Of a DNA stretch of 64,000 nucleotides, positions 1 to 64,000 are shown piece by piece. A program made the translations under genes and the position numbers. Under the pieces are notes generated by a model. That model searched no databases and had not been told where the DNA came from. It worked only from the letters and a program-made list of their open reading frames with translations. The first letter of the stretch is position 1. Every line of letters begins with the position of its first letter. The DNA comes from a virus, in the IMG/VR virus record IMGVR_UViG_3300034409_000017, positions 1,137 to 65,136 of that record. The stretch is one strand, 5' to 3'.

Positions 1-51
1 GGCGACCAAATGCATACAATTTCTATGAAAAGGGGCAGCAAAAAGATTTAA
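1..51 (+). CDS. C-terminal end (truncated by window) of a 29-aa-repeat family protein
   Basis: Frame 1 reads GDQMHTISMKRGSKKI*, matching the terminal half-repeat of the paralogues (GLQMGEISRKRGW, AYEMKQISMMRKN); followed by the same terminator. Confidence 0.8.
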   Translation, partial: GDQMHTISMKRGSKKI

Positions 52-64
52 TCTCCTAAGAAAC

Positions 65-103
65 CCCCAGCAGCTTATTTTGGTTGCTGGGGATTTCATT
101 TTG
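65..103 (+). terminator. Rho-independent terminator after repeat gene
   Basis: CCCCAGCAGC-ttattttg-GTTGCTGGGG stem followed by ATTTCATTTT; repeated at 1628. Confidence 0.75.
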
Positions 104-122
104 AAAATAATTCAAAAATGGG

Positions 123-212
123 TTGATTTTTAGGATGCTGTGTCATATAATTATTATATGGCTTGAGGAAATAGGTTCCCAAGCAATTTCAATCAATAAT
201 TAGGAGATAATT
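123..212 (+). promoter_or_regulatory. Repeated leader copy 1 (sigma70 promoter, 5' hairpin, RBS)
   Basis: TTGATT(123)-17bp-TATAAT(146); GCTTGAGGAA..TTCCCAAGC hairpin; AGGAGATAATT-ATG. Confidence 0.9.
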
Positions 213-842
213 ATGAAAACACAAAAGAAAAATGAGTTTTTAAACTTGCTTTGCGATTTACATAACAACACAAAAGAAGGTGAGGATTGCTCACTTTCTT
301 ACGACACTTTACAGCAATTAAGAGATTATTTTTTGCCCAGTAGTCGAGTACCAAAAGATATATATCAATTTCTCTACTACCTAACACCAAAAATCTATCA
401 GAACCAGACAGACTCACCACTTACAAAAGTTCTTTTTGACGGTCAGTATTGCGTTTCTTGTAACGGGAATATGATATTCTATAAACTGGCTGCGCCCGGT
501 ACTGTGGGGCTTTATACAGCTACAAAAACCGATTTAATCGAGCATCAAAAAGAAATTAAAGGCTATCCAGACTGGAAAGCCGCAGCGAATTTTAATGAAG
601 ATCGAAATTATTATAATTTTGATGTTAGTGAGTTGGAAACTGCATGGCTGGGTTCTGGCAAAACTCTTACCCTATGTTACAGCATAACAATAGGGAACGA
701 TGTGCGACGAATAAATCGCAAATACTGGGACCTCATTAAAAATTTCCAACCTAAATTTTATATGGATAGTAAAGAGCCTCAAAATCTGTATGGTCGTTGC
801 AACCTGGGAATGTTTACTATTGGTTGCATAAAAATAAATTAA
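213..842 (+). CDS. Hypothetical early protein, weak resemblance to beta-clamp-like domain
   Basis: 209 aa behind leader; VSCNGNMI...GYPDW recalls ATDGHRL...YPD of clamp-like proteins. Confidence 0.7.
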   Translation: MKTQKKNEFLNLLCDLHNNTKEGEDCSLSYDTLQQLRDYFLPSSRVPKDIYQFLYYLTPKIYQNQTDSPLTKVLFDGQYCVSCNGNMIFYKLAAPGTVGLYTATKTDLIEHQKEIKGYPDWKAAANFNEDRNYYNFDVSELETAWLGSGKTLTLCYSITIGNDVRRINRKYWDLIKNFQPKFYMDSKEPQNLYGRCNLGMFTIGCIKIN

Positions 843-850
843 AAAAAGGG

Positions 851-941
851 TTGATTTTTAGAATGCGGTGTCATATAATTATTATATAGCTTGAGGAAAT
901 AGGTTCCCCAAGCAATTTCAATCAATAATTAGGAGATAATT
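851..941 (+). promoter_or_regulatory. Repeated leader copy 2
   Basis: TTGATT(851)-17-TATAAT(874), hairpin and RBS nearly identical to copy 1. Confidence 0.9.
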
Positions 942-1607
942 ATGAAACAATACAGCAAAAAACAATTAAAAGTAATTGCCCGTGGAAAAGGGAAAAAAGA
1001 AGCATACGGCAATATTGATGATTTATGCCCATACAAGTACAAAGCCAAGCAAATGGCTCGCATTTCACTTGGAAGGGGCAATGATGAAGAGTTCAGCAAT
1101 ATCGATGATCTTTGCCCAAAAAGATATAATGCCAAGCAAATGGGGAAAGTTTCACTTGGAAGAGGCAATCACCCATATTATGGAAATATTGACCATCTGG
1201 ATCCAGCAAAATTTGATGCTGCCCAAATGGGGGCGATTTCACGTGGAAGAGGCAACGGGCAACATTATGGCAGCGTAGACGATTTATGCCCAGCTGACTA
1301 TAATGGAGAACAAATGCGTTTGGTTTCGCTTGGAAGGGAAAAGAAAAACTATTTTGGAAATGCCGACAACCTGGATCCAGCTAAATACAATGCGGATCAA
1401 ATGTGGTGGGTTTCACTTGGAAGGGGCAAAGATTCAAGGTATGGCAATATTGATGATCTTTGCCCAACTAAGTACAATTCAGACCAAATGCTTTTGGTTT
1501 CAAGTGGCAGGGGCAGCGATCAATATTGTGGGAATATCGATGATCTGGATCCAGCTGAATATACTGGTTTGCAGATGGGAGAAATTTCAAGGAAACGCGG
1601 CTGGTAA
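942..1607 (+). CDS. 29-aa tandem repeat protein (7.5 repeats)
   Basis: Unit (Y/F)xxxQMxx(I/V)SxGRGxxxx(Y/F)GNIDDL(D/C)Pxx; 3+7x29+15=221 aa. Confidence 0.92.
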   Translation: MKQYSKKQLKVIARGKGKKEAYGNIDDLCPYKYKAKQMARISLGRGNDEEFSNIDDLCPKRYNAKQMGKVSLGRGNHPYYGNIDHLDPAKFDAAQMGAISRGRGNGQHYGSVDDLCPADYNGEQMRLVSLGREKKNYFGNADNLDPAKYNADQMWWVSLGRGKDSRYGNIDDLCPTKYNSDQMLLVSSGRGSDQYCGNIDDLDPAEYTGLQMGEISRKRGW

Positions 1608-1627
1608 CCCTTAATCCCCATTAAAAC

Positions 1628-1665
1628 CCCCAGCAGCTTGTTTTGGTTGCTGGGGATTTCATTTG
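1628..1665 (+). terminator. Rho-independent terminator after repeat gene
   Basis: Same CCCCAGCAGC/GTTGCTGGGG stem plus T-rich tail as at 65. Confidence 0.75.
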
Positions 1666-1696
1666 GGTTTCATTTTTAAAATAATTTAAAAATGGG

Positions 1697-1787
1697 TTGA
1701 TTTTTAGAATGCAGTGTCATATAATTATTATATGGCTTGAGGAAATGGGTTCCCCAAGCAATTTCAATCAATAATTAGGAGATAATT
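1697..1787 (+). promoter_or_regulatory. Repeated leader copy 3
   Basis: TTGATT(1697)-17-TATAAT(1720), hairpin, RBS. Confidence 0.9.
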
Positions 1788-2114
1788 ATGAAAAAAGCAG
1801 TTATAACTAATTTTAATGAAGTTTTAGGATTTGTAGATGTTGAAAAACACGTTGGTTATGTAGATGTTGCGGGGTACGTAACTTGGAAATGGCAAAATAC
1901 TTATAAACAAGACCCGAATTACGATACAAATGAAGACCCGTATAACATACCATTGGTCGAGGTTGAGTCTCAAGTAATTGATAGTTGCGTTAATGTCAGG
2001 TCATACAAATGCACAGCAAATAAAAAATATTTTAAAGATGAGATTTTATTTGATTGTGATGGCATTAAAACGGCTGTCGATAGTTTTGGCGACACCGTTT
2101 ATTATCTCATATAA
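1788..2114 (+). CDS. Hypothetical early protein
   Basis: 108 aa ORF behind leader/RBS. Confidence 0.75.
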   Translation: MKKAVITNFNEVLGFVDVEKHVGYVDVAGYVTWKWQNTYKQDPNYDTNEDPYNIPLVEVESQVIDSCVNVRSYKCTANKKYFKDEILFDCDGIKTAVDSFGDTVYYLI

Positions 2115-2184
2115 GTTTTATTTACTGCTGAATAAGCAGCTCAGAAAATAATTATAGTTTATAATTTTGAACCGCCGCATAGGT

Positions 2185-2235
2185 GGCTTAGAAAATAGTT
2201 CCCAAGCAAGTTCAATCAATAATTAGGAGATAATT
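2185..2235 (+). promoter_or_regulatory. Partial leader copy (hairpin remnant plus RBS, promoter part replaced)
   Basis: GCTTAGAAAATAGTTCCCAAGC..TTCAATCAATAATTAGGAGATAATT. Confidence 0.75.
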
Positions 2236-2640
2236 ATGGAACAATACAATAAGCAAAGAATCAGCGCCATTGGAAGAAGCGGCAATCGAAAATATGGTAA
2301 TGTGGACAATCTTAAATGGTTTAAGCACAATGCCGACCAAATGGAATGGATTTCCCGAGGAAGGGGTCAATATCCAAGGTTTGGGAATATCGATGATTTG
2401 TGCCCAAGCAAATATAATGCTGCCCAAATGGAATGGATTTCCCGAGGAAGGGGTAGCAGCGCGGATTACGCCAATATTGATGATCTCGATCCAAACAAAT
2501 TCAATGCCAGCAAAATGGTTAATGTTTCGCTTGGAAGAGGGGAGGATTCAGCATTTGGTAATATTGATGATCTGGATCCAGCCAAATTTGGTGCTGCCCA
2601 AATGGAGGATATCTCCATACGCCGCGGCAGCTCATTTTAG
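2236..2640 (+). CDS. 29-aa tandem repeat protein (about 4.5 repeats)
   Basis: QMxxISRGRG...GNIDDL(C/D)P units; paralogue of 942..1607. Confidence 0.92.
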   Translation: MEQYNKQRISAIGRSGNRKYGNVDNLKWFKHNADQMEWISRGRGQYPRFGNIDDLCPSKYNAAQMEWISRGRGSSADYANIDDLDPNKFNASKMVNVSLGRGEDSAFGNIDDLDPAKFGAAQMEDISIRRGSSF

Positions 2641-2679
2641 TTGCTGGGGATTTTATTTTGAAAATAATTCAAAAAGGTG

Positions 2680-2770
2680 TTGATTTTTATAAAGAGGTGT
2701 CATATAATTATTATATAGCTTGAGGAAATAGGTTCCCCAGGCAATTTCAATCAATAATTAGGAGATAATT
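2680..2770 (+). promoter_or_regulatory. Repeated leader copy
   Basis: TTGATT(2680)-17-TATAAT(2703), hairpin, RBS. Confidence 0.9.
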
Positions 2771-3007
2771 ATGAAAAAATTACGTTTAGTAGATATAAAT
2801 ACCAATGGGTATTGTAAAGAGTGTAAGCATGCCATTTTAATGGAATTGGTGGATAAATATGACGAGAATTATAATTTTAAATCTTATCCATCTAACATTA
2901 CTGTGCAATTTTGTGGTTCTTGCGAAGAGTATGAAGCCATTCCAGGTGAAGAGATTGACCCTATGGAAGGTTTAGAGGCCATAGAAAAAACTGATTGCAT
3001 TTGTTAA
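2771..3007 (+). CDS. Small putative zinc-binding protein
   Basis: CKEC...CGSC, behind leader. Confidence 0.7.
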   Translation: MKKLRLVDINTNGYCKECKHAILMELVDKYDENYNFKSYPSNITVQFCGSCEEYEAIPGEEIDPMEGLEAIEKTDCIC

Positions 3008-3019
3008 CATTATAGGCTT

Positions 3020-3048
3020 TGGGGTGGTAGCCGTATAATACCGCCCCA
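3020..3048 (+). other. GC-rich intergenic hairpin
   Basis: TGGGGTGGTA-gccgtataa-TACCGCCCCA; no clear U-tract. Confidence 0.55.
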
Positions 3049-3070
3049 CATAAATAAAACGGGAGTTGTT

Positions 3071-3682
3071 ATGAAAGTGAATATACAAAGTTTAAGAGAC
3101 TACGGCGCCGTCTATAAGGCGTTACGTGGAACTTCTAATTGCATAGAGATTGCTGTGCAGCGACTTGAAGATAAGGAATGGCTTTGGGTTGAAGAAACTC
3201 ATAGCATGCTGAAAGAAGTGAACAAACACTATTGCGATAATGACTTTTGGAAACTTCCTATGTTTCTGAAAGACTTTAGGGTGGACTATTTCAGCAGGGT
3301 AGATTATTTCAGCCCAGCGAAGAATGAACCTTACGCGACGGGTTTCCAATACAAAACTGACTTGTTTACTTTTGAATTCTGTTGTAGGGAAGCTGATTAT
3401 AAAGAAGATGGAGTACATATAACAAGTGAAAATGTCATCTTTGTATTCAACCACGATGGAACAGAAACTATAGGAAACTTAGAAACCCTTAAGGAGTACG
3501 TTCAAAAGACAAAGGAATTGTGGTATGATAATCGATATGATGAGGAGTACAAGACTAAGTACTTTCCTATTGGGTACAATATGGATTACTATAGGGAAGA
3601 AGCCTATACCTCTTTAATAGAGGCTTTAAAGACTACGGTGAAAAGCCCACTAAGACCACTCCCAGGTTATGTTTGTGAGTAG
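3071..3682 (+). CDS. Hypothetical protein
   Basis: 203 aa, GGGAG RBS; internal RVDYFS-RVDYFS duplication. Confidence 0.75.
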   Translation: MKVNIQSLRDYGAVYKALRGTSNCIEIAVQRLEDKEWLWVEETHSMLKEVNKHYCDNDFWKLPMFLKDFRVDYFSRVDYFSPAKNEPYATGFQYKTDLFTFEFCCREADYKEDGVHITSENVIFVFNHDGTETIGNLETLKEYVQKTKELWYDNRYDEEYKTKYFPIGYNMDYYREEAYTSLIEALKTTVKSPLRPLPGYVCE

Positions 3683-3763
3683 ATTTTTATTGGTGCGGAC
3701 GTTAGGTTTAAATCGCTTAGCCTTCGCGCTGTAACTTTTAACGATTTAAAGAGGAGTTTTATT

Positions 3764-4168
3764 ATGAAAAAGTATGATAACAATCAATGGCATTGGGTTT
3801 CCCTTGGCAGGGGCGAAAATGCCCTTTACGGCAATATTGATGATCTCGATCCAATAAAATTCTGTGCCAGCAAAATGGTTAATGTTTCGCTTGGAAGAGG
3901 AAAAGATTCAGCCTTTGGCAATATCGATGATCTGGATCCGGATAAATATTGTAGGGTTCAAATGCACAGAATTTCTCTTGGAAGAGATAGTAGTAACTAT
4001 TTTGCCAACATCGATGACCTGGATCCAGAAAAGTATGATGGCGACCAAATGCTTTGGATTTCAGTTGGAAGGGGAGACTACAAAGATTTTGGCAATATCG
4101 ATGATCTGGATCCAGAAAAATTTATGGCGTATGAAATGAAGCAGATTTCAATGATGCGCAAAAACTGA
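3764..4168 (+). CDS. 29-aa tandem repeat protein (4.5 repeats)
   Basis: 3+4x29+15=134 aa; same scaffold; GAGGAG RBS. Confidence 0.92.
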   Translation: MKKYDNNQWHWVSLGRGENALYGNIDDLDPIKFCASKMVNVSLGRGKDSAFGNIDDLDPDKYCRVQMHRISLGRDSSNYFANIDDLDPEKYDGDQMLWISVGRGDYKDFGNIDDLDPEKFMAYEMKQISMMRKN

Positions 4169-4223
4169 TTTCATTTGAATTTCATTTGGAAAACACCTTT
4201 AAAACACTAATTAGGAAATAATT

Positions 4224-4832
4224 ATGAAAAAATTTCAACCTTGCGCTTTTCAAATAGAAGATAGCGCCGACTTTCTTCGGGTTTCATTTCAACTTGAAGA
4301 GCAAACCACACGGTTTTGTGACATTAAATATGATGCAAACCGCTGGGGGTTTGAAAAGTACACGCAGCAAGAAGCCAAAGACATAATCAAGGGAATCCTT
4401 TTACAGGGGAAAAATAGAGAAAAACTCCTAAAGGATTATTTTGATGCCGAGCTGTTAAACTGTGCAGTGGAAAAGATTATGAATAGAATTGAAAGAAAAT
4501 TCATTCATAAGGTATTTTTAAAAAAGAAGAAAAAGAAGAAAACGATATACAGTTATCGCAGAATAAGCAGGCTTGAAATGTCCAATGATGATGTGTATTC
4601 GATTTCATTTGATGAATTGCCAACTTTGGGGGTCGATGAAAGAGGTGATTTTTGGTACGACGATTTAATCCCCACCAAAAACGAAGCAATGGAATTATCC
4701 GGAAACCTTGTGGTAATCGGGTATGGAAGGCACGCAGGGAGAAGATTTTGGCAACTTCCCCAACTCGTTAAAAATAAAATCAGGCTTCAAGTTAAAAAAC
4801 AAGAAGTTTCTAAAGAATATATAGGGAGTTAA
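4224..4832 (+). CDS. Hypothetical protein
   Basis: 202 aa; preceded by leader-type RBS TAATTAGGAAATAATT; poly-Lys tract. Confidence 0.7.
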   Translation: MKKFQPCAFQIEDSADFLRVSFQLEEQTTRFCDIKYDANRWGFEKYTQQEAKDIIKGILLQGKNREKLLKDYFDAELLNCAVEKIMNRIERKFIHKVFLKKKKKKKTIYSYRRISRLEMSNDDVYSISFDELPTLGVDERGDFWYDDLIPTKNEAMELSGNLVVIGYGRHAGRRFWQLPQLVKNKIRLQVKKQEVSKEYIGS

Positions 4833-4834
4833 TT

Positions 4835-5143
4835 ATGTTAAGCTGGATACATCCAAAACAAACAACCGAAGGGAAGAACATACAAAACACTTTCGAAGTT
4901 ACCAGGATCCCAAGTGACCTGGAGTTTTACGATTTCATTAAAACCCACATGTCTCAAAATAGGATCTTTAGGCTAACCGGCGATTTTGTTGGGGCTGCTC
5001 AAATAATAAAGTTGGCAAATCAAGCCAGCAGCCTTTTTCTCCCTCGCCAATACCTTACTTATTGCACAGAAAAAAAAGATGGCAAGTGCTTAATAGAGAT
5101 ATCCTGGATTGAAAAACCTCGAGAAAAAGAGAAATATCTCTAA
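4835..5143 (+). CDS. Hypothetical protein
   Basis: 102 aa, tightly coupled to upstream gene, GGGAG RBS. Confidence 0.65.
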   Translation: MLSWIHPKQTTEGKNIQNTFEVTRIPSDLEFYDFIKTHMSQNRIFRLTGDFVGAAQIIKLANQASSLFLPRQYLTYCTEKKDGKCLIEISWIEKPREKEKYL

Positions 5144-5149
5144 TTAGTG

Positions 5150-5239
5150 TTGACATTTTTAATGGAGTGTCATACAATTATTATATAGCTTGAGGAAATG
5201 GGTTCCTAAGCGATTTCAATAAATAATTAGGAAATAATT
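5150..5239 (+). promoter_or_regulatory. Repeated leader copy
   Basis: TTGACA(5150)-17-TACAAT(5173), GCTTGAGGAA..TTCCTAAGC, AGGAAATAATT-ATG. Confidence 0.88.
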
Positions 5240-5482
5240 ATGAAAAGAACTTCTATGATAGAAATTAAGGAAAGCAGAGAAAATCTAACCGGATTTTTGC
5301 ATATCTCAAAAATAACTGAGCTTAGCAAAATAATGGGTGCACCAAAACGGGTCGTTTCAAATCTAACTTTTTATGGATTGTGCGATCTTATCGTTGAGCT
5401 CTATGATTTCAAAACCCTGACAAACAAAAAAGCAGAGGCGTGCTTTGAGATTTTAAGGGTTGAAAATACAAGGCTTAAATAA
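5240..5482 (+). CDS. Hypothetical protein
   Basis: 80 aa behind leader. Confidence 0.7.
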   Translation: MKRTSMIEIKESRENLTGFLHISKITELSKIMGAPKRVVSNLTFYGLCDLIVELYDFKTLTNKKAEACFEILRVENTRLK

Positions 5483-5490
5483 CCTTTGGG

Positions 5491-5516
5491 ATTGGGGCTG
5501 TTATGGCAGCCCCAAT
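5491..5516. terminator. Terminator hairpin between convergent arms
   Basis: ATTGGGGCTG-ttatgg-CAGCCCCAAT at the +/- convergence point. Confidence 0.7.
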
Positions 5517-5531
5517 AGCCTTCTCTATTTA

Positions 5532-7487
5532 TTAGTTCAATTGGCTAACGCCTTCTTTTTTATTCACAATTATTACATCATCAAACATATCCTGAAAATT
5601 GGCATCGTGGTCAATGGTGAATATTTGTTTTTCTTTAGACAATTCGCTTATAATATCAAATACTTTTTGCCTCCCTTCATAATCTAATCCAGAAAGCGGT
5701 TCATCCAAAACATTGAAATGAACTGGAAAGCCTATGCTTTTTTCTATTAGCAAACTAAAGGTAAAGAAGCAAGCTAAATCCACCCGTTGAGTTTCCCCTT
5801 CCGACAATGAATCCAAGCCCATTTTATTCCCATTCCGAATAACATAAATGTTTATTTCTGGGGTGGTATTTCCTTTTGAATTTTCTTTCCAGGAGGTAAC
5901 CTCGATCCTTTCAAAATCTAATCCCTGCTGCATACAAAAAGCGTTTAATAATTCCTGCAACACCTTAATGGTGTTATCGAAAGCAGAAAAGCGGAGATCC
6001 TTAAAGCCTTGAGCCCAATACTTGGAAAGGGCACTTTCTTGATGAAGTGTTTTAAGTTTTTCCTCAACTTCCTTTTTTTCTTTCTGCATTTCATCGAGAT
6101 CCTTTTCCTGATGTTCAATGCTCGTTTTAAGCTGGATCATAAATGGCTTATTCCTTGCCTCCTTCAATTGGGATTGAGCCACCAAAACCTTGGATTTTGC
6201 TTGCTCTATTTTGGATTCAATGGAGGCGGCTTCCGCCTTATCGTCAAGGTATTCCTTATTTATCTCGGCTATCTCGTCATCAAAAATCTGAGCAGATAAA
6301 GAAATGGCTTTTTCAAGTTCATTTCTCAATTCGGAGTACTTAGAATTTAATGAATCAAGCTCTTCGTGGATCTGGTTTCTTTGATCCTGCATTTCCTTTA
6401 ACTCAATTTTAAGTGCTTCTTCCCTCTGATCAAATACAACAGCCTCTTTTTCTATGGCTTCATTGTCTGGGGGATTTGGTAACTTTTGACCGCATTTGCT
6501 GCAATCCTCCCTCCCTTTCTGCTTTCTTAAATCTGCTGCCTTGTTTTGTTCTTTTTGGATTTCAAGGTTAATTCCTATAGTGCAATCCTGAACCTCCCGA
6601 ACCAACTTATTGAACTCCCCAATTTTACCATCTATCTCCTTGGTCTTTTCTTTGTGGTTTGTTTCTAAAATTGATTTTTTGAGTTCTTTCTTTTTCTTTA
6701 CTTCTTCTATTCTTTGACCAAAATGGGCTAAAAGAGGAGGAGCAGTATCCTTATCCAAGGATTCGTAATGCTCCTCGGCTTTTCTTAGCTCTTCTTCTGC
6801 CTCTTTTATTTCGATTTCATTTATATCTTCTTCTTCTTTCAACCTTCTTTTTGACGCAGTTAAAAAGCCTTCGGAAGAGCTTAACTTTTCTACCAACTTA
6901 TCCGATTGCTCTTTTGTATGGAAATATGAAACCTCTAAAGTTTTAGATTCCTTATAAGCTACTTCCCTTGCTTTTTCCCATTGCTGCCCCTGCGCTAAAA
7001 TATCAATAACCTCGGCTCGCTCTTTAGGACTTAGGCTGCTAAAGGTATTAAATTTTTTCCCATAGAAAGCCACTAAAGATAAAATCTCCGGAGAAACGCC
7101 AAGCACTTCAAATACCCTTTGGGTGCCTTGTTTGCTATCATGAAAGGTTTCTTTGTTTCCATCCAAGGATAACTCAATGGCTTTCTTATTGGAACTCCAT
7201 TCCCTTGTAATTTCAACCTGGTGATCCTTATGGCTAAATTCGATGGTTACCACCACTTCCTTTTTTCCTATTCGAACTACCTCGGCGGCTCTAACGCCTC
7301 TAACCGTTTTACCCGTTAAACACCAGTAAACAGCCTCAAATAAGGAAGATTTTCCAGCGCCGTTAGAGTTATCCTCTTTTTCCAAAGAACCCTTAACCAG
7401 CACTAAATTACTTGAGTTTGCCAAATCCAGCACTTCATTTTCTCCAAAGGAGAAGAAATTTCTAAGTTTTATTTTTTTCAGTTTCAT
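5532..7487 (-). CDS. SbcC/Rad50/T4 gp46-like ATPase
   Basis: Walker A NGAGKSS, coiled coil with CSKC hook, LSEGE signature, VLDE Walker B. Confidence 0.93.
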   Translation of the reverse strand: MKLKKIKLRNFFSFGENEVLDLANSSNLVLVKGSLEKEDNSNGAGKSSLFEAVYWCLTGKTVRGVRAAEVVRIGKKEVVVTIEFSHKDHQVEITREWSSNKKAIELSLDGNKETFHDSKQGTQRVFEVLGVSPEILSLVAFYGKKFNTFSSLSPKERAEVIDILAQGQQWEKAREVAYKESKTLEVSYFHTKEQSDKLVEKLSSSEGFLTASKRRLKEEEDINEIEIKEAEEELRKAEEHYESLDKDTAPPLLAHFGQRIEEVKKKKELKKSILETNHKEKTKEIDGKIGEFNKLVREVQDCTIGINLEIQKEQNKAADLRKQKGREDCSKCGQKLPNPPDNEAIEKEAVVFDQREEALKIELKEMQDQRNQIHEELDSLNSKYSELRNELEKAISLSAQIFDDEIAEINKEYLDDKAEAASIESKIEQAKSKVLVAQSQLKEARNKPFMIQLKTSIEHQEKDLDEMQKEKKEVEEKLKTLHQESALSKYWAQGFKDLRFSAFDNTIKVLQELLNAFCMQQGLDFERIEVTSWKENSKGNTTPEINIYVIRNGNKMGLDSLSEGETQRVDLACFFTFSLLIEKSIGFPVHFNVLDEPLSGLDYEGRQKVFDIISELSKEKQIFTIDHDANFQDMFDDVIIVNKKEGVSQLN

Positions 7488-7497
7488 GTTTTTGATT

Positions 7498-7824
7498 TCA
7501 TCTGTTCCAATTTACTTCTTCATTTTCTTTCTGCACACCTATCTTATTCTCTAAAAGCTGCGCATTAAAGTCTGTGTTTCCAACTACGACCTTAGCTGAA
7601 TAATCTCCATACCCCTCATCCTTAATGCAAAGTTTTACATTCTTAAATTTAAGGTTTTCAGTAAGCCAATCTTTGTTATAGTTTGAAATCGGAATATCAA
7701 TATCGGTAAATGATATGGATCTTTTAACGGTTATTGCGAATTGGAGTTCCACCTCAGCAATCATGTGACATTGGGAACTTATAGCTAATATTCTGGCTTT
7801 GTAGATATTTTTCCTACTTTTCAT
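7498..7824 (-). CDS. Degenerate thermonuclease (SNase)-fold protein
   Basis: YKARIL...ELQFAI..KRSISFTDIDIP...FNAQLLE pattern of phage SNase-like proteins, catalytic residues absent. Confidence 0.5.
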   Translation of the reverse strand: MKSRKNIYKARILAISSQCHMIAEVELQFAITVKRSISFTDIDIPISNYNKDWLTENLKFKNVKLCIKDEGYGDYSAKVVVGNTDFNAQLLENKIGVQKENEEVNWNR

Positions 7825-7853
7825 TTTAATTTTTACCTTTTTAATTTTAATTC

Positions 7854-7931
7854 TAAAATCTATATAGATTTTAATTTCAAAAATTTATATAAATTTTAAT
7901 TCTATATTTTACAATCTATATAAAATATAGA
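7854..7931. repeat. AT-rich palindrome cluster, candidate origin
   Basis: Palindromes TAAAATCTATATAGATTTTA (7854-7873) and AAAATTTATATAAATTTT (7880-7897); inverted repeat TCTATATTTTA/TAAAATATAGA (7901-7931). Confidence 0.6.
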
Positions 7932-7997
7932 TACGATCCCCAATGTTTCATCCACCTACGATAGTGAATCGATTTTACAATGCAAGATGATAACACT

Positions 7998-8957
7998 TTA
8001 TAGAAAAGATAAAGAATGTTCAATAAAATGAGGAGCTTGGATAAAAGAAAAAAATTTGGATTTAGATTTAAAAAGAAAAAGTTCATCTAAATCTTTAATA
8101 ATTTTAGGGCAAATTGCGCCCCAATCTGGCACCACCACGTTATACCCCATATCGAGCAAAATTAGCCTCATATAGGTTATTGAATTTCTATTCGCGCCCC
8201 TATCCATCGCCAATACTAAAGTATGGGCATTTTCAAAGGTTTTTACTATCTCTTCTATTAGATTTTCGGAAATAGAGGATCCTAATATCGCCACCCCATA
8301 TCCAATTGGTATTCTAAGGCAATCAAAGATTCCCTCAGTTATTATTCCAATCTCGGGGTTCATTTTCTGTACCCACTCTTTACCAAAGAGAAATGGGGAA
8401 TCCTCTATTCTTTTCCACCATCTTGGACCGACCACATCGCTGCTGTATTTCCTTGCGTTGATGTTTTCTCCGTTTTTAAAAACTATGTAGCCATTCAGCT
8501 TTCCAGTGCCAATCATTAGCCCAGCATCAAAAGCAATGTCTAAATCTAATCCTCTTTCTCTATCCCTTTTTTGAATGTTTTCGAAGTGAGGCTTTGCTTC
8601 CAACCATTCTAAAATCGGCAAATCCTTTTCTTGTACCTCTCTCCAATACACTTGTTTTTTAGGAGTTTGCGGTTTTTTGATTTCATCTGGAAGATAGATG
8701 TCTTCCTTTTTGTAATTTATGGAATCCCAAGGAATACTTGGATAGAGAGTTTTAAGTTTTCTCCTTATTTTGAGCCATCCACCACCTTCTCCACACACAA
8801 AACATTTAAACCACAAATCAAATTCGTGGATTCCACAGTGGTATTTAGACTCATTGCAAAATGGGCAGCATATGTTTATGTGCTCGCGCCCAACATTGGT
8901 GCCTTGCTCTTTGGTGGCTATTTTCGCTGCATTTAAGAGGTATCTTAATTCAGACAT
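7998..8957 (-). CDS. DNA primase (zinc finger plus TOPRIM)
   Basis: CPFC..H..CFVC, TEGIFD, LAMD, KDLDE. Confidence 0.88.
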   Translation of the reverse strand: MSELRYLLNAAKIATKEQGTNVGREHINICCPFCNESKYHCGIHEFDLWFKCFVCGEGGGWLKIRRKLKTLYPSIPWDSINYKKEDIYLPDEIKKPQTPKKQVYWREVQEKDLPILEWLEAKPHFENIQKRDRERGLDLDIAFDAGLMIGTGKLNGYIVFKNGENINARKYSSDVVGPRWWKRIEDSPFLFGKEWVQKMNPEIGIITEGIFDCLRIPIGYGVAILGSSISENLIEEIVKTFENAHTLVLAMDRGANRNSITYMRLILLDMGYNVVVPDWGAICPKIIKDLDELFLFKSKSKFFSFIQAPHFIEHSLSFL

Positions 8958-8977
8958 GCCTACGGTTATTAACTAAG

Positions 8978-9015
8978 TTTGCAGCGGTTCCTGCTCAAAT
9001 TTTGCAGCGGTTCCT
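8978..9015. repeat. 15-bp direct repeat x2 upstream of primase
   Basis: TTTGCAGCGGTTCCT at 8978 and 9001. Confidence 0.8.
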
Positions 9016-9025
9016 TTAGATATTT

Positions 9026-9529
9026 CTACTTATCAATTGGAATTTTGGCACTGGTATAGAAATCATCCAATCTTTTTTGCTCTTCCTCAGTCATCTGATA
9101 CCCACCTGAAATATTCTTTGTGTTCTTAATAGCACACAACAAACTCTTTGGGCAAGGGGCTTCGAATACAATCGTTACTTCATTGTCACCAGTTTTTCCA
9201 TCGGAATATCTTATTACTTTGCTGTTTAGCACTTGGCAGATTTTTTGTATTCGATCCATATGAGTTGAAGCTCGATGACCCTTCAAATATACCTCTTCGG
9301 TTTCTGGTACTTTTTCGAAGGAATCCTTATAAGTGGCTATGCGGATTAACAAATTCCCCGCGCATTCACTGATTTTAATTGATTCTTTTTCACAGCAGTA
9401 ATAGAGACCGTACTGGCTGCATATTCCATCGGTGTTTTCTATAGCATTTAAAGTGTTTATTACTTCCTTTACCTTTTTCGCTATTTCCTTGGAACACGTT
9501 GGGTTACTTTGAATTATTCTTTTTTGCAT
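9026..9529 (-). CDS. Hypothetical protein
   Basis: 167 aa ORF in operon, AAGG RBS. Confidence 0.65.
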   Translation of the reverse strand: MQKRIIQSNPTCSKEIAKKVKEVINTLNAIENTDGICSQYGLYYCCEKESIKISECAGNLLIRIATYKDSFEKVPETEEVYLKGHRASTHMDRIQKICQVLNSKVIRYSDGKTGDNEVTIVFEAPCPKSLLCAIKNTKNISGGYQMTEEEQKRLDDFYTSAKIPIDK

Positions 9530-9538
9530 ATTTACCTT

Positions 9539-9946
9539 TTATTTTAATTTATAATCAAACTGCTGCTCCCACCAATCGTTTGGCGTATCTTTGTGATCTA
9601 TTACAAATTTAATACGTTTTAGTGCTTGAGCTTTGCTGTTAGTGCAGCCTTCCCATCCCCATTTACAATTAAATAGAAAATGCCATATTTTCCGATCTTT
9701 AGAATTGCAACGATTAAGCTCTAAAAAATTATTACTCCACGTATAAAAATTGATGTCACCATTATCATTATAAGTAACTAAATCGGGGGCTAATACAATG
9801 GAATTTCCAATTATACAACCAACTGTATTGCATTCCATTGTTTTATTGTCTTCCTCATTAAGTCTAAAATAGGACAAATTGAGCTTTTTGGCTGGTACCT
9901 TTCCTTTGATGTGGTGGTAAATTCTATTCAAATTCGCAATGTTCAT
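9539..9946 (-). CDS. Hypothetical protein, paralogue of 13388..13801
   Basis: ECNTVGCIIG...WHFLF...QALKRI. Confidence 0.8.
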   Translation of the reverse strand: MNIANLNRIYHHIKGKVPAKKLNLSYFRLNEEDNKTMECNTVGCIIGNSIVLAPDLVTYNDNGDINFYTWSNNFLELNRCNSKDRKIWHFLFNCKWGWEGCTNSKAQALKRIKFVIDHKDTPNDWWEQQFDYKLK

Positions 9947-10863
9947 CTTTTCTCCTCTAAGTGTGATAAAATATGTGAAACAACATCAACTGTCCAGCCA
10001 TTGCCCAGCATTTTATAGCGCTGCGCAGTGCTGACCCCCTTCGTATAATTATCTGGAACTGTTTGCAGTCTTTCACATTCAATGGGGGTTAGTTTTCTAT
10101 AAAAAGGATGCTCATATCGCATATAAGAATGAGAGGTAGTAAGGGTATTGCTTTTGTGCCTCATCAGTCTTCCTCGTCTATTTTTACTCTTTGGTTGCGT
10201 ATAGTCAAAACAGCAGCCATTTTCTACTTCAACAAATCCAGTTTTGGTGGCTTCAGTGACAATTAAGCAAGTTGAAATCGCACCCCATCCATTTTGAACC
10301 TTTCTAATTTTTAATGGGGGCTTTATGGCGATCCTGGATCCTGTGGTGCTGCCTTCTAAAACATCTTTAAGCAGTATTTTTTTATCTTTTATGGGGTTTC
10401 TTCGCTCAAGGTTCGTCCAGTATAGCCTCTTCCTGTTTTGGGCGGATACAAGAGCCGAATTTATTAGAATTGGTTCAACCCCCATATATTTTGATATTAC
10501 AGCTTGCCACTCTTTTTTCATTTCCACATTTTCCAATAAAAAATAATCCGGATTGCACTCTCTTAACAATCGAACAAACTCAAAAAATAAAATTGATTGG
10601 GGATCCTCAAAATTCAACCCTTTTCCAGCTTTGCTAAATCCAGTGCAGGGACTCCCACCAATCAATAAATCAATTTTAGGCAAAGCATCTCCTTTGATGT
10701 GGCGAATATCACCAAGCTGAATGGTTTTGGGGTAATTTTTTTGACAAATTTCTATTGCGGACTTGTCAATTTCAGCGGCATAGTAGTTACTATACTTTAT
10801 GCCAGCTCTATTAAGAGCTATCTGACCACAACTCATTCCGTCAAAAAGACTTAAAACATTCAT
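9943..10863 (-). CDS. C5 DNA cytosine methyltransferase
   Basis: LSLFDG, GGSPC, LLENV, QNRKRLYW, YKMLGNG motifs. Confidence 0.95.
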   Translation of the reverse strand: MNVLSLFDGMSCGQIALNRAGIKYSNYYAAEIDKSAIEICQKNYPKTIQLGDIRHIKGDALPKIDLLIGGSPCTGFSKAGKGLNFEDPQSILFFEFVRLLRECNPDYFLLENVEMKKEWQAVISKYMGVEPILINSALVSAQNRKRLYWTNLERRNPIKDKKILLKDVLEGSTTGSRIAIKPPLKIRKVQNGWGAISTCLIVTEATKTGFVEVENGCCFDYTQPKSKNRRGRLMRHKSNTLTTSHSYMRYEHPFYRKLTPIECERLQTVPDNYTKGVSTAQRYKMLGNGWTVDVVSHILSHLEEKR

Positions 10864-11156
10864 TTATCGCTGTTGTTTTTATTTAAAAATTTTTCACTAA
10901 ACCACTCAGCAGGCAGGCAGAGAAGACTTTCGCCCGTCAGAAAACCATGAGACCTAATACACCTGAAGTTGGGGTGGTCGGTTGGCTGAAAGATTTTGAT
11001 TTTGATGTTTTGCTCGAACTTTTCTTTTTTCACATAGGTGGGTTTAGTTCTCTTTTTTGGCTCGGTAACGAGCATGAAAACAAATAACCCCACAGCGATC
11101 AACACCCAGATGGCAGGAATAGAAAACTCTTTAAACGCATTGCCAGCTCTTCTCAT
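10860..11156 (-). CDS. Small membrane-anchored protein
   Basis: N-terminal hydrophobic helix. Confidence 0.65.
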   Translation of the reverse strand: MRRAGNAFKEFSIPAIWVLIAVGLFVFMLVTEPKKRTKPTYVKKEKFEQNIKIKIFQPTDHPNFRCIRSHGFLTGESLLCLPAEWFSEKFLNKNNSDK

Positions 11157-11172
11157 AGCTACTCCTTTTTAT

Positions 11173-11385
11173 TTAATTGATTAAAATTATTTGATTATAG
11201 ACACCATAGTCTTCTTGGTGCTCTTCAATCAAATATTTCTTGCCATTTTCTTTTCTAATGCCCACCCTTTTAGTATCTGAGTGTGCCTGTATAATTTCAA
11301 ATTCTCCTAAGCACTTAGGCTCTTCACCTGACTGTTTAGGATCGTTGTAAACCTTTTGGTAAATTGTTTCAAAATTTGTACTCAT
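11173..11385 (-). CDS. Hypothetical protein
   Basis: 70 aa, ATGA-coupled to upstream gene. Confidence 0.6.
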   Translation of the reverse strand: MSTNFETIYQKVYNDPKQSGEEPKCLGEFEIIQAHSDTKRVGIRKENGKKYLIEEHQEDYGVYNQIILIN

Positions 11386-11897
11386 GCTTTCATTGTTTTA
11401 TGGTTTTCAAGGCGGGCTTTAAACCCTTCAAGGTGCTCAACTATTTTCTTCATAGTGATATTCTTGTAGTTACATCCAAAAGCGTGAGGGGAGGAAAATA
11501 GATTTCCTCCATACTCATTTTCCCATAATGATGGATTTTTATGTAGCCAGCTTCTTAAATGGTACTGGTCATTAAACCCTAAGAGTTTCACGATTTTATC
11601 CCTACCAAAAGTAAATGCTATGTGGCAGCCTCTACACTTTAATTCTTTTTGGCGCTTTTTAATGGCTTCAATTTCCTCCGTATAGGTAGTACCCAACCAA
11701 CCAGCAAAGCAGTGAAAGGATCCTATTTCATGATTTACTATTTCTACCCCCTTTCGGTTTGTGTGGGAATCATATACCGTGGTTGTAATCATGTTTACAG
11801 CATTTCCTTTTTTATAAGCATCCGTGGTTTTTAACCGATCTATTACTTCGGTTAATCCAGGTATGGAGACGCAAAAATTTAGTTTTTGTTTTTTCAT
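11382..11897 (-). CDS. Hypothetical protein, possible distant relative of 9539/13388 family
   Basis: GSFHCFAGW motif, C-terminal IVEHLEGFKARL. Confidence 0.7.
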   Translation of the reverse strand: MKKQKLNFCVSIPGLTEVIDRLKTTDAYKKGNAVNMITTTVYDSHTNRKGVEIVNHEIGSFHCFAGWLGTTYTEEIEAIKKRQKELKCRGCHIAFTFGRDKIVKLLGFNDQYHLRSWLHKNPSLWENEYGGNLFSSPHAFGCNYKNITMKKIVEHLEGFKARLENHKTMKA

Positions 11898-12577
11898 TGG
11901 TTTTTCTGCGGTTTTGCGTATACGAATGGTTCTTCTTTATCCCCACTGGCTAAGCCCAATTCAAACAAAAAGTCTAGATTTTTAAAGAATCCAAGCACGC
12001 AGTATTCTTCTGTTTTATCTTCTTTAGAATTTATGCAATCTAATAAACTCTCAAACCCGTGAGAAGGGCGCTGGAGGCATACTTCATCCGAATAGCGTTT
12101 GTCATCTAAAGCCTCGCACCTATAAGCGTGGATTCCCTTATATTCAGCGCAGTTTTCATCGATCTTATACCCAATATACCTTGCTTTGTTTCGATTTTCT
12201 GCAAAAATATAAGCTATTGGGCGCACATCTTCACTGCTTAGAGTTCCAGCAGTGACCAGAAAACATTTATCTGTGGATATAGTTTTTGCTGGTTCCTCCT
12301 CTTCTATAAAAGCCTTATCCAACTTTCTGATGATTTTTTCTTCGCAAAACACCAAAAAAGAATACATAAAGTTTGTGAAGTAATAGGGATGCTCGATTTT
12401 TTTGGTATTTGTAAAAATCCAAAGCATGCCAATTTTAACCGCCGCTGCTAATTTCAGTATAATGCAGGATACAAAGTAAACCAACAAAGTTACCAAACAG
12501 AGGAGCAGTATTGAAAGCAGAGCGCCTATCTGTTTTGTTGTTTGCCAAAGTGTGATTTTTTCTTTTCTTTTTTTCAT
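11894..12577 (-). CDS. Hypothetical protein with N-terminal TM segment
   Basis: 227 aa, ATGA overlaps on both sides. Confidence 0.65.
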   Translation of the reverse strand: MKKRKEKITLWQTTKQIGALLSILLLCLVTLLVYFVSCIILKLAAAVKIGMLWIFTNTKKIEHPYYFTNFMYSFLVFCEEKIIRKLDKAFIEEEEPAKTISTDKCFLVTAGTLSSEDVRPIAYIFAENRNKARYIGYKIDENCAEYKGIHAYRCEALDDKRYSDEVCLQRPSHGFESLLDCINSKEDKTEEYCVLGFFKNLDFLFELGLASGDKEEPFVYAKPQKNQ

Positions 12578-12747
12578 GTGTTACTCCGTTCGTTTAAATT
12601 AAAATCGTCGTTTATGTCTAATGCTTCTAATTCTTCTGTACAGATATCGTCTTCATAGTCGTACCTTCCGCAGGCGGTGCATTTGCAAATCCCATTTACG
12701 ATTGGAAATTCCCATAACGCCAAGCCTCCGCAGAATCTACACTCCAT
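12574..12747 (-). CDS. Small zinc-ribbon protein (not in ORF track)
   Basis: 57 aa MECRFCGG...CTACGRY..., fills gap with overlapping starts/stops. Confidence 0.6.
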   Translation of the reverse strand: MECRFCGGLALWEFPIVNGICKCTACGRYDYEDDICTEELEALDINDDFNLNERSNT

Positions 12748-12829
12748 TGGATATACCGTCCAGTATTAACGATACTGCTAAAAGTCCAGCTGCATAGCAC
12801 AATATCATAGCAATAATTTCTGTTTTCAT
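12737..12829 (-). CDS. 30-aa membrane peptide (not in ORF track)
   Basis: AAGGAG RBS; MKTEIIAMILCYAAGLLAVSLILDGISNGV. Confidence 0.55.
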   Translation of the reverse strand: MKTEIIAMILCYAAGLLAVSLILDGISNGV

Positions 12830-12843
12830 AGTTTCTCCTTACA

Positions 12844-13116
12844 CTATATTTTTTCTAAACAAATGTATATTTCTTTCCATTCGTCTTTTATTAAAAGTTC
12901 ATCTATATATACCTTAGCGTTAAAAAAGTACTCTTTCTTTTTTGTGTTGTAGTCAAAAGCTAAACTCACTAAGATATTCAGATTAAAATTCTTTCCTCGT
13001 TCTTCTTTAACACTATTAAGAGCTTTTATATTGTGTCTTGTGTTAGGTACTGCAATGCTGGAATGGTTTTCTTTTCCGTAAGCATTGAGGACTGTAACTT
13101 CGTAAAGATTATTCAT
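12844..13116 (-). CDS. Hypothetical protein
   Basis: 90 aa with AGGAG RBS. Confidence 0.65.
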   Translation of the reverse strand: MNNLYEVTVLNAYGKENHSSIAVPNTRHNIKALNSVKEERGKNFNLNILVSLAFDYNTKKKEYFFNAKVYIDELLIKDEWKEIYICLEKI

Positions 13117-13133
13117 TATTTCTCCTATTTTAA

Positions 13134-13382
13134 TTACATTACTGCTATAGCCTCATCCATAGATAAACTGTTAGCTTTATCGCAAAATTCCTTAATTGCT
13201 ATACCTTCTAATCCGTAAGTTTTATTGAACGTTTTAAAGAAAAACGGGTCTCCATTTTTATAAACTCCAACATCGACTTGTTCCTTCGCAACAAAGTGAA
13301 CATAACCAGCTTTATTTAACTTTAACAGTAGCTCATCCGAGTACCAACAAGGTACTTTATTAACTCCAAATAGTTCTTCCAT
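13134..13382 (-). CDS. Hypothetical protein
   Basis: 82 aa with GAGGAG RBS. Confidence 0.65.
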   Translation of the reverse strand: MEELFGVNKVPCWYSDELLLKLNKAGYVHFVAKEQVDVGVYKNGDPFFFKTFNKTYGLEGIAIKEFCDKANSLSMDEAIAVM

Positions 13383-13387
13383 TGTGC

Positions 13388-13801
13388 TTATCTCCTCTCT
13401 TTAGTTTCTAGAAAATACTGATAATTATAATCCCAGTCATCAGGGACTTTCTGATGCTCAATGAAGTAGTCAAGCCTTTTTAGGGCTTGGTTTTTGCTTC
13501 CAATATTACCGCATTCACCCCACTCCATATCGAATAAGAAGTCCCAAGAAGTCGAATAGAGATTCAATCCTGTATACGCAACACTCCAAGCATCAAAGTT
13601 TATATTTCCGTTATCATACCTTGTGATTAAGTCTTCAGCTAATTTAACGCTATGACCGAGTATACATCCTACACTATCACATTCCGTTGTTCTTCGGCTT
13701 CCCTCATTCACTTCTTTTCTATAAATCCGCATATCAAATAAATGCGCTGGGACGTTATCTCTTAGATGGTCCCTAAGGGCTTTTATGTTTTTAATATTCA
13801 T
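13388..13801 (-). CDS. Hypothetical protein, paralogue of 9539..9946
   Basis: ECDSVGCILG...WDFLF...QALKRL. Confidence 0.8.
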   Translation of the reverse strand: MNIKNIKALRDHLRDNVPAHLFDMRIYRKEVNEGSRRTTECDSVGCILGHSVKLAEDLITRYDNGNINFDAWSVAYTGLNLYSTSWDFLFDMEWGECGNIGSKNQALKRLDYFIEHQKVPDDWDYNYQYFLETKERR

Positions 13802-14340
13802 TCTCCTATTTCTCCCTTAAATTTTTCTAAATTTTTATCAAAAAAGGATTTGTCTTGCCACAGGAAATAAATATTCTTCTTCCCCCTGTGCACCAAGAAC
13901 ATAGGCTTTTTCTTTTTCTTTGCTGCAGTTCTGTTATTAACAAAGAAACTTCTATTTGATTCATTAAAGGCTTTCAACACCCTGTTTAAAATTTTAATGT
14001 CTAAATAGCGCAGTTCCACAGTTTCCCGTAGATCCACGTAATTTTTAGGGTTTATCTGAGAGTTTAAAGCACTCAAAGCATTACCCATATCATTTAGTTT
14101 TGAAGCATAATTTTCTTTTGAAACAATAAATGCCATTTCTCGAGCAAAACAAAACGTTCTGATGTTTGTTTTTTCTTTATTGCTGAACGTGCAACTAACA
14201 AACTCACCTTCTTTTATTTCAGTTATTTCACAATACACACCGTAATCGATGGCTGCGCTTGATGCAAACGCTAAAAACTTATCAACGTCTTCATCTCTAA
14301 AGCCTATTTTTGCTTCACTTAATACTTGTTTTAGTTTCAT
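13798..14340 (-). CDS. Hypothetical protein
   Basis: 180 aa behind a minus-strand leader copy. Confidence 0.75.
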   Translation of the reverse strand: MKLKQVLSEAKIGFRDEDVDKFLAFASSAAIDYGVYCEITEIKEGEFVSCTFSNKEKTNIRTFCFAREMAFIVSKENYASKLNDMGNALSALNSQINPKNYVDLRETVELRYLDIKILNRVLKAFNESNRSFFVNNRTAAKKKKKPMFLVHRGKKNIYFLWQDKSFFDKNLEKFKGEIGE

Positions 14341-14427
14341 AATTATTTCCTAATTATTTCTTGAAATGGTTGGGATTGTTTCCTCAACCTTATATACAAT
14401 TATATGACATTCGATTTAAAATGTCAA
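14341..14427 (-). promoter_or_regulatory. Repeated leader copy on minus strand
   Basis: Reverse complement: TTGACA-17-TATAAT, GGTTGAGGA..TCCCAACC hairpin, AATAATTAGGAAATAATT-ATG. Confidence 0.88.
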
Positions 14428-14913
14428 CTGTTTATATGCTTTTTCCATTAAAAATTCATTGCCACCTTTTAAAAGAGGAAGCAGCAATAGGATCTCTCCT
14501 CTATAAACTTTGTAAAACCTCTCATCCACTTGTTTTAGATTACGTGTGTTATCTATAACATCTGCAAGTTTTAAGGTTTTAACCCTTGAGCAGCCCATAG
14601 ATAGATGTATTCGATCAATTTCCTTTCTTGCTTTTCTGTTCCCATCTTCTGGTTTGCTTTTATCGGTTACCCCATAAACAATATTTGCTATCGAGACCCC
14701 AAATTCATCTACTATTTCTTGATGGGTGACATCCGTATCTTCTACCACATCGTGCAGCCAAGCTGCCGCCTGCATCTCTTGGCTTGCCCCTATGCCTTTA
14801 ACTATCTGGGCTACATTGTTTAAATGCTCAGTGTAGGGTTCACCACTCCACTTCCTTTTTTGGTTTCCGTGCTTTTTGGTGGCAAACTCAATGGCTTTAG
14901 TTAAGATTTCCAT
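14416..14913 (-). CDS. HD-domain (p)ppGpp hydrolase-like protein (small alarmone hydrolase/Mesh1-like)
   Basis: FA..KH..Q.RK.SGEPY..H, WLHDVVEDT, KLAD..DN. Confidence 0.88.
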   Translation of the reverse strand: MEILTKAIEFATKKHGNQKRKWSGEPYTEHLNNVAQIVKGIGASQEMQAAAWLHDVVEDTDVTHQEIVDEFGVSIANIVYGVTDKSKPEDGNRKARKEIDRIHLSMGCSRVKTLKLADVIDNTRNLKQVDERFYKVYRGEILLLLPLLKGGNEFLMEKAYKQLTF

Positions 14914-15059
14914 AGTTTAAAAATTTCCACGGTAACAATAGGAAAGGCTATTGTTGCTAATAAAAGCATTAAGAAGGCAAAAACTGCCAATACTGGCAAT
15001 ATTTTGTCTATATTTGCCGCTTTTTTCAGCGTAAAGAAAAAACAACGAATGGTTTCCAT
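14901..15059 (-). CDS. 52-aa membrane protein (not in ORF track)
   Basis: METIRC...VLAVFAFLMLLLATIAFPIV; coupled to the queD stop. Confidence 0.5.
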   Translation of the reverse strand: METIRCFFFTLKKAANIDKILPVLAVFAFLMLLLATIAFPIVTVEIFKLWKS

Positions 15060-15532
15060 TAAAGCCTCGTCCTTTTTACGGTTGCACTATTGCCTGCATG
15101 TTCAAAGCAGGTAACGCTGTAAACTTCAACCGTTTTATTTATAGCACCTTCTTGATCTTCGTTTTTCAGCATCTGCAAAATGCTTTCAACTTGATTAAAA
15201 ACAGTCTCTGCAAATTTTTCACACCCAACGTTGGGCAGGTATCGAAGGTCTGCAACGTGGGTCAGGTTTTGCAACGTATCTTTTTTAGGATCATCCTTTG
15301 CAATGATTAGGGTATGGTCAAAGAGATAGTGAAGCATCTTTTTTACTGGTTTAAGGCTTCCAAAATCCATCACCCAATTTTTCGAGTCTAACTCTTTACA
15401 ACTAAAAGTTATCTCAAACCCCAAACTATAGCCGTGCAGCTTAGAGCAGTGACTGTGGTCGGCTCTCCACTGGCGGAAAACACAGCTTAGCCCTGTTTCC
15501 GTTCCGTAAGTCTTAGTGCAGTAGTACCGCAT
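15059..15532 (-). CDS. queD: 6-carboxy-5,6,7,8-tetrahydropterin synthase
   Basis: CSKLHGYS, WVMDFG.LK, FDHT, GCEKFAE, FEHAGNSA. Confidence 0.93.
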   Translation of the reverse strand: MRYYCTKTYGTETGLSCVFRQWRADHSHCSKLHGYSLGFEITFSCKELDSKNWVMDFGSLKPVKKMLHYLFDHTLIIAKDDPKKDTLQNLTHVADLRYLPNVGCEKFAETVFNQVESILQMLKNEDQEGAINKTVEVYSVTCFEHAGNSATVKRTRL

Positions 15533-15549
15533 ATTTAATCTCCTGTAAT

Positions 15550-16869
15550 TTAAATTTTTTCTCCACCACCTGCAGTATTTCGGAATCGGAGAAACCTTGG
15601 AAATCTCAAGCTCACCTCCCCACTTTTATCCGGTTCCGTAAAACTATCGGCTCTAACTTCAACAAGGTCGCCCTCAATGGAATCCCTTGCTTTCCAGAAA
15701 TCTTCCCTTTGCTCGTCAGAAAATCCGCCTCCTACCTTAACGTTTATGACTTCCTTTTCCTCGTGTGAAATACAAACTAAAGCACCTAACTTATCTTTAT
15801 TTTTTCCTGTGCCTTCTTCCACCCCAACCACTTTCATGGTTAGTTCAATAAAGGGTTTGATTTTCAGCCAATTTTTATTTCTTCCTTTTTTATAGGGGGC
15901 CTTTGGATTTTTAAGCATTACCCCTTCAAATCCTTCCATAATTATCTTCTTGAACATTTCGTTGAAAACCTGCCTTGATTCCTCTGAATCAAAATCGATT
16001 GAGATCGGTTTTTGATATTTCACCTTTCCTTTAAAGGCTTCGCCAAAATGGTGCATCAAGTAAAACAGGGAGCGACTTCTTTCTTGGTGAGCCGCTTGGA
16101 TTTGCCCTCTCCACTCTTCCATAGTGAGCATATCAAAAACATGAAAAATTGAATCTCCAGCATCCACATCTTTCTTTCGATTCACTTGGGTCATTAGTTT
16201 TTGAAAGTTTTTACTTACAATTTCGCCGTCTAATATTATTCCATCGTCAATAGAAAAGTATCCAAAGACGTTTTTCACTTTAACGCAATTTAATGCATCT
16301 TCTATTTCTTTGAAATTGTGAAATTGGTGCCCATTTCTTGAATGCAGAGTGATTCCCCCTTGCTTAATAATAGCAAGGCATCGAACCCCATCCAGTTTTG
16401 GTTCTACCCCCCAGGTTCCAGTTATTTTTTCAACTTCCGGAGCTGCGCTTGCGAGTTGGCATTCAAAGGCTTGGATTTCATTTCCAGTGCCTTTCCAAGC
16501 AGAATTTGCCATTTTTAGACCTACCCCACACTTGAGGTCCTTTTTGAGGATTGGTTGGTACCAGTGATTCCACTCTCTCCAATCTACCCCCTGTGAAAAT
16601 CGCTCAATTTCTTCTTGGGCAGCATTTCCAGTTAAAGTCCTGGATGCAAGGTCTTTTAATAGTTTTTTAAATTCGGGCATACCAAGCCCTTTTCCTTCCG
16701 ACATGGTGGTAAAGTCTTCTTTTTGGTATCCAAAAGTTAGCATAGGATCCAAAGCCAAGGTTACCCCATCGACAAATTCTTGGTTGGTTTGGTGTTCTTG
16801 AAGGATCCGCTTCCTATCGTTCGTGGAAGGGGTTACTTCTAATAATGCAATTATTTCGTATGGCTTCAT
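15550..16869 (-). CDS. ATP-dependent DNA ligase
   Basis: EPKLDGVR, LDGEI, EGVMLK, WLKIK, VGGGFSD, SLRFPRF. Confidence 0.95.
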   Translation of the reverse strand: MKPYEIIALLEVTPSTNDRKRILQEHQTNQEFVDGVTLALDPMLTFGYQKEDFTTMSEGKGLGMPEFKKLLKDLASRTLTGNAAQEEIERFSQGVDWREWNHWYQPILKKDLKCGVGLKMANSAWKGTGNEIQAFECQLASAAPEVEKITGTWGVEPKLDGVRCLAIIKQGGITLHSRNGHQFHNFKEIEDALNCVKVKNVFGYFSIDDGIILDGEIVSKNFQKLMTQVNRKKDVDAGDSIFHVFDMLTMEEWRGQIQAAHQERSRSLFYLMHHFGEAFKGKVKYQKPISIDFDSEESRQVFNEMFKKIIMEGFEGVMLKNPKAPYKKGRNKNWLKIKPFIELTMKVVGVEEGTGKNKDKLGALVCISHEEKEVINVKVGGGFSDEQREDFWKARDSIEGDLVEVRADSFTEPDKSGEVSLRFPRFLRFRNTAGGGEKI

Positions 16870-16924
16870 AATTTCTCCTGCGTTTTTCGCGTTGTTTTAA
16901 AATTGTTTTGAAACTTCTATAAGA

Positions 16925-16979
16925 ATTATACTACACAAGGTTAAGAATGTAAACTATTTTTTCAATCTATTTAACTTTT
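16925..16979 (-). promoter_or_regulatory. sigma70-like promoter with conserved 22-bp upstream element
   Basis: Reverse complement TTTACA-17-TATAAT; upstream 22-mer 21/22 identical to 20928-20949. Confidence 0.7.
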
Positions 16980-17628
16980 ATTCTTGCATGTAATATACGG
17001 AATCCCTACTTTTGAATGTTCCTATCTGTTTGATGCTCTTTTTAAGTGGATCAATTGCATATATGCAAGTATCTTTCACTGAGTTAGAATTGCTAAACTC
17101 TACGGAAGAAAGGTTTAAATCTTTATCTATATACAATGGACACAGGGCATTTCTAAAAATTTTAATTTCCCCATTCCCATCAAGTAGAACGCAAGCGAAT
17201 GAACCCTCTACCCATTCCAATACCTCCGCCAGGGAGCCGCCAATGCTGATGGCTGTTTTAATGTGTGAAACCAGCAAAGCAGTATCCCATCTTATTGATG
17301 GGTACTGTGCGTAATTTGTTAAGGAATTGTGGTTTATTATGCCATTGTGCCATAACACAAAATCGCTAAATTGGGCTGGATGGATCTGGTTTAAAGCTAC
17401 CGCGCCGCTCGTAGGAGCTTGAACATGACAAATATAATAATCAGCGGTAGGTAGATAATTTAAATCTTTCGGAAATTCCCCAAGGTCTTTGAAGGTCTTA
17501 AACAAGGTAAATTTTCCTGCCATCTCTCTAAAGCAAGAAATGGAATAGCTGGATGTACCTCTATTCCTATTTAAATCCGATAGGTAAGCAACTTGTTTTT
17601 TATCGCAAGAAGCAAAGATAGCGCACAT
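16978..17628 (-). CDS. Class II (Ntn) glutamine amidotransferase, partner of QueC
   Basis: N-terminal Cys2, RG, H.QAPT, HP, WHNGII, WDT, EGSFA; coupled to queC. Confidence 0.88.
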   Translation of the reverse strand: MCAIFASCDKKQVAYLSDLNRNRGTSSYSISCFREMAGKFTLFKTFKDLGEFPKDLNYLPTADYYICHVQAPTSGAVALNQIHPAQFSDFVLWHNGIINHNSLTNYAQYPSIRWDTALLVSHIKTAISIGGSLAEVLEWVEGSFACVLLDGNGEIKIFRNALCPLYIDKDLNLSSVEFSNSNSVKDTCIYAIDPLKKSIKQIGTFKSRDSVYYMQE

Positions 17629-18350
17629 TACTCACTGCCTTCAATTTTCGCATCGTAACCCCATTCAATTGGTACTGCGTATGGGATTGGGTCTACGACT
17701 TTTACGTTCATAAAAGCCTGTATTCTCTCACTGCAGCTGGGGCAGGCTGCACACGAAACGCCATTCTTTGGATTATAGCAGGTGATGGTATGCTTGAGTA
17801 AATCGGCACTTCCATCCAACTGCAACAATTTTTTAATTTCTTCGGTTTTGCTCATATCAACAAATGGAGCAACTATTTCAATCTGCCAAGTTCTATTTTG
17901 TACGAGTGCGCTGTTTAAACTATCAACAAACTTTTGAGTAGTATCGTGGTATCCATATTCATCATGTACCTGCAAACCGGTAATGATTTTTTTGCATTTA
18001 TTCACTTCAGCAAAAGAGGCAGCCACACTCATTAAAATCATGTTCCTATTTGGAACGTAAGTAACAGGCTGTGGATCGCCAAGTACCTCTTTGATCGTTG
18101 GCATTTCCATGCTTGAATCCACATTTGCACTAAATCCAATACTCAAATAGCGTAAAAATGGCAATTCCAGTATAGCGTGCTTAACTCCAAGCACTTCGGA
18201 TGAATTTGCAGCGCATAGTAACTCGTGGGATTGTTTTTGACCGTAGTTAAAACTGACACTTAGGACGTTTTCTTTTCCATACTGATCTACCGCCAATCTC
18301 ATTGCGGTAGTACTATCCATTCCACCGCTTAATAATACAACTACTTTCAT
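17628..18350 (-). CDS. queC: 7-cyano-7-deazaguanine synthase
   Basis: LSGGMDS, YGQK, TYVPNRN, TCY..CAACPSC. Confidence 0.96.
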   Translation of the reverse strand: MKVVVLLSGGMDSTTAMRLAVDQYGKENVLSVSFNYGQKQSHELLCAANSSEVLGVKHAILELPFLRYLSIGFSANVDSSMEMPTIKEVLGDPQPVTYVPNRNMILMSVAASFAEVNKCKKIITGLQVHDEYGYHDTTQKFVDSLNSALVQNRTWQIEIVAPFVDMSKTEEIKKLLQLDGSADLLKHTITCYNPKNGVSCAACPSCSERIQAFMNVKVVDPIPYAVPIEWGYDAKIEGSE

Positions 18351-19285
18351 TGCCCTTCTCCGAGTATTTTATCAGCATAATCCTTTGCCTGCTTCTTATC
18401 AGTAGGCGGTGAATTTTGCTCCAAATAGGCTTCAATTTGCTCCTGTTTGGATTTGGATCCACCGCGCAATTCCACACTCTCAAGGTTTATATCAGCGGTT
18501 TCTACCACTTCAATGGCATTAACTGCGTGCACATTAGAACCTCGTTTGCTTTTAACAATGAAGAGTCCTTCTTTTGGAATGTCATCTTCGGAGTTAACTT
18601 CAATGTGCTTTGGGTGTTCTGTAGGGATCCGAGTAAACTCACCATCTATTAGAGTGGCAATTTGACCTTCTAATCCTTTGTCTCTCCAATCCCTTTGTCC
18701 TGGAGCGCCAATATAGCTGAAATTATCCAAGTCTTCATACTTGTGGATGTCACCACTGTACACCCTTTTGAACCTGGCGAATTCTTTTAGTCTGATTCCT
18801 TTTACATTTTTAGCTCCATACTTTTCAAGTATTTCTACTAATGGTAAATGGGTAAAAACGGTAGAATTGTCTGGTACTTGCTCCAGCAGCTTCCGATAAT
18901 CTTCATCTTTCCTCTGAAAAGGAACCAACCAATTTCCTTTGTGCTCAACGGTTCTATGGTCTACAATCACTACTTTGCCATTATCCAGCTGAAAATCGCT
19001 GATTTCATGAAGAGTGGCTCTTCCTGGTACATAGGAATCATGCTGCCCACTCATCCATACTACATCGCCAGATTTCCAATTTTTAATTAAATTGATTAGC
19101 AAGTTCAATACCCGAGAATCGACCTTATCGCGAATTTCAAGCACATCACCCAAAATATAAAGATCAAAACCAGAACCAGGATAACCATACTTGCTGGTTA
19201 CCGTTTCTACGAATTGTTCGCACCAATCTAAACGCCAGCGAGGCAAATGGTGTAAATGCAGGTCAGCTAATAGTAATATTTTCAT
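18347..19285 (-). CDS. SbcD/Mre11/T4 gp47-like metallophosphoesterase nuclease
   Basis: ADLH, LGD, GQHD, FTH, SGDIH. Confidence 0.87.
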   Translation of the reverse strand: MKILLLADLHLHHLPRWRLDWCEQFVETVTSKYGYPGSGFDLYILGDVLEIRDKVDSRVLNLLINLIKNWKSGDVVWMSGQHDSYVPGRATLHEISDFQLDNGKVVIVDHRTVEHKGNWLVPFQRKDEDYRKLLEQVPDNSTVFTHLPLVEILEKYGAKNVKGIRLKEFARFKRVYSGDIHKYEDLDNFSYIGAPGQRDWRDKGLEGQIATLIDGEFTRIPTEHPKHIEVNSEDDIPKEGLFIVKSKRGSNVHAVNAIEVVETADINLESVELRGGSKSKQEQIEAYLEQNSPPTDKKQAKDYADKILGEGQ

Positions 19286-19307
19286 TGTGTTATTATACTT
19301 TTATTGT

Positions 19308-19880
19308 TTATAACTCTTCAAGTAGCGCTATTGCCAGCTCTCTGGTAGCCATTATATCATCCAAAGAATTATGGAAAGCATAATCCGTTAGACCAAAATA
19401 ATCCGCCACATCTTGAAGTTTGGTTGTGGCTAAATCCTCCTTTGGAATCACCCCTTTGTACCGAAGAGCTCCAACTAAATGCAAAACATCGAAAAAACTT
19501 CTATAAATATAAGAGCCTAAATAAGCATCTCCGTGCCTGTGAAAGAAAGCACTTATAAAATCAATATCAAATTGTACATTGTATCCAGCCACAATGAGCT
19601 TATCGTGTTTATCGTAGCGATCAATGAATTGATTAAGAAATTTTATAAACTTAGTGTATTGAACATTTGCTTTAGGATACTCCATCAATTCCTCTTTTGT
19701 TTTGCCGACCACCTTTAAAGCGCTATCCTGTATATCAGCAGTTCTATGTGGAGCGATAGTTTCATCAAAAACACCTTTTATTTCTCCGTCTATCTCTACC
19801 ATACAAGATAGCTGCACAATAGCGCACTTTTTACAGTCTAATCCAGTTGTTTCTACATCAATCCACAATACTTTCTTCAT
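19308..19880 (-). CDS. DEDDh 3'-5' exonuclease (DnaQ-like)
   Basis: IDVETTG, YNVQFD, HNSLDD. Confidence 0.92.
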   Translation of the reverse strand: MKKVLWIDVETTGLDCKKCAIVQLSCMVEIDGEIKGVFDETIAPHRTADIQDSALKVVGKTKEELMEYPKANVQYTKFIKFLNQFIDRYDKHDKLIVAGYNVQFDIDFISAFFHRHGDAYLGSYIYRSFFDVLHLVGALRYKGVIPKEDLATTKLQDVADYFGLTDYAFHNSLDDIMATRELAIALLEEL

Positions 19881-20553
19881 TGTACTCCTTCTTTTTAATT
19901 AACCACATTTGTTTTCGAATGGTATTCATCGAAGTTTTTATCTTATTTGACTCCATCAGAATAAACACTTCTTTTGGTTTAATACCAGGATTGTTTTTAA
20001 CTATATACTTTATCCAAGCCGTTACCCCTTCTGGGATATCGCCTTCAATTTTACCTGCTGCTAACTCTTTAAGCGGTGCAAAGAAAGCTGGGTACTGCTT
20101 TTGAGTTATAATAGGATTCACAAAATCCTTTCTAAGTACTGTATAAACTTCTTTGAATACTTGTCCGTGTGGGGTATTCAAAACAAGTTTAAACCTTTCT
20201 AAACCTGGGCAAAGCCTCCATTGCACATGATGAGATAACTCGTGAGCTACAACGACAATTAAATGCTCTAAATGGCTCGCTACTTTAATTTTACCAATTA
20301 TTGGATGCTTGTTAAATGAAGCGTATTCCAAGTGATGCTCTTCCCCTGTCTGCCAATAATCTTTGGTTATAGCAATCCGATGAGCTCCAGCGGAACTCGT
20401 AGCATTCTTTGTTATTTTGATTATACTCTGAGCATACTGAATATCTTTTTTAGTTATTGCATATACGTAAATATCCTGTGAGAGAAACTTCATCATTTCT
20501 CTCACCAGAACCGTAACTACTTGCTCAAGATTACTAATGTTGTACAGCGCCAT
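19858..20553 (-). CDS. HExxH (SprT-like) metalloprotease domain plus C-terminal HTH
   Basis: VAHELSH...PHGQVFK; C-term TSMNTIRKQMW. Confidence 0.7.
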   Translation of the reverse strand: MALYNISNLEQVVTVLVREMMKFLSQDIYVYAITKKDIQYAQSIIKITKNATSSAGAHRIAITKDYWQTGEEHHLEYASFNKHPIIGKIKVASHLEHLIVVVAHELSHHVQWRLCPGLERFKLVLNTPHGQVFKEVYTVLRKDFVNPIITQKQYPAFFAPLKELAAGKIEGDIPEGVTAWIKYIVKNNPGIKPKEVFILMESNKIKTSMNTIRKQMWLIKKKEYNEESIVD

Positions 20554-20834
20554 TACTTACTCCTGCGGAACTCCCAAATTTGCCGTCTAACTGTATTCAT
20601 TGATGTGGTAAATCCAGCATCGATTACCCCCTTATAAACATCAGAAGGGCTAATTTCTGGATCTTTGCTTAAAAGTCCGCGCATAATATGCACGGCTCCT
20701 TTTCTGTGAACTTGTCGTTTGGTTTTCCACGCCCACTTTCCGTCTTTTTCAAAGAAAGTAACTCTTTGTGGATCGATGTCAAGAGCTTTTGCCGCCCTTA
20801 TTGCATTCCCCTTTGAGGAGTAAGTTTGTTTCAT
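20553..20834 (-). CDS. Small putative HTH DNA-binding protein
   Basis: C-term SPSDVYK..TSMNTVRRQIW shared with neighbour; behind leader copy. Confidence 0.7.
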   Translation of the reverse strand: MKQTYSSKGNAIRAAKALDIDPQRVTFFEKDGKWAWKTKRQVHRKGAVHIMRGLLSKDPEISPSDVYKGVIDAGFTTSMNTVRRQIWEFRRSK

Positions 20835-20949
20835 ACTATATTTCCTATAAAATTTATTTAAAAGTGCCGAGGACTTATTTCCTCAACATATATAAGTATA
20901 GGACAGTTGACTTAAAATATCAACTTGTTTTTCAATGTATTTAACTTTT
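20835..20949 (-). promoter_or_regulatory. Diverged leader copy on minus strand
   Basis: Reverse complement TTGATA-17-TATACT, TGTTGAGGA-aataag-TCCTCGGCA hairpin, TAGGAAAT RBS. Confidence 0.8.
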
Positions 20950-22427
20950 TATTTTCCTCTTTGTTTTTTCAAAAGGGTTAAGAGGTCAGAATCTTTGGTG
21001 AGTTGGCTGAAAGAGCGTTTTGCTTTTCTGACTATTTCCAGGTTTATTTCATCTATGGTCTCCTCACAGACTAAATCCACATAGGTACAGTGATTCTTTT
21101 GCCCCGTTCTGTGGATTCTTTTTTCAGCTTGTTTTCTATCGATGAGGCTTCTATTATTACTAAAAAAGCAGCAGGTGTTGGCCTCGTATAGATCGATTCC
21201 TACGCCTAAACTTTTCTGGTTAGCTATGAGTACATCAACTTTACCAGCCGCCCAATCATTCAAAATTTCCTCTTTTTGGGCTTGTCCTCCTTGCCCTTTG
21301 ATAGCTTTGATATTCAACTTTTTAAAGGATTTTGAAAGGTTTTTTAGTAGATAATCACTCTCTTCTCGCAGCCAGCACCACACGATGAATTGCTTTCCAT
21401 TTTCAATGCAAATATCCTCCACTAAAGCCTTAACAGCTTCTAACTTAGGAGAGTTTTTCATTTCAACCCCAGCTGTTATCTTCATAAGCTCAAATTCGGG
21501 ACCAACGCCCGCTTCATCCTCTGCCCCAGTGAGTAATTCATCATACGCAGCTTTCTGCTGGTTATTCATAGCCACTGGAAGAGTGGTAAAAGTTTTACCA
21601 GGTAAATCTTTGCATTCGCTTTCTTCCCATCGTATAACCTTGCTCCAAAACATTTGCATAAATTGCTGGCGTTTTTCCGTCTTCAATAGGTATTTTATGT
21701 ACCTGCCCTTGTCTTGAGCGTTAAAGTAATAAGACAGGAACTTGTAGTAATTAGTTCCAAAGGTTTCTCCTTTGTCCAAAATATAGTATAAAGCCCAAAC
21801 GCCAGTATAATTATTTCCAGTTGGAGTTCCAGTCATTAGATAGCGTTTTGGTATATCCAACAAATACTTTTTGTAGCCTAAAAACCCTTTTGTATCTGGG
21901 TTTCTTAATACGTGGGCTTCATCTACCAATAGGATGTCAAATGATTGGAATAGCGATTTTAAATGCTTTTCAATGATTGGATCCTGCTGCGCCCATCTAA
22001 ACAAGCTCACAAGCCACGGATGGCTGGCTACCGTTATATTACTAACAGACCTTTCCAATTGGGTGAGTTTTTCTTCTTTGCTATTGAGGTTTGAATCAAC
22101 CACGGTAACACTTAAATTTGAGTGCTTATGCACTTCATTCTTCCACTGCCTTGTAACCATTGGTGGGCAAGTTACTAAAGCCCTTCCTTTGCCGTCTAAC
22201 ATCTCTGAAATAGTAGTTATGTCCAGCCCGATTTTAGTTTTTCCCAAGCCCATATCTAAGGCATACAGCCAAGTATCCTGATCTAAGCTCAAGTACAAAG
22301 ACCTTGCTTGGTGCTCTAAAGGCTGAGTTTTAAGTTGAAAAGCGTCTAAAGTATCGTTAATAGTATCTATTGGAATGCCTTTTAGTTGGTATCCAATGGT
22401 TCCCTTCGGTTCTCTTTCTTTTTTCAT
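20949..22427 (-). CDS. SNF2-family helicase
   Basis: DMGLGKT, DEAH, MTGTP, GVGIDL, QAEKRIHRTGQ. Confidence 0.93.
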   Translation of the reverse strand: MKKEREPKGTIGYQLKGIPIDTINDTLDAFQLKTQPLEHQARSLYLSLDQDTWLYALDMGLGKTKIGLDITTISEMLDGKGRALVTCPPMVTRQWKNEVHKHSNLSVTVVDSNLNSKEEKLTQLERSVSNITVASHPWLVSLFRWAQQDPIIEKHLKSLFQSFDILLVDEAHVLRNPDTKGFLGYKKYLLDIPKRYLMTGTPTGNNYTGVWALYYILDKGETFGTNYYKFLSYYFNAQDKGRYIKYLLKTEKRQQFMQMFWSKVIRWEESECKDLPGKTFTTLPVAMNNQQKAAYDELLTGAEDEAGVGPEFELMKITAGVEMKNSPKLEAVKALVEDICIENGKQFIVWCWLREESDYLLKNLSKSFKKLNIKAIKGQGGQAQKEEILNDWAAGKVDVLIANQKSLGVGIDLYEANTCCFFSNNRSLIDRKQAEKRIHRTGQKNHCTYVDLVCEETIDEINLEIVRKAKRSFSQLTKDSDLLTLLKKQRGK

Positions 22428-23851
22428 TGTCTCTTCCTTATGCGTCGGCGGTTTTTATCTTCCTGTTCCTCTACCTCTTCTTGTTCATAATCTTCTAAAA
22501 TCTTCGAGGCTTGACAAAATTGCCCAATGTTGAGATTTTGCCAAATTTCCACAAGCCCCCATTTAGTTTGGTTTCTTGATCGCATCACATTTATGCGCAT
22601 CTTGCCTGTCTGGTATTCTGCCTTACTTTGATTCAAGGAAATTCCAGTATCTGCAATTTGAACTATTCCAATGCTCTCTCCGGTGTGCTGTGTACCAACC
22701 AAATTCGCTCCTATGCTTTCTCTGTTTCCTTGATGGGTGGTTACCACCGCAGCATTGTATTCGCTGGCTATTCTTCTAAGTTCTCGAGCCACTTGAGATA
22801 GACCAAGCCTCTGCCTGTTGGTATCCGTAGATCCTTGATATTTGATATCCATCAATCCATCAACTATTATAATATCTGGCAACTTGCCAAAGGTTACATC
22901 AAATAGGGTAACTTCTTTTTCTATATCCTTTATTGAAGCGGTTCCCGAGGCATACTCCTTAACACTCAACATTCCTCCGAATTTCTTCAAAATGCTTAAA
23001 TTTTTATGTACTTGGTCTACATTAAACAGCGAGCTTGCTTGGTGCTTTTCTTTTTCTTGCCAATTTTCATCCCATCGCTCTATTTCCTTTTGATGATCAT
23101 CTTCAAACCTTGGGGAGTACGTTCCAGAAATGTTTTGTAGGGTTCTTTGCAAAACGCGCTCCTTGCTCATTTCTAAAGTGAGATATAGAACATATTTACC
23201 ACTTAATAAAGCGGAAGTTGCAAAATGTACCACAGCCCAAGACTTGCCGACATTCATTGGTGCCATGACCAAAAATAGTTCTTTTCTAAATAGACCCTTC
23301 AGATAATCGTCTAAAGCGTAAATTCGAGTTGGGCAACAAAAATTATCCTCACTTCTGGCAATTTCATATATGTCATTTTTATTGAGATTTAAATCGTTGG
23401 TGGCTGCTCCAGACAGTACCCCACTATTTCTAATAGAATCAACTAATCGGTTTTCTGCTGACTTAACATCTCCTTGATGCAAAAGCTCTGATGCTTCGAA
23501 TAGGGATTTTTGGATTTGAATGGTTTTTATGTGTTGATCTATTTTAGACAGTATCCACTTCCATTCTGGCGCAGGCAGCTTTAGTATTTTTTGAGCTAAG
23601 CGGATTATTAGCTTGGATTGTTCACCAGGATACATTTCCTCAATAGTAACAATCAGCAAGTCTAAACTTGGAATAGATTCAAACGTGCTCCAGTAAGTGA
23701 TAATACTGTTATATAAACGGGCTTTCGACTTAGTGGAAAAGTTGCTTTCTTCTAAAGAATCTGAAGTAAGCTGTAGCAGTTTTGGGTACTCTAATAAGGA
23801 ACGTATGTATCTATCTTCAAGTTGTTGATCTAAGAGAGTGACCTCATCCAT
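22424..23851 (-). CDS. DnaB-like replicative helicase
   Basis: APMNVGKS, LTLEM, IIVD, QGNR, ADTG. Confidence 0.9.
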   Translation of the reverse strand: MDEVTLLDQQLEDRYIRSLLEYPKLLQLTSDSLEESNFSTKSKARLYNSIITYWSTFESIPSLDLLIVTIEEMYPGEQSKLIIRLAQKILKLPAPEWKWILSKIDQHIKTIQIQKSLFEASELLHQGDVKSAENRLVDSIRNSGVLSGAATNDLNLNKNDIYEIARSEDNFCCPTRIYALDDYLKGLFRKELFLVMAPMNVGKSWAVVHFATSALLSGKYVLYLTLEMSKERVLQRTLQNISGTYSPRFEDDHQKEIERWDENWQEKEKHQASSLFNVDQVHKNLSILKKFGGMLSVKEYASGTASIKDIEKEVTLFDVTFGKLPDIIIVDGLMDIKYQGSTDTNRQRLGLSQVARELRRIASEYNAAVVTTHQGNRESIGANLVGTQHTGESIGIVQIADTGISLNQSKAEYQTGKMRINVMRSRNQTKWGLVEIWQNLNIGQFCQASKILEDYEQEEVEEQEDKNRRRIRKRQ

Positions 23852-23853
23852 TT

Positions 23854-24342
23854 TTATGCGATTCCACCTTTTTCATATGGAAACACAATCCAGGAAGAAT
23901 CATTAGTATCCCCGTAATGATCAATAGGAATTTTACAGTTATCTGATTTGATGGTAGTACAAGTAATGATATTAAAATGGACATCGTTGAACTCCTTAAT
24001 AAAGTTAAAATGGTCCAAAACGTATTTCATCGTTTTACCGCTATCTACTATATCATCCGCTATAATGACATTTTCTACCCCTGTTAAATCGCTTATGCAG
24101 GGCAATGGACTTTCCACTTTAATCTTGCAGGATTTTTCTCCTTCATAGGAAGATAAATGGATGATTTTTAGCGGAATATCAAAATGGTGGCTGATAAACA
24201 AAGCAGGAACGATACCACCTCTTGCAACTCCGTATACCACCGTTGGAACTTCTAATGGGGCATTTCCTAATTGAGATTCTAATTCTTTGCAAATTTTTAA
24301 ATTCAGCTTAGCAAGGGTTTCCATTCCCAAGTAATTTTTCAT
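23854..24342 (-). CDS. Type I phosphoribosyltransferase (Gpt-like)
   Basis: VARGG..PA, IADDIVDSGKT PRPP loop, WIVFPYE. Confidence 0.92.
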   Translation of the reverse strand: MKNYLGMETLAKLNLKICKELESQLGNAPLEVPTVVYGVARGGIVPALFISHHFDIPLKIIHLSSYEGEKSCKIKVESPLPCISDLTGVENVIIADDIVDSGKTMKYVLDHFNFIKEFNDVHFNIITCTTIKSDNCKIPIDHYGDTNDSSWIVFPYEKGGIA

Positions 24343-25087
24343 GCGTTTCTCCTATGGTTTGAGTGCTTAACAATTTACCAATCTTATCATACCCTTCAAT
24401 ATCTGAACATCTAAGGGCTTTATCCTTTAGACTTTGTATTTCTTTTAGCTTCTTAGTTTCCACTTTAGATTTATCCAATTGTTCTTTAGAAGCCTCTAAA
24501 TAAAGCAATTTTCCACCATATTGATCCCTTATGTGCTCCTCCCACAAATTCCATCCAAAAGAATCCAGCAGACTCTTAGGTGAGGTAGCAAAAACCGAAT
24601 TAAATTTTACTGCTTTGGGCAAAACACTGGTAAAATAATCAATCAATAAATCTTCTATGGAATTTCCAGCTTCTCCTTTCCAAATTTCAAATCTTTCAAT
24701 TAGCGAGCTGCAAATACCAGAAAATCTGGTTGGATTGCATTGATTCAATCCAAGGTCAGCCCCAACCTGATCAAATATGAGATACACTGCGCAATCGGTT
24801 TTACTTATTGGATTATCTTTATACCACCAATAGAATTGCAAAATTCCGCTGTTTTCGTTGATATCAGCTATCCGGAAAAGATCCACCAACTCCTGCACCC
24901 TATCTTCATCGTTTCTATGCTGAATTAAGTTAGTGCAATGCGTAAGGGTAAAAGCCTCTTTTTGGTTCAATTTTAGCAGGTTGAGCTCTTGCTTCAATTC
25001 CTGTTTGATTAAAACAGCTGCGTTTTTGGAAAGACGTTTCTTTCCTTCGAATGCTATTTTTCCTTTGCCCGCTGACAGCCTACTCAC
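24308..25087 (-). CDS. Hypothetical protein
   Basis: 259 aa in replication operon, no recognised motif. Confidence 0.7.
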   Translation of the reverse strand: MSRLSAGKGKIAFEGKKRLSKNAAVLIKQELKQELNLLKLNQKEAFTLTHCTNLIQHRNDEDRVQELVDLFRIADINENSGILQFYWWYKDNPISKTDCAVYLIFDQVGADLGLNQCNPTRFSGICSSLIERFEIWKGEAGNSIEDLLIDYFTSVLPKAVKFNSVFATSPKSLLDSFGWNLWEEHIRDQYGGKLLYLEASKEQLDKSKVETKKLKEIQSLKDKALRCSDIEGYDKIGKLLSTQTIGETHEKLLGNGNPC

Positions 25088-25941
25088 GTTACAATGTAAA
25101 GAGCCTTTTCAAATTCAGAGTTAAATGCCCATTCTTTACTCAGATATTCCCAATTTGCTCTTTTGTTAAATTCATCATTGCAAAAAGTTTCCAGAATTTC
25201 TAAGGTGTTAAGATCCGGATTTGGAAGGGTCGCCAATTTTTTAAAGGTGTTTACTTCCTTGTTGCTGACCTCATAATTTACACTGTTATTTAGGATCAAT
25301 AAAGCCTTTTTGTGCCCGACCCCGCGCATTCCTGGATAGTTATCACTCTTGTCCCCAACGAGGGCTTTGTACTCTACTATCTGCTTTGGGGTGCACCCCA
25401 ATTCTTGCATTATCTCATTCTCACCCAACCAAGCATCCTGAAATGGGTCCAAAATAAAAGTGCAGTTATCCACCAATTGATACATATCTTTATCCCTTGT
25501 TACGATAACTTTATTTTCATCCCCCAAGGTGTTACAGATTATTCCAATTAGGTCATCCGCTTCTGCATATTCATAATACAGCGAAAAACGCGGGGATACT
25601 CGCGTTAATTCATCTCTAAGTAGGTTTATGAAAGTATATACATTTAAATGCTCCCTTGCGTCTTTTTTCGCTGCCCTGTTTGCTTTATATTCAGGATAGA
25701 TGGATCTTCTTAATTTAGTGGAGTTCCTGCCATCCCAGCAGATTATTACCTTTGAAAATAGCGGTCTCCTTTTATCCACTTCTTTTACAATGCTAACAAG
25801 CTGCTTACAAAAAGAATAGATGAAAAGCCCACCAACGGCTTCCACCTCTTCTTTTTCATCTGGCACGTTTTTAAAGCCACTTATAGGTTTTGCGTGCCAA
25901 GCTCTATGGGCTATACTGGATCCATCTACTATTATATACAT
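25084..25941 (-). CDS. 5'-3' exonuclease/flap endonuclease (T4 RNase H-like)
   Basis: IVDG, YPEYKANR, EADD, RDKD, ALVGDKSDNYPG. Confidence 0.94.
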   Translation of the reverse strand: MYIIVDGSSIAHRAWHAKPISGFKNVPDEKEEVEAVGGLFIYSFCKQLVSIVKEVDKRRPLFSKVIICWDGRNSTKLRRSIYPEYKANRAAKKDAREHLNVYTFINLLRDELTRVSPRFSLYYEYAEADDLIGIICNTLGDENKVIVTRDKDMYQLVDNCTFILDPFQDAWLGENEIMQELGCTPKQIVEYKALVGDKSDNYPGMRGVGHKKALLILNNSVNYEVSNKEVNTFKKLATLPNPDLNTLEILETFCNDEFNKRANWEYLSKEWAFNSEFEKALYIVT

Positions 25942-25959
25942 ACATCATCCTCAGCTGGT

Positions 25960-27024
25960 TTATGTTTTAAACTTTGGGCGTTCGATGGCCACCTTTTGTT
26001 CTTTTTCCTTTTTTACTTTTGTTTCCACGATAGAGGAGTTCATTAAATCACTTTTTGCCCTGCGATTGATTTTGGTCTTATCTTCCAAATCATCCCAAGC
26101 TGCTTGAGCCATATTAACTAACTGTAAATACAAACCTTCCGTATTTTCTATATGCTCAATCATTTCTGCATTCCGCATCTTTTGATCGTCAAAAAGATAG
26201 TACCCACCTGTGGCTTTTTTAATTCTTAATTCCGTATCTATCTTATCATCCGATAAGAAGGTCAACAAGGAATCAATGTTATCCACACCATAGCCAAAAA
26301 GTATTGGAAAGCCCGCATTTCTATAGGGATTTGAGACTTTGTTTTTTGTTACCTTTGCTTCCACTTTTATTCCACAAACTTTATCGGTTTTGGAATTTTT
26401 TACTTTGCCAGCTTCCGCAAGCCAAAGAATATGGCTGCAATAAAAATCAAGGGCTTTCCCACCAGAACGTTTATATTTCGGAGAAAAAGGCAAAGCACCA
26501 ATGTTCTCCCTCACCTGCGAAATAACCATCAGATGAATGTTAGCGTCTTCCATCGGTCTTACCAACTTTCGAAAAAGTTCCGATAATTTGGCTGCTTTAC
26601 GATCATAATCCTGCTTGCCAAAATCCTTTTTAATGTCTGCTTCTGAAGTTAACGCATCTAAACTATCCAAAATAACCAAGGTGCCTTCTTGCTTATTAGC
26701 TTGTTCGCAAATAACGCTCAATTCTTTGAATAGGTGTTCCACTGTCTCCCCCTGCCTAAAATCGATGGCATCCACAGGCATACCCAATGAAGCAGCGTAC
26801 TGCTGATCAAATGCAGCTTCCGCCTCATAGTACACAACTTTTGGAGTTAACCCTTTAGGAGGATGATTGATAAATAAAGTGGCTGCTTCTATTGCAAGCA
26901 AAGTCTTCCCTGAAGATCTATCACCTACAATATTCGAGATTCTTCCCAATTTCCAGCCGCCATTAGCTTCGCCGCTCAACGCCAAATTTAGCAGCGTTGA
27001 GCCGCTGTGGATAGTTTCTTGCAT
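25960..27024 (-). CDS. recA: RecA/UvsX-like recombinase (start likely MQETIH)
   Basis: GDRSSGKT, ILDSLDAL, ISQVRE, SGGKALDFY, KNKV. Confidence 0.9.
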   Translation of the reverse strand: MQETIHSGSTLLNLALSGEANGGWKLGRISNIVGDRSSGKTLLAIEAATLFINHPPKGLTPKVVYYEAEAAFDQQYAASLGMPVDAIDFRQGETVEHLFKELSVICEQANKQEGTLVILDSLDALTSEADIKKDFGKQDYDRKAAKLSELFRKLVRPMEDANIHLMVISQVRENIGALPFSPKYKRSGGKALDFYCSHILWLAEAGKVKNSKTDKVCGIKVEAKVTKNKVSNPYRNAGFPILFGYGVDNIDSLLTFLSDDKIDTELRIKKATGGYYLFDDQKMRNAEMIEHIENTEGLYLQLVNMAQAAWDDLEDKTKINRRAKSDLMNSSIVETKVKKEKEQKVAIERPKFKT

Positions 27025-27043
27025 TTTTACTCCAGTTTGATGG

Positions 27044-27074
27044 GTTAGTAAGGGCAAAAATAGCCCTTACTAAC
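27044..27074 (-). other. 12-bp stem hairpin between SSB and recombinase genes
   Basis: GTTAGTAAGGGC-aaaaata-GCCCTTACTAAC. Confidence 0.65.
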
Positions 27075-27083
27075 AATAAAAAT

Positions 27084-27980
27084 TTAACGTCTATTAGCTG
27101 CCCGCTCTGCTAACTTTTTTCGAACTCTGGAACTCAAATCTTCCTGTTCGCTTTGGTCCGCTGAAGGTCCCTCATCTGGAATATCCTCATCAACTTGAGG
27201 TTCCTGCTCTGGCTCTTCTTGTGGAACATTTTCAGGCGCTGGAGTATTAGTACGATTAGAAGGTCTGCTTCTTTCAATTGCTCTTCTTGGAGGTGCAATC
27301 GCTTCTTGATCATCCGGTTCTCCCGTAAGCATTTTTGTTAATATTGCTTGAAGCTCAGAAGCCTGTGGAACTTCCAGGATATTTTCAAAAAGATCCAGCT
27401 CGTCTGCTAACGCCTCGTCCAAAGGAAACGGTTGCGAATCCAGCTCGATTCCATCATACTTGGTACCAATTCCTTGCCCCGTTTTTGTAAAGAATACGAT
27501 TCTTCCCAATTTTGGGTCTTCCAAAGGAATCAATTCCCCTGTTCTTCGATTTTTGGTTAAATTTAGAACACCATCCACTAACGTTGGTGGAGCTGCCCAC
27601 AGTTTTAATTCTTCTTTTTCATCATTAAGATCAAGAACAAACATCAAATGGCGTTTCGTGGCACGATATTTTTTCTTTTCTTGCTCATCCGCTTCTTGGC
27701 GAATATCAAAAAAATGGTTTTGAATTGGGTCTTCCACGGTTTGGTCAAACGTTTTAGAACTCAAAAAACTCCGATTATTCATATAGTAAGCCCAAACTTC
27801 AAGCCCCCATAGCGACGCATGCTTATCATCCGATAATGGCGGCACAATTCGAATTTGGTTATCCCCATCCGAAGGCACAAAAATTGGTATATCCGCCTTT
27901 ACATAGCTCAATCCTTTTTGCGAGCGCTGGTTCATTTGGCTTTCTCTTTGGTCCACACTTGCTGTTTTAAAACTACTCAT
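27084..27980 (-). CDS. Single-stranded DNA-binding protein (gp32-like)
   Basis: GDNQIRIVPP, DPKLGR..FTKTGQGIGTKY, acidic C-terminus. Confidence 0.8.
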   Translation of the reverse strand: MSSFKTASVDQRESQMNQRSQKGLSYVKADIPIFVPSDGDNQIRIVPPLSDDKHASLWGLEVWAYYMNNRSFLSSKTFDQTVEDPIQNHFFDIRQEADEQEKKKYRATKRHLMFVLDLNDEKEELKLWAAPPTLVDGVLNLTKNRRTGELIPLEDPKLGRIVFFTKTGQGIGTKYDGIELDSQPFPLDEALADELDLFENILEVPQASELQAILTKMLTGEPDDQEAIAPPRRAIERSRPSNRTNTPAPENVPQEEPEQEPQVDEDIPDEGPSADQSEQEDLSSRVRKKLAERAANRR

Positions 27981-27989
27981 AATTTTCTC

Positions 27990-28538
27990 CTACTTTTTTT
28001 GCTTATTGAACTTGCTAACAGTGCTTGATTCTATCTTGCTCTGCAGGTTTAAAAAGGGCTTCTCAAGAAACCCAACAAAAGGAAAAAGAAATAAATCCCC
28101 ATCCTTTTTTCTAATGAGCGAAGCAGATTCTACAAACTCTCCTATCGCTGCACTATTCGTTATACATAGAATTTCCATTCTATTGCTTTTAAGTATCAAT
28201 GTCCAGGTTCTACCATACGGTTCTGAGGATTCCTCAGCCTGAAACATAAATTCATCTATTTTACTGTTCTTGCCCGCCATAAAATTCCAAAGGTCTCCTT
28301 TCAAATCAGCGTAAAACTTTAATTCGAAAAGAGTGTGATTGGTAAGCCACTCTCCGATACCCTTATCCGCATAAATGTCGCCGCCCGTACCGCTTAATCC
28401 CTTTTTATCCCGAGCCGCCCCTCCGCTTCCGGATCGCCTACAAAAGATGTGCGCATCCTGGTTATTACTTATCCAATTACTTAGAAGTTTAGAAACATCA
28501 CGCTCGAATGCGCTGCCCTTATTGTGAGATTTTGCCAT
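27990..28538 (-). CDS. Holliday junction resolvase-like PD-(D/E)XK nuclease
   Basis: KGSAFER, R.SGSGG, GDI, ELKFY. Confidence 0.82.
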   Translation of the reverse strand: MAKSHNKGSAFERDVSKLLSNWISNNQDAHIFCRRSGSGGAARDKKGLSGTGGDIYADKGIGEWLTNHTLFELKFYADLKGDLWNFMAGKNSKIDEFMFQAEESSEPYGRTWTLILKSNRMEILCITNSAAIGEFVESASLIRKKDGDLFLFPFVGFLEKPFLNLQSKIESSTVSKFNKQKK

Positions 28539-29458
28539 TAGGTTCCCCAGCTATTGCCCCACAAATCTACGTGCAGTCTGGGAGAATAATTCCATCGATT
28601 TTTTAAGCAGATTTCAGCAACGTGCTTTGAGTTTCCTCGGTACTCCTCTAAAGTGCCACCAGTGGGCATTAAATAAACTGGAAGGTCTACCTTTTCCTCT
28701 TTATACTGAGCAATCGCTTTCTTTACTTCCTCCACGCTTTCATCCCTTGAAACAACAAACTTTAGGTACGCCTCAGAATGAGGAGTTGCATCTAAGCAAT
28801 CCTTTATAGCCTTTGGTTTAATAGCCTTATTCCAGGATTCTCCGGATTCGCTTAATTTGGGAGAAAAGCTCCAAATTAAGTTCCTTCCTAAGTCTTTGAA
28901 CAGCTTTAGCCGTGCACTGATAGATCCATTCGATTCTATGGTTATTTTATCCACCCCTCTTGCTCCAAGGGCTCTAAACAACGGCTGGAAAGCTGGCTGC
29001 CACTTATACATAGGCTCGCCACCTGTGATAACCACATCAATACCCTTTAACGGTGCATTATAAAACGAATGGGCACTGGGGTTTTTACCATCAAGTCCCA
29101 GACAATTTAAAATTGCAACACATAAATCTTCTACTGTGCCTTCTGTGGTGAGATGCTCACACCTTGGATCCCAAGCTGCATAACTATCACATCCAGTTTT
29201 TATGATTGGGAGACTTTTCAAGGCTGTAAACTTTTCAACCTCTACCTCTTCATAGGAATTGCTTAATTCTCCATCTGGCATACCAAACCCTTGACAAGTA
29301 AAATTGCAGCCAAACAACCGAATAAAAACGGTTGGCTTTCCAACTCGAAGTCCTTCCCCTTGTATAGAGTAAAAGACTTCAAGCCACTTCAACTTTTGCT
29401 GTGCTTCATTCATGATTTTATGCCCTTTCTTTAAACCTTTTTTCTCCTGATTCACCAT
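28538..29458 (-). CDS. queE: 7-carboxy-7-deazaguanine synthase (radical SAM)
   Basis: EVFYSIQGEG, FIRLFGCNFTC...GCDS, TGGEP, ESNG, SPK, PRLH. Confidence 0.94.
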   Translation of the reverse strand: MVNQEKKGLKKGHKIMNEAQQKLKWLEVFYSIQGEGLRVGKPTVFIRLFGCNFTCQGFGMPDGELSNSYEEVEVEKFTALKSLPIIKTGCDSYAAWDPRCEHLTTEGTVEDLCVAILNCLGLDGKNPSAHSFYNAPLKGIDVVITGGEPMYKWQPAFQPLFRALGARGVDKITIESNGSISARLKLFKDLGRNLIWSFSPKLSESGESWNKAIKPKAIKDCLDATPHSEAYLKFVVSRDESVEEVKKAIAQYKEEKVDLPVYLMPTGGTLEEYRGNSKHVAEICLKNRWNYSPRLHVDLWGNSWGT

Positions 29459-29867
29459 CAGCTTTTGCTTTGGGAACCGTGTTTATACTGCCTAAACTCC
29501 AATACTGGGCGTGGTACAAACTTACTAAGTTTTTAATGCTGGATTCTCTCTGCATAAAAACTTCCCTCACCTGGTCGACCTTATCATAAGCCTCTCGGCA
29601 ATTGAGATGATTGGAACAAGCAGCGATATAATCCGAATGCGATTTTATACTTGAGGTAATTTTAGCTTCAGTAAACTTTTCCCCACTACCTTCGAAAGCT
29701 CGCCTAATACTAAGGTACAAAGAAGCTTCGATTCGATCAATTTCCAATTTTGCAGCACTCATCTGATTTCTTAGAGTCGGAAGGCTTTCCGTGGCTTCTT
29801 GAAATTCATAGGCATGAGTTTGTAAAATCGTATCTAAATTCGTTAAATCAATTGGTTCTAATTTCAT
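29418..29867 (-). CDS. UvsY-like recombination mediator
   Basis: Helical, EKFTEAKI.S.I..H.DY pattern; context with RecA and SSB. Confidence 0.6.
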   Translation of the reverse strand: MKLEPIDLTNLDTILQTHAYEFQEATESLPTLRNQMSAAKLEIDRIEASLYLSIRRAFEGSGEKFTEAKITSSIKSHSDYIAACSNHLNCREAYDKVDQVREVFMQRESSIKNLVSLYHAQYWSLGSINTVPKAKADGESGEKRFKERA

Positions 29868-29878
29868 ATTACATCTCC

Positions 29879-30118
29879 TTAATTTATGGTTCTACTCTGA
29901 AAATCGAGTGGTGTTATAGTTACCGCTTCTCCAAGACCATCACTTAATCTACCCGCAAGGTCTTGGGAAAGCAAAAAAGAGTGAGATTCTCCAGAATCAT
30001 CACTGAAGGTAAGAATAATCATACCTTCTTCATTTACGTGTATCGCTGCGCGCTGGGGAGCTCTAATCATATCTTTTCTACTACTTAATAGTTGATCTCC
30101 CTTCGACTTCTTTGGCAT
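29879..30118 (-). CDS. Hypothetical protein (start likely MPKKSK)
   Basis: GGAGG RBS before ATG at 30118. Confidence 0.6.
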   Translation of the reverse strand: MPKKSKGDQLLSSRKDMIRAPQRAAIHVNEEGMIILTFSDDSGESHSFLLSQDLAGRLSDGLGEAVTITPLDFQSRTIN

Positions 30119-31088
30119 CGCCTCCCCCTTTATAGTACTTTTTAACAAGCATGTACATAACAGCCACAAACGAGGCGTTAGAGTACATATTTTTAACCGT
30201 TTCTAATAATATAATCGCTTCAGCAATGCCAAGGTCAGCTCTCGTCAATAGCAGCCTACCTAACCTCGCGGTAAGCCCCTGTTTGACAGCATTAACATCT
30301 GCATTCGCTTTTAATATTTTCTGATCCAGAATTGTTGATATTTTTTTCCAAGCAGCCCTTTCGTTTCTGTTGCCGAGAAGAACAGCTACAATCTCACCGC
30401 TAATATCAAATTCTCCTTCGATCTGGAAATCCATAGAAATAGAACATATTAACTTTCTGGCTTTTTCAATATCATTCGTCAAAGCACTGCACCTTTCAAG
30501 CATGTTTAACGCAAGCCTTGGGCTTCCTGCTGACTGCTGCGCGATTTCCATTAGGATATCATCAGATACTTTAATACCCTCTATGTCTGCAACATCCGCA
30601 ACAAGCTCGACCGTATCTTCTGGAGTAAGCGGCTCAAATTTAAACTGCTTACAGCGAGTTTTAATGGTATCTATGAGCTTCTGAGGATCTGTGGTAGCAA
30701 GAACAAAGTAAGCGTGAGCTGGTGAGTCTTCTAAGATTTTCAATAAGGCATTTTGAGCATCCTTTGTTAACTGGTGGCATTCATCAAGGATATACACAGA
30801 AATTGGCGATCCTGGAACGCGGTATTGCGCCTGTTTGATAATTTCGCGCATACCATCAATACCACGAATATCTGAAGCGTTTATTTCTACAATTCCTGAA
30901 GCCGTTGCTCCCAGCTCGGTTGCAATAATTCTTGCAATGGTGGTTTTTCCACAGCCACTATTCCCAGTAAATAACCAGCTATGTGGTACGTCCTTCTTCT
31001 CGATTAGAGTCTTTACTGATTCAATAACGTGGGAATTTCCCAACATTTGATCTAATTTCGAAGGTCTATGTTTTGTAAATAACGCCAT
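30081..31088 (-). CDS. DnaX (gamma/tau)-like clamp loader AAA+ subunit
   Basis: KHRP, GCGKTT, LDECHQL..AQNALLK.LE, TIKTRC. Confidence 0.92.
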   Translation of the reverse strand: MALFTKHRPSKLDQMLGNSHVIESVKTLIEKKDVPHSWLFTGNSGCGKTTIARIIATELGATASGIVEINASDIRGIDGMREIIKQAQYRVPGSPISVYILDECHQLTKDAQNALLKILEDSPAHAYFVLATTDPQKLIDTIKTRCKQFKFEPLTPEDTVELVADVADIEGIKVSDDILMEIAQQSAGSPRLALNMLERCSALTNDIEKARKLICSISMDFQIEGEFDISGEIVAVLLGNRNERAAWKKISTILDQKILKANADVNAVKQGLTARLGRLLLTRADLGIAEAIILLETVKNMYSNASFVAVMYMLVKKYYKGGGDAKEVEGRSTIK

Positions 31089-31089
31089 T

Positions 31090-31671
31090 TTATTTGTTCT
31101 CCTTTACCATAATATCTTTAACTATTGATTTTATATCAGTATACAGATCATTCATTGATCCATTGTTTGATAATTTATACTTAGTAAGATGTTCACTAAC
31201 TCCTTTTTCGGTAATGTGATCATCAGCAGGTGTGGAATCTCGTTGTATATCAATGATTACCCCATTTTTAGATAAAATGTATTCAGCTTCATTATCAAAA
31301 CGTACATCACTAACAACAATAAATTTATCCGCCATGCCGTAAAGGCGCACATCCATTCTATCTACCCAAAAATTCGTCGATATTGAATCTCGAGCAAATT
31401 CGGTTCCAAGTTTCTGAAGAAAGCTCCTATAAGTAAAATTGAATCCTGGAACAATTGCTTCTTTGTCTTCCAACCTCGCTTTAAACATCCATTTTTTTGG
31501 AACTCCTAATAGTACAGCAGCAGCTTCTTTCAATGGATCCGCAAAGGCTAATTCAACAAACCCCTCTTTTTCCATGATATGTGCCACCGTTGATTTTCCT
31601 GAACCTTTGCGCCCAGCGAGACCTATTATTAACATATTACCCCAAAAAAATTCCTGATTTTCTAAATTCAA
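31090..31671 (-). CDS. Deoxynucleoside monophosphate kinase (T4 gp1-like)
   Basis: GRKGSGKST, FADPLK, LQKLGTE, SDVRFDNE. Confidence 0.9.
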   Translation of the reverse strand: MNLENQEFFWGNMLIIGLAGRKGSGKSTVAHIMEKEGFVELAFADPLKEAAAVLLGVPKKWMFKARLEDKEAIVPGFNFTYRSFLQKLGTEFARDSISTNFWVDRMDVRLYGMADKFIVVSDVRFDNEAEYILSKNGVIIDIQRDSTPADDHITEKGVSEHLTKYKLSNNGSMNDLYTDIKSIVKDIMVKENK

Positions 31672-32650
31672 TATCCAGACTTCTTGTTATCCAACACACT
31701 TTTCCAGCTTCTTTCCTCCAAAAGAGTTTGTTTTTACTTGGATATACATCCTTAACAAGTGGTCTGCTGTTTATGACTTTCAAATCATATTCCTGGGTAT
31801 TCGTATAATTTCTAAAAATAAGCAGAGATTCAAAAGTAGATAAGCACCGCCCTTTAGCAATGGCTTGAGAATATAAAGGATGACGCTTAGCGGGGTTGGA
31901 TTCAATGCAAATTTCTTGTTCAAACTCCACATTGTTTACGCTACTTAAAATCTGATCTAATAGTAATTTTTTTAGGGGCAACACTTTTCCCTGTAACTTT
32001 AAATCAGAAATTTTAACAATTAAAAATCCACCATCGCGCAAATTAACGGCAGAAGGTTCGATGCCTCGCACCACTTCAATTGCCCACTGTTTTGGATCTT
32101 GTATATTAGATAAATTTCTTGAATCCTCCTTATCGTATCGCTCCAATGTGAAAAAGGGAGGATCGGTAATAATGGCATCAACACCGTCACCAACCTTAAA
32201 ATCACGTGAATCCCCTAAATGAAGATCCACCAGACCCTCTCGGTCGTTTAAACCTGCAAAAAAATCCAAGTGCTTGAGCTGTGAATGGTACCTTTCACTG
32301 TTCAATTCAATTCCTATGTATCGGCGCTTCATCAAAAAAGGAATTATAGATGAAGTATGACCGGAAAAAGGATCAAAAACAACGGCTCCTTTAAAGGTAA
32401 AAAATTCGTAGATCCTCTTTAGGTATTCTGCATTCCACCTTGACAGGTGCTTACCACTCCCAGCCGTTACCCAATCTTTATGGGCTCTCATTTTCAATCT
32501 TTGCTGCTGAGAATGGTAACCTTGGTTCATTACCAGTTCCAATAATCGGTTTTTAGAAAACTTCCAAAGAGAAGCAGGCTCAAAAGACAGCTCCCTTGAA
32601 CTGGCCAATCGCATCATATCAACATTTTTAATTAGATCACCATCCTTCAC
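31637..32650 (-). CDS. Amino (N6A/N4C) DNA methyltransferase
   Basis: FDPFSG SAM motif, GIEL, GDS, TDPPF catalytic motif. Confidence 0.8.
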   Translation of the reverse strand: MKDGDLIKNVDMMRLASSRELSFEPASLWKFSKNRLLELVMNQGYHSQQQRLKMRAHKDWVTAGSGKHLSRWNAEYLKRIYEFFTFKGAVVFDPFSGHTSSIIPFLMKRRYIGIELNSERYHSQLKHLDFFAGLNDREGLVDLHLGDSRDFKVGDGVDAIITDPPFFTLERYDKEDSRNLSNIQDPKQWAIEVVRGIEPSAVNLRDGGFLIVKISDLKLQGKVLPLKKLLLDQILSSVNNVEFEQEICIESNPAKRHPLYSQAIAKGRCLSTFESLLIFRNYTNTQEYDLKVINSRPLVKDVYPSKNKLFWRKEAGKVCWITRSLDIEFRKSGIFLG

Positions 32651-35114
32651 TTAGCAACTCCTGTTTGATTTCTTCTGCTCTCACTAAACAATCCTGCAAA
32701 GATTTATATCCAGCCTGAACTGTATCTATACTCTTAACTGCCTGCTGTTCAGCCCAATTATCACCAACTTCACATTCCACCTGCAAAGGTGCAAAACTCT
32801 TCATAAGCGGCGATTTAGATAGAAACAACCAAGGCAAAACAAGCATAGCATCACATATATAATCTATGTTAGCGTTTAACTTTTCATCGTCCTTAATAAA
32901 CATACTGAGATCATCATGAATCATAAAAGAAATTTCATACTTTCTACCCAAAAAATTCATAGCAGTTAAGGTCATATCGGAAGCCGTGCTTTGAGTAGTA
33001 AAATTAAGCAGCTCATTATAAGCTATCGGTGATCTCCTAACCCTACCGTATAAAGATTTAATATACCCATTTTGTTGTTCACCCTTAACCACTTCCCGTT
33101 GCCAACTCCGTACAGTTGGATATCTATCAAAAATTGAGTTTTTAAAGGCTCTTGCAACTTGCAGGCTTATCCCGAGGCTTTCTGCTATATTAGCATCCCC
33201 TGCCCCGTAAAATGCAGGAAAAACCCCCCCATTTTTTACTTTGCCCCTTTGGGCTAAAGCATCTTCTTCGGACCAACCGCATTGGTCTCTATACACCCAC
33301 AATGCTTTCTCTGCGTGTATATCATATCCTTCTTGGAGGTCTTTTAGATATTGCTTATCTGCTGTTACTACTGCAAATAAACGGGCTTCAATTTGCCCAT
33401 AGTCGAAGCTGCATAGTTTATAGCCTTCAGGGGCTACAATCATGCTTCTCACCTCTTTTGCTTTCCGTTTTGGAAAGTTCTGCATATTGGGTTCGTTTGA
33501 GCTGGTTCTTCCAGTAATGGTTGCGGTTAAATTGAAACCGCCGTGGATTCTTCCATCATTATAAATATGCTTTGACATACCAGAAATATAAGTGGATTGC
33601 AGCTTCGCTACTGCTCTACAATCCATAACTTTCTGTGCTACTCCATCCTGGTAGGTGTTTACCAGGTATTGCATTGAGTCATTGTCCGTGGAATACCCTG
33701 TTTTGGTTTTATTTTTTAATTTGTATCCACAGTCATTTAAAAAATAATCCTGTAACTGCTTAGGAGATCCAGGATTTAATCCCATTCTTCCAGAATCTTT
33801 TCTAATATCTAACAATATAGAAGTGTGCTTCTTTTCATATTCATGATAAAACTTGGTTCTTGTTTTTTCGCAAACTGGTACCCCACGCATTTCAATCTTT
33901 ATAAATTGGAGCATAGCGGGAAGCATCAATGCCTTATAAAGCCTTTTATTTTCATCCGTATTGCACACCAAAGGCTCCAAATGCTGATAGAGTCTCAAGG
34001 TATAAAAAGAATCTAAAGCGTTATACTTCAATACATGTCTAAGTGGGAGCTTTTGAACATTGCTTACATCAACACTCCAATTTTTAACTCCCAAGTATCT
34101 CCAAGCTGCCACTTTCAGCTTGCTCATACTGTGCCTTCCATCATTGATCCAGCATAACAAGGAGGAATCTTCCCAAATTCCTTGAGGAGCTTTATCCAAA
34201 CCTCCGCCTGCCTTATACATGCCCCATAACATATCAAACTTGGTGTTATGCCCAATTTTTTTCTGTTTTGGGTTAAGGTGATAAAAGAAAGCTCCTACTA
34301 ATTCCATTACTGCCTTCTGCATATTCGAAGGAAAATAATCAAACAAAGGAATGGCAAAGGAAGTGCCATCATCAAATGCAAAGGAAACAGTATACAGCTC
34401 AGATGTCTTCCCCGCCTGACCATACGGTTTCAGTGATGTAGTTTCAAAGTCAAAAGCTACTATACTTTCGGTTTTTAACCTTTCAGCGCACTCAGCTATT
34501 TGATCAAAGGTTTCGCATAAAATAATATTAGGTTTAAGATCCACAGCTATTTTCACTGGTTCTTTAACCGATGCTAAATCATCGTACCATACCTGATACA
34601 GACTTTCATTTCTGTTCGCAACAAAAAAACTCGGGTTAAAAGTGATTACAGTAGTTATGACCTTTCCAGATTTGCTGAAGTAAGGAACTTTCGAACCCCT
34701 TACAGCAGGAATAGAATAAACACTTTCATAAGAGTTTGGAAAAACCGCTTTAATTGCATTATCCCCCAAACATATAATTCCATCTGGTTGATGAAAATCT
34801 ATTAAATCTCGAACAGTTTCTCCACATAGCTGGATTTCTTTTTCTTGCGCGTAAGATTGAGTTTGTGGCTTACATCTTACGGCTGCGGTAAAAAGAATTT
34901 CATCAAGATTAAACTCAAGGGATTTTAACACCTCCTTAAATTTCGCTCCAGAGGATCCTGCAAACAAGGCGCCCTTTGAGTCATCGTGTACGCTGGGCTG
35001 TGATATTACTACTACATACTTCGGTCGCGAGGATCCATTTGGTTTGAGTTTTGGGGATTTGCAGCCGCTTCGCTGATACAGCTTACAAGCGGCGCAATTC
35101 TTCTGTAAATCCAT
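32637..35114 (-). CDS. Family A DNA polymerase with N-terminal UDG family-4-like domain
   Basis: Exo DFETT/HNTKFD/YNALD; TGRTSS.EPNMQN, DYGQIEAR, K...FYG, IHDD; N-terminal CxxC...RCKP...C. Confidence 0.94.
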   Translation of the reverse strand: MDLQKNCAACKLYQRSGCKSPKLKPNGSSRPKYVVVISQPSVHDDSKGALFAGSSGAKFKEVLKSLEFNLDEILFTAAVRCKPQTQSYAQEKEIQLCGETVRDLIDFHQPDGIICLGDNAIKAVFPNSYESVYSIPAVRGSKVPYFSKSGKVITTVITFNPSFFVANRNESLYQVWYDDLASVKEPVKIAVDLKPNIILCETFDQIAECAERLKTESIVAFDFETTSLKPYGQAGKTSELYTVSFAFDDGTSFAIPLFDYFPSNMQKAVMELVGAFFYHLNPKQKKIGHNTKFDMLWGMYKAGGGLDKAPQGIWEDSSLLCWINDGRHSMSKLKVAAWRYLGVKNWSVDVSNVQKLPLRHVLKYNALDSFYTLRLYQHLEPLVCNTDENKRLYKALMLPAMLQFIKIEMRGVPVCEKTRTKFYHEYEKKHTSILLDIRKDSGRMGLNPGSPKQLQDYFLNDCGYKLKNKTKTGYSTDNDSMQYLVNTYQDGVAQKVMDCRAVAKLQSTYISGMSKHIYNDGRIHGGFNLTATITGRTSSNEPNMQNFPKRKAKEVRSMIVAPEGYKLCSFDYGQIEARLFAVVTADKQYLKDLQEGYDIHAEKALWVYRDQCGWSEEDALAQRGKVKNGGVFPAFYGAGDANIAESLGISLQVARAFKNSIFDRYPTVRSWQREVVKGEQQNGYIKSLYGRVRRSPIAYNELLNFTTQSTASDMTLTAMNFLGRKYEISFMIHDDLSMFIKDDEKLNANIDYICDAMLVLPWLFLSKSPLMKSFAPLQVECEVGDNWAEQQAVKSIDTVQAGYKSLQDCLVRAEEIKQELLSEGW

Positions 35115-35126
35115 TGTTACTCCTTT

Positions 35127-36224
35127 TTAGAGTAAGGACTTCCCTTCTTCAATATCTGGTAACACCGACACTTCTGGTTCTTCCGTTGATTCTTCGATTT
35201 CTCCCTTCGCCACATCCGTAAGAACCGCATAAAAACTTAACCCTCCTCGCGTTTTTCCAAATAGGTACCAAGTTCCATCCTGGGATATTGAAATGCTGTG
35301 CTCAAAAGTTCCAGAAGCCCAGCGCGATAAAAGAGAAATCCTGGTTACAAATTCTGCATCCGGAGCCTCCGTTTTACCAATGCACTCAGACCAGGTATCG
35401 TGGTGCACGAATATTTCCCCATTGGTAACCTTGAGCGATAAGATAGCTGAGGCAAACAGCTTCGCACGTTTCCATAGACCGCTCTTGAAATCCAGAGTCA
35501 CCTTTTTAGTTTCTCCCTTTTCGAAGTGATCCTTCAAGTGCATCATATCATTCACCACAGAAGATTTGGCTAATCCAGTAAATACATACTGAACCTCATG
35601 ACCAACAATATTGATGGTGTCTCCATCAATCATAAAATGGCTCATGCTTTTTAATCCCAACTCAACGATAGACCTTGGGCAGTAAAAATCGGGCAATTTC
35701 ATATCATCACTATGAAGATAAACCCCCCAATCAAAAGAAACCAATTTTCCATCTTGCCCATATACTCCTATCACATCACCCCAAAGGGCTTCGCCTTCGT
35801 TGGTGGTAAGAGCGTGCACTTCATTCCAAAGAGAATTGATTTCTGTGCCACTTTCATTTGCTTCTTCTAAGGTTTTCCACTTTAATAGTAAATGGGGTAC
35901 CTGTTCATGAAGATTGGTTACCACTGGAATCTTCAAGGATCCCTTACTTGCGAATTTAATAGTTATAGCGCTTTCTTTTTCAATCAGCTCAACGGAGCTA
36001 ATATCTTCCAGAACACTTACAGTTCTAAGGAATTTAGACGGCTCAGGAATTGCGTAGGCACCTGCTTTCTGCGCCAAAGAGCATAACCGCTCTCCAGCTA
36101 ACTTTCTTGAGTATTTAATGCCAACCTGCCCATTATAAACACACATTCCATCTGCAGTGACTACAAGGTAGCCAAGCTCCGGAATAAAGTTGTCTTTTTT
36201 TAATACTTTAAGTATTCTGTTCAT
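35127..36224 (-). CDS. Putative sliding-clamp (beta-like) protein
   Basis: 365 aa next to polymerase, clamp loader nearby; N-terminal pattern of phage clamp-like proteins; weak. Confidence 0.5.
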   Translation of the reverse strand: MNRILKVLKKDNFIPELGYLVVTADGMCVYNGQVGIKYSRKLAGERLCSLAQKAGAYAIPEPSKFLRTVSVLEDISSVELIEKESAITIKFASKGSLKIPVVTNLHEQVPHLLLKWKTLEEANESGTEINSLWNEVHALTTNEGEALWGDVIGVYGQDGKLVSFDWGVYLHSDDMKLPDFYCPRSIVELGLKSMSHFMIDGDTINIVGHEVQYVFTGLAKSSVVNDMMHLKDHFEKGETKKVTLDFKSGLWKRAKLFASAILSLKVTNGEIFVHHDTWSECIGKTEAPDAEFVTRISLLSRWASGTFEHSISISQDGTWYLFGKTRGGLSFYAVLTDVAKGEIEESTEEPEVSVLPDIEEGKSLL

Positions 36225-36400
36225 TTTTTATTTCTCCTTTTATTTATTGGTATAAAAATATCACAATTATCAGGTTCTGGTGGTTTTACATAAAGCCGAT
36301 AATGTGCAACTTCCCTGTTCGCAGTTACATGCCGCGCGCAGTTTTCTGCTCTACTGCAGTTCTCTTTATCTACAGTGCATAAAGCATCATCATTCTTCAT
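36221..36400 (-). CDS. Small Cys-rich protein (start likely MKNDDALC)
   Basis: C....C.RAE.C.R...C. Confidence 0.55.
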   Translation of the reverse strand: MKNDDALCTVDKENCSRAENCARHVTANREVAHYRLYVKPPEPDNCDIFIPINKRRNKK

Positions 36401-36758
36401 CCTTATCCTTTCTAAGCTGAGCTGAATCGTTGCTGTACGTCCCACTCTCATACCTCGTAGATAACTTTTCCATGTTAGCCTTCAAAATTTCCTCTCGGTT
36501 TAAATTCAAGCTTTGCCTAATCCCCTCCAAGTAGAACTCCAAATCCCCAAGTTCCTCGATTAAATTCTTTAAATCAATAGTCGTGTTGTAGATTACACAC
36601 TTCTTTATAGCGTCCAACAGTTCGCCAGCCTCGCCACAAACTCCAGTCCCCAGGTGCCATAAGTTAGCCTTGTCGGGGTCTAAATCCTTTAAGATATCTA
36701 TACCTGGCTTTCTAAGTGCCTCCACCATATTACAATAATCTCTACTATTTTCCATCAT
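36390..36758 (-). CDS. MazG-like nucleoside triphosphate pyrophosphohydrolase
   Basis: GEAGELLD.IKK, EELGDL.FY, N.EKL..RY. Confidence 0.9.
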   Translation of the reverse strand: MMENSRDYCNMVEALRKPGIDILKDLDPDKANLWHLGTGVCGEAGELLDAIKKCVIYNTTIDLKNLIEELGDLEFYLEGIRQSLNLNREEILKANMEKLSTRYESGTYSNDSAQLRKDKDEE

Positions 36759-36853
36759 TCTCTCCGTTAAAATTCTTTTTACAAAATGCCTTCGTAGCCA
36801 CAGGGCACAAAGCCGTGATCCAGAACTCCTATTTTTTCATTTGCGTTAGACAT
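36745..36853 (-). pseudogene. Probable internally deleted thyX remnant
   Basis: MSNANEKIGVLDHGFV (ThyX-like N-terminus) joined via TTGTG to out-of-frame LCPVATKAF (ThyX-like C-terminus). Confidence 0.6.
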
Positions 36854-36855
36854 AT

Positions 36856-37527
36856 TTAACCCCTTTGTAAGCTCATAAACTCAGCACGGGTGTGATTATT
36901 ATCTTTAAAACTTCCGCCGAGTTTAGAAGTTATAGTAGAAGAACAATGATCCTGAACTCCTCTATGCTTTACGCATAAATGCGAGGCATCAATCAAAACA
37001 GCCACATCAGCTGTGCCAAGAATATAGCACAGCGTTGCGTGTATTTGCTCCGTTAACCTTTCCTGCACCTGTGGTCTTCTACTAAAGAAATCAACAACTC
37101 GATTGATCTTCGACAACCCTACCACTTTTTGATCAGGCAAGTATCCAACGGTGGCATACCCATCAATAGCCACGAAATGGTGCTCACAAAAAGACTTCAC
37201 CGCTATTTTCTTTTCAACTACCACTTCATCGTAATTCATCTTATTATCAATGGTCATCACTCTTGGAAAATTAGCGTAATCTAATCCATTGAATATTTCT
37301 GAAGTAAACATTTTTGCCACCCTTGCTGGGGTTCCCTTCAAAGAATCATCTTCCTGCGTAAGACCTATGCAAGTCATTATCTTTGAAAATAGCTGCTCAA
37401 TCTCTTCTTTTCTTTTACTCTGAGATAGCCATCCAGGTTCCAGATTATTCAACATTGGACTTTCCAATCCTTTATGAAGCAGCATTTTATGTACTTCAAG
37501 TCCCAATTCCCAATCTACATTACTCAT
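36856..37527 (-). CDS. folE: GTP cyclohydrolase I
   Basis: TPARVAKM, SFCEHH, GLSK..R, RRPQVQERLT, HLCV..RG. Confidence 0.97.
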   Translation of the reverse strand: MSNVDWELGLEVHKMLLHKGLESPMLNNLEPGWLSQSKRKEEIEQLFSKIMTCIGLTQEDDSLKGTPARVAKMFTSEIFNGLDYANFPRVMTIDNKMNYDEVVVEKKIAVKSFCEHHFVAIDGYATVGYLPDQKVVGLSKINRVVDFFSRRPQVQERLTEQIHATLCYILGTADVAVLIDASHLCVKHRGVQDHCSSTITSKLGGSFKDNNHTRAEFMSLQRG

Positions 37528-38485
37528 TTTCTAATTCTCCAAAAACATTTATTAGTTTTTCAAATGCCCTACCTTGTACCTTCCAAAATTCAAAATATGG
37601 ATTCAATGGGCGTTCCCTCCATATCTCTCTAAATCCAGAATACACGTATGGATTCTTGTAACTATCGAATCCTCTATAAGATACATAATGCTTAAAATCA
37701 TACCCAAGTTTTTCCCTTGCGTATTTTTCAAATCTGCGAACATTTAGACCATTTACCAGCAGCACCTTATCACTGTCTGCGATCCCCTCTACCGCTTTAT
37801 ATACATATTCTCGGTTATCGGCATTCTCATCAAACGGAAGCAGCAAATCTGAGTGCTCCATTAGGTAGTCTACACTTTCCTGCGTTATGTATTTCCTATC
37901 CATAAATTTCCGCTTCCCAGCCAACTTATCCCGCTTCATTTTCCAATTATCATAATCATATAAATGGTAGGAAAAGCCTTTAGCCATATGAATAAAAGAA
38001 GCAGAGTCAATTGAATCTGGTCTAAAAAATTTAACTATCATTGGATCCCCACCCCCAAAAATATGAGTTTTTAATGGAGAATTGGTTTTAGAAAGATAGT
38101 TATAAATCCAATCTAAAGCAACTACTGCTTTATTTTTCGGAAAACCAACTAAACCTCCCAAAGAAATGGTGCTAATCCCTGCATCAATGGATTGGCTTAC
38201 CACTTCAGGAAATCGGCGGATATTGCTTGAATTTACGTGATACACGTTTGCAATTTTATGCCTTGGTACTGCAGTATGGGAAAAGAAGTAATTAGCATTT
38301 TCTATAGTAGCCTGAGTATCACCAATAACGTCCGGTACACTAATTACCCTAAAATGTTTATGATACTCATCTGTGAATTTGATGTAATCCCCTAAAGGTA
38401 AAAAGTCCCATTTACCGGTAGATACTGAATAAGCTCCACTATCTAAAAAAGCTGGAGCGCATTGCGGTTTTATTGAATCAAGCAT
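37520..38485 (-). CDS. dpdA: DpdA-like TGT-fold DNA transglycosylase
   Basis: FLDSGAYS, DVIGD, VYH, LGGLV, HIFG, SIDSASF; adjacent to folE. Confidence 0.8.
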   Translation of the reverse strand: MLDSIKPQCAPAFLDSGAYSVSTGKWDFLPLGDYIKFTDEYHKHFRVISVPDVIGDTQATIENANYFFSHTAVPRHKIANVYHVNSSNIRRFPEVVSQSIDAGISTISLGGLVGFPKNKAVVALDWIYNYLSKTNSPLKTHIFGGGDPMIVKFFRPDSIDSASFIHMAKGFSYHLYDYDNWKMKRDKLAGKRKFMDRKYITQESVDYLMEHSDLLLPFDENADNREYVYKAVEGIADSDKVLLVNGLNVRRFEKYAREKLGYDFKHYVSYRGFDSYKNPYVYSGFREIWRERPLNPYFEFWKVQGRAFEKLINVFGELENE

Positions 38486-38493
38486 TTGTTTTG

Positions 38494-39456
38494 TTACCTT
38501 GTTTTTGTTAATCCGTGGCCTGCCCTTAATTTTTGGACATATGTCCTAACGGTGACTGGTGAGTGTGGCATGTCCGCAGCTCTTAATTCCTGCAACATCT
38601 CCGCCACCGTAACCACCCCTTTTCCATAATCAAATTTTTGTTGAACAAAGCGAAGGATCCCTGCCTGCTTACGCTTTATTTCAACCCCAGCACGCTTTTT
38701 CTCATTCCAAATTATCGTTCTAATGCTGGAATCTGTGTACTCAAGGTTTTTCTTCTTGAGCTCCTTTTTAATGTCTTTAAATTCATAAATACCGCCTTGT
38801 ATGCATGTTCTAATGCTATCCACAATTCCTAAATTGCGGAATTTCCCATTTTTGGTAATTTGGAGGTTGTTGCGATTCATCTCCTCTCCATACCCAGCTA
38901 ACTTTTTTTGAAGAGAAAACGGGAGTACTTTAAACTCAGCATCGCTCATTTGATTTAAGGTGTAATCCAATACCTGAACAAACGATTCAACGTAGTTGGC
39001 TGGATTGTATTCAATTTCAAACCTCTTGCAAAGGCTTCTAACCTCTGTAGTGAATATTTCTATTTTTTGACCCATCAATAATTCCTCGTAATAAGAAATG
39101 CACAGCATTTCTGGTGAATTTATATCTAATAAAACAAGTTCGTAAGATCCTTCTTCTCCATACTCTTTAGATACTGGTACGGTGTAATCATGAGAATCTC
39201 TACATTTTACAAAATCATCCCAAATTCTTGTTACCTCATCTATACCACGTGAGTTCATAACAGTGTGAACCCACGGTTTGAAGTCTTTTGATTCGTCGTA
39301 AGAATGCCTCTGCTCAAAATAGTGCAAACATAGATTTTGCTGTAGATCCTCTACCTCTACTGCAGATTTGACCTGCTGGGGTAGTTTAGAATAGAGTTTA
39401 AATGCTTTTATTTGTGAATACTGCAACACATAAGCAGTACGCTCTTGCTCTGTCAT
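38494..39456 (-). CDS. Sigma-factor-like protein (region 2) with C-terminal HTH-like repeats (start likely MTEQ)
   Basis: LP..V..AVEVEDLQQ...YDESK.FKPWV.......IDEV resembles sigma region 2; GGAG RBS. Confidence 0.6.
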   Translation of the reverse strand: MTEQERTAYVLQYSQIKAFKLYSKLPQQVKSAVEVEDLQQNLCLHYFEQRHSYDESKDFKPWVHTVMNSRGIDEVTRIWDDFVKCRDSHDYTVPVSKEYGEEGSYELVLLDINSPEMLCISYYEELLMGQKIEIFTTEVRSLCKRFEIEYNPANYVESFVQVLDYTLNQMSDAEFKVLPFSLQKKLAGYGEEMNRNNLQITKNGKFRNLGIVDSIRTCIQGGIYEFKDIKKELKKKNLEYTDSSIRTIIWNEKKRAGVEIKRKQAGILRFVQQKFDYGKGVVTVAEMLQELRAADMPHSPVTVRTYVQKLRAGHGLTKTR

Positions 39457-39496
39457 AAATTCTCCGTTGTTCGGGTTAAAATTAACTACTTTTATA

Positions 39497-39525
39497 TTTA
39501 TAATACACCAGCGGTGAGATATCAA
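39497..39525 (-). promoter_or_regulatory. sigma70-like promoter for sigma-like/dpdA/folE operon
   Basis: Reverse complement TTGATA-17-TATAAA with CACC-gct-GGTG in spacer. Confidence 0.6.
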
Positions 39526-39918
39526 CTAATCTTCACTGCTTTCGAAATCTTTTTTATTGTGATAATCTACATCTCTTTCATAAGCCTCTATTATTGCATT
39601 CTGATCCTTAATAAAAGAAAGAATTTTTTGAAGCCACTGCGAAAAGGTTAAATAATCCTTTTCTGAATAAGCAAAAAATACAAATTTATCTATGTTGCCA
39701 AGCTGTACTTGAGCGTTGAGATTGGCAGCCACTTCTGGAGTTATAACTCGCAGTTTAACCACTGGGGCTGGAACCCCTAAAGGTCGCTGGTACTTCTGTG
39801 CTGGTATTCTAACTTCTTCAGTCTTGATTTCCAGTTTCTCTGGCAAACTGCTGCAAGACATCAGCAATGGCAGAATTAGCCCTACGCTCAATAAGGCTTG
39901 GTTTTTTGATTGCTGCAT
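39526..39918 (-). CDS. o-spanin lipoprotein
   Basis: Signal peptide with lipobox LLMSC, overlaps i-spanin. Confidence 0.8.
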   Translation of the reverse strand: MQQSKNQALLSVGLILPLLMSCSSLPEKLEIKTEEVRIPAQKYQRPLGVPAPVVKLRVITPEVAANLNAQVQLGNIDKFVFFAYSEKDYLTFSQWLQKILSFIKDQNAIIEAYERDVDYHNKKDFESSED

Positions 39919-40273
39919 TATATAATCTCCCTCTGTATGAATTAAATTTCTCGGTTATTTCATTCCGCTTTTTCTCGGATTCTCGTATATCGTTTCGAAG
40001 CTGTTCATTGTTTCTCAGAGAATGCCTTATTTGAGATTCAAAAGAAGTTATAGTATCATTTTGCTTGCTAACAGCTACTTGCAACTTGGCATTATTAGCA
40101 CTTAAAATCGTTACTGATTCTTTCAAATTAGATATATCGGATCTTTGCTTATAAAAAACCCAAGCACAAACAGCAGCAATGAAAAGATATATGATTATTT
40201 TAATCTTTATTCTGCTTAGCATTTGCACTCCTATCATCCCAAACCACTCCGAACACATAATACCCAATAACAC
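39818..40273 (-). CDS. i-spanin
   Basis: N-terminal TM plus coiled coil, downstream of holin. Confidence 0.8.
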   Translation of the reverse strand: MLLGIMCSEWFGMIGVQMLSRIKIKIIIYLFIAAVCAWVFYKQRSDISNLKESVTILSANNAKLQVAVSKQNDTITSFESQIRHSLRNNEQLRNDIRESEKKRNEITEKFNSYRGRLYNAAIKKPSLIERRANSAIADVLQQFARETGNQD

Positions 40274-40478
40274 TCGAACTTAGCCCTATAAGCGCCAAAG
40301 CTATAGATTGGTTAACATTAGAACAAGTACCCCCTTGAAAGATGATATAACTCACTGCCAACGCGCAATACGTTAAAGTGCAATTAACGATTCTCCTGCG
40401 AATCTTCCATCTCAAACTGTTAACTCTTATTTTATCATTTACCATCTTTAAAACCTCGCAAATTGAAAGTGCATCCAA
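40200..40478 (-). CDS. Holin
   Basis: WKIRRR plus 2 TM helices, GYYVFG.VWDD; between endolysin and spanins. Confidence 0.75.
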   Translation of the reverse strand: MDALSICEVLKMVNDKIRVNSLRWKIRRRIVNCTLTYCALAVSYIIFQGGTCSNVNQSIALALIGLSSSVIGYYVFGVVWDDRSANAKQNKD

Positions 40479-41134
40479 TCAAAATTACGACCTCTACCTA
40501 ACGAGACCGCTCCATTGCTTTCTACAATATTCCAAAATTCATTGTACTCGGGCTTTGCCAACTCGGCCTTATCGCTATTCCATTTGAAGCGATTTCTTGC
40601 TGGATCTATATCTACTGCTATCCCCCAGCTGTGCATCGAGTATTTATTGCCCCCCCTCATTTTACGAACATTGTAGCATCCTCCAAAGAGATCAAGCCCA
40701 AGTCTCTTTACCTCGTCCATTCCATAGTGATTAAGGGTCTGCTCAAATATGCCCTGAATATTATCAGCTACCTTCTTGTGGCAGGAAAATTGGTTTATTA
40801 ACTTTGATGGTTCCCACGCAATTCTCATTTTGTATGGAAGCATCACTTTAACTTGATTTCTCCCCATTCTTCCGTAATATTGGGGTACTTGGGATTGAGT
40901 TGGGATGTTATCCTTTTCTGGGCTGGAAATAACGGTATCCCTATCACCAAAAAGCGGCTCAAACAAAGCATCGCACGTTTTCACCCCAGGTTTTCCATCC
41001 ACCAATAAGGGTGGGTTTATCGACTGGAAGCATTTAACTGCTTTGATTGTTTTGGGTCCAAGTACTCCGTCAATGAGTCCTCGGTAAAAACCGAATGATC
41101 TAAGCACCTGTTGAATACGCCTTAAAGTTATCAT
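40448..41134 (-). CDS. Endolysin: peptidoglycan-binding domain plus M15 peptidase (start likely MITLRR)
   Basis: IDGVLGPKT..AVK.FQ, SMHSWGIAVD, DWMHFQ. Confidence 0.92.
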   Translation of the reverse strand: MITLRRIQQVLRSFGFYRGLIDGVLGPKTIKAVKCFQSINPPLLVDGKPGVKTCDALFEPLFGDRDTVISSPEKDNIPTQSQVPQYYGRMGRNQVKVMLPYKMRIAWEPSKLINQFSCHKKVADNIQGIFEQTLNHYGMDEVKRLGLDLFGGCYNVRKMRGGNKYSMHSWGIAVDIDPARNRFKWNSDKAELAKPEYNEFWNIVESNGAVSLGRGRNFDWMHFQFARF

Positions 41135-41147
41135 AATTATCTCCTTT

Positions 41148-44100
41148 TTATTTTGTAAATGTTTGCCCTTTAACCCTATCTGGGGAGTCCCCACCAGCAT
41201 CAAATTCTGCAATGGCACCAAATTGGCTTTCCGTTACATTTATCACCGCCCATCCAGCTTTTCCACCTGCAGAACCAGGATGATTAGTTCCTTGGGAAGG
41301 GAAATCACCAGTTCCACCGTTTTGACCATCTTCGCCATAATCTCCACCGTCTCCGCCTGCGCCTCCGTTGTCTGGCGGAGTTCCAAAACTGTCGGCGTAA
41401 AAATACCTACCACCCTGTCCACCTTCTCCACCTGTGGTGGTTCCAGCGCCACCAGCAGATGGACCAGCCACACCTGAACCATCGGGAGCAAGAGGACCCG
41501 CGGGTGTGCCTGATCCACCTGATCCACCTTTGCTGTTATAGTTTCCAGCGCCGCCTCCGCCTCCGCCTCCAGCAAGATAGTCAATAGTGCGAGTGCTCAG
41601 TCCACCTCCACCACCTCCACCACCTCCACCAAAGAGGTAGCCATTGGAATTCTTGAGGGTTATATCTAAACTAATAAGCAGCGCATCCCCGCCGTCTTTA
41701 CCAACTTCACCATTGTTTCGTCCAGTCTGACCACCGCCTCCGCCTGCACCACCTGCTCCAATTATACTTCCATTGTTGTTAACTTCAATTTTACTAAACT
41801 CATGAAATCCAACTATTCGCAAAGCTGGTGCAGCATTATTTATACTATACACAGTAACCCCAGCTGCGATTGTGAGTTTTAAATCAATTGGATACTCGGG
41901 GAAACCCAGAGCTGAAAAAACATCGTAATTCGCTACATCATTACTTATGGTGAGCTCAACTTCTTTTAAATTATCTGCTGTAATAGGAGGTATATCCACA
42001 TGCACCTCATCCACCTCCTCAACTGCCACTATTTCAACATTTAAATCCTGTAAGGGTTTAATCTCAGCAACCCTTGCTTTAGTTGACCATTCTTCCCCCT
42101 TGCCAAATGCAAAATGAGTTTGCTCACTTTCATCTCCTAAAGCAAATTCAATGCCAGGATCAGAGGATAGCGTAAACTTGTTAATTTCAGCGTGTTTTGT
42201 GGCTTCAAACGGTCCCGACAAAGAGCCATCACGCTTTCTAAAAGCTGCATAATAAGTACCCCCAGAATCCTCAAAAGACAAAGGAATTGAGGTTTCAAAG
42301 GTTAAACCCTCTTTACCGATAATATCCCCCGAGGTTCCCCAAGCTGGCATATCATGACTAATAACAATATCAGAACCATAAGTTGGAATAAATCCTTCCA
42401 ACTCCGTCTGAAATGTGATGGTCTTTCTTCTCAGCCGCTGCGTTTTCAGCAAATAAAGACCTTCCCGCCTTGCTTGGTCTCTACTGGTACATCCAAACAG
42501 CTGTACTTTAGCTACCAATTCAGAGGTACTGTCCTCTTCCTCTATCAGCTCGTTTCGAGGAGTCCAGGTTCTTTCATCGAAATATTCAATCTGTAGCCTG
42601 TCGGTAACCTCTTCAGAGGGCATAACATAACTTACATTAAGCGTATTTTTCAGAATGTTTCGCATTGTAAACATGCCTGATACCACATCTCGTTTTTGGT
42701 CTCTGGATAAAGTGATCACCCCAGCCTTTAGCAGTGGAATAGCCCTACCACAGCGAGCCACGTGAGTTAAGGATTCCCAGATGGAGTGTTTTCGGTCGAA
42801 TACCGCGTTAAAACTATCACCCCTATCCGACCATATTTGATCAAGTTCGTACAGGGTATTAAGGTCGATTTTACTATCCGGTAGCTTTCCACCATAAGAG
42901 GCTTTACAAACATCTACAAAAGCCCAAGAGATTGAGCTTGTTGCTTGTCTTGCTGTCCATCCTCCAGATGGAGACCAAGTCGGAAGTAACCGCTGTGCAA
43001 CGCAATTGATTTTCCTGCTTGATTGGGCACTCAAACTATCAGTGGCTCGTAACTTTACAGCTAAAAGCGTCAAGCCTTCATAATTTGGCTCCGATAACAG
43101 GTAACTGCGAGCTCCTCCCCAATGAACGTTATTGGAAGCTGAGGCGCTATTATCTTTATTATTTGTTCTTTTCCCTCTTACCTCGTGCCTACCAAATGGC
43201 ACTTCAACGCGGTAGCTGATACGCTGTGGATCCACAGTGGACATAGTTATCGTTTTTTCTAATACGGTATGCCATTCGCCAAAAGAAGTGCCTCTATCGT
43301 CTATTCTTCTAACTTGAAACTCAAAAGAAACAGTACTCGAACCGATATTACCATTTGAATCTGTTTTAAATAGCCCACGACTAAGGAAAATGTCAATCTC
43401 GAGATGTGTAGATAAACTTCGTGGTGGAGCCAAAACAAAGGGTCCAACCCAATCGCCCTCATTGTTTGGACCCTCTAATTCCTGACCTGAAACTTCAACT
43501 GAGGAGAGCACATTGCTCTGAAATAAATCAAGCGATTCTCCAGGTAAAACTAATTCAAATTCTACATCCGGAAAATTTTCAATTGGGGTATCTTCGATTT
43601 TTATTGATTCTATGGTGTAATAACCCTGACCAATTACAAACAGCTGCTGCAAAAATTGGTCATTGTCAATGAATTGAGAATAAGGGGTAGAAGCAAAATC
43701 CGGATAGATGAGGTGCTTTCCATACAAAGAAGGTATAGCTGATCCAAGTCTCGCCAAATTTCCCTGTGAAGACAATGAATACGTTGGAGAAGCTGCGGAT
43801 AAACTGTTTAGAGCATCAGAACTTTGAGGTTTTGGTGGAGGCAAAAGTCTATTTATTAAGACACTGCCTGCCACAGTTATCAAGGTGGAACCTACTCCAG
43901 CTGCGGTTGCCCCAGTTAGACCCAAAGCTGTTCCAACTTGAGCTCCATACACATTAGCAACTACCACCAATGCAACAAAAAGTACTACTCGTAAAACCTT
44001 TCCACTATCCCCAGCGTCTCCCTGTGGTAGGGTAAGAAACACTACATTGTCCCCTCTATTGATAGCATTATCCCAATCCTGCCTCAAAACTGGCTTGTTA

Positions 44101-44261
44101 TTTACTACACAAATCGTAGGTCTTGAAAATTCGGACTTTCCAGCAAAATGGATGGCTTGCTTTCTAATAGAAGTACCTTCAGAAATTTCATAACTTTTGA
44201 GGTTATTGCTGTAATCAAATGGATCTGTTACGTGTATTGCTAATGCGTGCATCCTTTCCAC
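41148..44261 (-). CDS. Tail tip/host-specificity protein (gpJ-like) with Gly-rich C-terminus
   Basis: gpI-like N-terminus, IP..YG, FNAVFD, Gly-rich C-terminal domain. Confidence 0.88.
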   Translation of the reverse strand: MERMHALAIHVTDPFDYSNNLKSYEISEGTSIRKQAIHFAGKSEFSRPTICVVNNKPVLRQDWDNAINRGDNVVFLTLPQGDAGDSGKVLRVVLFVALVVVANVYGAQVGTALGLTGATAAGVGSTLITVAGSVLINRLLPPPKPQSSDALNSLSAASPTYSLSSQGNLARLGSAIPSLYGKHLIYPDFASTPYSQFIDNDQFLQQLFVIGQGYYTIESIKIEDTPIENFPDVEFELVLPGESLDLFQSNVLSSVEVSGQELEGPNNEGDWVGPFVLAPPRSLSTHLEIDIFLSRGLFKTDSNGNIGSSTVSFEFQVRRIDDRGTSFGEWHTVLEKTITMSTVDPQRISYRVEVPFGRHEVRGKRTNNKDNSASASNNVHWGGARSYLLSEPNYEGLTLLAVKLRATDSLSAQSSRKINCVAQRLLPTWSPSGGWTARQATSSISWAFVDVCKASYGGKLPDSKIDLNTLYELDQIWSDRGDSFNAVFDRKHSIWESLTHVARCGRAIPLLKAGVITLSRDQKRDVVSGMFTMRNILKNTLNVSYVMPSEEVTDRLQIEYFDERTWTPRNELIEEEDSTSELVAKVQLFGCTSRDQARREGLYLLKTQRLRRKTITFQTELEGFIPTYGSDIVISHDMPAWGTSGDIIGKEGLTFETSIPLSFEDSGGTYYAAFRKRDGSLSGPFEATKHAEINKFTLSSDPGIEFALGDESEQTHFAFGKGEEWSTKARVAEIKPLQDLNVEIVAVEEVDEVHVDIPPITADNLKEVELTISNDVANYDVFSALGFPEYPIDLKLTIAAGVTVYSINNAAPALRIVGFHEFSKIEVNNNGSIIGAGGAGGGGGQTGRNNGEVGKDGGDALLISLDITLKNSNGYLFGGGGGGGGGGLSTRTIDYLAGGGGGGGAGNYNSKGGSGGSGTPAGPLAPDGSGVAGPSAGGAGTTTGGEGGQGGRYFYADSFGTPPDNGGAGGDGGDYGEDGQNGGTGDFPSQGTNHPGSAGGKAGWAVINVTESQFGAIAEFDAGGDSPDRVKGQTFTK

Positions 44262-44668
44262 CTATATATTCGTTGAGAATGCCAGCCAGAAATCCCGAGG
44301 TCTTGTATAGAAGTAAAGATAACCCCAACCTTTCTCACGCAATGAAGAACCCCCGTTAATCCATTCGGTTTTATTACCACTCCAATATGTATCGGCTCTT
44401 TAGAATGACTAAGCAAAATAACATCTCCTTCAGCAGGCTGAAAGGTAACAACCTCCCAATTCTTTAATTCTTCGGAATTTTTAAACATTTCGGATACCGC
44501 TGATCTATCGAACCTATCTACCGCATCCACACCTATTTCTGGGGTTTCTCGCTCGAAATGCACTTTTTGTACATAACGAACCAAGCCCCAACAATCAAAG
44601 GAATCTGGTCCCGATTTTCCAGCAATCCAAGGCTTCCCTTGTAAGGAAACCGCCCAGTGAGAAGTCAT
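44240..44668 (-). CDS. NlpC/P60 tail assembly protein
   Basis: GPDSFDCWGLV, HIGV, VLHC. Confidence 0.9.
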   Translation of the reverse strand: MTSHWAVSLQGKPWIAGKSGPDSFDCWGLVRYVQKVHFERETPEIGVDAVDRFDRSAVSEMFKNSEELKNWEVVTFQPAEGDVILLSHSKEPIHIGVVIKPNGLTGVLHCVRKVGVIFTSIQDLGISGWHSQRIYRWKGCTH

Positions 44669-45210
44669 CGCACTAATCCAGGAAATCTCTCTGAAGTATA
44701 GGTATCGCTGGGAAACGAACGATTCGTAAAGTCTATCTCGAAAGAGGCTTTACCCACCACCTGCATTTCATTTACTTCAACGGAGCGCAAGATAAATTGG
44801 TATGGTGGATTTATCTGTGGTTGGGATAGATCAGACAATAAAAAAGGTCTGTAAATAACGATTATCTTTTCATTGGTATCTTTGCTTCTATCGATATTTT
44901 CACCAATCAACTGGCTAACATTATCAATGGTTATTGTTATTTCTTTTGATGCTCCCTGACTAATCTCAGGTAAAACAATATCAAATGCAAACCTAATAAA
45001 TTTTACCTTTTGCCCAGCGTTTACTGGTGCTGTATCTTCCAAAGTAGCCTCAAGATCCTGATAATCCCTAACAACCCGAATGGGTGTTTGATTGCCTTCT
45101 TCATCTAAAAAGGAAGAATGAACAAACTCCAGCGTTTCAAACAGCACATCATCATCAGAGGTATTAGCGTAAGCCTCTTTTATAGCTTCTGTAAGCTGGC
45201 TGTTTTGCAT
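44665..45210 (-). CDS. Minor tail protein (DUF1833-like)
   Basis: AIKEAYA, TLEF.H, ITIDNV, RFPGL. Confidence 0.85.
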   Translation of the reverse strand: MQNSQLTEAIKEAYANTSDDDVLFETLEFVHSSFLDEEGNQTPIRVVRDYQDLEATLEDTAPVNAGQKVKFIRFAFDIVLPEISQGASKEITITIDNVSQLIGENIDRSKDTNEKIIVIYRPFLLSDLSQPQINPPYQFILRSVEVNEMQVVGKASFEIDFTNRSFPSDTYTSERFPGLVR

Positions 45211-45212
45211 TG

Positions 45213-45323
45213 CTAAGAATCTTCCCTGTCCTCAGGTTTAGTCCTGTGCATTTTTGCCTGTTGTATTGCTTCTTCTTCTGAATCGCAATAGTAAAGAACT
45301 CCATCTATTTCAAAGTATTGCAT
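45213..45323 (-). CDS. 36-aa protein (not in ORF track)
   Basis: AAGGAG RBS; MQYFEIDGVLYYCDSEEEAIQQAKMH... Confidence 0.55.
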   Translation of the reverse strand: MQYFEIDGVLYYCDSEEEAIQQAKMHRTKPEDREDS

Positions 45324-45885
45324 ACACTCTCCTTGTTTGTGTTGGTGGGTCTACTTCTACTCCGAATGTGCCGTAAGTAAGTATACCGGTAAAGGTACTA
45401 TCTGTATTAGAATATCTCACTTCAAATTGGTACACATCAGCAGTCGAAGTTAAGACTAACCTAAAATCAAACTGAGAAGCTGCAACCAAATCTGTCTGCG
45501 TTATGGCGTTACCAGAAACGCGAAGCACCCCCTCATAATAATGATACGCTCCCCCCCAATCCCACACCGTTTGCAGCTGCAGCTTCAAATACGTAGGGTG
45601 GAAGACTGTAGAATACACCTTTACTAAAGGAAGCCAGGCACCGCCCGCCAACAATGTACCACTGTAAAGATTGGGCAGGACTTGTAGAAATCCACCTGGT
45701 GATCCAAGAGCTGGCATTTTTATTCGACGATCAGCAAAGTCAACCTCTTTGATGGCTTTCGCCAAAGTGCGTATGTCACCACCCTCGGTACTAACTACCG
45801 CATCATCAGATCCATGAACAACTTCATGCAACTTGGTACTGTCCGCAATTATCTGGTCAATTGCTGGGGTTAAAGTATCGGTCAT
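45310..45885 (-). CDS. Short tail fibre/receptor-binding-like protein
   Basis: N-terminal LHEVVHG...V.TEGG...TLAKAI anchor typical of tail appendages. Confidence 0.6.
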   Translation of the reverse strand: MTDTLTPAIDQIIADSTKLHEVVHGSDDAVVSTEGGDIRTLAKAIKEVDFADRRIKMPALGSPGGFLQVLPNLYSGTLLAGGAWLPLVKVYSTVFHPTYLKLQLQTVWDWGGAYHYYEGVLRVSGNAITQTDLVAASQFDFRLVLTSTADVYQFEVRYSNTDSTFTGILTYGTFGVEVDPPTQTRRVYAIL

Positions 45886-45886
45886 A

Positions 45887-46381
45887 TTACCATTCTCCTT
45901 CTGATTGAGTTAATGTATCGTGCAAATGAGTATGCAACTTGCTTGATACTGCTTCAATATCAACTTTAGCATACTTAGTCAAAGCAACATACCCATTGAA
46001 AGAAGCCAAAATCCGGTTACGTCTCTCCAATGAAGCGGTTACTTTAAAATCATAAGAACCTATATTTCGAACCTTATAAGGCTCCTCTGGGTTAACAAAT
46101 CGAAAATCTCCATCGACCATCCCTCGTGGAGTGTGGTGCTTCATCTTGAACCATTTTACCCCATCCTCAATATCGTAATTGAAAAAGGCCTCAAAAACTG
46201 AAAGCTCATCAGAACTCATGTCCCAAATCATACTAAATACGTCTGGTGCTGCTCTATGAACACGTCGGTGGCGGGCGGCTCCGGATGACATCTCAGTTCT
46301 CTTCAATCCGGAACGTGGATTAAATTGGTAGCTTTCAGTGCTTGGCAACGGCAAAACCGTTGGAAAAGTAATATCAGTCAT
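45887..46381 (-). CDS. Distal/minor tail protein
   Basis: LPLP...Y...RTEM.SG.AR.RR, FEAFF..G.KWF; follows tape measure. Confidence 0.8.
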   Translation of the reverse strand: MTDITFPTVLPLPSTESYQFNPRSGLKRTEMSSGAARHRRVHRAAPDVFSMIWDMSSDELSVFEAFFNYDIEDGVKWFKMKHHTPRGMVDGDFRFVNPEEPYKVRNIGSYDFKVTASLERRNRILASFNGYVALTKYAKVDIEAVSSKLHTHLHDTLTQSEGEW

Positions 46382-49176
46382 GTTATAGCACCTGCAGCTG
46401 GATTCAATCCGTAACGTTGTTCCATTGAAGGGGCGACCCCCTTCCCTTTCAAAGTGTTATTATTTATTTTATCCGTTATCTTCTCAACCATCACTTCAAT
46501 ACTGAATCCACCTTTACCATCGCTCTTTCTCTCAGCGGTGGTTTCCGTACCAGGAACATAGTTATGAACATTAACTTTAACCCCAGCCGAAGAAGGGCTT
46601 GGAGAGGTAGCAGCTCGAGTAATAAGGGTATTCTGCGGTCTAATCAGCCCTTGCTGATAAGTAGTATACGCTTTAGAAACTACCGCGTTAGAACTGGATG
46701 CAGGATTTAATACTGAAGGGGGACCACCAGTTGATGGATTGCTTGGATTGCTTGCACCCCCAAAACCACTCAAATTGAAGTACCCACCAAACCCTTCGAG
46801 CAGTGGTTTTACCGTCATTGCTCGTATGGCTATTCTCAGCATGTCTTTAATGATTTGATCCGCCATATCCTTGAAAGATAGTTTTCCAGTCATTGCAGCT
46901 TCAACAAGTACATCCGTAAGAGTATCAGCCCAAGCGTTGGAAGCCTCGATAATTTTGGCATTCAAGCTATCCATACTGCCCAATACTAAATCGTACTGTT
47001 GGTATGTTTTAGTCATGGCTCTTTGAAAAGTTTCTTCGCTAATAGTGCCAGCCCTCCGCAATCTCACGTATTCATGCAGCTGGGCGTTTAAGCGGGATTG
47101 ATCATCAAGAAACTCCTCAGTTACTTCCGATCCCCTGGACTGCAGCTGCCTCAACTTAATAACATCCTGCAATATGGTTCTTTGGCTATCGGTAATCTTT
47201 ACTTTTTTGCGAAGAAGGGCGTTTTCAGCTTTAATGGTTTCCTGCATAACCTCTCTATGAAAAGAAGTCAATTTTAAGAGCTTTATTTCCCTTTCAATGT
47301 TAGATATGTAGTCTTTAAAGACTGTGTTTGCTGATTGTCTTTGAGCAAACACATCATCCCTAAAAGGTAACTCCTTAGAGCTTTCCGCTCTGGCTTCCGC
47401 CAATTCTTTCCAGGTTTTAGCCGCGGACACTAAATGGTCTCTAACCCCAATAACAGATTTAACCACATCCTGCCCAAACCTATTCAAATTTACCCTCGTT
47501 TCATCAAAGGTTTTATTAAAAGTTTCATTGAAGTCTTTTTTAACAGTCTCAATAGTTCTTGAAGCTGCTCCACTATAAGCATTCTCAAACTTATCAAATC
47601 CAACGGAGTTTACATCTATATCGATTGCTGGAAGATAATTTAATAAGGAAACTATTCCTCTGACGGTTTTATTCATAATTTCAATTGCCCCATTGCCAGC
47701 TCTAATTGTTATATCTTTCAAAGCGGCTGGAAACATATTCCAAGCTGCTATAATTGAAGAAACCGAAGCGACCATCAAGGAAACCGATCCTGCAACAAAA
47801 TCAACTACGGCAGAAGTGAGAGCATTATACAGAGGAATTACCTGTGCTTTTATCTGCTGCAAGGCGTCACTGAAAAAGGTAACAAACTGATCCACAGCTG
47901 CACTCACGGTGGTAACCACCTTTACCCATGCTTGGGATAAAAACGTTAAAAGTCCAGAAAGTTTATTCGCTATATAATCAAAAGCTACCGCCGCGTAATC
48001 GCTAAGCGAGGCTATAGAACCTTCAATAGGTTTTATCTCATCACTAAAAGCTACCAAATAACCAATAGCTGAAGTTATACCAATAATAAACAAGCCCAAT
48101 GGATTAGAAGCAAGGGCGGCTGTAAACAACCTCACTGCCACCGTTGCCCTTTTTAGAGCAATGCTAAAAATAGCGGATGCTTTACTTCCTGCACCCAAAG
48201 CAATCTCTAATCTAATGAGCTCAGCAGCGGCTCGCGCCACAACCCCCAATTTTATAGATAGGTAAAATGCAGCCATCGTAGCCGCAGCTATAACGCCAAC
48301 TTTAACAATAGAGCCAAAACCATCCGCTACTGCCGTTATTCCGTCTTTAAGGGTGGAAAACACCCCAGAAAGCAATCTACTCTCACCAATAGCCTTTTTT
48401 ACGCTGTTAGCGACCCTATTTCCAACATTCTGAAAAGAGAACTCAACCAATTTAAAAGACTCGTCGGTCTCTTTTCCAACTGCTAAAAGCGCTTCAATCA
48501 ATAAGTGTGAGTTTAAAACGCCTTCGGAAGCAAGGTCTCGTATGTTTGCTTTTGTTACTTCAAAATCTATGGTGCCAGCTTCTTTTAACTTCCTAAAGCC
48601 TTCGATCAACCCTTGCTGAACGCCTAACAAGTTTTCCATAACAGAACGAAGCTCATCCCCCTGCAATTTGCCCGAAGCAATACCTTGAGAGAACTGAATT
48701 AAACCAGCACCAGCTTCTCGAGAATTGTTACCACCGATAAGAACCTGCTTGTTTAGGATTTCAGTAACCCTAAGCATTTGCTGTAGATTATGAGTTCCTC
48801 CCTTAGAAGCCAAAGATAAACGAGAAAACGTGGTTGCTACGGAATCTATTGTAGACCCTGTGGTACGAGCTACCTTGTGAAGTTTATCAAGAAAAATGGT
48901 GGCATTTTTCTGTGAACCCGTGGCGATTTTTACTTTGTTGTTTAAAACAACCCAAGCATCCGCATAGTTTCGCAATCCATTAAGGGCAGCACCAACACCA
49001 AGTCCAACTCCTACAAATCGCAGCGACCTGGCTAAGGCGTTGGCGGATCTTGAAGTGCTCTCACTTTTGCGCTTCATAGAATCCAAAGAGCGATTAACGC
49101 TTCTTGCTCCTCTCTTAGCTCCACGGGGGTCTATTCTAACGTGGAGTTCGCTTGTCATTGACCTACCAATATCCAT
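46378..49176 (-). CDS. Tape measure protein
   Basis: QFSQGIASGKLQGDELRSVME, lambda-type C-terminal GKLSFKDMA. Confidence 0.93.
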   Translation of the reverse strand: MDIGRSMTSELHVRIDPRGAKRGARSVNRSLDSMKRKSESTSRSANALARSLRFVGVGLGVGAALNGLRNYADAWVVLNNKVKIATGSQKNATIFLDKLHKVARTTGSTIDSVATTFSRLSLASKGGTHNLQQMLRVTEILNKQVLIGGNNSREAGAGLIQFSQGIASGKLQGDELRSVMENLLGVQQGLIEGFRKLKEAGTIDFEVTKANIRDLASEGVLNSHLLIEALLAVGKETDESFKLVEFSFQNVGNRVANSVKKAIGESRLLSGVFSTLKDGITAVADGFGSIVKVGVIAAATMAAFYLSIKLGVVARAAAELIRLEIALGAGSKASAIFSIALKRATVAVRLFTAALASNPLGLFIIGITSAIGYLVAFSDEIKPIEGSIASLSDYAAVAFDYIANKLSGLLTFLSQAWVKVVTTVSAAVDQFVTFFSDALQQIKAQVIPLYNALTSAVVDFVAGSVSLMVASVSSIIAAWNMFPAALKDITIRAGNGAIEIMNKTVRGIVSLLNYLPAIDIDVNSVGFDKFENAYSGAASRTIETVKKDFNETFNKTFDETRVNLNRFGQDVVKSVIGVRDHLVSAAKTWKELAEARAESSKELPFRDDVFAQRQSANTVFKDYISNIEREIKLLKLTSFHREVMQETIKAENALLRKKVKITDSQRTILQDVIKLRQLQSRGSEVTEEFLDDQSRLNAQLHEYVRLRRAGTISEETFQRAMTKTYQQYDLVLGSMDSLNAKIIEASNAWADTLTDVLVEAAMTGKLSFKDMADQIIKDMLRIAIRAMTVKPLLEGFGGYFNLSGFGGASNPSNPSTGGPPSVLNPASSSNAVVSKAYTTYQQGLIRPQNTLITRAATSPSPSSAGVKVNVHNYVPGTETTAERKSDGKGGFSIEVMVEKITDKINNNTLKGKGVAPSMEQRYGLNPAAGAIT

Positions 49177-49177
49177 T

Positions 49178-49477
49178 CTATGCCTTTTTATCCCTCTCAG
49201 CCATAATTGCGTGTTCCGCAGACTTAACTAAAATAACAAACCGCTCTCTATCAAAAATGCCAAAAATCTCGCAATACTTATCTATATCTACGAGACTTAT
49301 TGGTTCCCCCCTATAGAGGAGGTAAAAACAAGAAATTACCGCTTCCCAGCTCTCCTCTAAATGGGGTCTTGCCTGAAGAGCCTTTGGAGTTTTACCTGTA
49401 GACTTTTCAATACCTTCAAGAAATCCTACTTGTTCTCCCCACTCTTTTTGCCACTGGATGTATTCTCGGACTTTTTT
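49178..49477 (-). CDS. Tail assembly chaperone GT extension (-1 frameshift)
   Basis: Slippery A-AAA-AAG at 49477-49471; -1 frame open to TAG at 49178 (VREYIQWQKEWG...RDKKA). Confidence 0.85.
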   Translation of the reverse strand, partial: KKVREYIQWQKEWGEQVGFLEGIEKSTGKTPKALQARPHLEESWEAVISCFYLLYRGEPISLVDIDKYCEIFGIFDRERFVILVKSAEHAIMAERDKKA

Positions 49478-49866
49478 TCAGTCTCTTGAATCTCCTCATT
49501 TCTGTAATTAGATTCAGTAGAAGAAATATCTACCACCAGTTCCTTGAAACTGGAAAGCTGTGGATTGCTAAGAATTTCAATTGCTTTTTCCACACTGTAT
49601 GGTACATTCTTTCCATCACTTTTAAGCCCTTTCCAATCAAGTAATACGGTTTCCGCTATAACCCTATTCATTATTTCGTCCGCCTTTTCATCGGCTAAAA
49701 AACCTTTTCTGGCAGATTGCCTGTAAGGATTAGCGAGCTTCTCGAATAACTTATTGAAATTTGGATTATGCATTCTTGCAATACATAATTCCGTATCCTT
49801 ATCAATAGAAAACCAAATTCCTTCGATTTCCTTGCTCAAATCTAATTTTAATGCGGTGAGATCCAT
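49426..49866 (-). CDS. Tail assembly chaperone G
   Basis: E.EGIW, IARM.NP.F, VLLDWKG, YSVE.A; upstream of tape measure. Confidence 0.85.
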   Translation of the reverse strand: MDLTALKLDLSKEIEGIWFSIDKDTELCIARMHNPNFNKLFEKLANPYRQSARKGFLADEKADEIMNRVIAETVLLDWKGLKSDGKNVPYSVEKAIEILSNPQLSSFKELVVDISSTESNYRNEEIQETEKKSENTSSGKKSGENK

Positions 49867-49877
49867 CTCTTCTCCTA

Positions 49878-50153
49878 CTATTCCTTTAATAAATAATGTA
49901 TCATATAAGTAAACGTAATAACACCAACCCCGATTAGAATAATCAGAGAAGGTATACCTTGATTAATACTTGCTATGAATAAATCCCGTCGGAACACCTG
50001 CATAAGACACAGGCCAACTGCAATCAAAGCGATTCCAACCCTAACAAAAAATGCACAAACGCGGCAATCCGGTTTAAACGTGGCACAGAAAAAGTATAGC
50101 CCGCCAAGCACACACGAGTTCCAAAATAAAAATGCAATATCCAAACAATTCAT
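49878..50153 (-). CDS. Small multi-TM membrane protein
   Basis: 3 hydrophobic helices. Confidence 0.7.
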   Translation of the reverse strand: MNCLDIAFLFWNSCVLGGLYFFCATFKPDCRVCAFFVRVGIALIAVGLCLMQVFRRDLFIASINQGIPSLIILIGVGVITFTYMIHYLLKE

Positions 50154-50155
50154 AT

Positions 50156-50506
50156 CTATTTCCCCTCTTTGTTATCAGTACTGTTTCTTTTACCAGTCCG
50201 TACAATAGACGCAATCTGGGCAATCTCACTTAAAGAGTACCCAGACATTATCTGTCCCAAACTGGCAAATATCCAAGCAGATATTCCTGCTATTCCAGCC
50301 GCAGAGCTAACATCCATTATGCCGTGCGACCAACCAAAGTGATTAAGTATCGGCTTTGTGAAAATGACCACTGATGCAATAAAGAAAAAGAATCGTATCA
50401 GCCCTTCACGCACCGAAGCTGGTATAAAAATCAAACTTATCAAAACAAATCCAACACTTGCCCCAAGAAGTTTTCCAATTAGGTATTCACTTATACCATT
50501 GAACAT
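50156..50506 (-). CDS. Holin-like membrane protein
   Basis: 3 TM helices, P.SVREG..R motif, basic C-tail. Confidence 0.65.
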   Translation of the reverse strand: MFNGISEYLIGKLLGASVGFVLISLIFIPASVREGLIRFFFFIASVVIFTKPILNHFGWSHGIMDVSSAAGIAGISAWIFASLGQIMSGYSLSEIAQIASIVRTGKRNSTDNKEGK

Positions 50507-50515
50507 TATAACTCC

Positions 50516-51688
50516 TTAGGCAGAGATTTTAGTAATAATAAGGGTTTTTCTGCTTCTTGGATCCATCAAAGCCTGATAACCACCATCTACCATAACATCC
50601 TCATCCGGAGATCCTGCAACCAAAGAGGATTCTGTGAACTTGATATGCGGCAAATTAAAAACATACGTTCCTGCTTTTGGATCACTAAGGCTAAATACCA
50701 AGGAAGTCGATGAGTTCTTTAAGTATTTGTCATAAATTCTATAATCATCAAAGTAAGCAGACAAAGAGCCAGTAACGTTGAATCTTCCTTTTCCAACCCC
50801 AATGTTCCCAACAACCCCGACGGCTGTTTTGCCTCTTAGGTTATTACCAGCTTCTAAGGTTAAGGATTTTATGAGGGCAATTTCCGTAGCACCTTCAAGA
50901 ATCGTACCATCTTGAGTTCCGCTTGAAATGATGTCCGTAGAAGTGGAAGCTAAGACGTTTCCAGGATTCTTGGTTGCAGTTTCCGTATTACCAGATTTAC
51001 CCATAAAGTTGAAAGAACCAGTTATTTTGCTTTCAGCTTCTACTGATAAACTCATAGTATCTACTACCATACCTGCATAAGAAACAATTTTATCTACATC
51101 CAGGAACTCCTTTTCCATATAAAATGAGGTAGTATCAACCCCATTTACAATAGGCGTTCCTTTTATTCTCACTTCACCAGAAAAGGCGTCAGTTTTCAAG
51201 GCTGGAGATACAGTTATTGAAGTGGTTAAACCCGTTTCAACGATATCAGTAATAATAAAAATTCTATTATTTTCTGCGTTTGAAGCTCCAGACATCTCAA
51301 ATGCCATACCTTTGATAACCGCTGGCACATCAGAAGTATCCATCATCAGCTCACCAGAATCTTCAGCCGCCGAAGCTGGCAATGGTTCATCTATTGCAGT
51401 ACCCCAATCATTACAAAGAGCAGAGCGGATAAACTCATCATATGAGCCATAACTCATTTCGATGTTAATATCACCCGCTGCTTCAACTTTCGTTGGGATT
51501 AAATCGCTAATTTGCCTATCGCTTCTGATTTCTTCAGAAACAGTGGTCGCCCTTTCAATGCCAAGACTTTCCCCTGTAAATCGAAGTTCCTGCATATCAC
51601 CAGAAGAAGGAACCGTACCCCACTCTTCTTCTTCTATAAACCGCAGGGTGGTTTGATTAGTATCAGCTGTTGCTGTTTCAGTAGTCAT
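50516..51688 (-). CDS. Major tail tube protein
   Basis: LRFTGESL, SEEIRSDRQ, AGDI..E.SY, GRFNVTGSL.AYF. Confidence 0.9.
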   Translation of the reverse strand: MTTETATADTNQTTLRFIEEEEWGTVPSSGDMQELRFTGESLGIERATTVSEEIRSDRQISDLIPTKVEAAGDINIEMSYGSYDEFIRSALCNDWGTAIDEPLPASAAEDSGELMMDTSDVPAVIKGMAFEMSGASNAENNRIFIITDIVETGLTTSITVSPALKTDAFSGEVRIKGTPIVNGVDTTSFYMEKEFLDVDKIVSYAGMVVDTMSLSVEAESKITGSFNFMGKSGNTETATKNPGNVLASTSTDIISSGTQDGTILEGATEIALIKSLTLEAGNNLRGKTAVGVVGNIGVGKGRFNVTGSLSAYFDDYRIYDKYLKNSSTSLVFSLSDPKAGTYVFNLPHIKFTESSLVAGSPDEDVMVDGGYQALMDPRSRKTLIITKISA

Positions 51689-51696
51689 AAAATCTC

Positions 51697-52113
51697 CTAT
51701 TTTGTAAATTGATCAAACTCAAATGGGATGCTAACGTTTCCCTGAAACCAATCATCCGTTTTACCTATAATACTAAAAAATGGCGTTCTAATCAGAAGGG
51801 AGTCAAACTCCTGCTCAAGAATAAAAGAGCTGATAGAAGATGCCAAATCTGTTAACTTTCTTGTGCCTCTTCCTTGAACACAAAAAATTGAAATAATCGC
51901 AATTCCTGAATATCTTCTTAATACATTGCTGCCACACGATACGGCGATTGCATCCGCTTGCCTTATAACCAGCCTCGCCCAATCCCGTTTTTTAGCTTTA
52001 GCTTCGGAAAGCTGCTTAGTATCGTTCACGTTTTCATGCTGAATGGGCATACCTAACAACGTATCAGTTATCGAAGTTTCAAAGTATTCCCGCACTTTAT
52101 CAAAATCTATCAT
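51697..52113 (-). CDS. Tail terminator-like protein
   Basis: WARL.I, G...ISIF...G.G, WFQ.NVSIPF. Confidence 0.8.
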   Translation of the reverse strand: MIDFDKVREYFETSITDTLLGMPIQHENVNDTKQLSEAKAKKRDWARLVIRQADAIAVSCGSNVLRRYSGIAIISIFCVQGRGTRKLTDLASSISSFILEQEFDSLLIRTPFFSIIGKTDDWFQGNVSIPFEFDQFTK

Positions 52114-52508
52114 CGCGTAAGGCTATTCAACTGGTTAGTAACTTGGGTAAGAGTGAGCGCCACCATTCCGGTAGGGGCTTGTTGCGAATGACCATCTTCC
52201 AGCCTGTTTATGTATGGAACATAGTTCGAAATAAAAATTGGCTGTAATCCATTAGAACGGTGTAACTGAGCCGTTCGCAACAGGGTATCATCCTCACTTA
52301 CTCCAGCAGAAGGTGGTGCTGGGATCGCTTTTCTTCCTATTCCAATCACCCAGGATGCTCGAGCATTCCCAGTATCAACGGGGGTCTTTTTCACTATACC
52401 AGTAAAAACTTTCAAAGCCGCCAACTTGGTTACCCCACCCACATCAGCTGAAATCTGGGCACTAAACCGGTTTAAATCGAGATTAAATTCTCTCGCATTT
52501 AGTTCCAC
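52110..52508 (-). CDS. Tail completion protein (HK97 gp10-like)
   Basis: TPVDTGNARASW, N.VPYI.RLE.GHSQQAP.GMV. Confidence 0.88.
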   Translation of the reverse strand: MELNAREFNLDLNRFSAQISADVGGVTKLAALKVFTGIVKKTPVDTGNARASWVIGIGRKAIPAPPSAGVSEDDTLLRTAQLHRSNGLQPIFISNYVPYINRLEDGHSQQAPTGMVALTLTQVTNQLNSLTR

Positions 52509-52906
52509 TACGTACTCCTTCTAACTTTAAATTCATACAAGGTCTCAGTAGGATCTAAAATGGTATCTATAATGATCCAAGACGTGTCCTCCTTGACCCT
52601 TAAAACTTTAAACTCATTACTTACTTGAATGCTATTAAAATCTTTCTTTCTCGCAAGTATTTTCTTATCTGCAATTTCTGCTGCATCATCCAACATCTCC
52701 GCTTTATATGAAAATCGAGCGTCTTCAACATTGGACTCTAAAAAAAGACAATTAACAGTAACTTCTTCCGAGCCGCCGCTAACATCACCAGTTACTGTGT
52801 CATACTGCCCATTAAAACGACTAAAAGTAACCTCTTCAACAATCTGCGATAATTGGCTAAAAGCGGTTTCTATGCCTCCTTCTACCAATGATTTAATGTC
52901 AATCAT
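52508..52906 (-). CDS. Head closure/head-tail adaptor
   Basis: YD..TG motif and position in neck module. Confidence 0.7.
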   Translation of the reverse strand: MIDIKSLVEGGIETAFSQLSQIVEEVTFSRFNGQYDTVTGDVSGGSEEVTVNCLFLESNVEDARFSYKAEMLDDAAEIADKKILARKKDFNSIQVSNEFKVLRVKEDTSWIIIDTILDPTETLYEFKVRRST

Positions 52907-53454
52907 GTGCGTTTAAGTTTTATCACACCCCCAGTGGCTCCTAATCCTGCCTCAACGAAAATTGAAATCATCTGAGAAACGGTTTCTGGAATACCATTAC
53001 CATCAACATTGCTTCCATTTAGTATGGAATCTTTATCGAATTTGAGTGTTATTGATGAAACCTTTATCTCCTTTAGACCTGTGTCTAAAGGAGAATCTCC
53101 TGAAGGATTGGCAGAAAGCAGGGAGAGTGCTAACTCCCCTGTGGCGTGCTGAATTACGGGCGGAATGGATTCATAATCAACCGAATAACCGTCGTCGGTT
53201 ACCAATCCGTATCGTGGGAAGGCTAATTGCTGAGCTTCCGCAATCCGCTGACCTTTCCATCTATAAGAACGGGAAAGTACCGACGACGCCCAAATTAGCG
53301 CCCTTTCTTTTATTTCAGAATCTTGTTCATTTTGCCAAGCTGAAGTATGTAGCCTTGCATCAAAATAAGCATTTGCCTGATCTAAAGTGATAAAAGAGTT
53401 GCTATCCGGATTTTTCGGATCAACTATTAAGTTCGGCATCTCTAATACCAGCAA
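52903..53454 (-). CDS. Head-tail connector (DnaT-like annotated family)
   Basis: NSFITL..A.AYF, ALI.A, WKG.R..Q.LAFPR, IP..I..A..ELA. Confidence 0.85.
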   Translation of the reverse strand: MLVLEMPNLIVDPKNPDSNSFITLDQANAYFDARLHTSAWQNEQDSEIKERALIWASSVLSRSYRWKGQRIAEAQQLAFPRYGLVTDDGYSVDYESIPPVIQHATGELALSLLSANPSGDSPLDTGLKEIKVSSITLKFDKDSILNGSNVDGNGIPETVSQMISIFVEAGLGATGGVIKLKRT

Positions 53455-53821
53455 TATTAAATCGACTAATATCTGCTGCTACCTCTTCTACCTGATTACG
53501 TGTTACTTCTCCGTATACTGCTTCCACAGCCGCCATTGCTGGTGTACCTGACGCTGTCCAATGCTCATCATTGTTTTGATCAAGACCAAGGACTACGGTT
53601 CGCAAATCCAGCTGGGTAGAAGCATCGGCAGAGGCATCCGAATCGGCATCCGCATCATTGGTAGAAGCATCCGCATCGGTTGTTACCTCAGCGTTATGAA
53701 CTTCTCTCAAGGCATCTTCCCAAAGATGAATATTTGGATCATAATCCTTTTGATTGATTACTATCCAATTTTTCGACGAAAGTAACTGCACTCTAATGGT
53801 TTCTAAACTTGGCATACGCAA
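53420..53821 (-). CDS. Hypothetical head-associated protein
   Basis: INQKDYDP, D/A low-complexity linker, LD..NDEHWT..G.P. Confidence 0.65.
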   Translation of the reverse strand: MRMPSLETIRVQLLSSKNWIVINQKDYDPNIHLWEDALREVHNAEVTTDADASTNDADADSDASADASTQLDLRTVVLGLDQNNDEHWTASGTPAMAAVEAVYGEVTRNQVEEVAADISRFNIAGIRDAELNS

Positions 53822-53835
53822 CTCCTTTATTATTT

Positions 53836-53861
53836 GAATGGGGGCTTTTACGCCCCCATTC
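53836..53861 (-). other. Hairpin just downstream of capsid gene
   Basis: GAATGGGGGC-ttttac-GCCCCCATTC; lacks U-tract on the minus strand. Confidence 0.65.
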
Positions 53862-53873
53862 TGTTAAACTAAA

Positions 53874-54983
53874 CTACCCAGCAAGACGGGCAATTAACTG
53901 AGGTCGCACAACTGCTCCACCATACAGGATGTCGTAGCTGAAACGCACGCGCTTGTGCTCTCGGCTAATTTCCAGTCTTAGTGCCAATCCGGAAACCGGA
54001 TCGACCTGAGAGTTGATAATATTCCCGAGTCCCGTTCCTTCATCACCAAGTGGACGAGTTGCGAACGCTATAGCATCACGGTGGAAAGCCAAATTAACAG
54101 CGTGGCTCGCCATAAAAGTGAGCTGCGACGTGTCTGCAACATCCGCTGGGAGAGCTGGAGCAAAGGTAACTTTTGCGCCATCATACGATTTCACAACGTG
54201 GGTCTGAGTATTCCCAGCCACTGTAAAAATATCACCAACACCTGGAGCATTTGCTCCGCCAGTGACATTAAACTCCTTGTCTCCAGCTGAAACAGCGCCA
54301 TCCACAGTCCAATCCGATAGAGAAGCTGCGGTTGTATGATAAGGAATATTTTGGTCCATAAACCAATCAAATCCAAGTTTGCGATTGATCTCGCCCTCTT
54401 TTATACCGAACATCTCGCCATTGAAGCTGACATCCTGAAATGCGCGAAGCTCTAACGCTGAAGCCTCTGCAAGGGGGTCGATAACCACCCTTCGGTTTGG
54501 CTTTGGGGCTTTCATCTGATTTAAAACCATTGAGGCCTGATTGGCATCAGTAGTTCTACCATTCGAAAATGGAGTGGTTCCAGGAGTTCCAACCAACGCA
54601 AAAACATCTTTGTATTGATTCAGAATGAACGTATCTACAACGTCGGCCAATCCAGAAACCGCTTCCGAGGCTTGCATAGGAATAGTTCCGTCCATTGCCT
54701 GCTTCATATCTTTATCAGTCAAATAGAAAGGAGCTTCCTTCCATTGATCCAAAGGAATCGGGACACTTTCTGGTTCGATGGTGTCCGTATTTGGGGCATT
54801 TGGGGCAGGATTCACATCAGAGACAGGTATCGCTGATGGGATTGGTACGTTAACCGTTGCACCACGCTGCTGTGCAATAGTATCATAATCACGATTTACC
54901 AAACGTGGCATCACGCAGGTAGTTCTCAGAGCCATAAGGCCTTGAGCCAATAGCTTAGGGGTTACTGCTTCGAGTAAGTTCAT
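53874..54983 (-). CDS. Major capsid protein (P22 coat-like)
   Basis: VNRDY, G.TVNV..P, GFDWFMDQN, NLAFHRDA.A.ATRPL, YDILYG. Confidence 0.92.
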   Translation of the reverse strand: MNLLEAVTPKLLAQGLMALRTTCVMPRLVNRDYDTIAQQRGATVNVPIPSAIPVSDVNPAPNAPNTDTIEPESVPIPLDQWKEAPFYLTDKDMKQAMDGTIPMQASEAVSGLADVVDTFILNQYKDVFALVGTPGTTPFSNGRTTDANQASMVLNQMKAPKPNRRVVIDPLAEASALELRAFQDVSFNGEMFGIKEGEINRKLGFDWFMDQNIPYHTTAASLSDWTVDGAVSAGDKEFNVTGGANAPGVGDIFTVAGNTQTHVVKSYDGAKVTFAPALPADVADTSQLTFMASHAVNLAFHRDAIAFATRPLGDEGTGLGNIINSQVDPVSGLALRLEISREHKRVRFSYDILYGGAVVRPQLIARLAG

Positions 54984-55122
54984 AACAACTATCTCCTTAA
55001 TTTAAAGTTTAAAAGTTGAACCTCAAATCAAGCCCTGCCTTCATTGATGGTCTCTAATAATAGACACCGTCTACTGTTTAATTTTAATGCTGTATTCCCA
55101 CTGGGTTATTCATATAAATATA

Positions 55123-55151
55123 ATTATAACGAGAGACAATTCAAATGTCAA
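55123..55151 (-). promoter_or_regulatory. Consensus sigma70 promoter upstream of capsid gene
   Basis: Reverse complement TTGACA-17bp-TATAAT. Confidence 0.8.
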
Positions 55152-55405
55152 CCTTCTATGGATAACACTTCAACTCTCGTTAAATCCAAATCATATAAAC
55201 GATTAGTATCAAAATTTAATATTTTTATTCTTAAAGAGTAGGGCACCCACTCTTTAACTATGCAATACACCTTTTGATTTGCACCTCTCCTTAAAACCAA
55301 CTCTTTCCCAACCAACGCCTTTGCTATCTCCTGAATTTTGGAATAGTTATTATACACATCTTTATTGAGATCAGAAAGCAGAGATAAAATCTCAGGTGCT
55401 TGCAT
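55148..55405 (-). CDS. Hypothetical protein inserted between scaffold and capsid
   Basis: 85 aa, AGGA RBS. Confidence 0.6.
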   Translation of the reverse strand: MQAPEILSLLSDLNKDVYNNYSKIQEIAKALVGKELVLRRGANQKVYCIVKEWVPYSLRIKILNFDTNRLYDLDLTRVEVLSIEG

Positions 55406-55419
55406 TTCCTGGTTGCTGG

Positions 55420-56202
55420 TTAACCAGTATTAACCACTATTTTACCAGAAGCTATACCTTCAAGATTTTGAGAAAAAGCTTGCTTATCATTTCCACTTAT
55501 CATAGAAACACCAGGTCGAGGCTGACCACTACCATTAGCGCTGCCACCTGAATTGGGCTCGAATAAAAATGGTGCTTCTTTAATGAGATCTTCCGCCCAT
55601 TCTTTTACGGTTAGATGTTCCTTGCCATCTTTACCGTAGCGAGTATTGCCCTCTGAATCTTTGGCTTGAAGTTTTCCATCATCGCCAACAGACCAAGTGC
55701 CTGATGCGCGAGCCAGAATATCAGAAATTGCTCCTTGCTTAACAATTGTTAAACCAGTAATAGTTTTAGTTACCGCGTCATTTACCGATATTGAATTGAG
55801 ATTTTGCTTGTACTTATTAGCCGCTTCCTCTGCAGCTATCGCACGCTCTTCAATTTTTTTTATTTGATCTCCGTGTTGAGTTCTCATTCTTTCAGTTCGT
55901 TGCTCAAGTAGCTCGTCTACCTTGCCTGCATCAAGAAGCTCTTTGTCTTGAAGATCAGCTAAAGTCTTTTGCATTTCAGCATACTTTTCTGGGTCGATAT
56001 CCTTAACAGCTTCTGCAGCTTTTGTTAATTCTTCGATTCTTTTTAGGTGGTTAATATTATTTGTACGAAACTCGCCCAACTTTTCCTTGTAGTCTTTTTC
56101 TTCTACACCAACCAACACATATCCATCTTCAGTTTTCTCATAAAGTGAGTGAAAGGCTGAATCAAGCCCATCCAAAGTAGTTAAAAATGCTTTCAATTTC
56201 AT
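55420..56202 (-). CDS. Capsid scaffolding protein
   Basis: EFRTNN, coiled coil, APFLFE.NSGG; position before capsid. Confidence 0.82.
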   Translation of the reverse strand: MKLKAFLTTLDGLDSAFHSLYEKTEDGYVLVGVEEKDYKEKLGEFRTNNINHLKRIEELTKAAEAVKDIDPEKYAEMQKTLADLQDKELLDAGKVDELLEQRTERMRTQHGDQIKKIEERAIAAEEAANKYKQNLNSISVNDAVTKTITGLTIVKQGAISDILARASGTWSVGDDGKLQAKDSEGNTRYGKDGKEHLTVKEWAEDLIKEAPFLFEPNSGGSANGSGQPRPGVSMISGNDKQAFSQNLEGIASGKIVVNTG

Positions 56203-56242
56203 TTATAGTTCTCCTAAATAATTAACAAATTTTATAGTAACA

Positions 56243-56271
56243 ATTATAACACACATCCTAAATCAGTACAA
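56243..56271 (-). promoter_or_regulatory. sigma70-like promoter upstream of scaffold
   Basis: Reverse complement TTGTAC-17-TATAAT; spacer resembles the early leader spacer. Confidence 0.6.
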
Positions 56272-56295
56272 CTGCAAATTACAGTTTCTTAACAT

Positions 56296-57462
56296 TTAAT
56301 TCTGTGAAGTTAAGTACTTATCTTTAAGCCGAGAAACGCTGATTGGATTTCCAGAATGATCCACCATATCACTAAAACTTAATTTTCCACTACTCCACAA
56401 CTTCCATTTGCTGGGTCCAAGTACCTCCTTTTGGAAACTTTCCGGTCTATTAAGTAACCAAGCCTCATAAGTTAGGGTTCCAGCCACCTGCCCATCTATA
56501 GAAGATTGAGTAGATTCGGAAACATTTCTTCTTAATTGAGCCCTTTTTCTCTCTGAAATCCTACCCGCAAGTGCTTCAAATTCGTAAAGAATGGGAATCA
56601 ACGTAGACCTACAGTTCCAATGCCACGGTGGGGATCCTGGAAATCTCTCTGTGGTGGAACCAAGCGGAGTACCATCTAATGACCAGCTGTTTCCAGACCT
56701 GCTCATGCAAATCTGGCTGGTTCGACCATCTAAAGTAACCAGAGCTTGTACTCCTTTTATAACGTCTGAATTATCCTGATACAGTGCGAGTCTTGCGGAC
56801 TGCGCCACGTTCTGAATCGAAGTTCGAACTAAGGCTCTTGCATCCCTATTCACTACATCTAATAAGCCACCTCTAAAAACAGAATGGAATCGCTGTTCTC
56901 CGGATGCCGTTTTATAACCGTAACGCCTTCCAGTGTATTCGCCTCTAACTCTTCTAACTATTTGATGTATAGACTCGCCCTGAGCCATGCCGAGGCGAAC
57001 TTGATCCTTAAACCTATTAAGGACCTTAATCTTCTGTCTACTCCACCATTCACTGCTGGGTGCTCCATCTATCAAGGAATTGGATGCAATAGAAGCCAGC
57101 AACTCCTTACTCAATCCAGAATTGATTAAATTGTAACCAATCGCAACGTTTACTATCTGCGAAGAAGCTGAAGCTGAAATAGCGGAAAGTTCTAAAAGAT
57201 GCCCATCAAGATGCCGCTTCATACCGGTGTAAGATTGCCCCAAACTCTGCTGCACCTCTTTTAGCAATCTCCTTAACCTCTCTTCGCGGTAGCTCGACCG
57301 TATAGGCTCGACCGGATTAAAATCAATTAAAGAGCTTATAAGGTCACGCTCCAACTCCAAAAGAAACGCTCTAATCTCATTTTCTACTGAAGCCGAATAT
57401 CTACTAAGGTCTACAGCATAAGAAACAAAAGGGTCAGCGATTCTATCACTAAAGTTGGTCAT
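56296..57462 (-). CDS. Minor head morphogenesis protein (Mu gpF/SPP1 gp7-like)
   Basis: LVRT, TLDGRTS.IC, PP.H.NCRS, TY..WL..Q..VLG. Confidence 0.9.
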   Translation of the reverse strand: MTNFSDRIADPFVSYAVDLSRYSASVENEIRAFLLELERDLISSLIDFNPVEPIRSSYREERLRRLLKEVQQSLGQSYTGMKRHLDGHLLELSAISASASSQIVNVAIGYNLINSGLSKELLASIASNSLIDGAPSSEWWSRQKIKVLNRFKDQVRLGMAQGESIHQIVRRVRGEYTGRRYGYKTASGEQRFHSVFRGGLLDVVNRDARALVRTSIQNVAQSARLALYQDNSDVIKGVQALVTLDGRTSQICMSRSGNSWSLDGTPLGSTTERFPGSPPWHWNCRSTLIPILYEFEALAGRISERKRAQLRRNVSESTQSSIDGQVAGTLTYEAWLLNRPESFQKEVLGPSKWKLWSSGKLSFSDMVDHSGNPISVSRLKDKYLTSQN

Positions 57463-58871
57463 TCTTCCTCTTGAGTGCCCCGATCTGAATTGATACCATA
57501 CTCAAAGTCTAAACCAAAGTCTGTATTTTGCGCCTTTATCTTAGTTTTTTCCTCTTCTGCATCAACTCCATCTGGAATCATACCAGCGGCTTTAAGGTTG
57601 TAGAACCACGTATCCCATGAAATAAGGCTCGCCTGAAGAGCTGAAATCATTGCATTGATCATCTTAGGATCAGCATCAAGAGTTATAAAGTCTTTATGAA
57701 TTTCAACGGAATACTTATCCATTTGCTCACCAGCCCAATCCGCTGCGAACTGTGCAGCCTTAGTTACTCCTTCTGAAACGGAATCCGCAATATTCGCCAG
57801 GATACTGCTTTCCCCCTGCTTTCGGTTTCTCTGGTTATCCGCTGATTCGGAAGCCTTCTTAGGGGCTTCCAACAAACGAGCTCCAAGTACAATCATTTGA
57901 TCCTGCTTCTCTTTTAGAGCATTTTCCAAACTCATGAGCCCCTGACCAGTAAACTCAAGAAATCCAGCCCTTGCAGCTGGATTGTTACTAACCCACGCCG
58001 ATTGGGAGCCAATGCTCAACTTGCCTTCCGAAGCAACCGCAAAGCCAGCCACCCACGGGGTAGGTAACCCAGTTAAATGCCTACCGTGCTCAAGGTCGGC
58101 ACTGTTGAGGTAATGAGAAATATTAGTATTTACCAGACCTAAGAGTGGTGGTCTTCCTGGAGATGGTTGGGTACCATTAACGTTGATAAAATAAAAAGGA
58201 ATAGCTTGTAATTCCCTCCCCTTGTTTTTTGGAAATAGTGGATAATTAGGATGCAAAACAAAGGACTCACTGTTTTTATCCTGCTTTAAGTACAGCTCCT
58301 GCTTGTACTTTCCTTCCTCGTCAATAGAAAGCACGCGATACCGCTCTTTTACCGTGGTTGTGAAGTCTTCATATTCTTCCGATTCTTCCCTTAAAACAAC
58401 AAAGCTTACCACGCTTTTTCCTTCTTTATTATAAGCTACCCGCCAATTCAGAATATCCTCAGCCTTATACTGAACTATGTATGGCTTCCCCGATTCGTCA
58501 ACATCCACTAAAATGCCTGCTCTTCCAACCGTTACTACCTCTTCCGCAAGATTCTTTAAAAACGTTTTTATGGGAGTAAAAGAAGGAGTTATACTAAGAA
58601 AAAACTCACTTCCATCCGGTTTATTAAGAGTTGGTTCCTTGGCAAACATGAGACCAATCAGCCCGCTTATTGTTCTCGTGGTGCCCTCAAAAAATAAAGC
58701 CCTTTTTTTGTAGGCGGTGTATTCCTCTGGTGCTTGGTCTACCAGAGAAGGGAGATAAGCCTCTCCAGCGGCTTTTATAGCTTCGGACCCCTCAGCTACC
58801 GTTCGACATTTAAGCCACGACCGTTCGTATTTATCGTATTCTCTGTGTTTCGTATCTACTTTTAACGCCAT
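57459..58871 (-). CDS. Portal protein (DUF4055-type)
   Basis: YLP, Y..RA.F, PPLL.L...NISHY.NSAD, LGARL. Confidence 0.9.
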   Translation of the reverse strand: MALKVDTKHREYDKYERSWLKCRTVAEGSEAIKAAGEAYLPSLVDQAPEEYTAYKKRALFFEGTTRTISGLIGLMFAKEPTLNKPDGSEFFLSITPSFTPIKTFLKNLAEEVVTVGRAGILVDVDESGKPYIVQYKAEDILNWRVAYNKEGKSVVSFVVLREESEEYEDFTTTVKERYRVLSIDEEGKYKQELYLKQDKNSESFVLHPNYPLFPKNKGRELQAIPFYFINVNGTQPSPGRPPLLGLVNTNISHYLNSADLEHGRHLTGLPTPWVAGFAVASEGKLSIGSQSAWVSNNPAARAGFLEFTGQGLMSLENALKEKQDQMIVLGARLLEAPKKASESADNQRNRKQGESSILANIADSVSEGVTKAAQFAADWAGEQMDKYSVEIHKDFITLDADPKMINAMISALQASLISWDTWFYNLKAAGMIPDGVDAEEEKTKIKAQNTDFGLDFEYGINSDRGTQEEE

Positions 58872-58898
58872 AACGACTCCTCATTATTAAATAAAATT

Positions 58899-60356
58899 TT
58901 AAATTCCAGCCAAGGTTACAACGTCCATAGAATAGGTTTCCCACCTTGCCATATAACCAACTTCATCAGGAAGATGATCCTCTCCCTTGGTATCAATATC
59001 GTCCAAATTCTTTGGGTCTCTTTGCTGACTTGGAATCAAACGTATAAACTGCAAACAATCCTCAGTTACGAACATGCCCCTATCTTCCATTGGGTAGGTC
59101 TTGGAATTGTTTAAAAGCCCTCGTATTTCTTGCCAAGCATGAATCCTTGAACCAGGACCCTTGTTTGCCATCTCCCAAGCTACTCCCATCTGCTCATGTT
59201 TATCCGCGATGCTTTGACCGTCCTGGCTTGTAAATATTGCCGAATCAGCGGGTCCAGCATGCACCCGCCTAACTCCATATTTTCCTTTAACAATTTCTTC
59301 ATTCTCAAGTAACTGCTCAACAAACTCGGATTCTAATAACCGCAGACCCGTGTTGACCGTACCATTCCAGCCGTACCATTCACCTATTCGAATCAAGGTG
59401 CCAGCTTTAAAGGTTCTATAGTCTTCTCCAATCCTTACGTACCCACCATCAGAAATAGCCCACCATCCAACGCTAAACGGTTTGCTTGATCCCCAATCGA
59501 ATGAGCGGTACACCCTCCAATTTTCTGGAACCCTGAATGATGGTAAAACATGCTTTGAAGCATCCCACACATCGTCGAACATCCCACCTGCTACAATGTT
59601 CCAATCTCCGTGAAGCCAAGCCTTCAACAGCCATTCTTGGCCGCCAGCCGATTGTACTATATTAGTAATACAAGCGGGATCATTTTGCATCAGTATCCTA
59701 TTATCGGTTACTTTTGCAGGTATGAAGATGCGGTACCACTCTAAAGTAATCTTTTCACCATCCAAAGTGATCTCTTTGGTCATTTTATGCGGTACTTCAG
59801 GTGGTGCTGGATCAACATACTGTGATTTAAGCCAGTTGTGTCCAGGTCCCCCAGGATTGGCGGTCATCAAAAAGAATTTTGGAAGAGCTTTGGCAGACCG
59901 CAAACAAGCCCGCAGCTTATCAATAGGCACAGGGTTTGGAAAATTACCAGCCTCCTCTATGCATATCCAGGTATATTCATGCCCTTGATAACGATCCGCA
60001 TCCTTATCCTTTTCAAGAAATCGAAATCTAAGAATAGCACCATTGCTATCAAAAGTCATGGTCTTCTTAGAATCATTCCAAACCGCAACATGCTGAAAGA
60101 GCGATTTCGCTTTTCCTATGATATCCTCTAATTCAGGATACGTTCTCCTAAAAATGATGCCACGTACATGCTTTCCATATTCCTGCTGAATCTCATTATA
60201 AAAATGAATCAAAATTCCGTGAGATTTGCCGCCGCCACGTGCCCCACCATAAAGGATATCATTTACCTGCAGGGGTAAAGCAAATAACCTTCTCTGGGGA
60301 CCAGGCTGTGGTTCAAACTTTACTACTTCATCTTGCTTTACTGCAACCTCGCCCAT
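58899..60356 (-). CDS. terL: Terminase large subunit
   Basis: YGGARGGGKS, FRRTYPEL, IEEA, TANPGGPGH.W, FDWG, EDH..DE. Confidence 0.95.
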   Translation of the reverse strand: MGEVAVKQDEVVKFEPQPGPQRRLFALPLQVNDILYGGARGGGKSHGILIHFYNEIQQEYGKHVRGIIFRRTYPELEDIIGKAKSLFQHVAVWNDSKKTMTFDSNGAILRFRFLEKDKDADRYQGHEYTWICIEEAGNFPNPVPIDKLRACLRSAKALPKFFLMTANPGGPGHNWLKSQYVDPAPPEVPHKMTKEITLDGEKITLEWYRIFIPAKVTDNRILMQNDPACITNIVQSAGGQEWLLKAWLHGDWNIVAGGMFDDVWDASKHVLPSFRVPENWRVYRSFDWGSSKPFSVGWWAISDGGYVRIGEDYRTFKAGTLIRIGEWYGWNGTVNTGLRLLESEFVEQLLENEEIVKGKYGVRRVHAGPADSAIFTSQDGQSIADKHEQMGVAWEMANKGPGSRIHAWQEIRGLLNNSKTYPMEDRGMFVTEDCLQFIRLIPSQQRDPKNLDDIDTKGEDHLPDEVGYMARWETYSMDVVTLAGI

Positions 60357-63223
60357 TACTGCTCCACTGAAGCATTGATAACGGCATCCCGCGCTGCATC
60401 TATATCGGTTTTGATTTGGTTGCGACTGCCACCATCAATAGCCACACTCTCACCATCAATGGTTGCGCTCACTTTATTATCAGCAAAGTCAAATTGATTT
60501 ACTATGTTTCGTATAGCCACAACGTTTTCAGGCATCGATCCAAGGTCTACCGAATCCGCCTTGAAATCTCCAACGTCAGTGACTTCCGTCCCTTTTACCT
60601 TGGTTATATTGGCAGATTTTTCTGCTGAAATGTTTTCATCAATCCTGGATAGTTCTGTATCTAATTCAGTGCGCACGGCTGCCGCATTTTGAGAAGCCGT
60701 AGGGGCTGTTTGTGTTGATGTGAGCCAATCGCCTTGGTTGTTTTGCAACTCATTGGTATCGTCTAATACCTGAGAAAGCGTTCCACCATCTCTTTCAATA
60801 GCTTGCAAAGAATCCTCTGTGAATTTCTTATTTTCCCCGTCCGCTTCTACAAGGTTACTATCTTGCATAGCTTGGATAACTTGATCCCCCATTCTCCCAT
60901 AGTCCACCAAAGGGTTAGAGAGGTTGCTTTCTACTTTAAATTTTGATACCGTATCCCTTGGGAAGTACTCGTAGAAAGGCACCGCACTCAAGTCAATGAA
61001 AGCAAAAGTGGTTACTAACCTGGCTCCACTTGGTAATACCTGCACAATGCGCATCAATGGCTTTATTCCACTAAGAGTAGTTTCGTAAACGTTATTACCG
61101 TTTACATTATTGATGGCAAGAAGAGTTAGTGCCATCTCAGACTCCATAAACAAATCTGTAAAGTCTCTCCACTCTTGAGCTGTAACGTCTTCTGCCGAGT
61201 CGAGTAGTTGCACTCTTAAAGTGTCAGTTCCATTCACATCTACAATTGACCCGAGTGCAGGCACTCTAAATTCATTGAAATCCGCCGAGGGGTCGATAAA
61301 CGGGCTGGCTGTTAGAGTAACCACCAACTCTTGATTAGAGCTGGTTATGGGAACATTGTAAACACGGGGATAAAACCCTCGCTTGCTCGCCATCAACCTC
61401 AAGTTACTTACTCCTGAAGTGGGAATTTCGTGAGAGGTGGCATCTTCATAATCTTTGATTTGATTACCCTCAGTAACATCTGATGAATCCCAAGCAATAA
61501 GTTTTATGCTTTCGCCGCCTGCATCAGTAACGGTTAAAGCCGATAAAATACTTATTGAGCCACTCGTAGCGGTTAGAGTTGTTGGTTCTGTTGAGGTTCC
61601 GGTAAGGCGTATTTGCAAATCGTTGCCCGTTCTATTTTCAATTTCGGTTATGGCACAATTATTAAAGGAAATGGTACCAGTGAATCCAGAAACCAGCACA
61701 ACCTTGCTGTACGTACCCCCTGTTATCGAAGCATCATTAGACAGCCGCACTTCACCTGTGGTGGTTGCACTGCCCTCAAAAGCCACTCCATCGATACTAA
61801 GGTTGTAATCCCCCAGTCTGAAGGCTGTATCGGTCAATTCGAACACATCACTAACAAATATATTTGCCTCTAACAACAAATTACCCTGAACATAATCGTA
61901 CACTTCGGATCTCGTGCGCTGCTCTGTAAGGCTTATTGTTTTGGTTGCGTGGGTAATTGATATTCCGGTCAAAGCAGCAGCTTGTGCCTTTGTTAGCGTT
62001 GTGGGAAGCGAAGACATCTTTATCTTGTCTTCGGATCTATCGTCATCTGCAGTTGGCACTAAATCAATATCCAAAGTCTGCTTTGCGTATCCGTAGGATC
62101 CAACAGTAAAGGATTGCGTCTCAGCTCCAGCTGTGGTACCTCCTACGAACTTAGTATAGTTTCGCGTTAAATTGTTAGCCCTGGTGGCTCCCATCATAAC
62201 TAAAAACTCTGCCTCATTCGCAGCACTAACGTATTGAGTTCCAGACGAATGCCCTGCAATGTCTGCAGTCATTCCTTTTGCCCTATACCCAGTTGGGTAT
62301 GCTGCTGTATAGCTATGCGCCGCAACCACCTCAGGTATGGCAGCATTGTCCGAATCTTCCAACTTAATCGTTATAGTGTTAGCAAACTCAATAACTCCGG
62401 TGCCTGATGAGAATCTGGTATCCATATCCATCCCAACCGAACAGTTAGTGATTCGAGAATAGGCTCCTCCAAACAAAACTACCTCCGCACCTGGATAAAA
62501 GGATCCAACGACGTATTTTGGGTCATAATTAGGTAAATCCACTCTTTGAGCGATTGATAATGAGGAGGCGTTAATTTCAGGTCCGTCAACATCAACCGGA
62601 GTCAGCCCTGCTAAACTTTTTTGATTTGCTGCGATGTTAACCCACAGATTGCTATAGGTAACCTTCGCTTGTAAGTTGATCGTGGTAACATTAGATCCAT
62701 CCATCCGGAATCGATCCTTAGCATTTCCTGCAAGGATTGGATTCGACATTATGTAAACCGCTTCACCCTCCGTCCGCAACTCATTGTTTGGGTTTCCGGT
62801 AGCATCGTAAATAACGCGCCAGTCACCTCCTGGAGAATGAATAAATGCCTTGCAATCCTTAAAGGTAACCTTAGCAGGGTTATTTGGATCGTTAGCTAAA
62901 AATCGTATTAGACCATTATTGTTGCTTGTGATTATCTTCAGCAACTCTGGAAATGAGGATACGTTTTGCCCGTTAACAGTGGCATTCCCGTCGAATATCA
63001 AATCCGCCCCATTCTGAAGAAGAATTCTTCCTCCAGTGCTGGTTAGATTCGACGTAGCTGGTACGGTAAACTTACCTGTAATCGATAAATCGTTAGTGCC
63101 AAAATCAGCATTCTTAATACCATCATCACCAGTAGTAACAGTAAACCCATTACCGCTCGAAGATGGGACGTCGGTATCAGTATTCGATTGACCGATGGTT
63201 GTTCCTGAAAGTAAAAAGGGCAT
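60356..63223 (-). CDS. Large putative virion accessory protein
   Basis: 955 aa, T/S/G/N-rich beta-type composition; coupled to terL. Confidence 0.65.
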   Translation of the reverse strand: MPFLLSGTTIGQSNTDTDVPSSSGNGFTVTTGDDGIKNADFGTNDLSITGKFTVPATSNLTSTGGRILLQNGADLIFDGNATVNGQNVSSFPELLKIITSNNNGLIRFLANDPNNPAKVTFKDCKAFIHSPGGDWRVIYDATGNPNNELRTEGEAVYIMSNPILAGNAKDRFRMDGSNVTTINLQAKVTYSNLWVNIAANQKSLAGLTPVDVDGPEINASSLSIAQRVDLPNYDPKYVVGSFYPGAEVVLFGGAYSRITNCSVGMDMDTRFSSGTGVIEFANTITIKLEDSDNAAIPEVVAAHSYTAAYPTGYRAKGMTADIAGHSSGTQYVSAANEAEFLVMMGATRANNLTRNYTKFVGGTTAGAETQSFTVGSYGYAKQTLDIDLVPTADDDRSEDKIKMSSLPTTLTKAQAAALTGISITHATKTISLTEQRTRSEVYDYVQGNLLLEANIFVSDVFELTDTAFRLGDYNLSIDGVAFEGSATTTGEVRLSNDASITGGTYSKVVLVSGFTGTISFNNCAITEIENRTGNDLQIRLTGTSTEPTTLTATSGSISILSALTVTDAGGESIKLIAWDSSDVTEGNQIKDYEDATSHEIPTSGVSNLRLMASKRGFYPRVYNVPITSSNQELVVTLTASPFIDPSADFNEFRVPALGSIVDVNGTDTLRVQLLDSAEDVTAQEWRDFTDLFMESEMALTLLAINNVNGNNVYETTLSGIKPLMRIVQVLPSGARLVTTFAFIDLSAVPFYEYFPRDTVSKFKVESNLSNPLVDYGRMGDQVIQAMQDSNLVEADGENKKFTEDSLQAIERDGGTLSQVLDDTNELQNNQGDWLTSTQTAPTASQNAAAVRTELDTELSRIDENISAEKSANITKVKGTEVTDVGDFKADSVDLGSMPENVVAIRNIVNQFDFADNKVSATIDGESVAIDGGSRNQIKTDIDAARDAVINASVEQ

Positions 63224-63226
63224 ATT

Positions 63227-63643
63227 CTACGTGTATGTTAACGGGTTTGCTGTATCTTCTCTTCGTGCCCATGCCTGAGTAGCTGTGACAGAATCATGTT
63301 GCGAGGAAGTGGATTTAGCGGATTGGCCATTTTGCAAATTCACCACCCACCATTGATCGCTATTATCCTCAACCAATAAAAAAGGGAAATCATACTGCGT
63401 TCTCTTTTGGATAGCGTTGGTTACCTGCTCTAAATCGGAAATCCTGGAAAGTACATCGTCTGGAACTCCAGAACCAGAACCCCCACTACCAGCGGCCAAA
63501 GAGTACCAATCGGAATGAGGTGGCGCATTATCCGTAGACACTTTTGCAATGTAATAAGCCCCCTGAAACTCCACAATGTCTCCTTTCTGGGTACCACCAC
63601 TCTGGTACGCGGAAACATCTCTACTGGAACCAATAACTAACAT
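63227..63643 (-). CDS. Small protein with carbohydrate-binding-module-like motif
   Basis: Y..GDIV.FQG.YYIAK....PP.SDW. Confidence 0.6.
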   Translation of the reverse strand: MLVIGSSRDVSAYQSGGTQKGDIVEFQGAYYIAKVSTDNAPPHSDWYSLAAGSGGSGSGVPDDVLSRISDLEQVTNAIQKRTQYDFPFLLVEDNSDQWWVVNLQNGQSAKSTSSQHDSVTATQAWARREDTANPLTYT

Positions 63644-63644
63644 T

Positions 63645-63962
63645 TTATATCCTACTCACTATTGCCCTTGAAGACCTACCCGAGAGCTGCCGAGGCAAAC
63701 GCGCAAACACTTCTTTGGTAAATTGAATGCTAATAGGGGAGGTGCTAATAGTGTGATACACGGATTCTCCAGCAAATCGAATTTCTATGGCTGGTCCCTC
63801 AAAGGTTATAAAACACGGAGCATTTCCCAAGGAAATTTCAACCGCTGGATCTTTATCTAACCGATATATCATTCTTTTTCTCCTCTCGTGTTTTTCTAAG
63901 TATCCACCCAAAAGCTCTAACTGCTGCATACATAATGGAACGGCGCCACTTTGGAATGCCAA
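63645..63962 (-). CDS. Hypothetical protein
   Basis: ORF abutting next gene; true start uncertain (possibly MIYRLD). Confidence 0.45.
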   Translation of the reverse strand: MAFQSGAVPLCMQQLELLGGYLEKHERRKRMIYRLDKDPAVEISLGNAPCFITFEGPAIEIRFAGESVYHTISTSPISIQFTKEVFARLPRQLSGRSSRAIVSRI

Positions 63963-64000
63963 GCATCTTTAGAGCATTTAAAAACATCAAATCGCAATAA

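Follow-up and report, generated by a model that had tools for sequence, protein, structure and literature searches.

The 71.9-kb genome of an uncultured siphovirus contains ten paralogues (R1-R10) of a protein made of 29-residue repeats. They are all intact and co-oriented, lie in one 10-kb block adjoining terS, and together take up 6.7% of the genome. The proteins are 76-221 aa long with 2.6-7.6 repeats each, and they keep a fixed scaffold while helix and loop blocks have been swapped between the genes. We see about an even chance that they are a library of protein binders, made early and diversified by recombination, that would act on host defences, probably on those that target DNA. What is new here on the DNA side is a stretch of about 4 kb nearly without AC and GT at the terS end of the block. 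The window analysed is a 64-kb stretch of this genome that begins inside R7, whose start is 362 nt upstream; R1-R6 and the AC/GT-free block are outside it (Table 1).

The gene array and its promoter cassettes

An earlier note on this DNA had described four paralogues in the window. The three complete reading frames and the R7 tail are all there, but the family has ten members. The 87-nt unit was recovered as a period by TRF, and in every one of the ten genes the motifs are 29 or 58 aa apart. The half-repeat endings in that description are half of the picture, as each protein begins as well as ends on a helix. Unitigs from sequencing run X1, which may itself be the source sample, cover positions 72-3894 at a depth of 28-38 with zero letter differences, and the array is thus not a collapsed assembly.

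Table 1. Features of the repeat gene block in the window (positions in the window unless stated otherwise)
Feature	Position	Strand	Remarks
R7, 3' end	1..51	+	Whole R7 137 aa, genome G000:C1 774-1187
GC-rich hairpin after R7	65..93	+	-24.8 kcal/mol, z -5.8; terminator-like, weak U tract
Sigma70-type promoter, leader and RBS cassette	103..215	+	Putatively drives unrelated 209-aa ORF (213-842)
Promoter, leader and RBS cassette of R8	831..944	+	
R8	942..1607	+	221 aa, 7.6 repeats
Hairpin after R8	1628..1655	+	z -3.4
Promoter cassette	1677..1790	+	Putatively drives unrelated 108-aa ORF (1788-2114)
R9	2236..2640	+	134 aa
Promoter cassette	2660..2773	+	Putatively drives unrelated 78-aa Cys-rich ORF (2771-3007)
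R10	3764..4168	+	134 aa
Last promoter cassette of the early block	5130..5242	+	ORF 5240-5482

The proposal that the genes are expressed early fits their surroundings, with seven of the ten paralogues having their own putative sigma70-type promoter cassette of the early type. There are 12 copies of the cassette, the block has eleven co-oriented, host-type promoters, and hairpins follow R1-R8. R9 is preceded by the leader/RBS portion of the cassette only, and R10 has its own RBS and no cassette promoter. At a related locus, L011, the repeat gene also has its own promoter cassette inside an array of such cassettes, and at locus L004 the repeat block is divergent from terS, terL and portal. In the unitigs of X1, the one run used and possibly the source run, the joints that could have pointed to cassette recombination resemble cross-mapping between paralogues.

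Such an anatomy and early context would also be compatible with binders of host housekeeping machinery (RNA polymerase, replication, division or membrane-entry factors) that serve takeover or DNA entry. In this case the eleven promoters would suit transcription-assisted entry, for which T7 is the analogy. We regard this as unlikely, because conserved targets need no shuffled library and the closest cultured capsid relatives have no tblastn match to the 29-aa family.

The repeat unit and its predicted fold

Unit statistics are based on 43 full units from R1-R10 and 135 units from homologues; at the score that gave these 135, shuffled targets gave 0 matches, and the homologue units are not a chance result. 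The scaffold is indeed nearly invariant, with a column entropy of 0-1.3 bits in the 43 units against 2.5-3.4 bits at variable columns. AlphaFold2 confidently predicts the solenoid that had been proposed, with one helix per repeat (R10: pLDDT 97.4, pTM 0.89, all five models at least 96.9; R8: pLDDT 90.7, pTM 0.82). The predicted unit is an 11-residue helix and an 18-residue loop. The conserved residues would build the core, positions 6, 9, 10 and 13 would lie along the outside of the helix, and positions 17-20 would make up a loop. Variability is concentrated in one loop and on one side of the helix, where its moment peaks at 100 degrees (permutation p 0.029 for own units and 0.021 for homologue units), and from this periodicity the variable helix face would be exposed. 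There is no hydrophobic segment that could be a transmembrane helix (top 19-residue Kyte-Doolittle mean 0.47), as the earlier note had stated.

All the residue pairs that had been named after QM were located in the sequence. The second residue of the pair, position 10, is not as freely variable as had been thought. It is Trp in 17 of 43 units, and the aromatics F, W and Y together make up 40% of this position in own units and 30% in homologue units, where base composition predicts 8%. In a sister 24-aa repeat (see below) the same position is E or Q in 32/43 units, which suggests that here an exposed site was made sticky. At position 28, Cys is found in 24/43 own units and Asp in 73% of homologue units.

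A variable adjacent pair, together with an Arg ladder that hardly varies and aromatics at regular intervals, would also suit proteins that read DNA or RNA at one base per unit in the style of TALE, PUF or PPR proteins, where the two residues behind QM would serve as the code. The end caps are basic in this phage, and two TALE-like proteins occur among the 90 matches of the profile search. However, TALEs use a small alphabet of variable di-residues, and here the 43 own units have 28 different pairs and the 135 homologue units have 92, with no small di-residue code. The net charge per unit is -0.7 (own) and -2.0 (homologues), the repeats are few for such a reader, and there is one helix per repeat, not two. 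A kinship with TALE or PPR proteins, to which the earlier note had likened the family in concept, was not supported: the hhalign probability to TALE-like repeats is 0.2%, below the values for ankyrin (1.4%) and TPR (0.7%) proteins of that tail of matches, which served as controls, and PF03377 (TALE, with a 33-35-aa two-helix repeat) has no match to the 29-aa one-helix unit. We hold nucleic-acid reading to be unlikely. T7 Ocr, and T4 IPI* against GmrSD, are known examples of leading-end anti-restriction. An Ocr-type DNA mimic was rejected for lack of a strong negative charge, as the net charge of R1-R10 is -6 to +8 and the homologues are mildly acidic.

Searches of the PDB by sequence gave nothing meaningful. 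Searches by fold with Foldseek and VIA listed no close match, although this falls short of proving that the fold is new. Against ankyrin, TPR, HEAT and LRV-type folds the best VIA scores were Z 7.3 (rmsd 14.8) and Z 5.4 (rmsd 7.1). At E<=0.001 the sole Foldseek match was a 119-aa BFVD model, by its length probably ORF262 of Vibrio phage BONAISHI. In the ESM Atlas, feature matches were below 0.9 and structure rows were based on models with a pTM of 0.24-0.28; neither were used.

Relatives of the family

The earlier note did not recognise the family, and no characterised one fits: Pfam, PHROGs, NCBIfam and PADLOC gave only sub-threshold noise. The ankyrin, TPR and HEAT models of Pfam had no match among the 58 members scanned. 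About 77 relatives were found, some in operon-like arrays, and many are short with only 2-4 helices. Of the profile search matches, 13 tail proteins (QM repeat, TALE-like, ankyrin, TPR, Cys-rich and one unassigned) were removed before units were counted; they contain 0 full 29-aa units. IMG/VR scans gave no relative. A GTDB scan gave two loci, L011 (a phage-like contig in a MAG) and L012, where a match of only 28 residues was dropped as spurious.

BONAISHI ORF262 (AXH71003.1), annotated as hypothetical, is a cultured member of the family. It is the single family match in a 289-kb jumbo phage, against ten paralogues here. The main text of PMC6207643 does not mention this ORF, and no such repeat is described in the consulted portions of the polyvalent-protein paper (PMC5512222) and the Schizotequatrovirus paper (PMC12028318).

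A repeat of 23-25 aa without a name, which we label QM, also came up in tblastn and in the tail of the profile search. Examples are P0098, P0105, P0106, P0112-P0114, P0092 and an ORF of MT835757 in L014. It shares a helix profile with the 29-aa family, P-x-(K/E)-(Y/F)-x3-QM-x2-I-x2-G, with hhalign probabilities of 86.5% and 91.6% over 14-17 columns. It differs in its period, in having no GRG or GNIDDL box, and in its polar position 10. The QM repeat is often found inside larger proteins, and the members scanned have no fitting Pfam model. It is likely a distant sister family, and to our knowledge it has no known function.

Exchange between paralogues and selection

That the set is diversified, as the earlier note proposed, is evident at the DNA level. 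For 39 of the 43 units the nearest DNA neighbour sits in another gene, and there are 17 identical tracts of 30-46 nt. A PHI-type test supports recombination (p 0.001; third positions p 0.007), distances of helix blocks and loop blocks are uncorrelated (rho 0.02, 903 pairs), and six unit pairs have a common loop (0-1/15 nt differ) with helices that are 8-17/39 nt apart. Helix and loop blocks have thus been swapped between paralogues across conserved boxes, so that surfaces are combined anew. A target of a diversity-generating retroelement was considered and rejected, because there is no RT among the 67 ORFs scanned, which cover the small ORFs in part, and differences are not specific to adenine: in eight close unit pairs, 47/86 differences involve A and all base pairs are represented.

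Positive selection at the variable sites, as implied by the earlier note, was not borne out. Omega is 0.145-0.15 at scaffold columns and 0.44-1.32 at variable columns (helix face 0.88-1.07; pair 9-10 0.54), the latter from 2-4 codons per class in recombining sequences and without a likelihood-ratio test, and these values are compatible with relaxed constraint. All-pair pN/pS is saturated. Between loci L007 and L011 the repeat gene shows 74% identity, a dS of 0.89 and a dN/dS of about 0.17, while all six neighbours compared are 88-100% identical with a dS of 0.04-0.26. The repeat gene is far more diverged than its neighbours, and is therefore taken as an exchanged allele. Between L006 and L004 the repeat genes are 98-100% identical, the same as their neighbours.

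An omega near 1 at variable columns would also be expected if the conserved scaffold did one job in all paralogues, with one protein target or as a small-molecule sponge, and the copies, arisen by cassette duplication, gave early dosage while variable sites drift. The polar scaffold residues R15, N23, D25 and D26 are 81-95% conserved across the 135 homologue units, single-copy members such as BONAISHI ORF262 exist, and promoter/terminator cassettes in many copies are an established cause of recombinational shuffling, according to the portions consulted of PMC2839356 and PMC4122927. We consider this explanation rather unlikely, given the aromatic excess at position 10, the L007/L011 allele exchange, and ten diverged intact copies that occupy so much of the genome, when one strong promoter would supply the dosage.

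DNA depleted in AC and GT

The depleted stretch begins 176 nt upstream of terS, runs through R1-R3 and fades inward, with a change point at genome position 66,396. Five of the ten paralogues are on DNA largely stripped of AC and GT, and one 660-nt gene has none at all, its product being without Thr or Val. At six two-way codon choices in R1-R3, AC- or GT-bearing codons were used 0/173 times, and these genes contain 8 AC/GT sites against 123 +/- 9 under random recoding. L004, L011 and BONAISHI (L013) have no such purge in the stretches compared, so it is not a family trait.

Avoidance of classical type II sites was rejected, as AC/GT-free 6-mer palindromes occur at 32 per kb in the block against 9 per kb in the core. 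A one-way mutator was also rejected, because T is used over C at NAC codons, yet C over T at TGT/AGT. The phage has a DpdA-like gene (window 37,520-38,485) and preQ0/G+ pathway genes. There is weak support for GT as the phage's own protected context. In the core genome GTAC (0.98) and ACGT (1.01) are not avoided and CTAG (0.02) and GGCC (0.15) are, but MAR10 looks much the same. Phage CAjan modifies GA and GGC, not GT, according to the portion consulted of PMC7544227. The stretch fits a first-injected end that would be under selection at the DNA level.

A proposed library of early binders

For the binder library that we favour, the order of events may be as follows. The AC/GT-poor end would be injected first and would have to pass the host's DNA surveillance at a time when no phage protein has yet been made. 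The purge would have rid it either of sites that type I-like systems recognise or of those that carry the phage's own 7-deazaguanine mark. The repeat proteins would be the first products and would neutralise defence enzymes by binding, with different paralogues covering different host variants. It is only tentatively that we go further and propose that a GT-free first-injected 4-5 kb escapes the phage's own 7-deazaguanine mark or host sites, and that an antibody-like repertoire of mini-solenoids is directed each against a different DNA-surveillance enzyme. Equally speculative is the extension to a phage-side adaptive binder library with an amino-acid alphabet limited by a DNA-level rule and a fold without a solved relative.

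If the targets of the paralogues differ, phages would have in this family a natural, small and modular binder scaffold diversified through shuffled blocks, a way to broad counter-defence that is overlooked by guilt-by-association screens. Protein design would gain a new repeat fold. Whatever the proteins do, the AC/GT-free end of this 7-deazaguanine phage would be a strong mark of selection acting on the DNA injected first. From it one can predict the location of the genome end, the end that is first to enter, and the base context that the phage modifies or the host attacks.

Comparison with known systems

VLR, DARPin and alphaRep proteins are analogous diversified repeat scaffolds. The PDB structure 1LRV is a repeat solenoid with short helices; the likeness to it is at the generic helical-repeat level in VIA (Z 6.4, rmsd 12.0, 175 aligned; Z 4.7, rmsd 8.9, 106 aligned), with 6-8% identity and no match to Pfam LRV. 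The LRR loci of Flavobacterium psychrophilum, as described in the consulted portion of PMC10392669, also have tandem paralogues with a fixed scaffold, a variable face and recombination, but those are secreted bacterial proteins, whereas the phage proteins have no signal peptide and are predicted to fold differently. The PeSL cassettes of T4-like phages (consulted portions of PMC2839356 and PMC4122927) consist of a repeated sigma70-like promoter and stem-loop that flank accessory genes. The repeated sigma70-like promoter, leader and stem-loop around accessory ORFs are present here too, in this case in a siphovirus where ten genes of the cassette region belong to a single family. Anti-defence genes can be predicted from conserved early promoters, as far as the consulted part of PMC11065993 goes. 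In Autographiviridae it is only in the first-injected region that type I sites count (PMC12455610, consulted in part), and the likeness to their early region is one of restriction-shaped, first-entering DNA with variable anti-defence genes; here, a whole dinucleotide has been removed, stripping Thr and Val.

Genome and repeat genes

The phage genome is a single virus contig of 72,611 nt, of which the window covers 1137-65136. Because the contig ends overlap over 728 nt with 2 mismatches, we regard the genome as a circle of 71,883 nt; in IMG/VR it is entered as linear, with 93% completeness. PHROG matches (67 ORFs scanned) give a siphovirus gene set with terminase, portal, capsid, tape measure and its own polymerase, Rz-like spanins that point to a Gram-negative host, and a 7-deazaguanine set (GTP cyclohydrolase, QueD, QueE, QueC and a TGT/DpdA-like protein). 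The phage's capsid shares 54-55% identity with Vibrio Mardecavirus capsids. In the core (window 5532-64000), CTAG (0.02) and GGCC (0.15) are strongly avoided, CATG, CCGG, GATC and CGCG more mildly, and GTAC and ACGT show no avoidance. Two 135-137-aa ORFs without a family (window 9539-9946 and 13388-13801) look paralogous by eye, and a 955-aa ORF without a PHROG family (window 60356-63223) lies between the genes for the small and large terminase subunits.

The four repeat-protein ORFs of the earlier note are real, and in the whole genome there are ten paralogues (R1-R10). All share one strand and point away from terS, in a block of 10 kb that crosses the contig join; a profile search of the whole genome found no others. 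They occupy 4,851 nt (6.7% of the genome) and have 2.6-7.6 units each, with the scaffold x-K-Y-n-x-x-Q-M-x-x-I-S-L-G-R-G-x-x-x-x-(Y/F)-G-N-I-D-D-L-(C/D)-P over 43 full units. A TTGA/TTGC...TATAAT promoter of its own, with a common leader and RBS, precedes each of seven genes (R1-R6, R8). This cassette occurs in 12 copies, the others standing before four small, unrelated ORFs within the block and before one opposite-strand gene. Hairpins follow R1-R8, with a U tract after R1-R4. The common leader (window 886-944, 158-215) folds into two hairpins, one at its 5' end and one whose loop contains the Shine-Dalgarno and whose stem takes in part of the start codon. The in-window part is tiled with zero differences by unitigs of one run, which may be the source sample.

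Between R4 and R5, a 73-aa ORF with its own RBS runs antisense to the block (70,846-71,067, minus) and has no PADLOC match. Short tandem arrays are found at L002 1436-1579, 3149-3249, 4361-4432 and 6889-6949, with 17/28-nt units beside terS and 11- and 13-nt units in spacers; a 228-nt spacer in L002 is duplicated (89%). The array beside terS might act as a site for packaging or for terminase binding.

Located features of the phage contig (L001 and L002 are stretches of the same contig)
Feature	Genome	Window or stretch	Remarks
R1	67,538-68,029		163 aa
R2	68,382-69,044		220 aa
R3	69,546-70,124		192 aa
R4	70,326-70,817		163 aa
R5	71,610-71,840		76 aa
R6	175-678	L001 175-678	167 aa; again at 72,058-72,561 in end overlap
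R7	774-1187	window ..51	137 aa
R8	2078-2743	window 942-1607	
R9	3372-3776	window 2236-2640	
R10	4900-5304	window 3764-4168	
R1-R5		L002 2538-6840	outside window
AC/GT-depleted block, both strands	66,396-70,300	L002 1396-5300	outside window
7-deazaguanine pathway (QueC with adjoining amidotransferase-like gene)		window 15059-18350, 28538-29458, 36856-38485	PHROG

Relatives of the repeat family

No curated family in Pfam, PHROGs, NCBIfam or PADLOC fits the repeat protein; the earlier note did not recognise the family either. A single-protein search found 1 relative and a ten-member profile 38; against 1.84 billion representatives, the profile gave 90 matches at E<=0.001 (57 at E<=1e-10), of which 13 tail matches were excluded and the remaining 77 have the motif by eye. 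Members with at least one full unit (56 fetched) are 55-240 aa long. On five metagenome contigs (L003, L005, L008, L009, L010) they lie back-to-back, most of them -8 to 20 nt apart, and an exact overlap joins L003 and L009 into one array of at least 6 genes. On contigs L004 and L006 a block that runs divergently from terS, terL and portal holds 2-3 copies, and L011 and L007 have a single copy with its own promoter inside a promoter-cassette array. In a pattern-based scan of 185,579 cellular genomes, which can miss distant members, the only true member was on L011, a phage-like contig. This contig, filed under a Magnetococcales MAG with an uncertain host link, carries about 18 promoter cassettes at 3797-12145, each followed by a small ORF. 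A member from a cultured phage is ORF262 of Vibrio phage BONAISHI.

Closest among other families is an unnamed repeat of 23-25 aa that shares the QM helix (hhalign 86.5% and 91.6%); no Pfam model fits the scanned members of its 24-aa form (L014 1221-3824; P0098, P0105, P0106, P0112-P0114). For repeats taken from the same search tail, hhalign gives only 0.2% to TALE-like ones, below ankyrin (1.4%) and TPR (0.7%), so that no kinship with TALE-like repeats is found. The family member P0004 has Trp at several scaffold Gly positions (11 W, 8 G), which would fit a host that reads TGA as Gly (code 25).

Predicted structure and variable face

The solenoid proposed in the earlier note is supported by structure prediction. 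AlphaFold2 models of R10 (58 sequences) reach pLDDT 97.4, with 5/5 models at 96.9 or above; for R8 (10 sequences) the best model has 90.7 and only 2/5 exceed 85. Each repeat in both predictions has a single helix of 11 residues (unit positions 5-15) plus a loop of 18. Foldseek gives a single BFVD match at E<=0.001, of 119 aa, which is probably the BONAISHI protein, and VIA finds generic solenoids only (best Z 7.3, rmsd 14.8 and Z 5.4, rmsd 7.1).

Column variability in 135 homologue units follows that of the phage's own units (Spearman 0.96, partly circular since the units were picked with the own-unit profile), with the maximum of its helical moment at 100 degrees (p 0.021-0.029). This periodicity puts positions 6, 9, 10 and 13 on one side of the helix; on a helical wheel they would lie opposite the conserved M8, I11, S12 and R15, and the periodicity suggests that this face is exposed. 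Aromatic residues occupy position 10 in 30-40% of units and hydrophobic ones in 53-73%, vs mostly E/Q in the sister QM repeat, and position 13 is hydrophobic in 66-79%.

Two fusions put the repeat next to protein-binding domains: ankyrin repeats in P0061 (802 aa) and an SMI1/KNR4 domain, a sub-threshold match, in P0071. The units contain no small di-residue code, and that the repeats read a nucleic-acid code is very improbable.

Diversification by recombination

The diversity of the copies arises by recombination on a conserved scaffold, as seen from unit shuffling, unrelated block histories and the omega values of scaffold and variable classes. For 39/43 units the nearest unit belongs to another gene, often in a different register. 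Units are also connected by 17 identical tracts 30-46 nt long, of which 13 join different genes. The histories of helix and loop blocks are unrelated (rho 0.02; PHI-type p 0.001, third positions 0.007). No DGR signature turned up among the 67 ORFs scanned or in the differences between close unit pairs. In the orthologous contig pair L007/L011, divergence of the repeat gene greatly exceeds that of 6/6 neighbours at both synonymous and amino-acid sites, with changes at 7/20 face, 8/16 loop and 12/76 scaffold positions.

Two results count against fast evolution: the copies in L006 and L004 share 98-100% identity, and omega from codon models is 0.145-0.15 in the scaffold but only 0.44-1.32 in the variable classes. 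The diversified set of the earlier note is supported as far as recombination goes; these omega values do not establish selection for diversity. It is rather doubtful that the proteins have one conserved job, with copies serving dosage and variable sites drifting.

Loss of AC/GT near terS

The repeat family is real and unnamed, and it is accompanied by an unexpected signature at the DNA level. AC/GT dinucleotides are nearly lost from a block whose left edge is sharp, 176 nt upstream of terS and adjoining the tandem array. Their odds ratio is 0.00-0.16 over 66.5-70.5 kb vs 0.69-0.84 in 8-kb core windows, and their density falls to 2 per kb vs at least 53 elsewhere; none of four control loci shows a comparable loss. 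GA/TC and CG are also low in the non-coding part. Over 660 nt R2 has no AC/GT, and its protein lacks Thr and Val; there are 4 sites in R1, 4 in R3, 14 in R4, 11 in R5 and 19-44 in R6-R10. In R1-R3 the AC/GT-free codon is used in 173/173 two-way choices, in both mutational directions. Observed vs recoded sites are 8 vs 123 +/- 9 in R1-R3, 25 vs 46 +/- 6 in R4-5 and 150 vs 189 +/- 10 in R6-10, and many surviving sites lie inside promoter cassettes.

Lambda-like packaging starts from a fixed end through terS. If this phage packages likewise, the purged end would be the last packaged and the first ejected, and with genes read along the direction of entry this matches the AC/GT gradient. Since AC/GT-free palindromes show no avoidance in the block, the pressure would act through either bipartite type I-like sites or the guanine mark that the phage itself makes. 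Type I sites are reported to matter specifically in first-injected phage DNA (PMC12455610). Phage CAjan is reported to mark GA and GGC (PMC7544227), so an own mark would need a different specificity here.

We consider it an even call that the proteins form a library that recombines and supplies early binders, active inside the cell, against host defence proteins. The purged terS-side end would enter the cell first, and the repeat proteins would bind targets, which would be host defence proteins; housekeeping targets in the host are distinctly unlikely. Because of the purge, DNA-targeting defence systems are the likeliest class of target, and we propose them tentatively.

Comparison with known systems

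Titles and abstract starts of open-licence papers and bioRxiv gave no description of this repeat family or of a dinucleotide-free phage end. Diversified repeat arrays are already reported in bacteria (PMC10392669), cassette shuffling in T4-like phages (PMC2839356, PMC4122927) and anti-defence discovery guided by promoters (PMC11065993).
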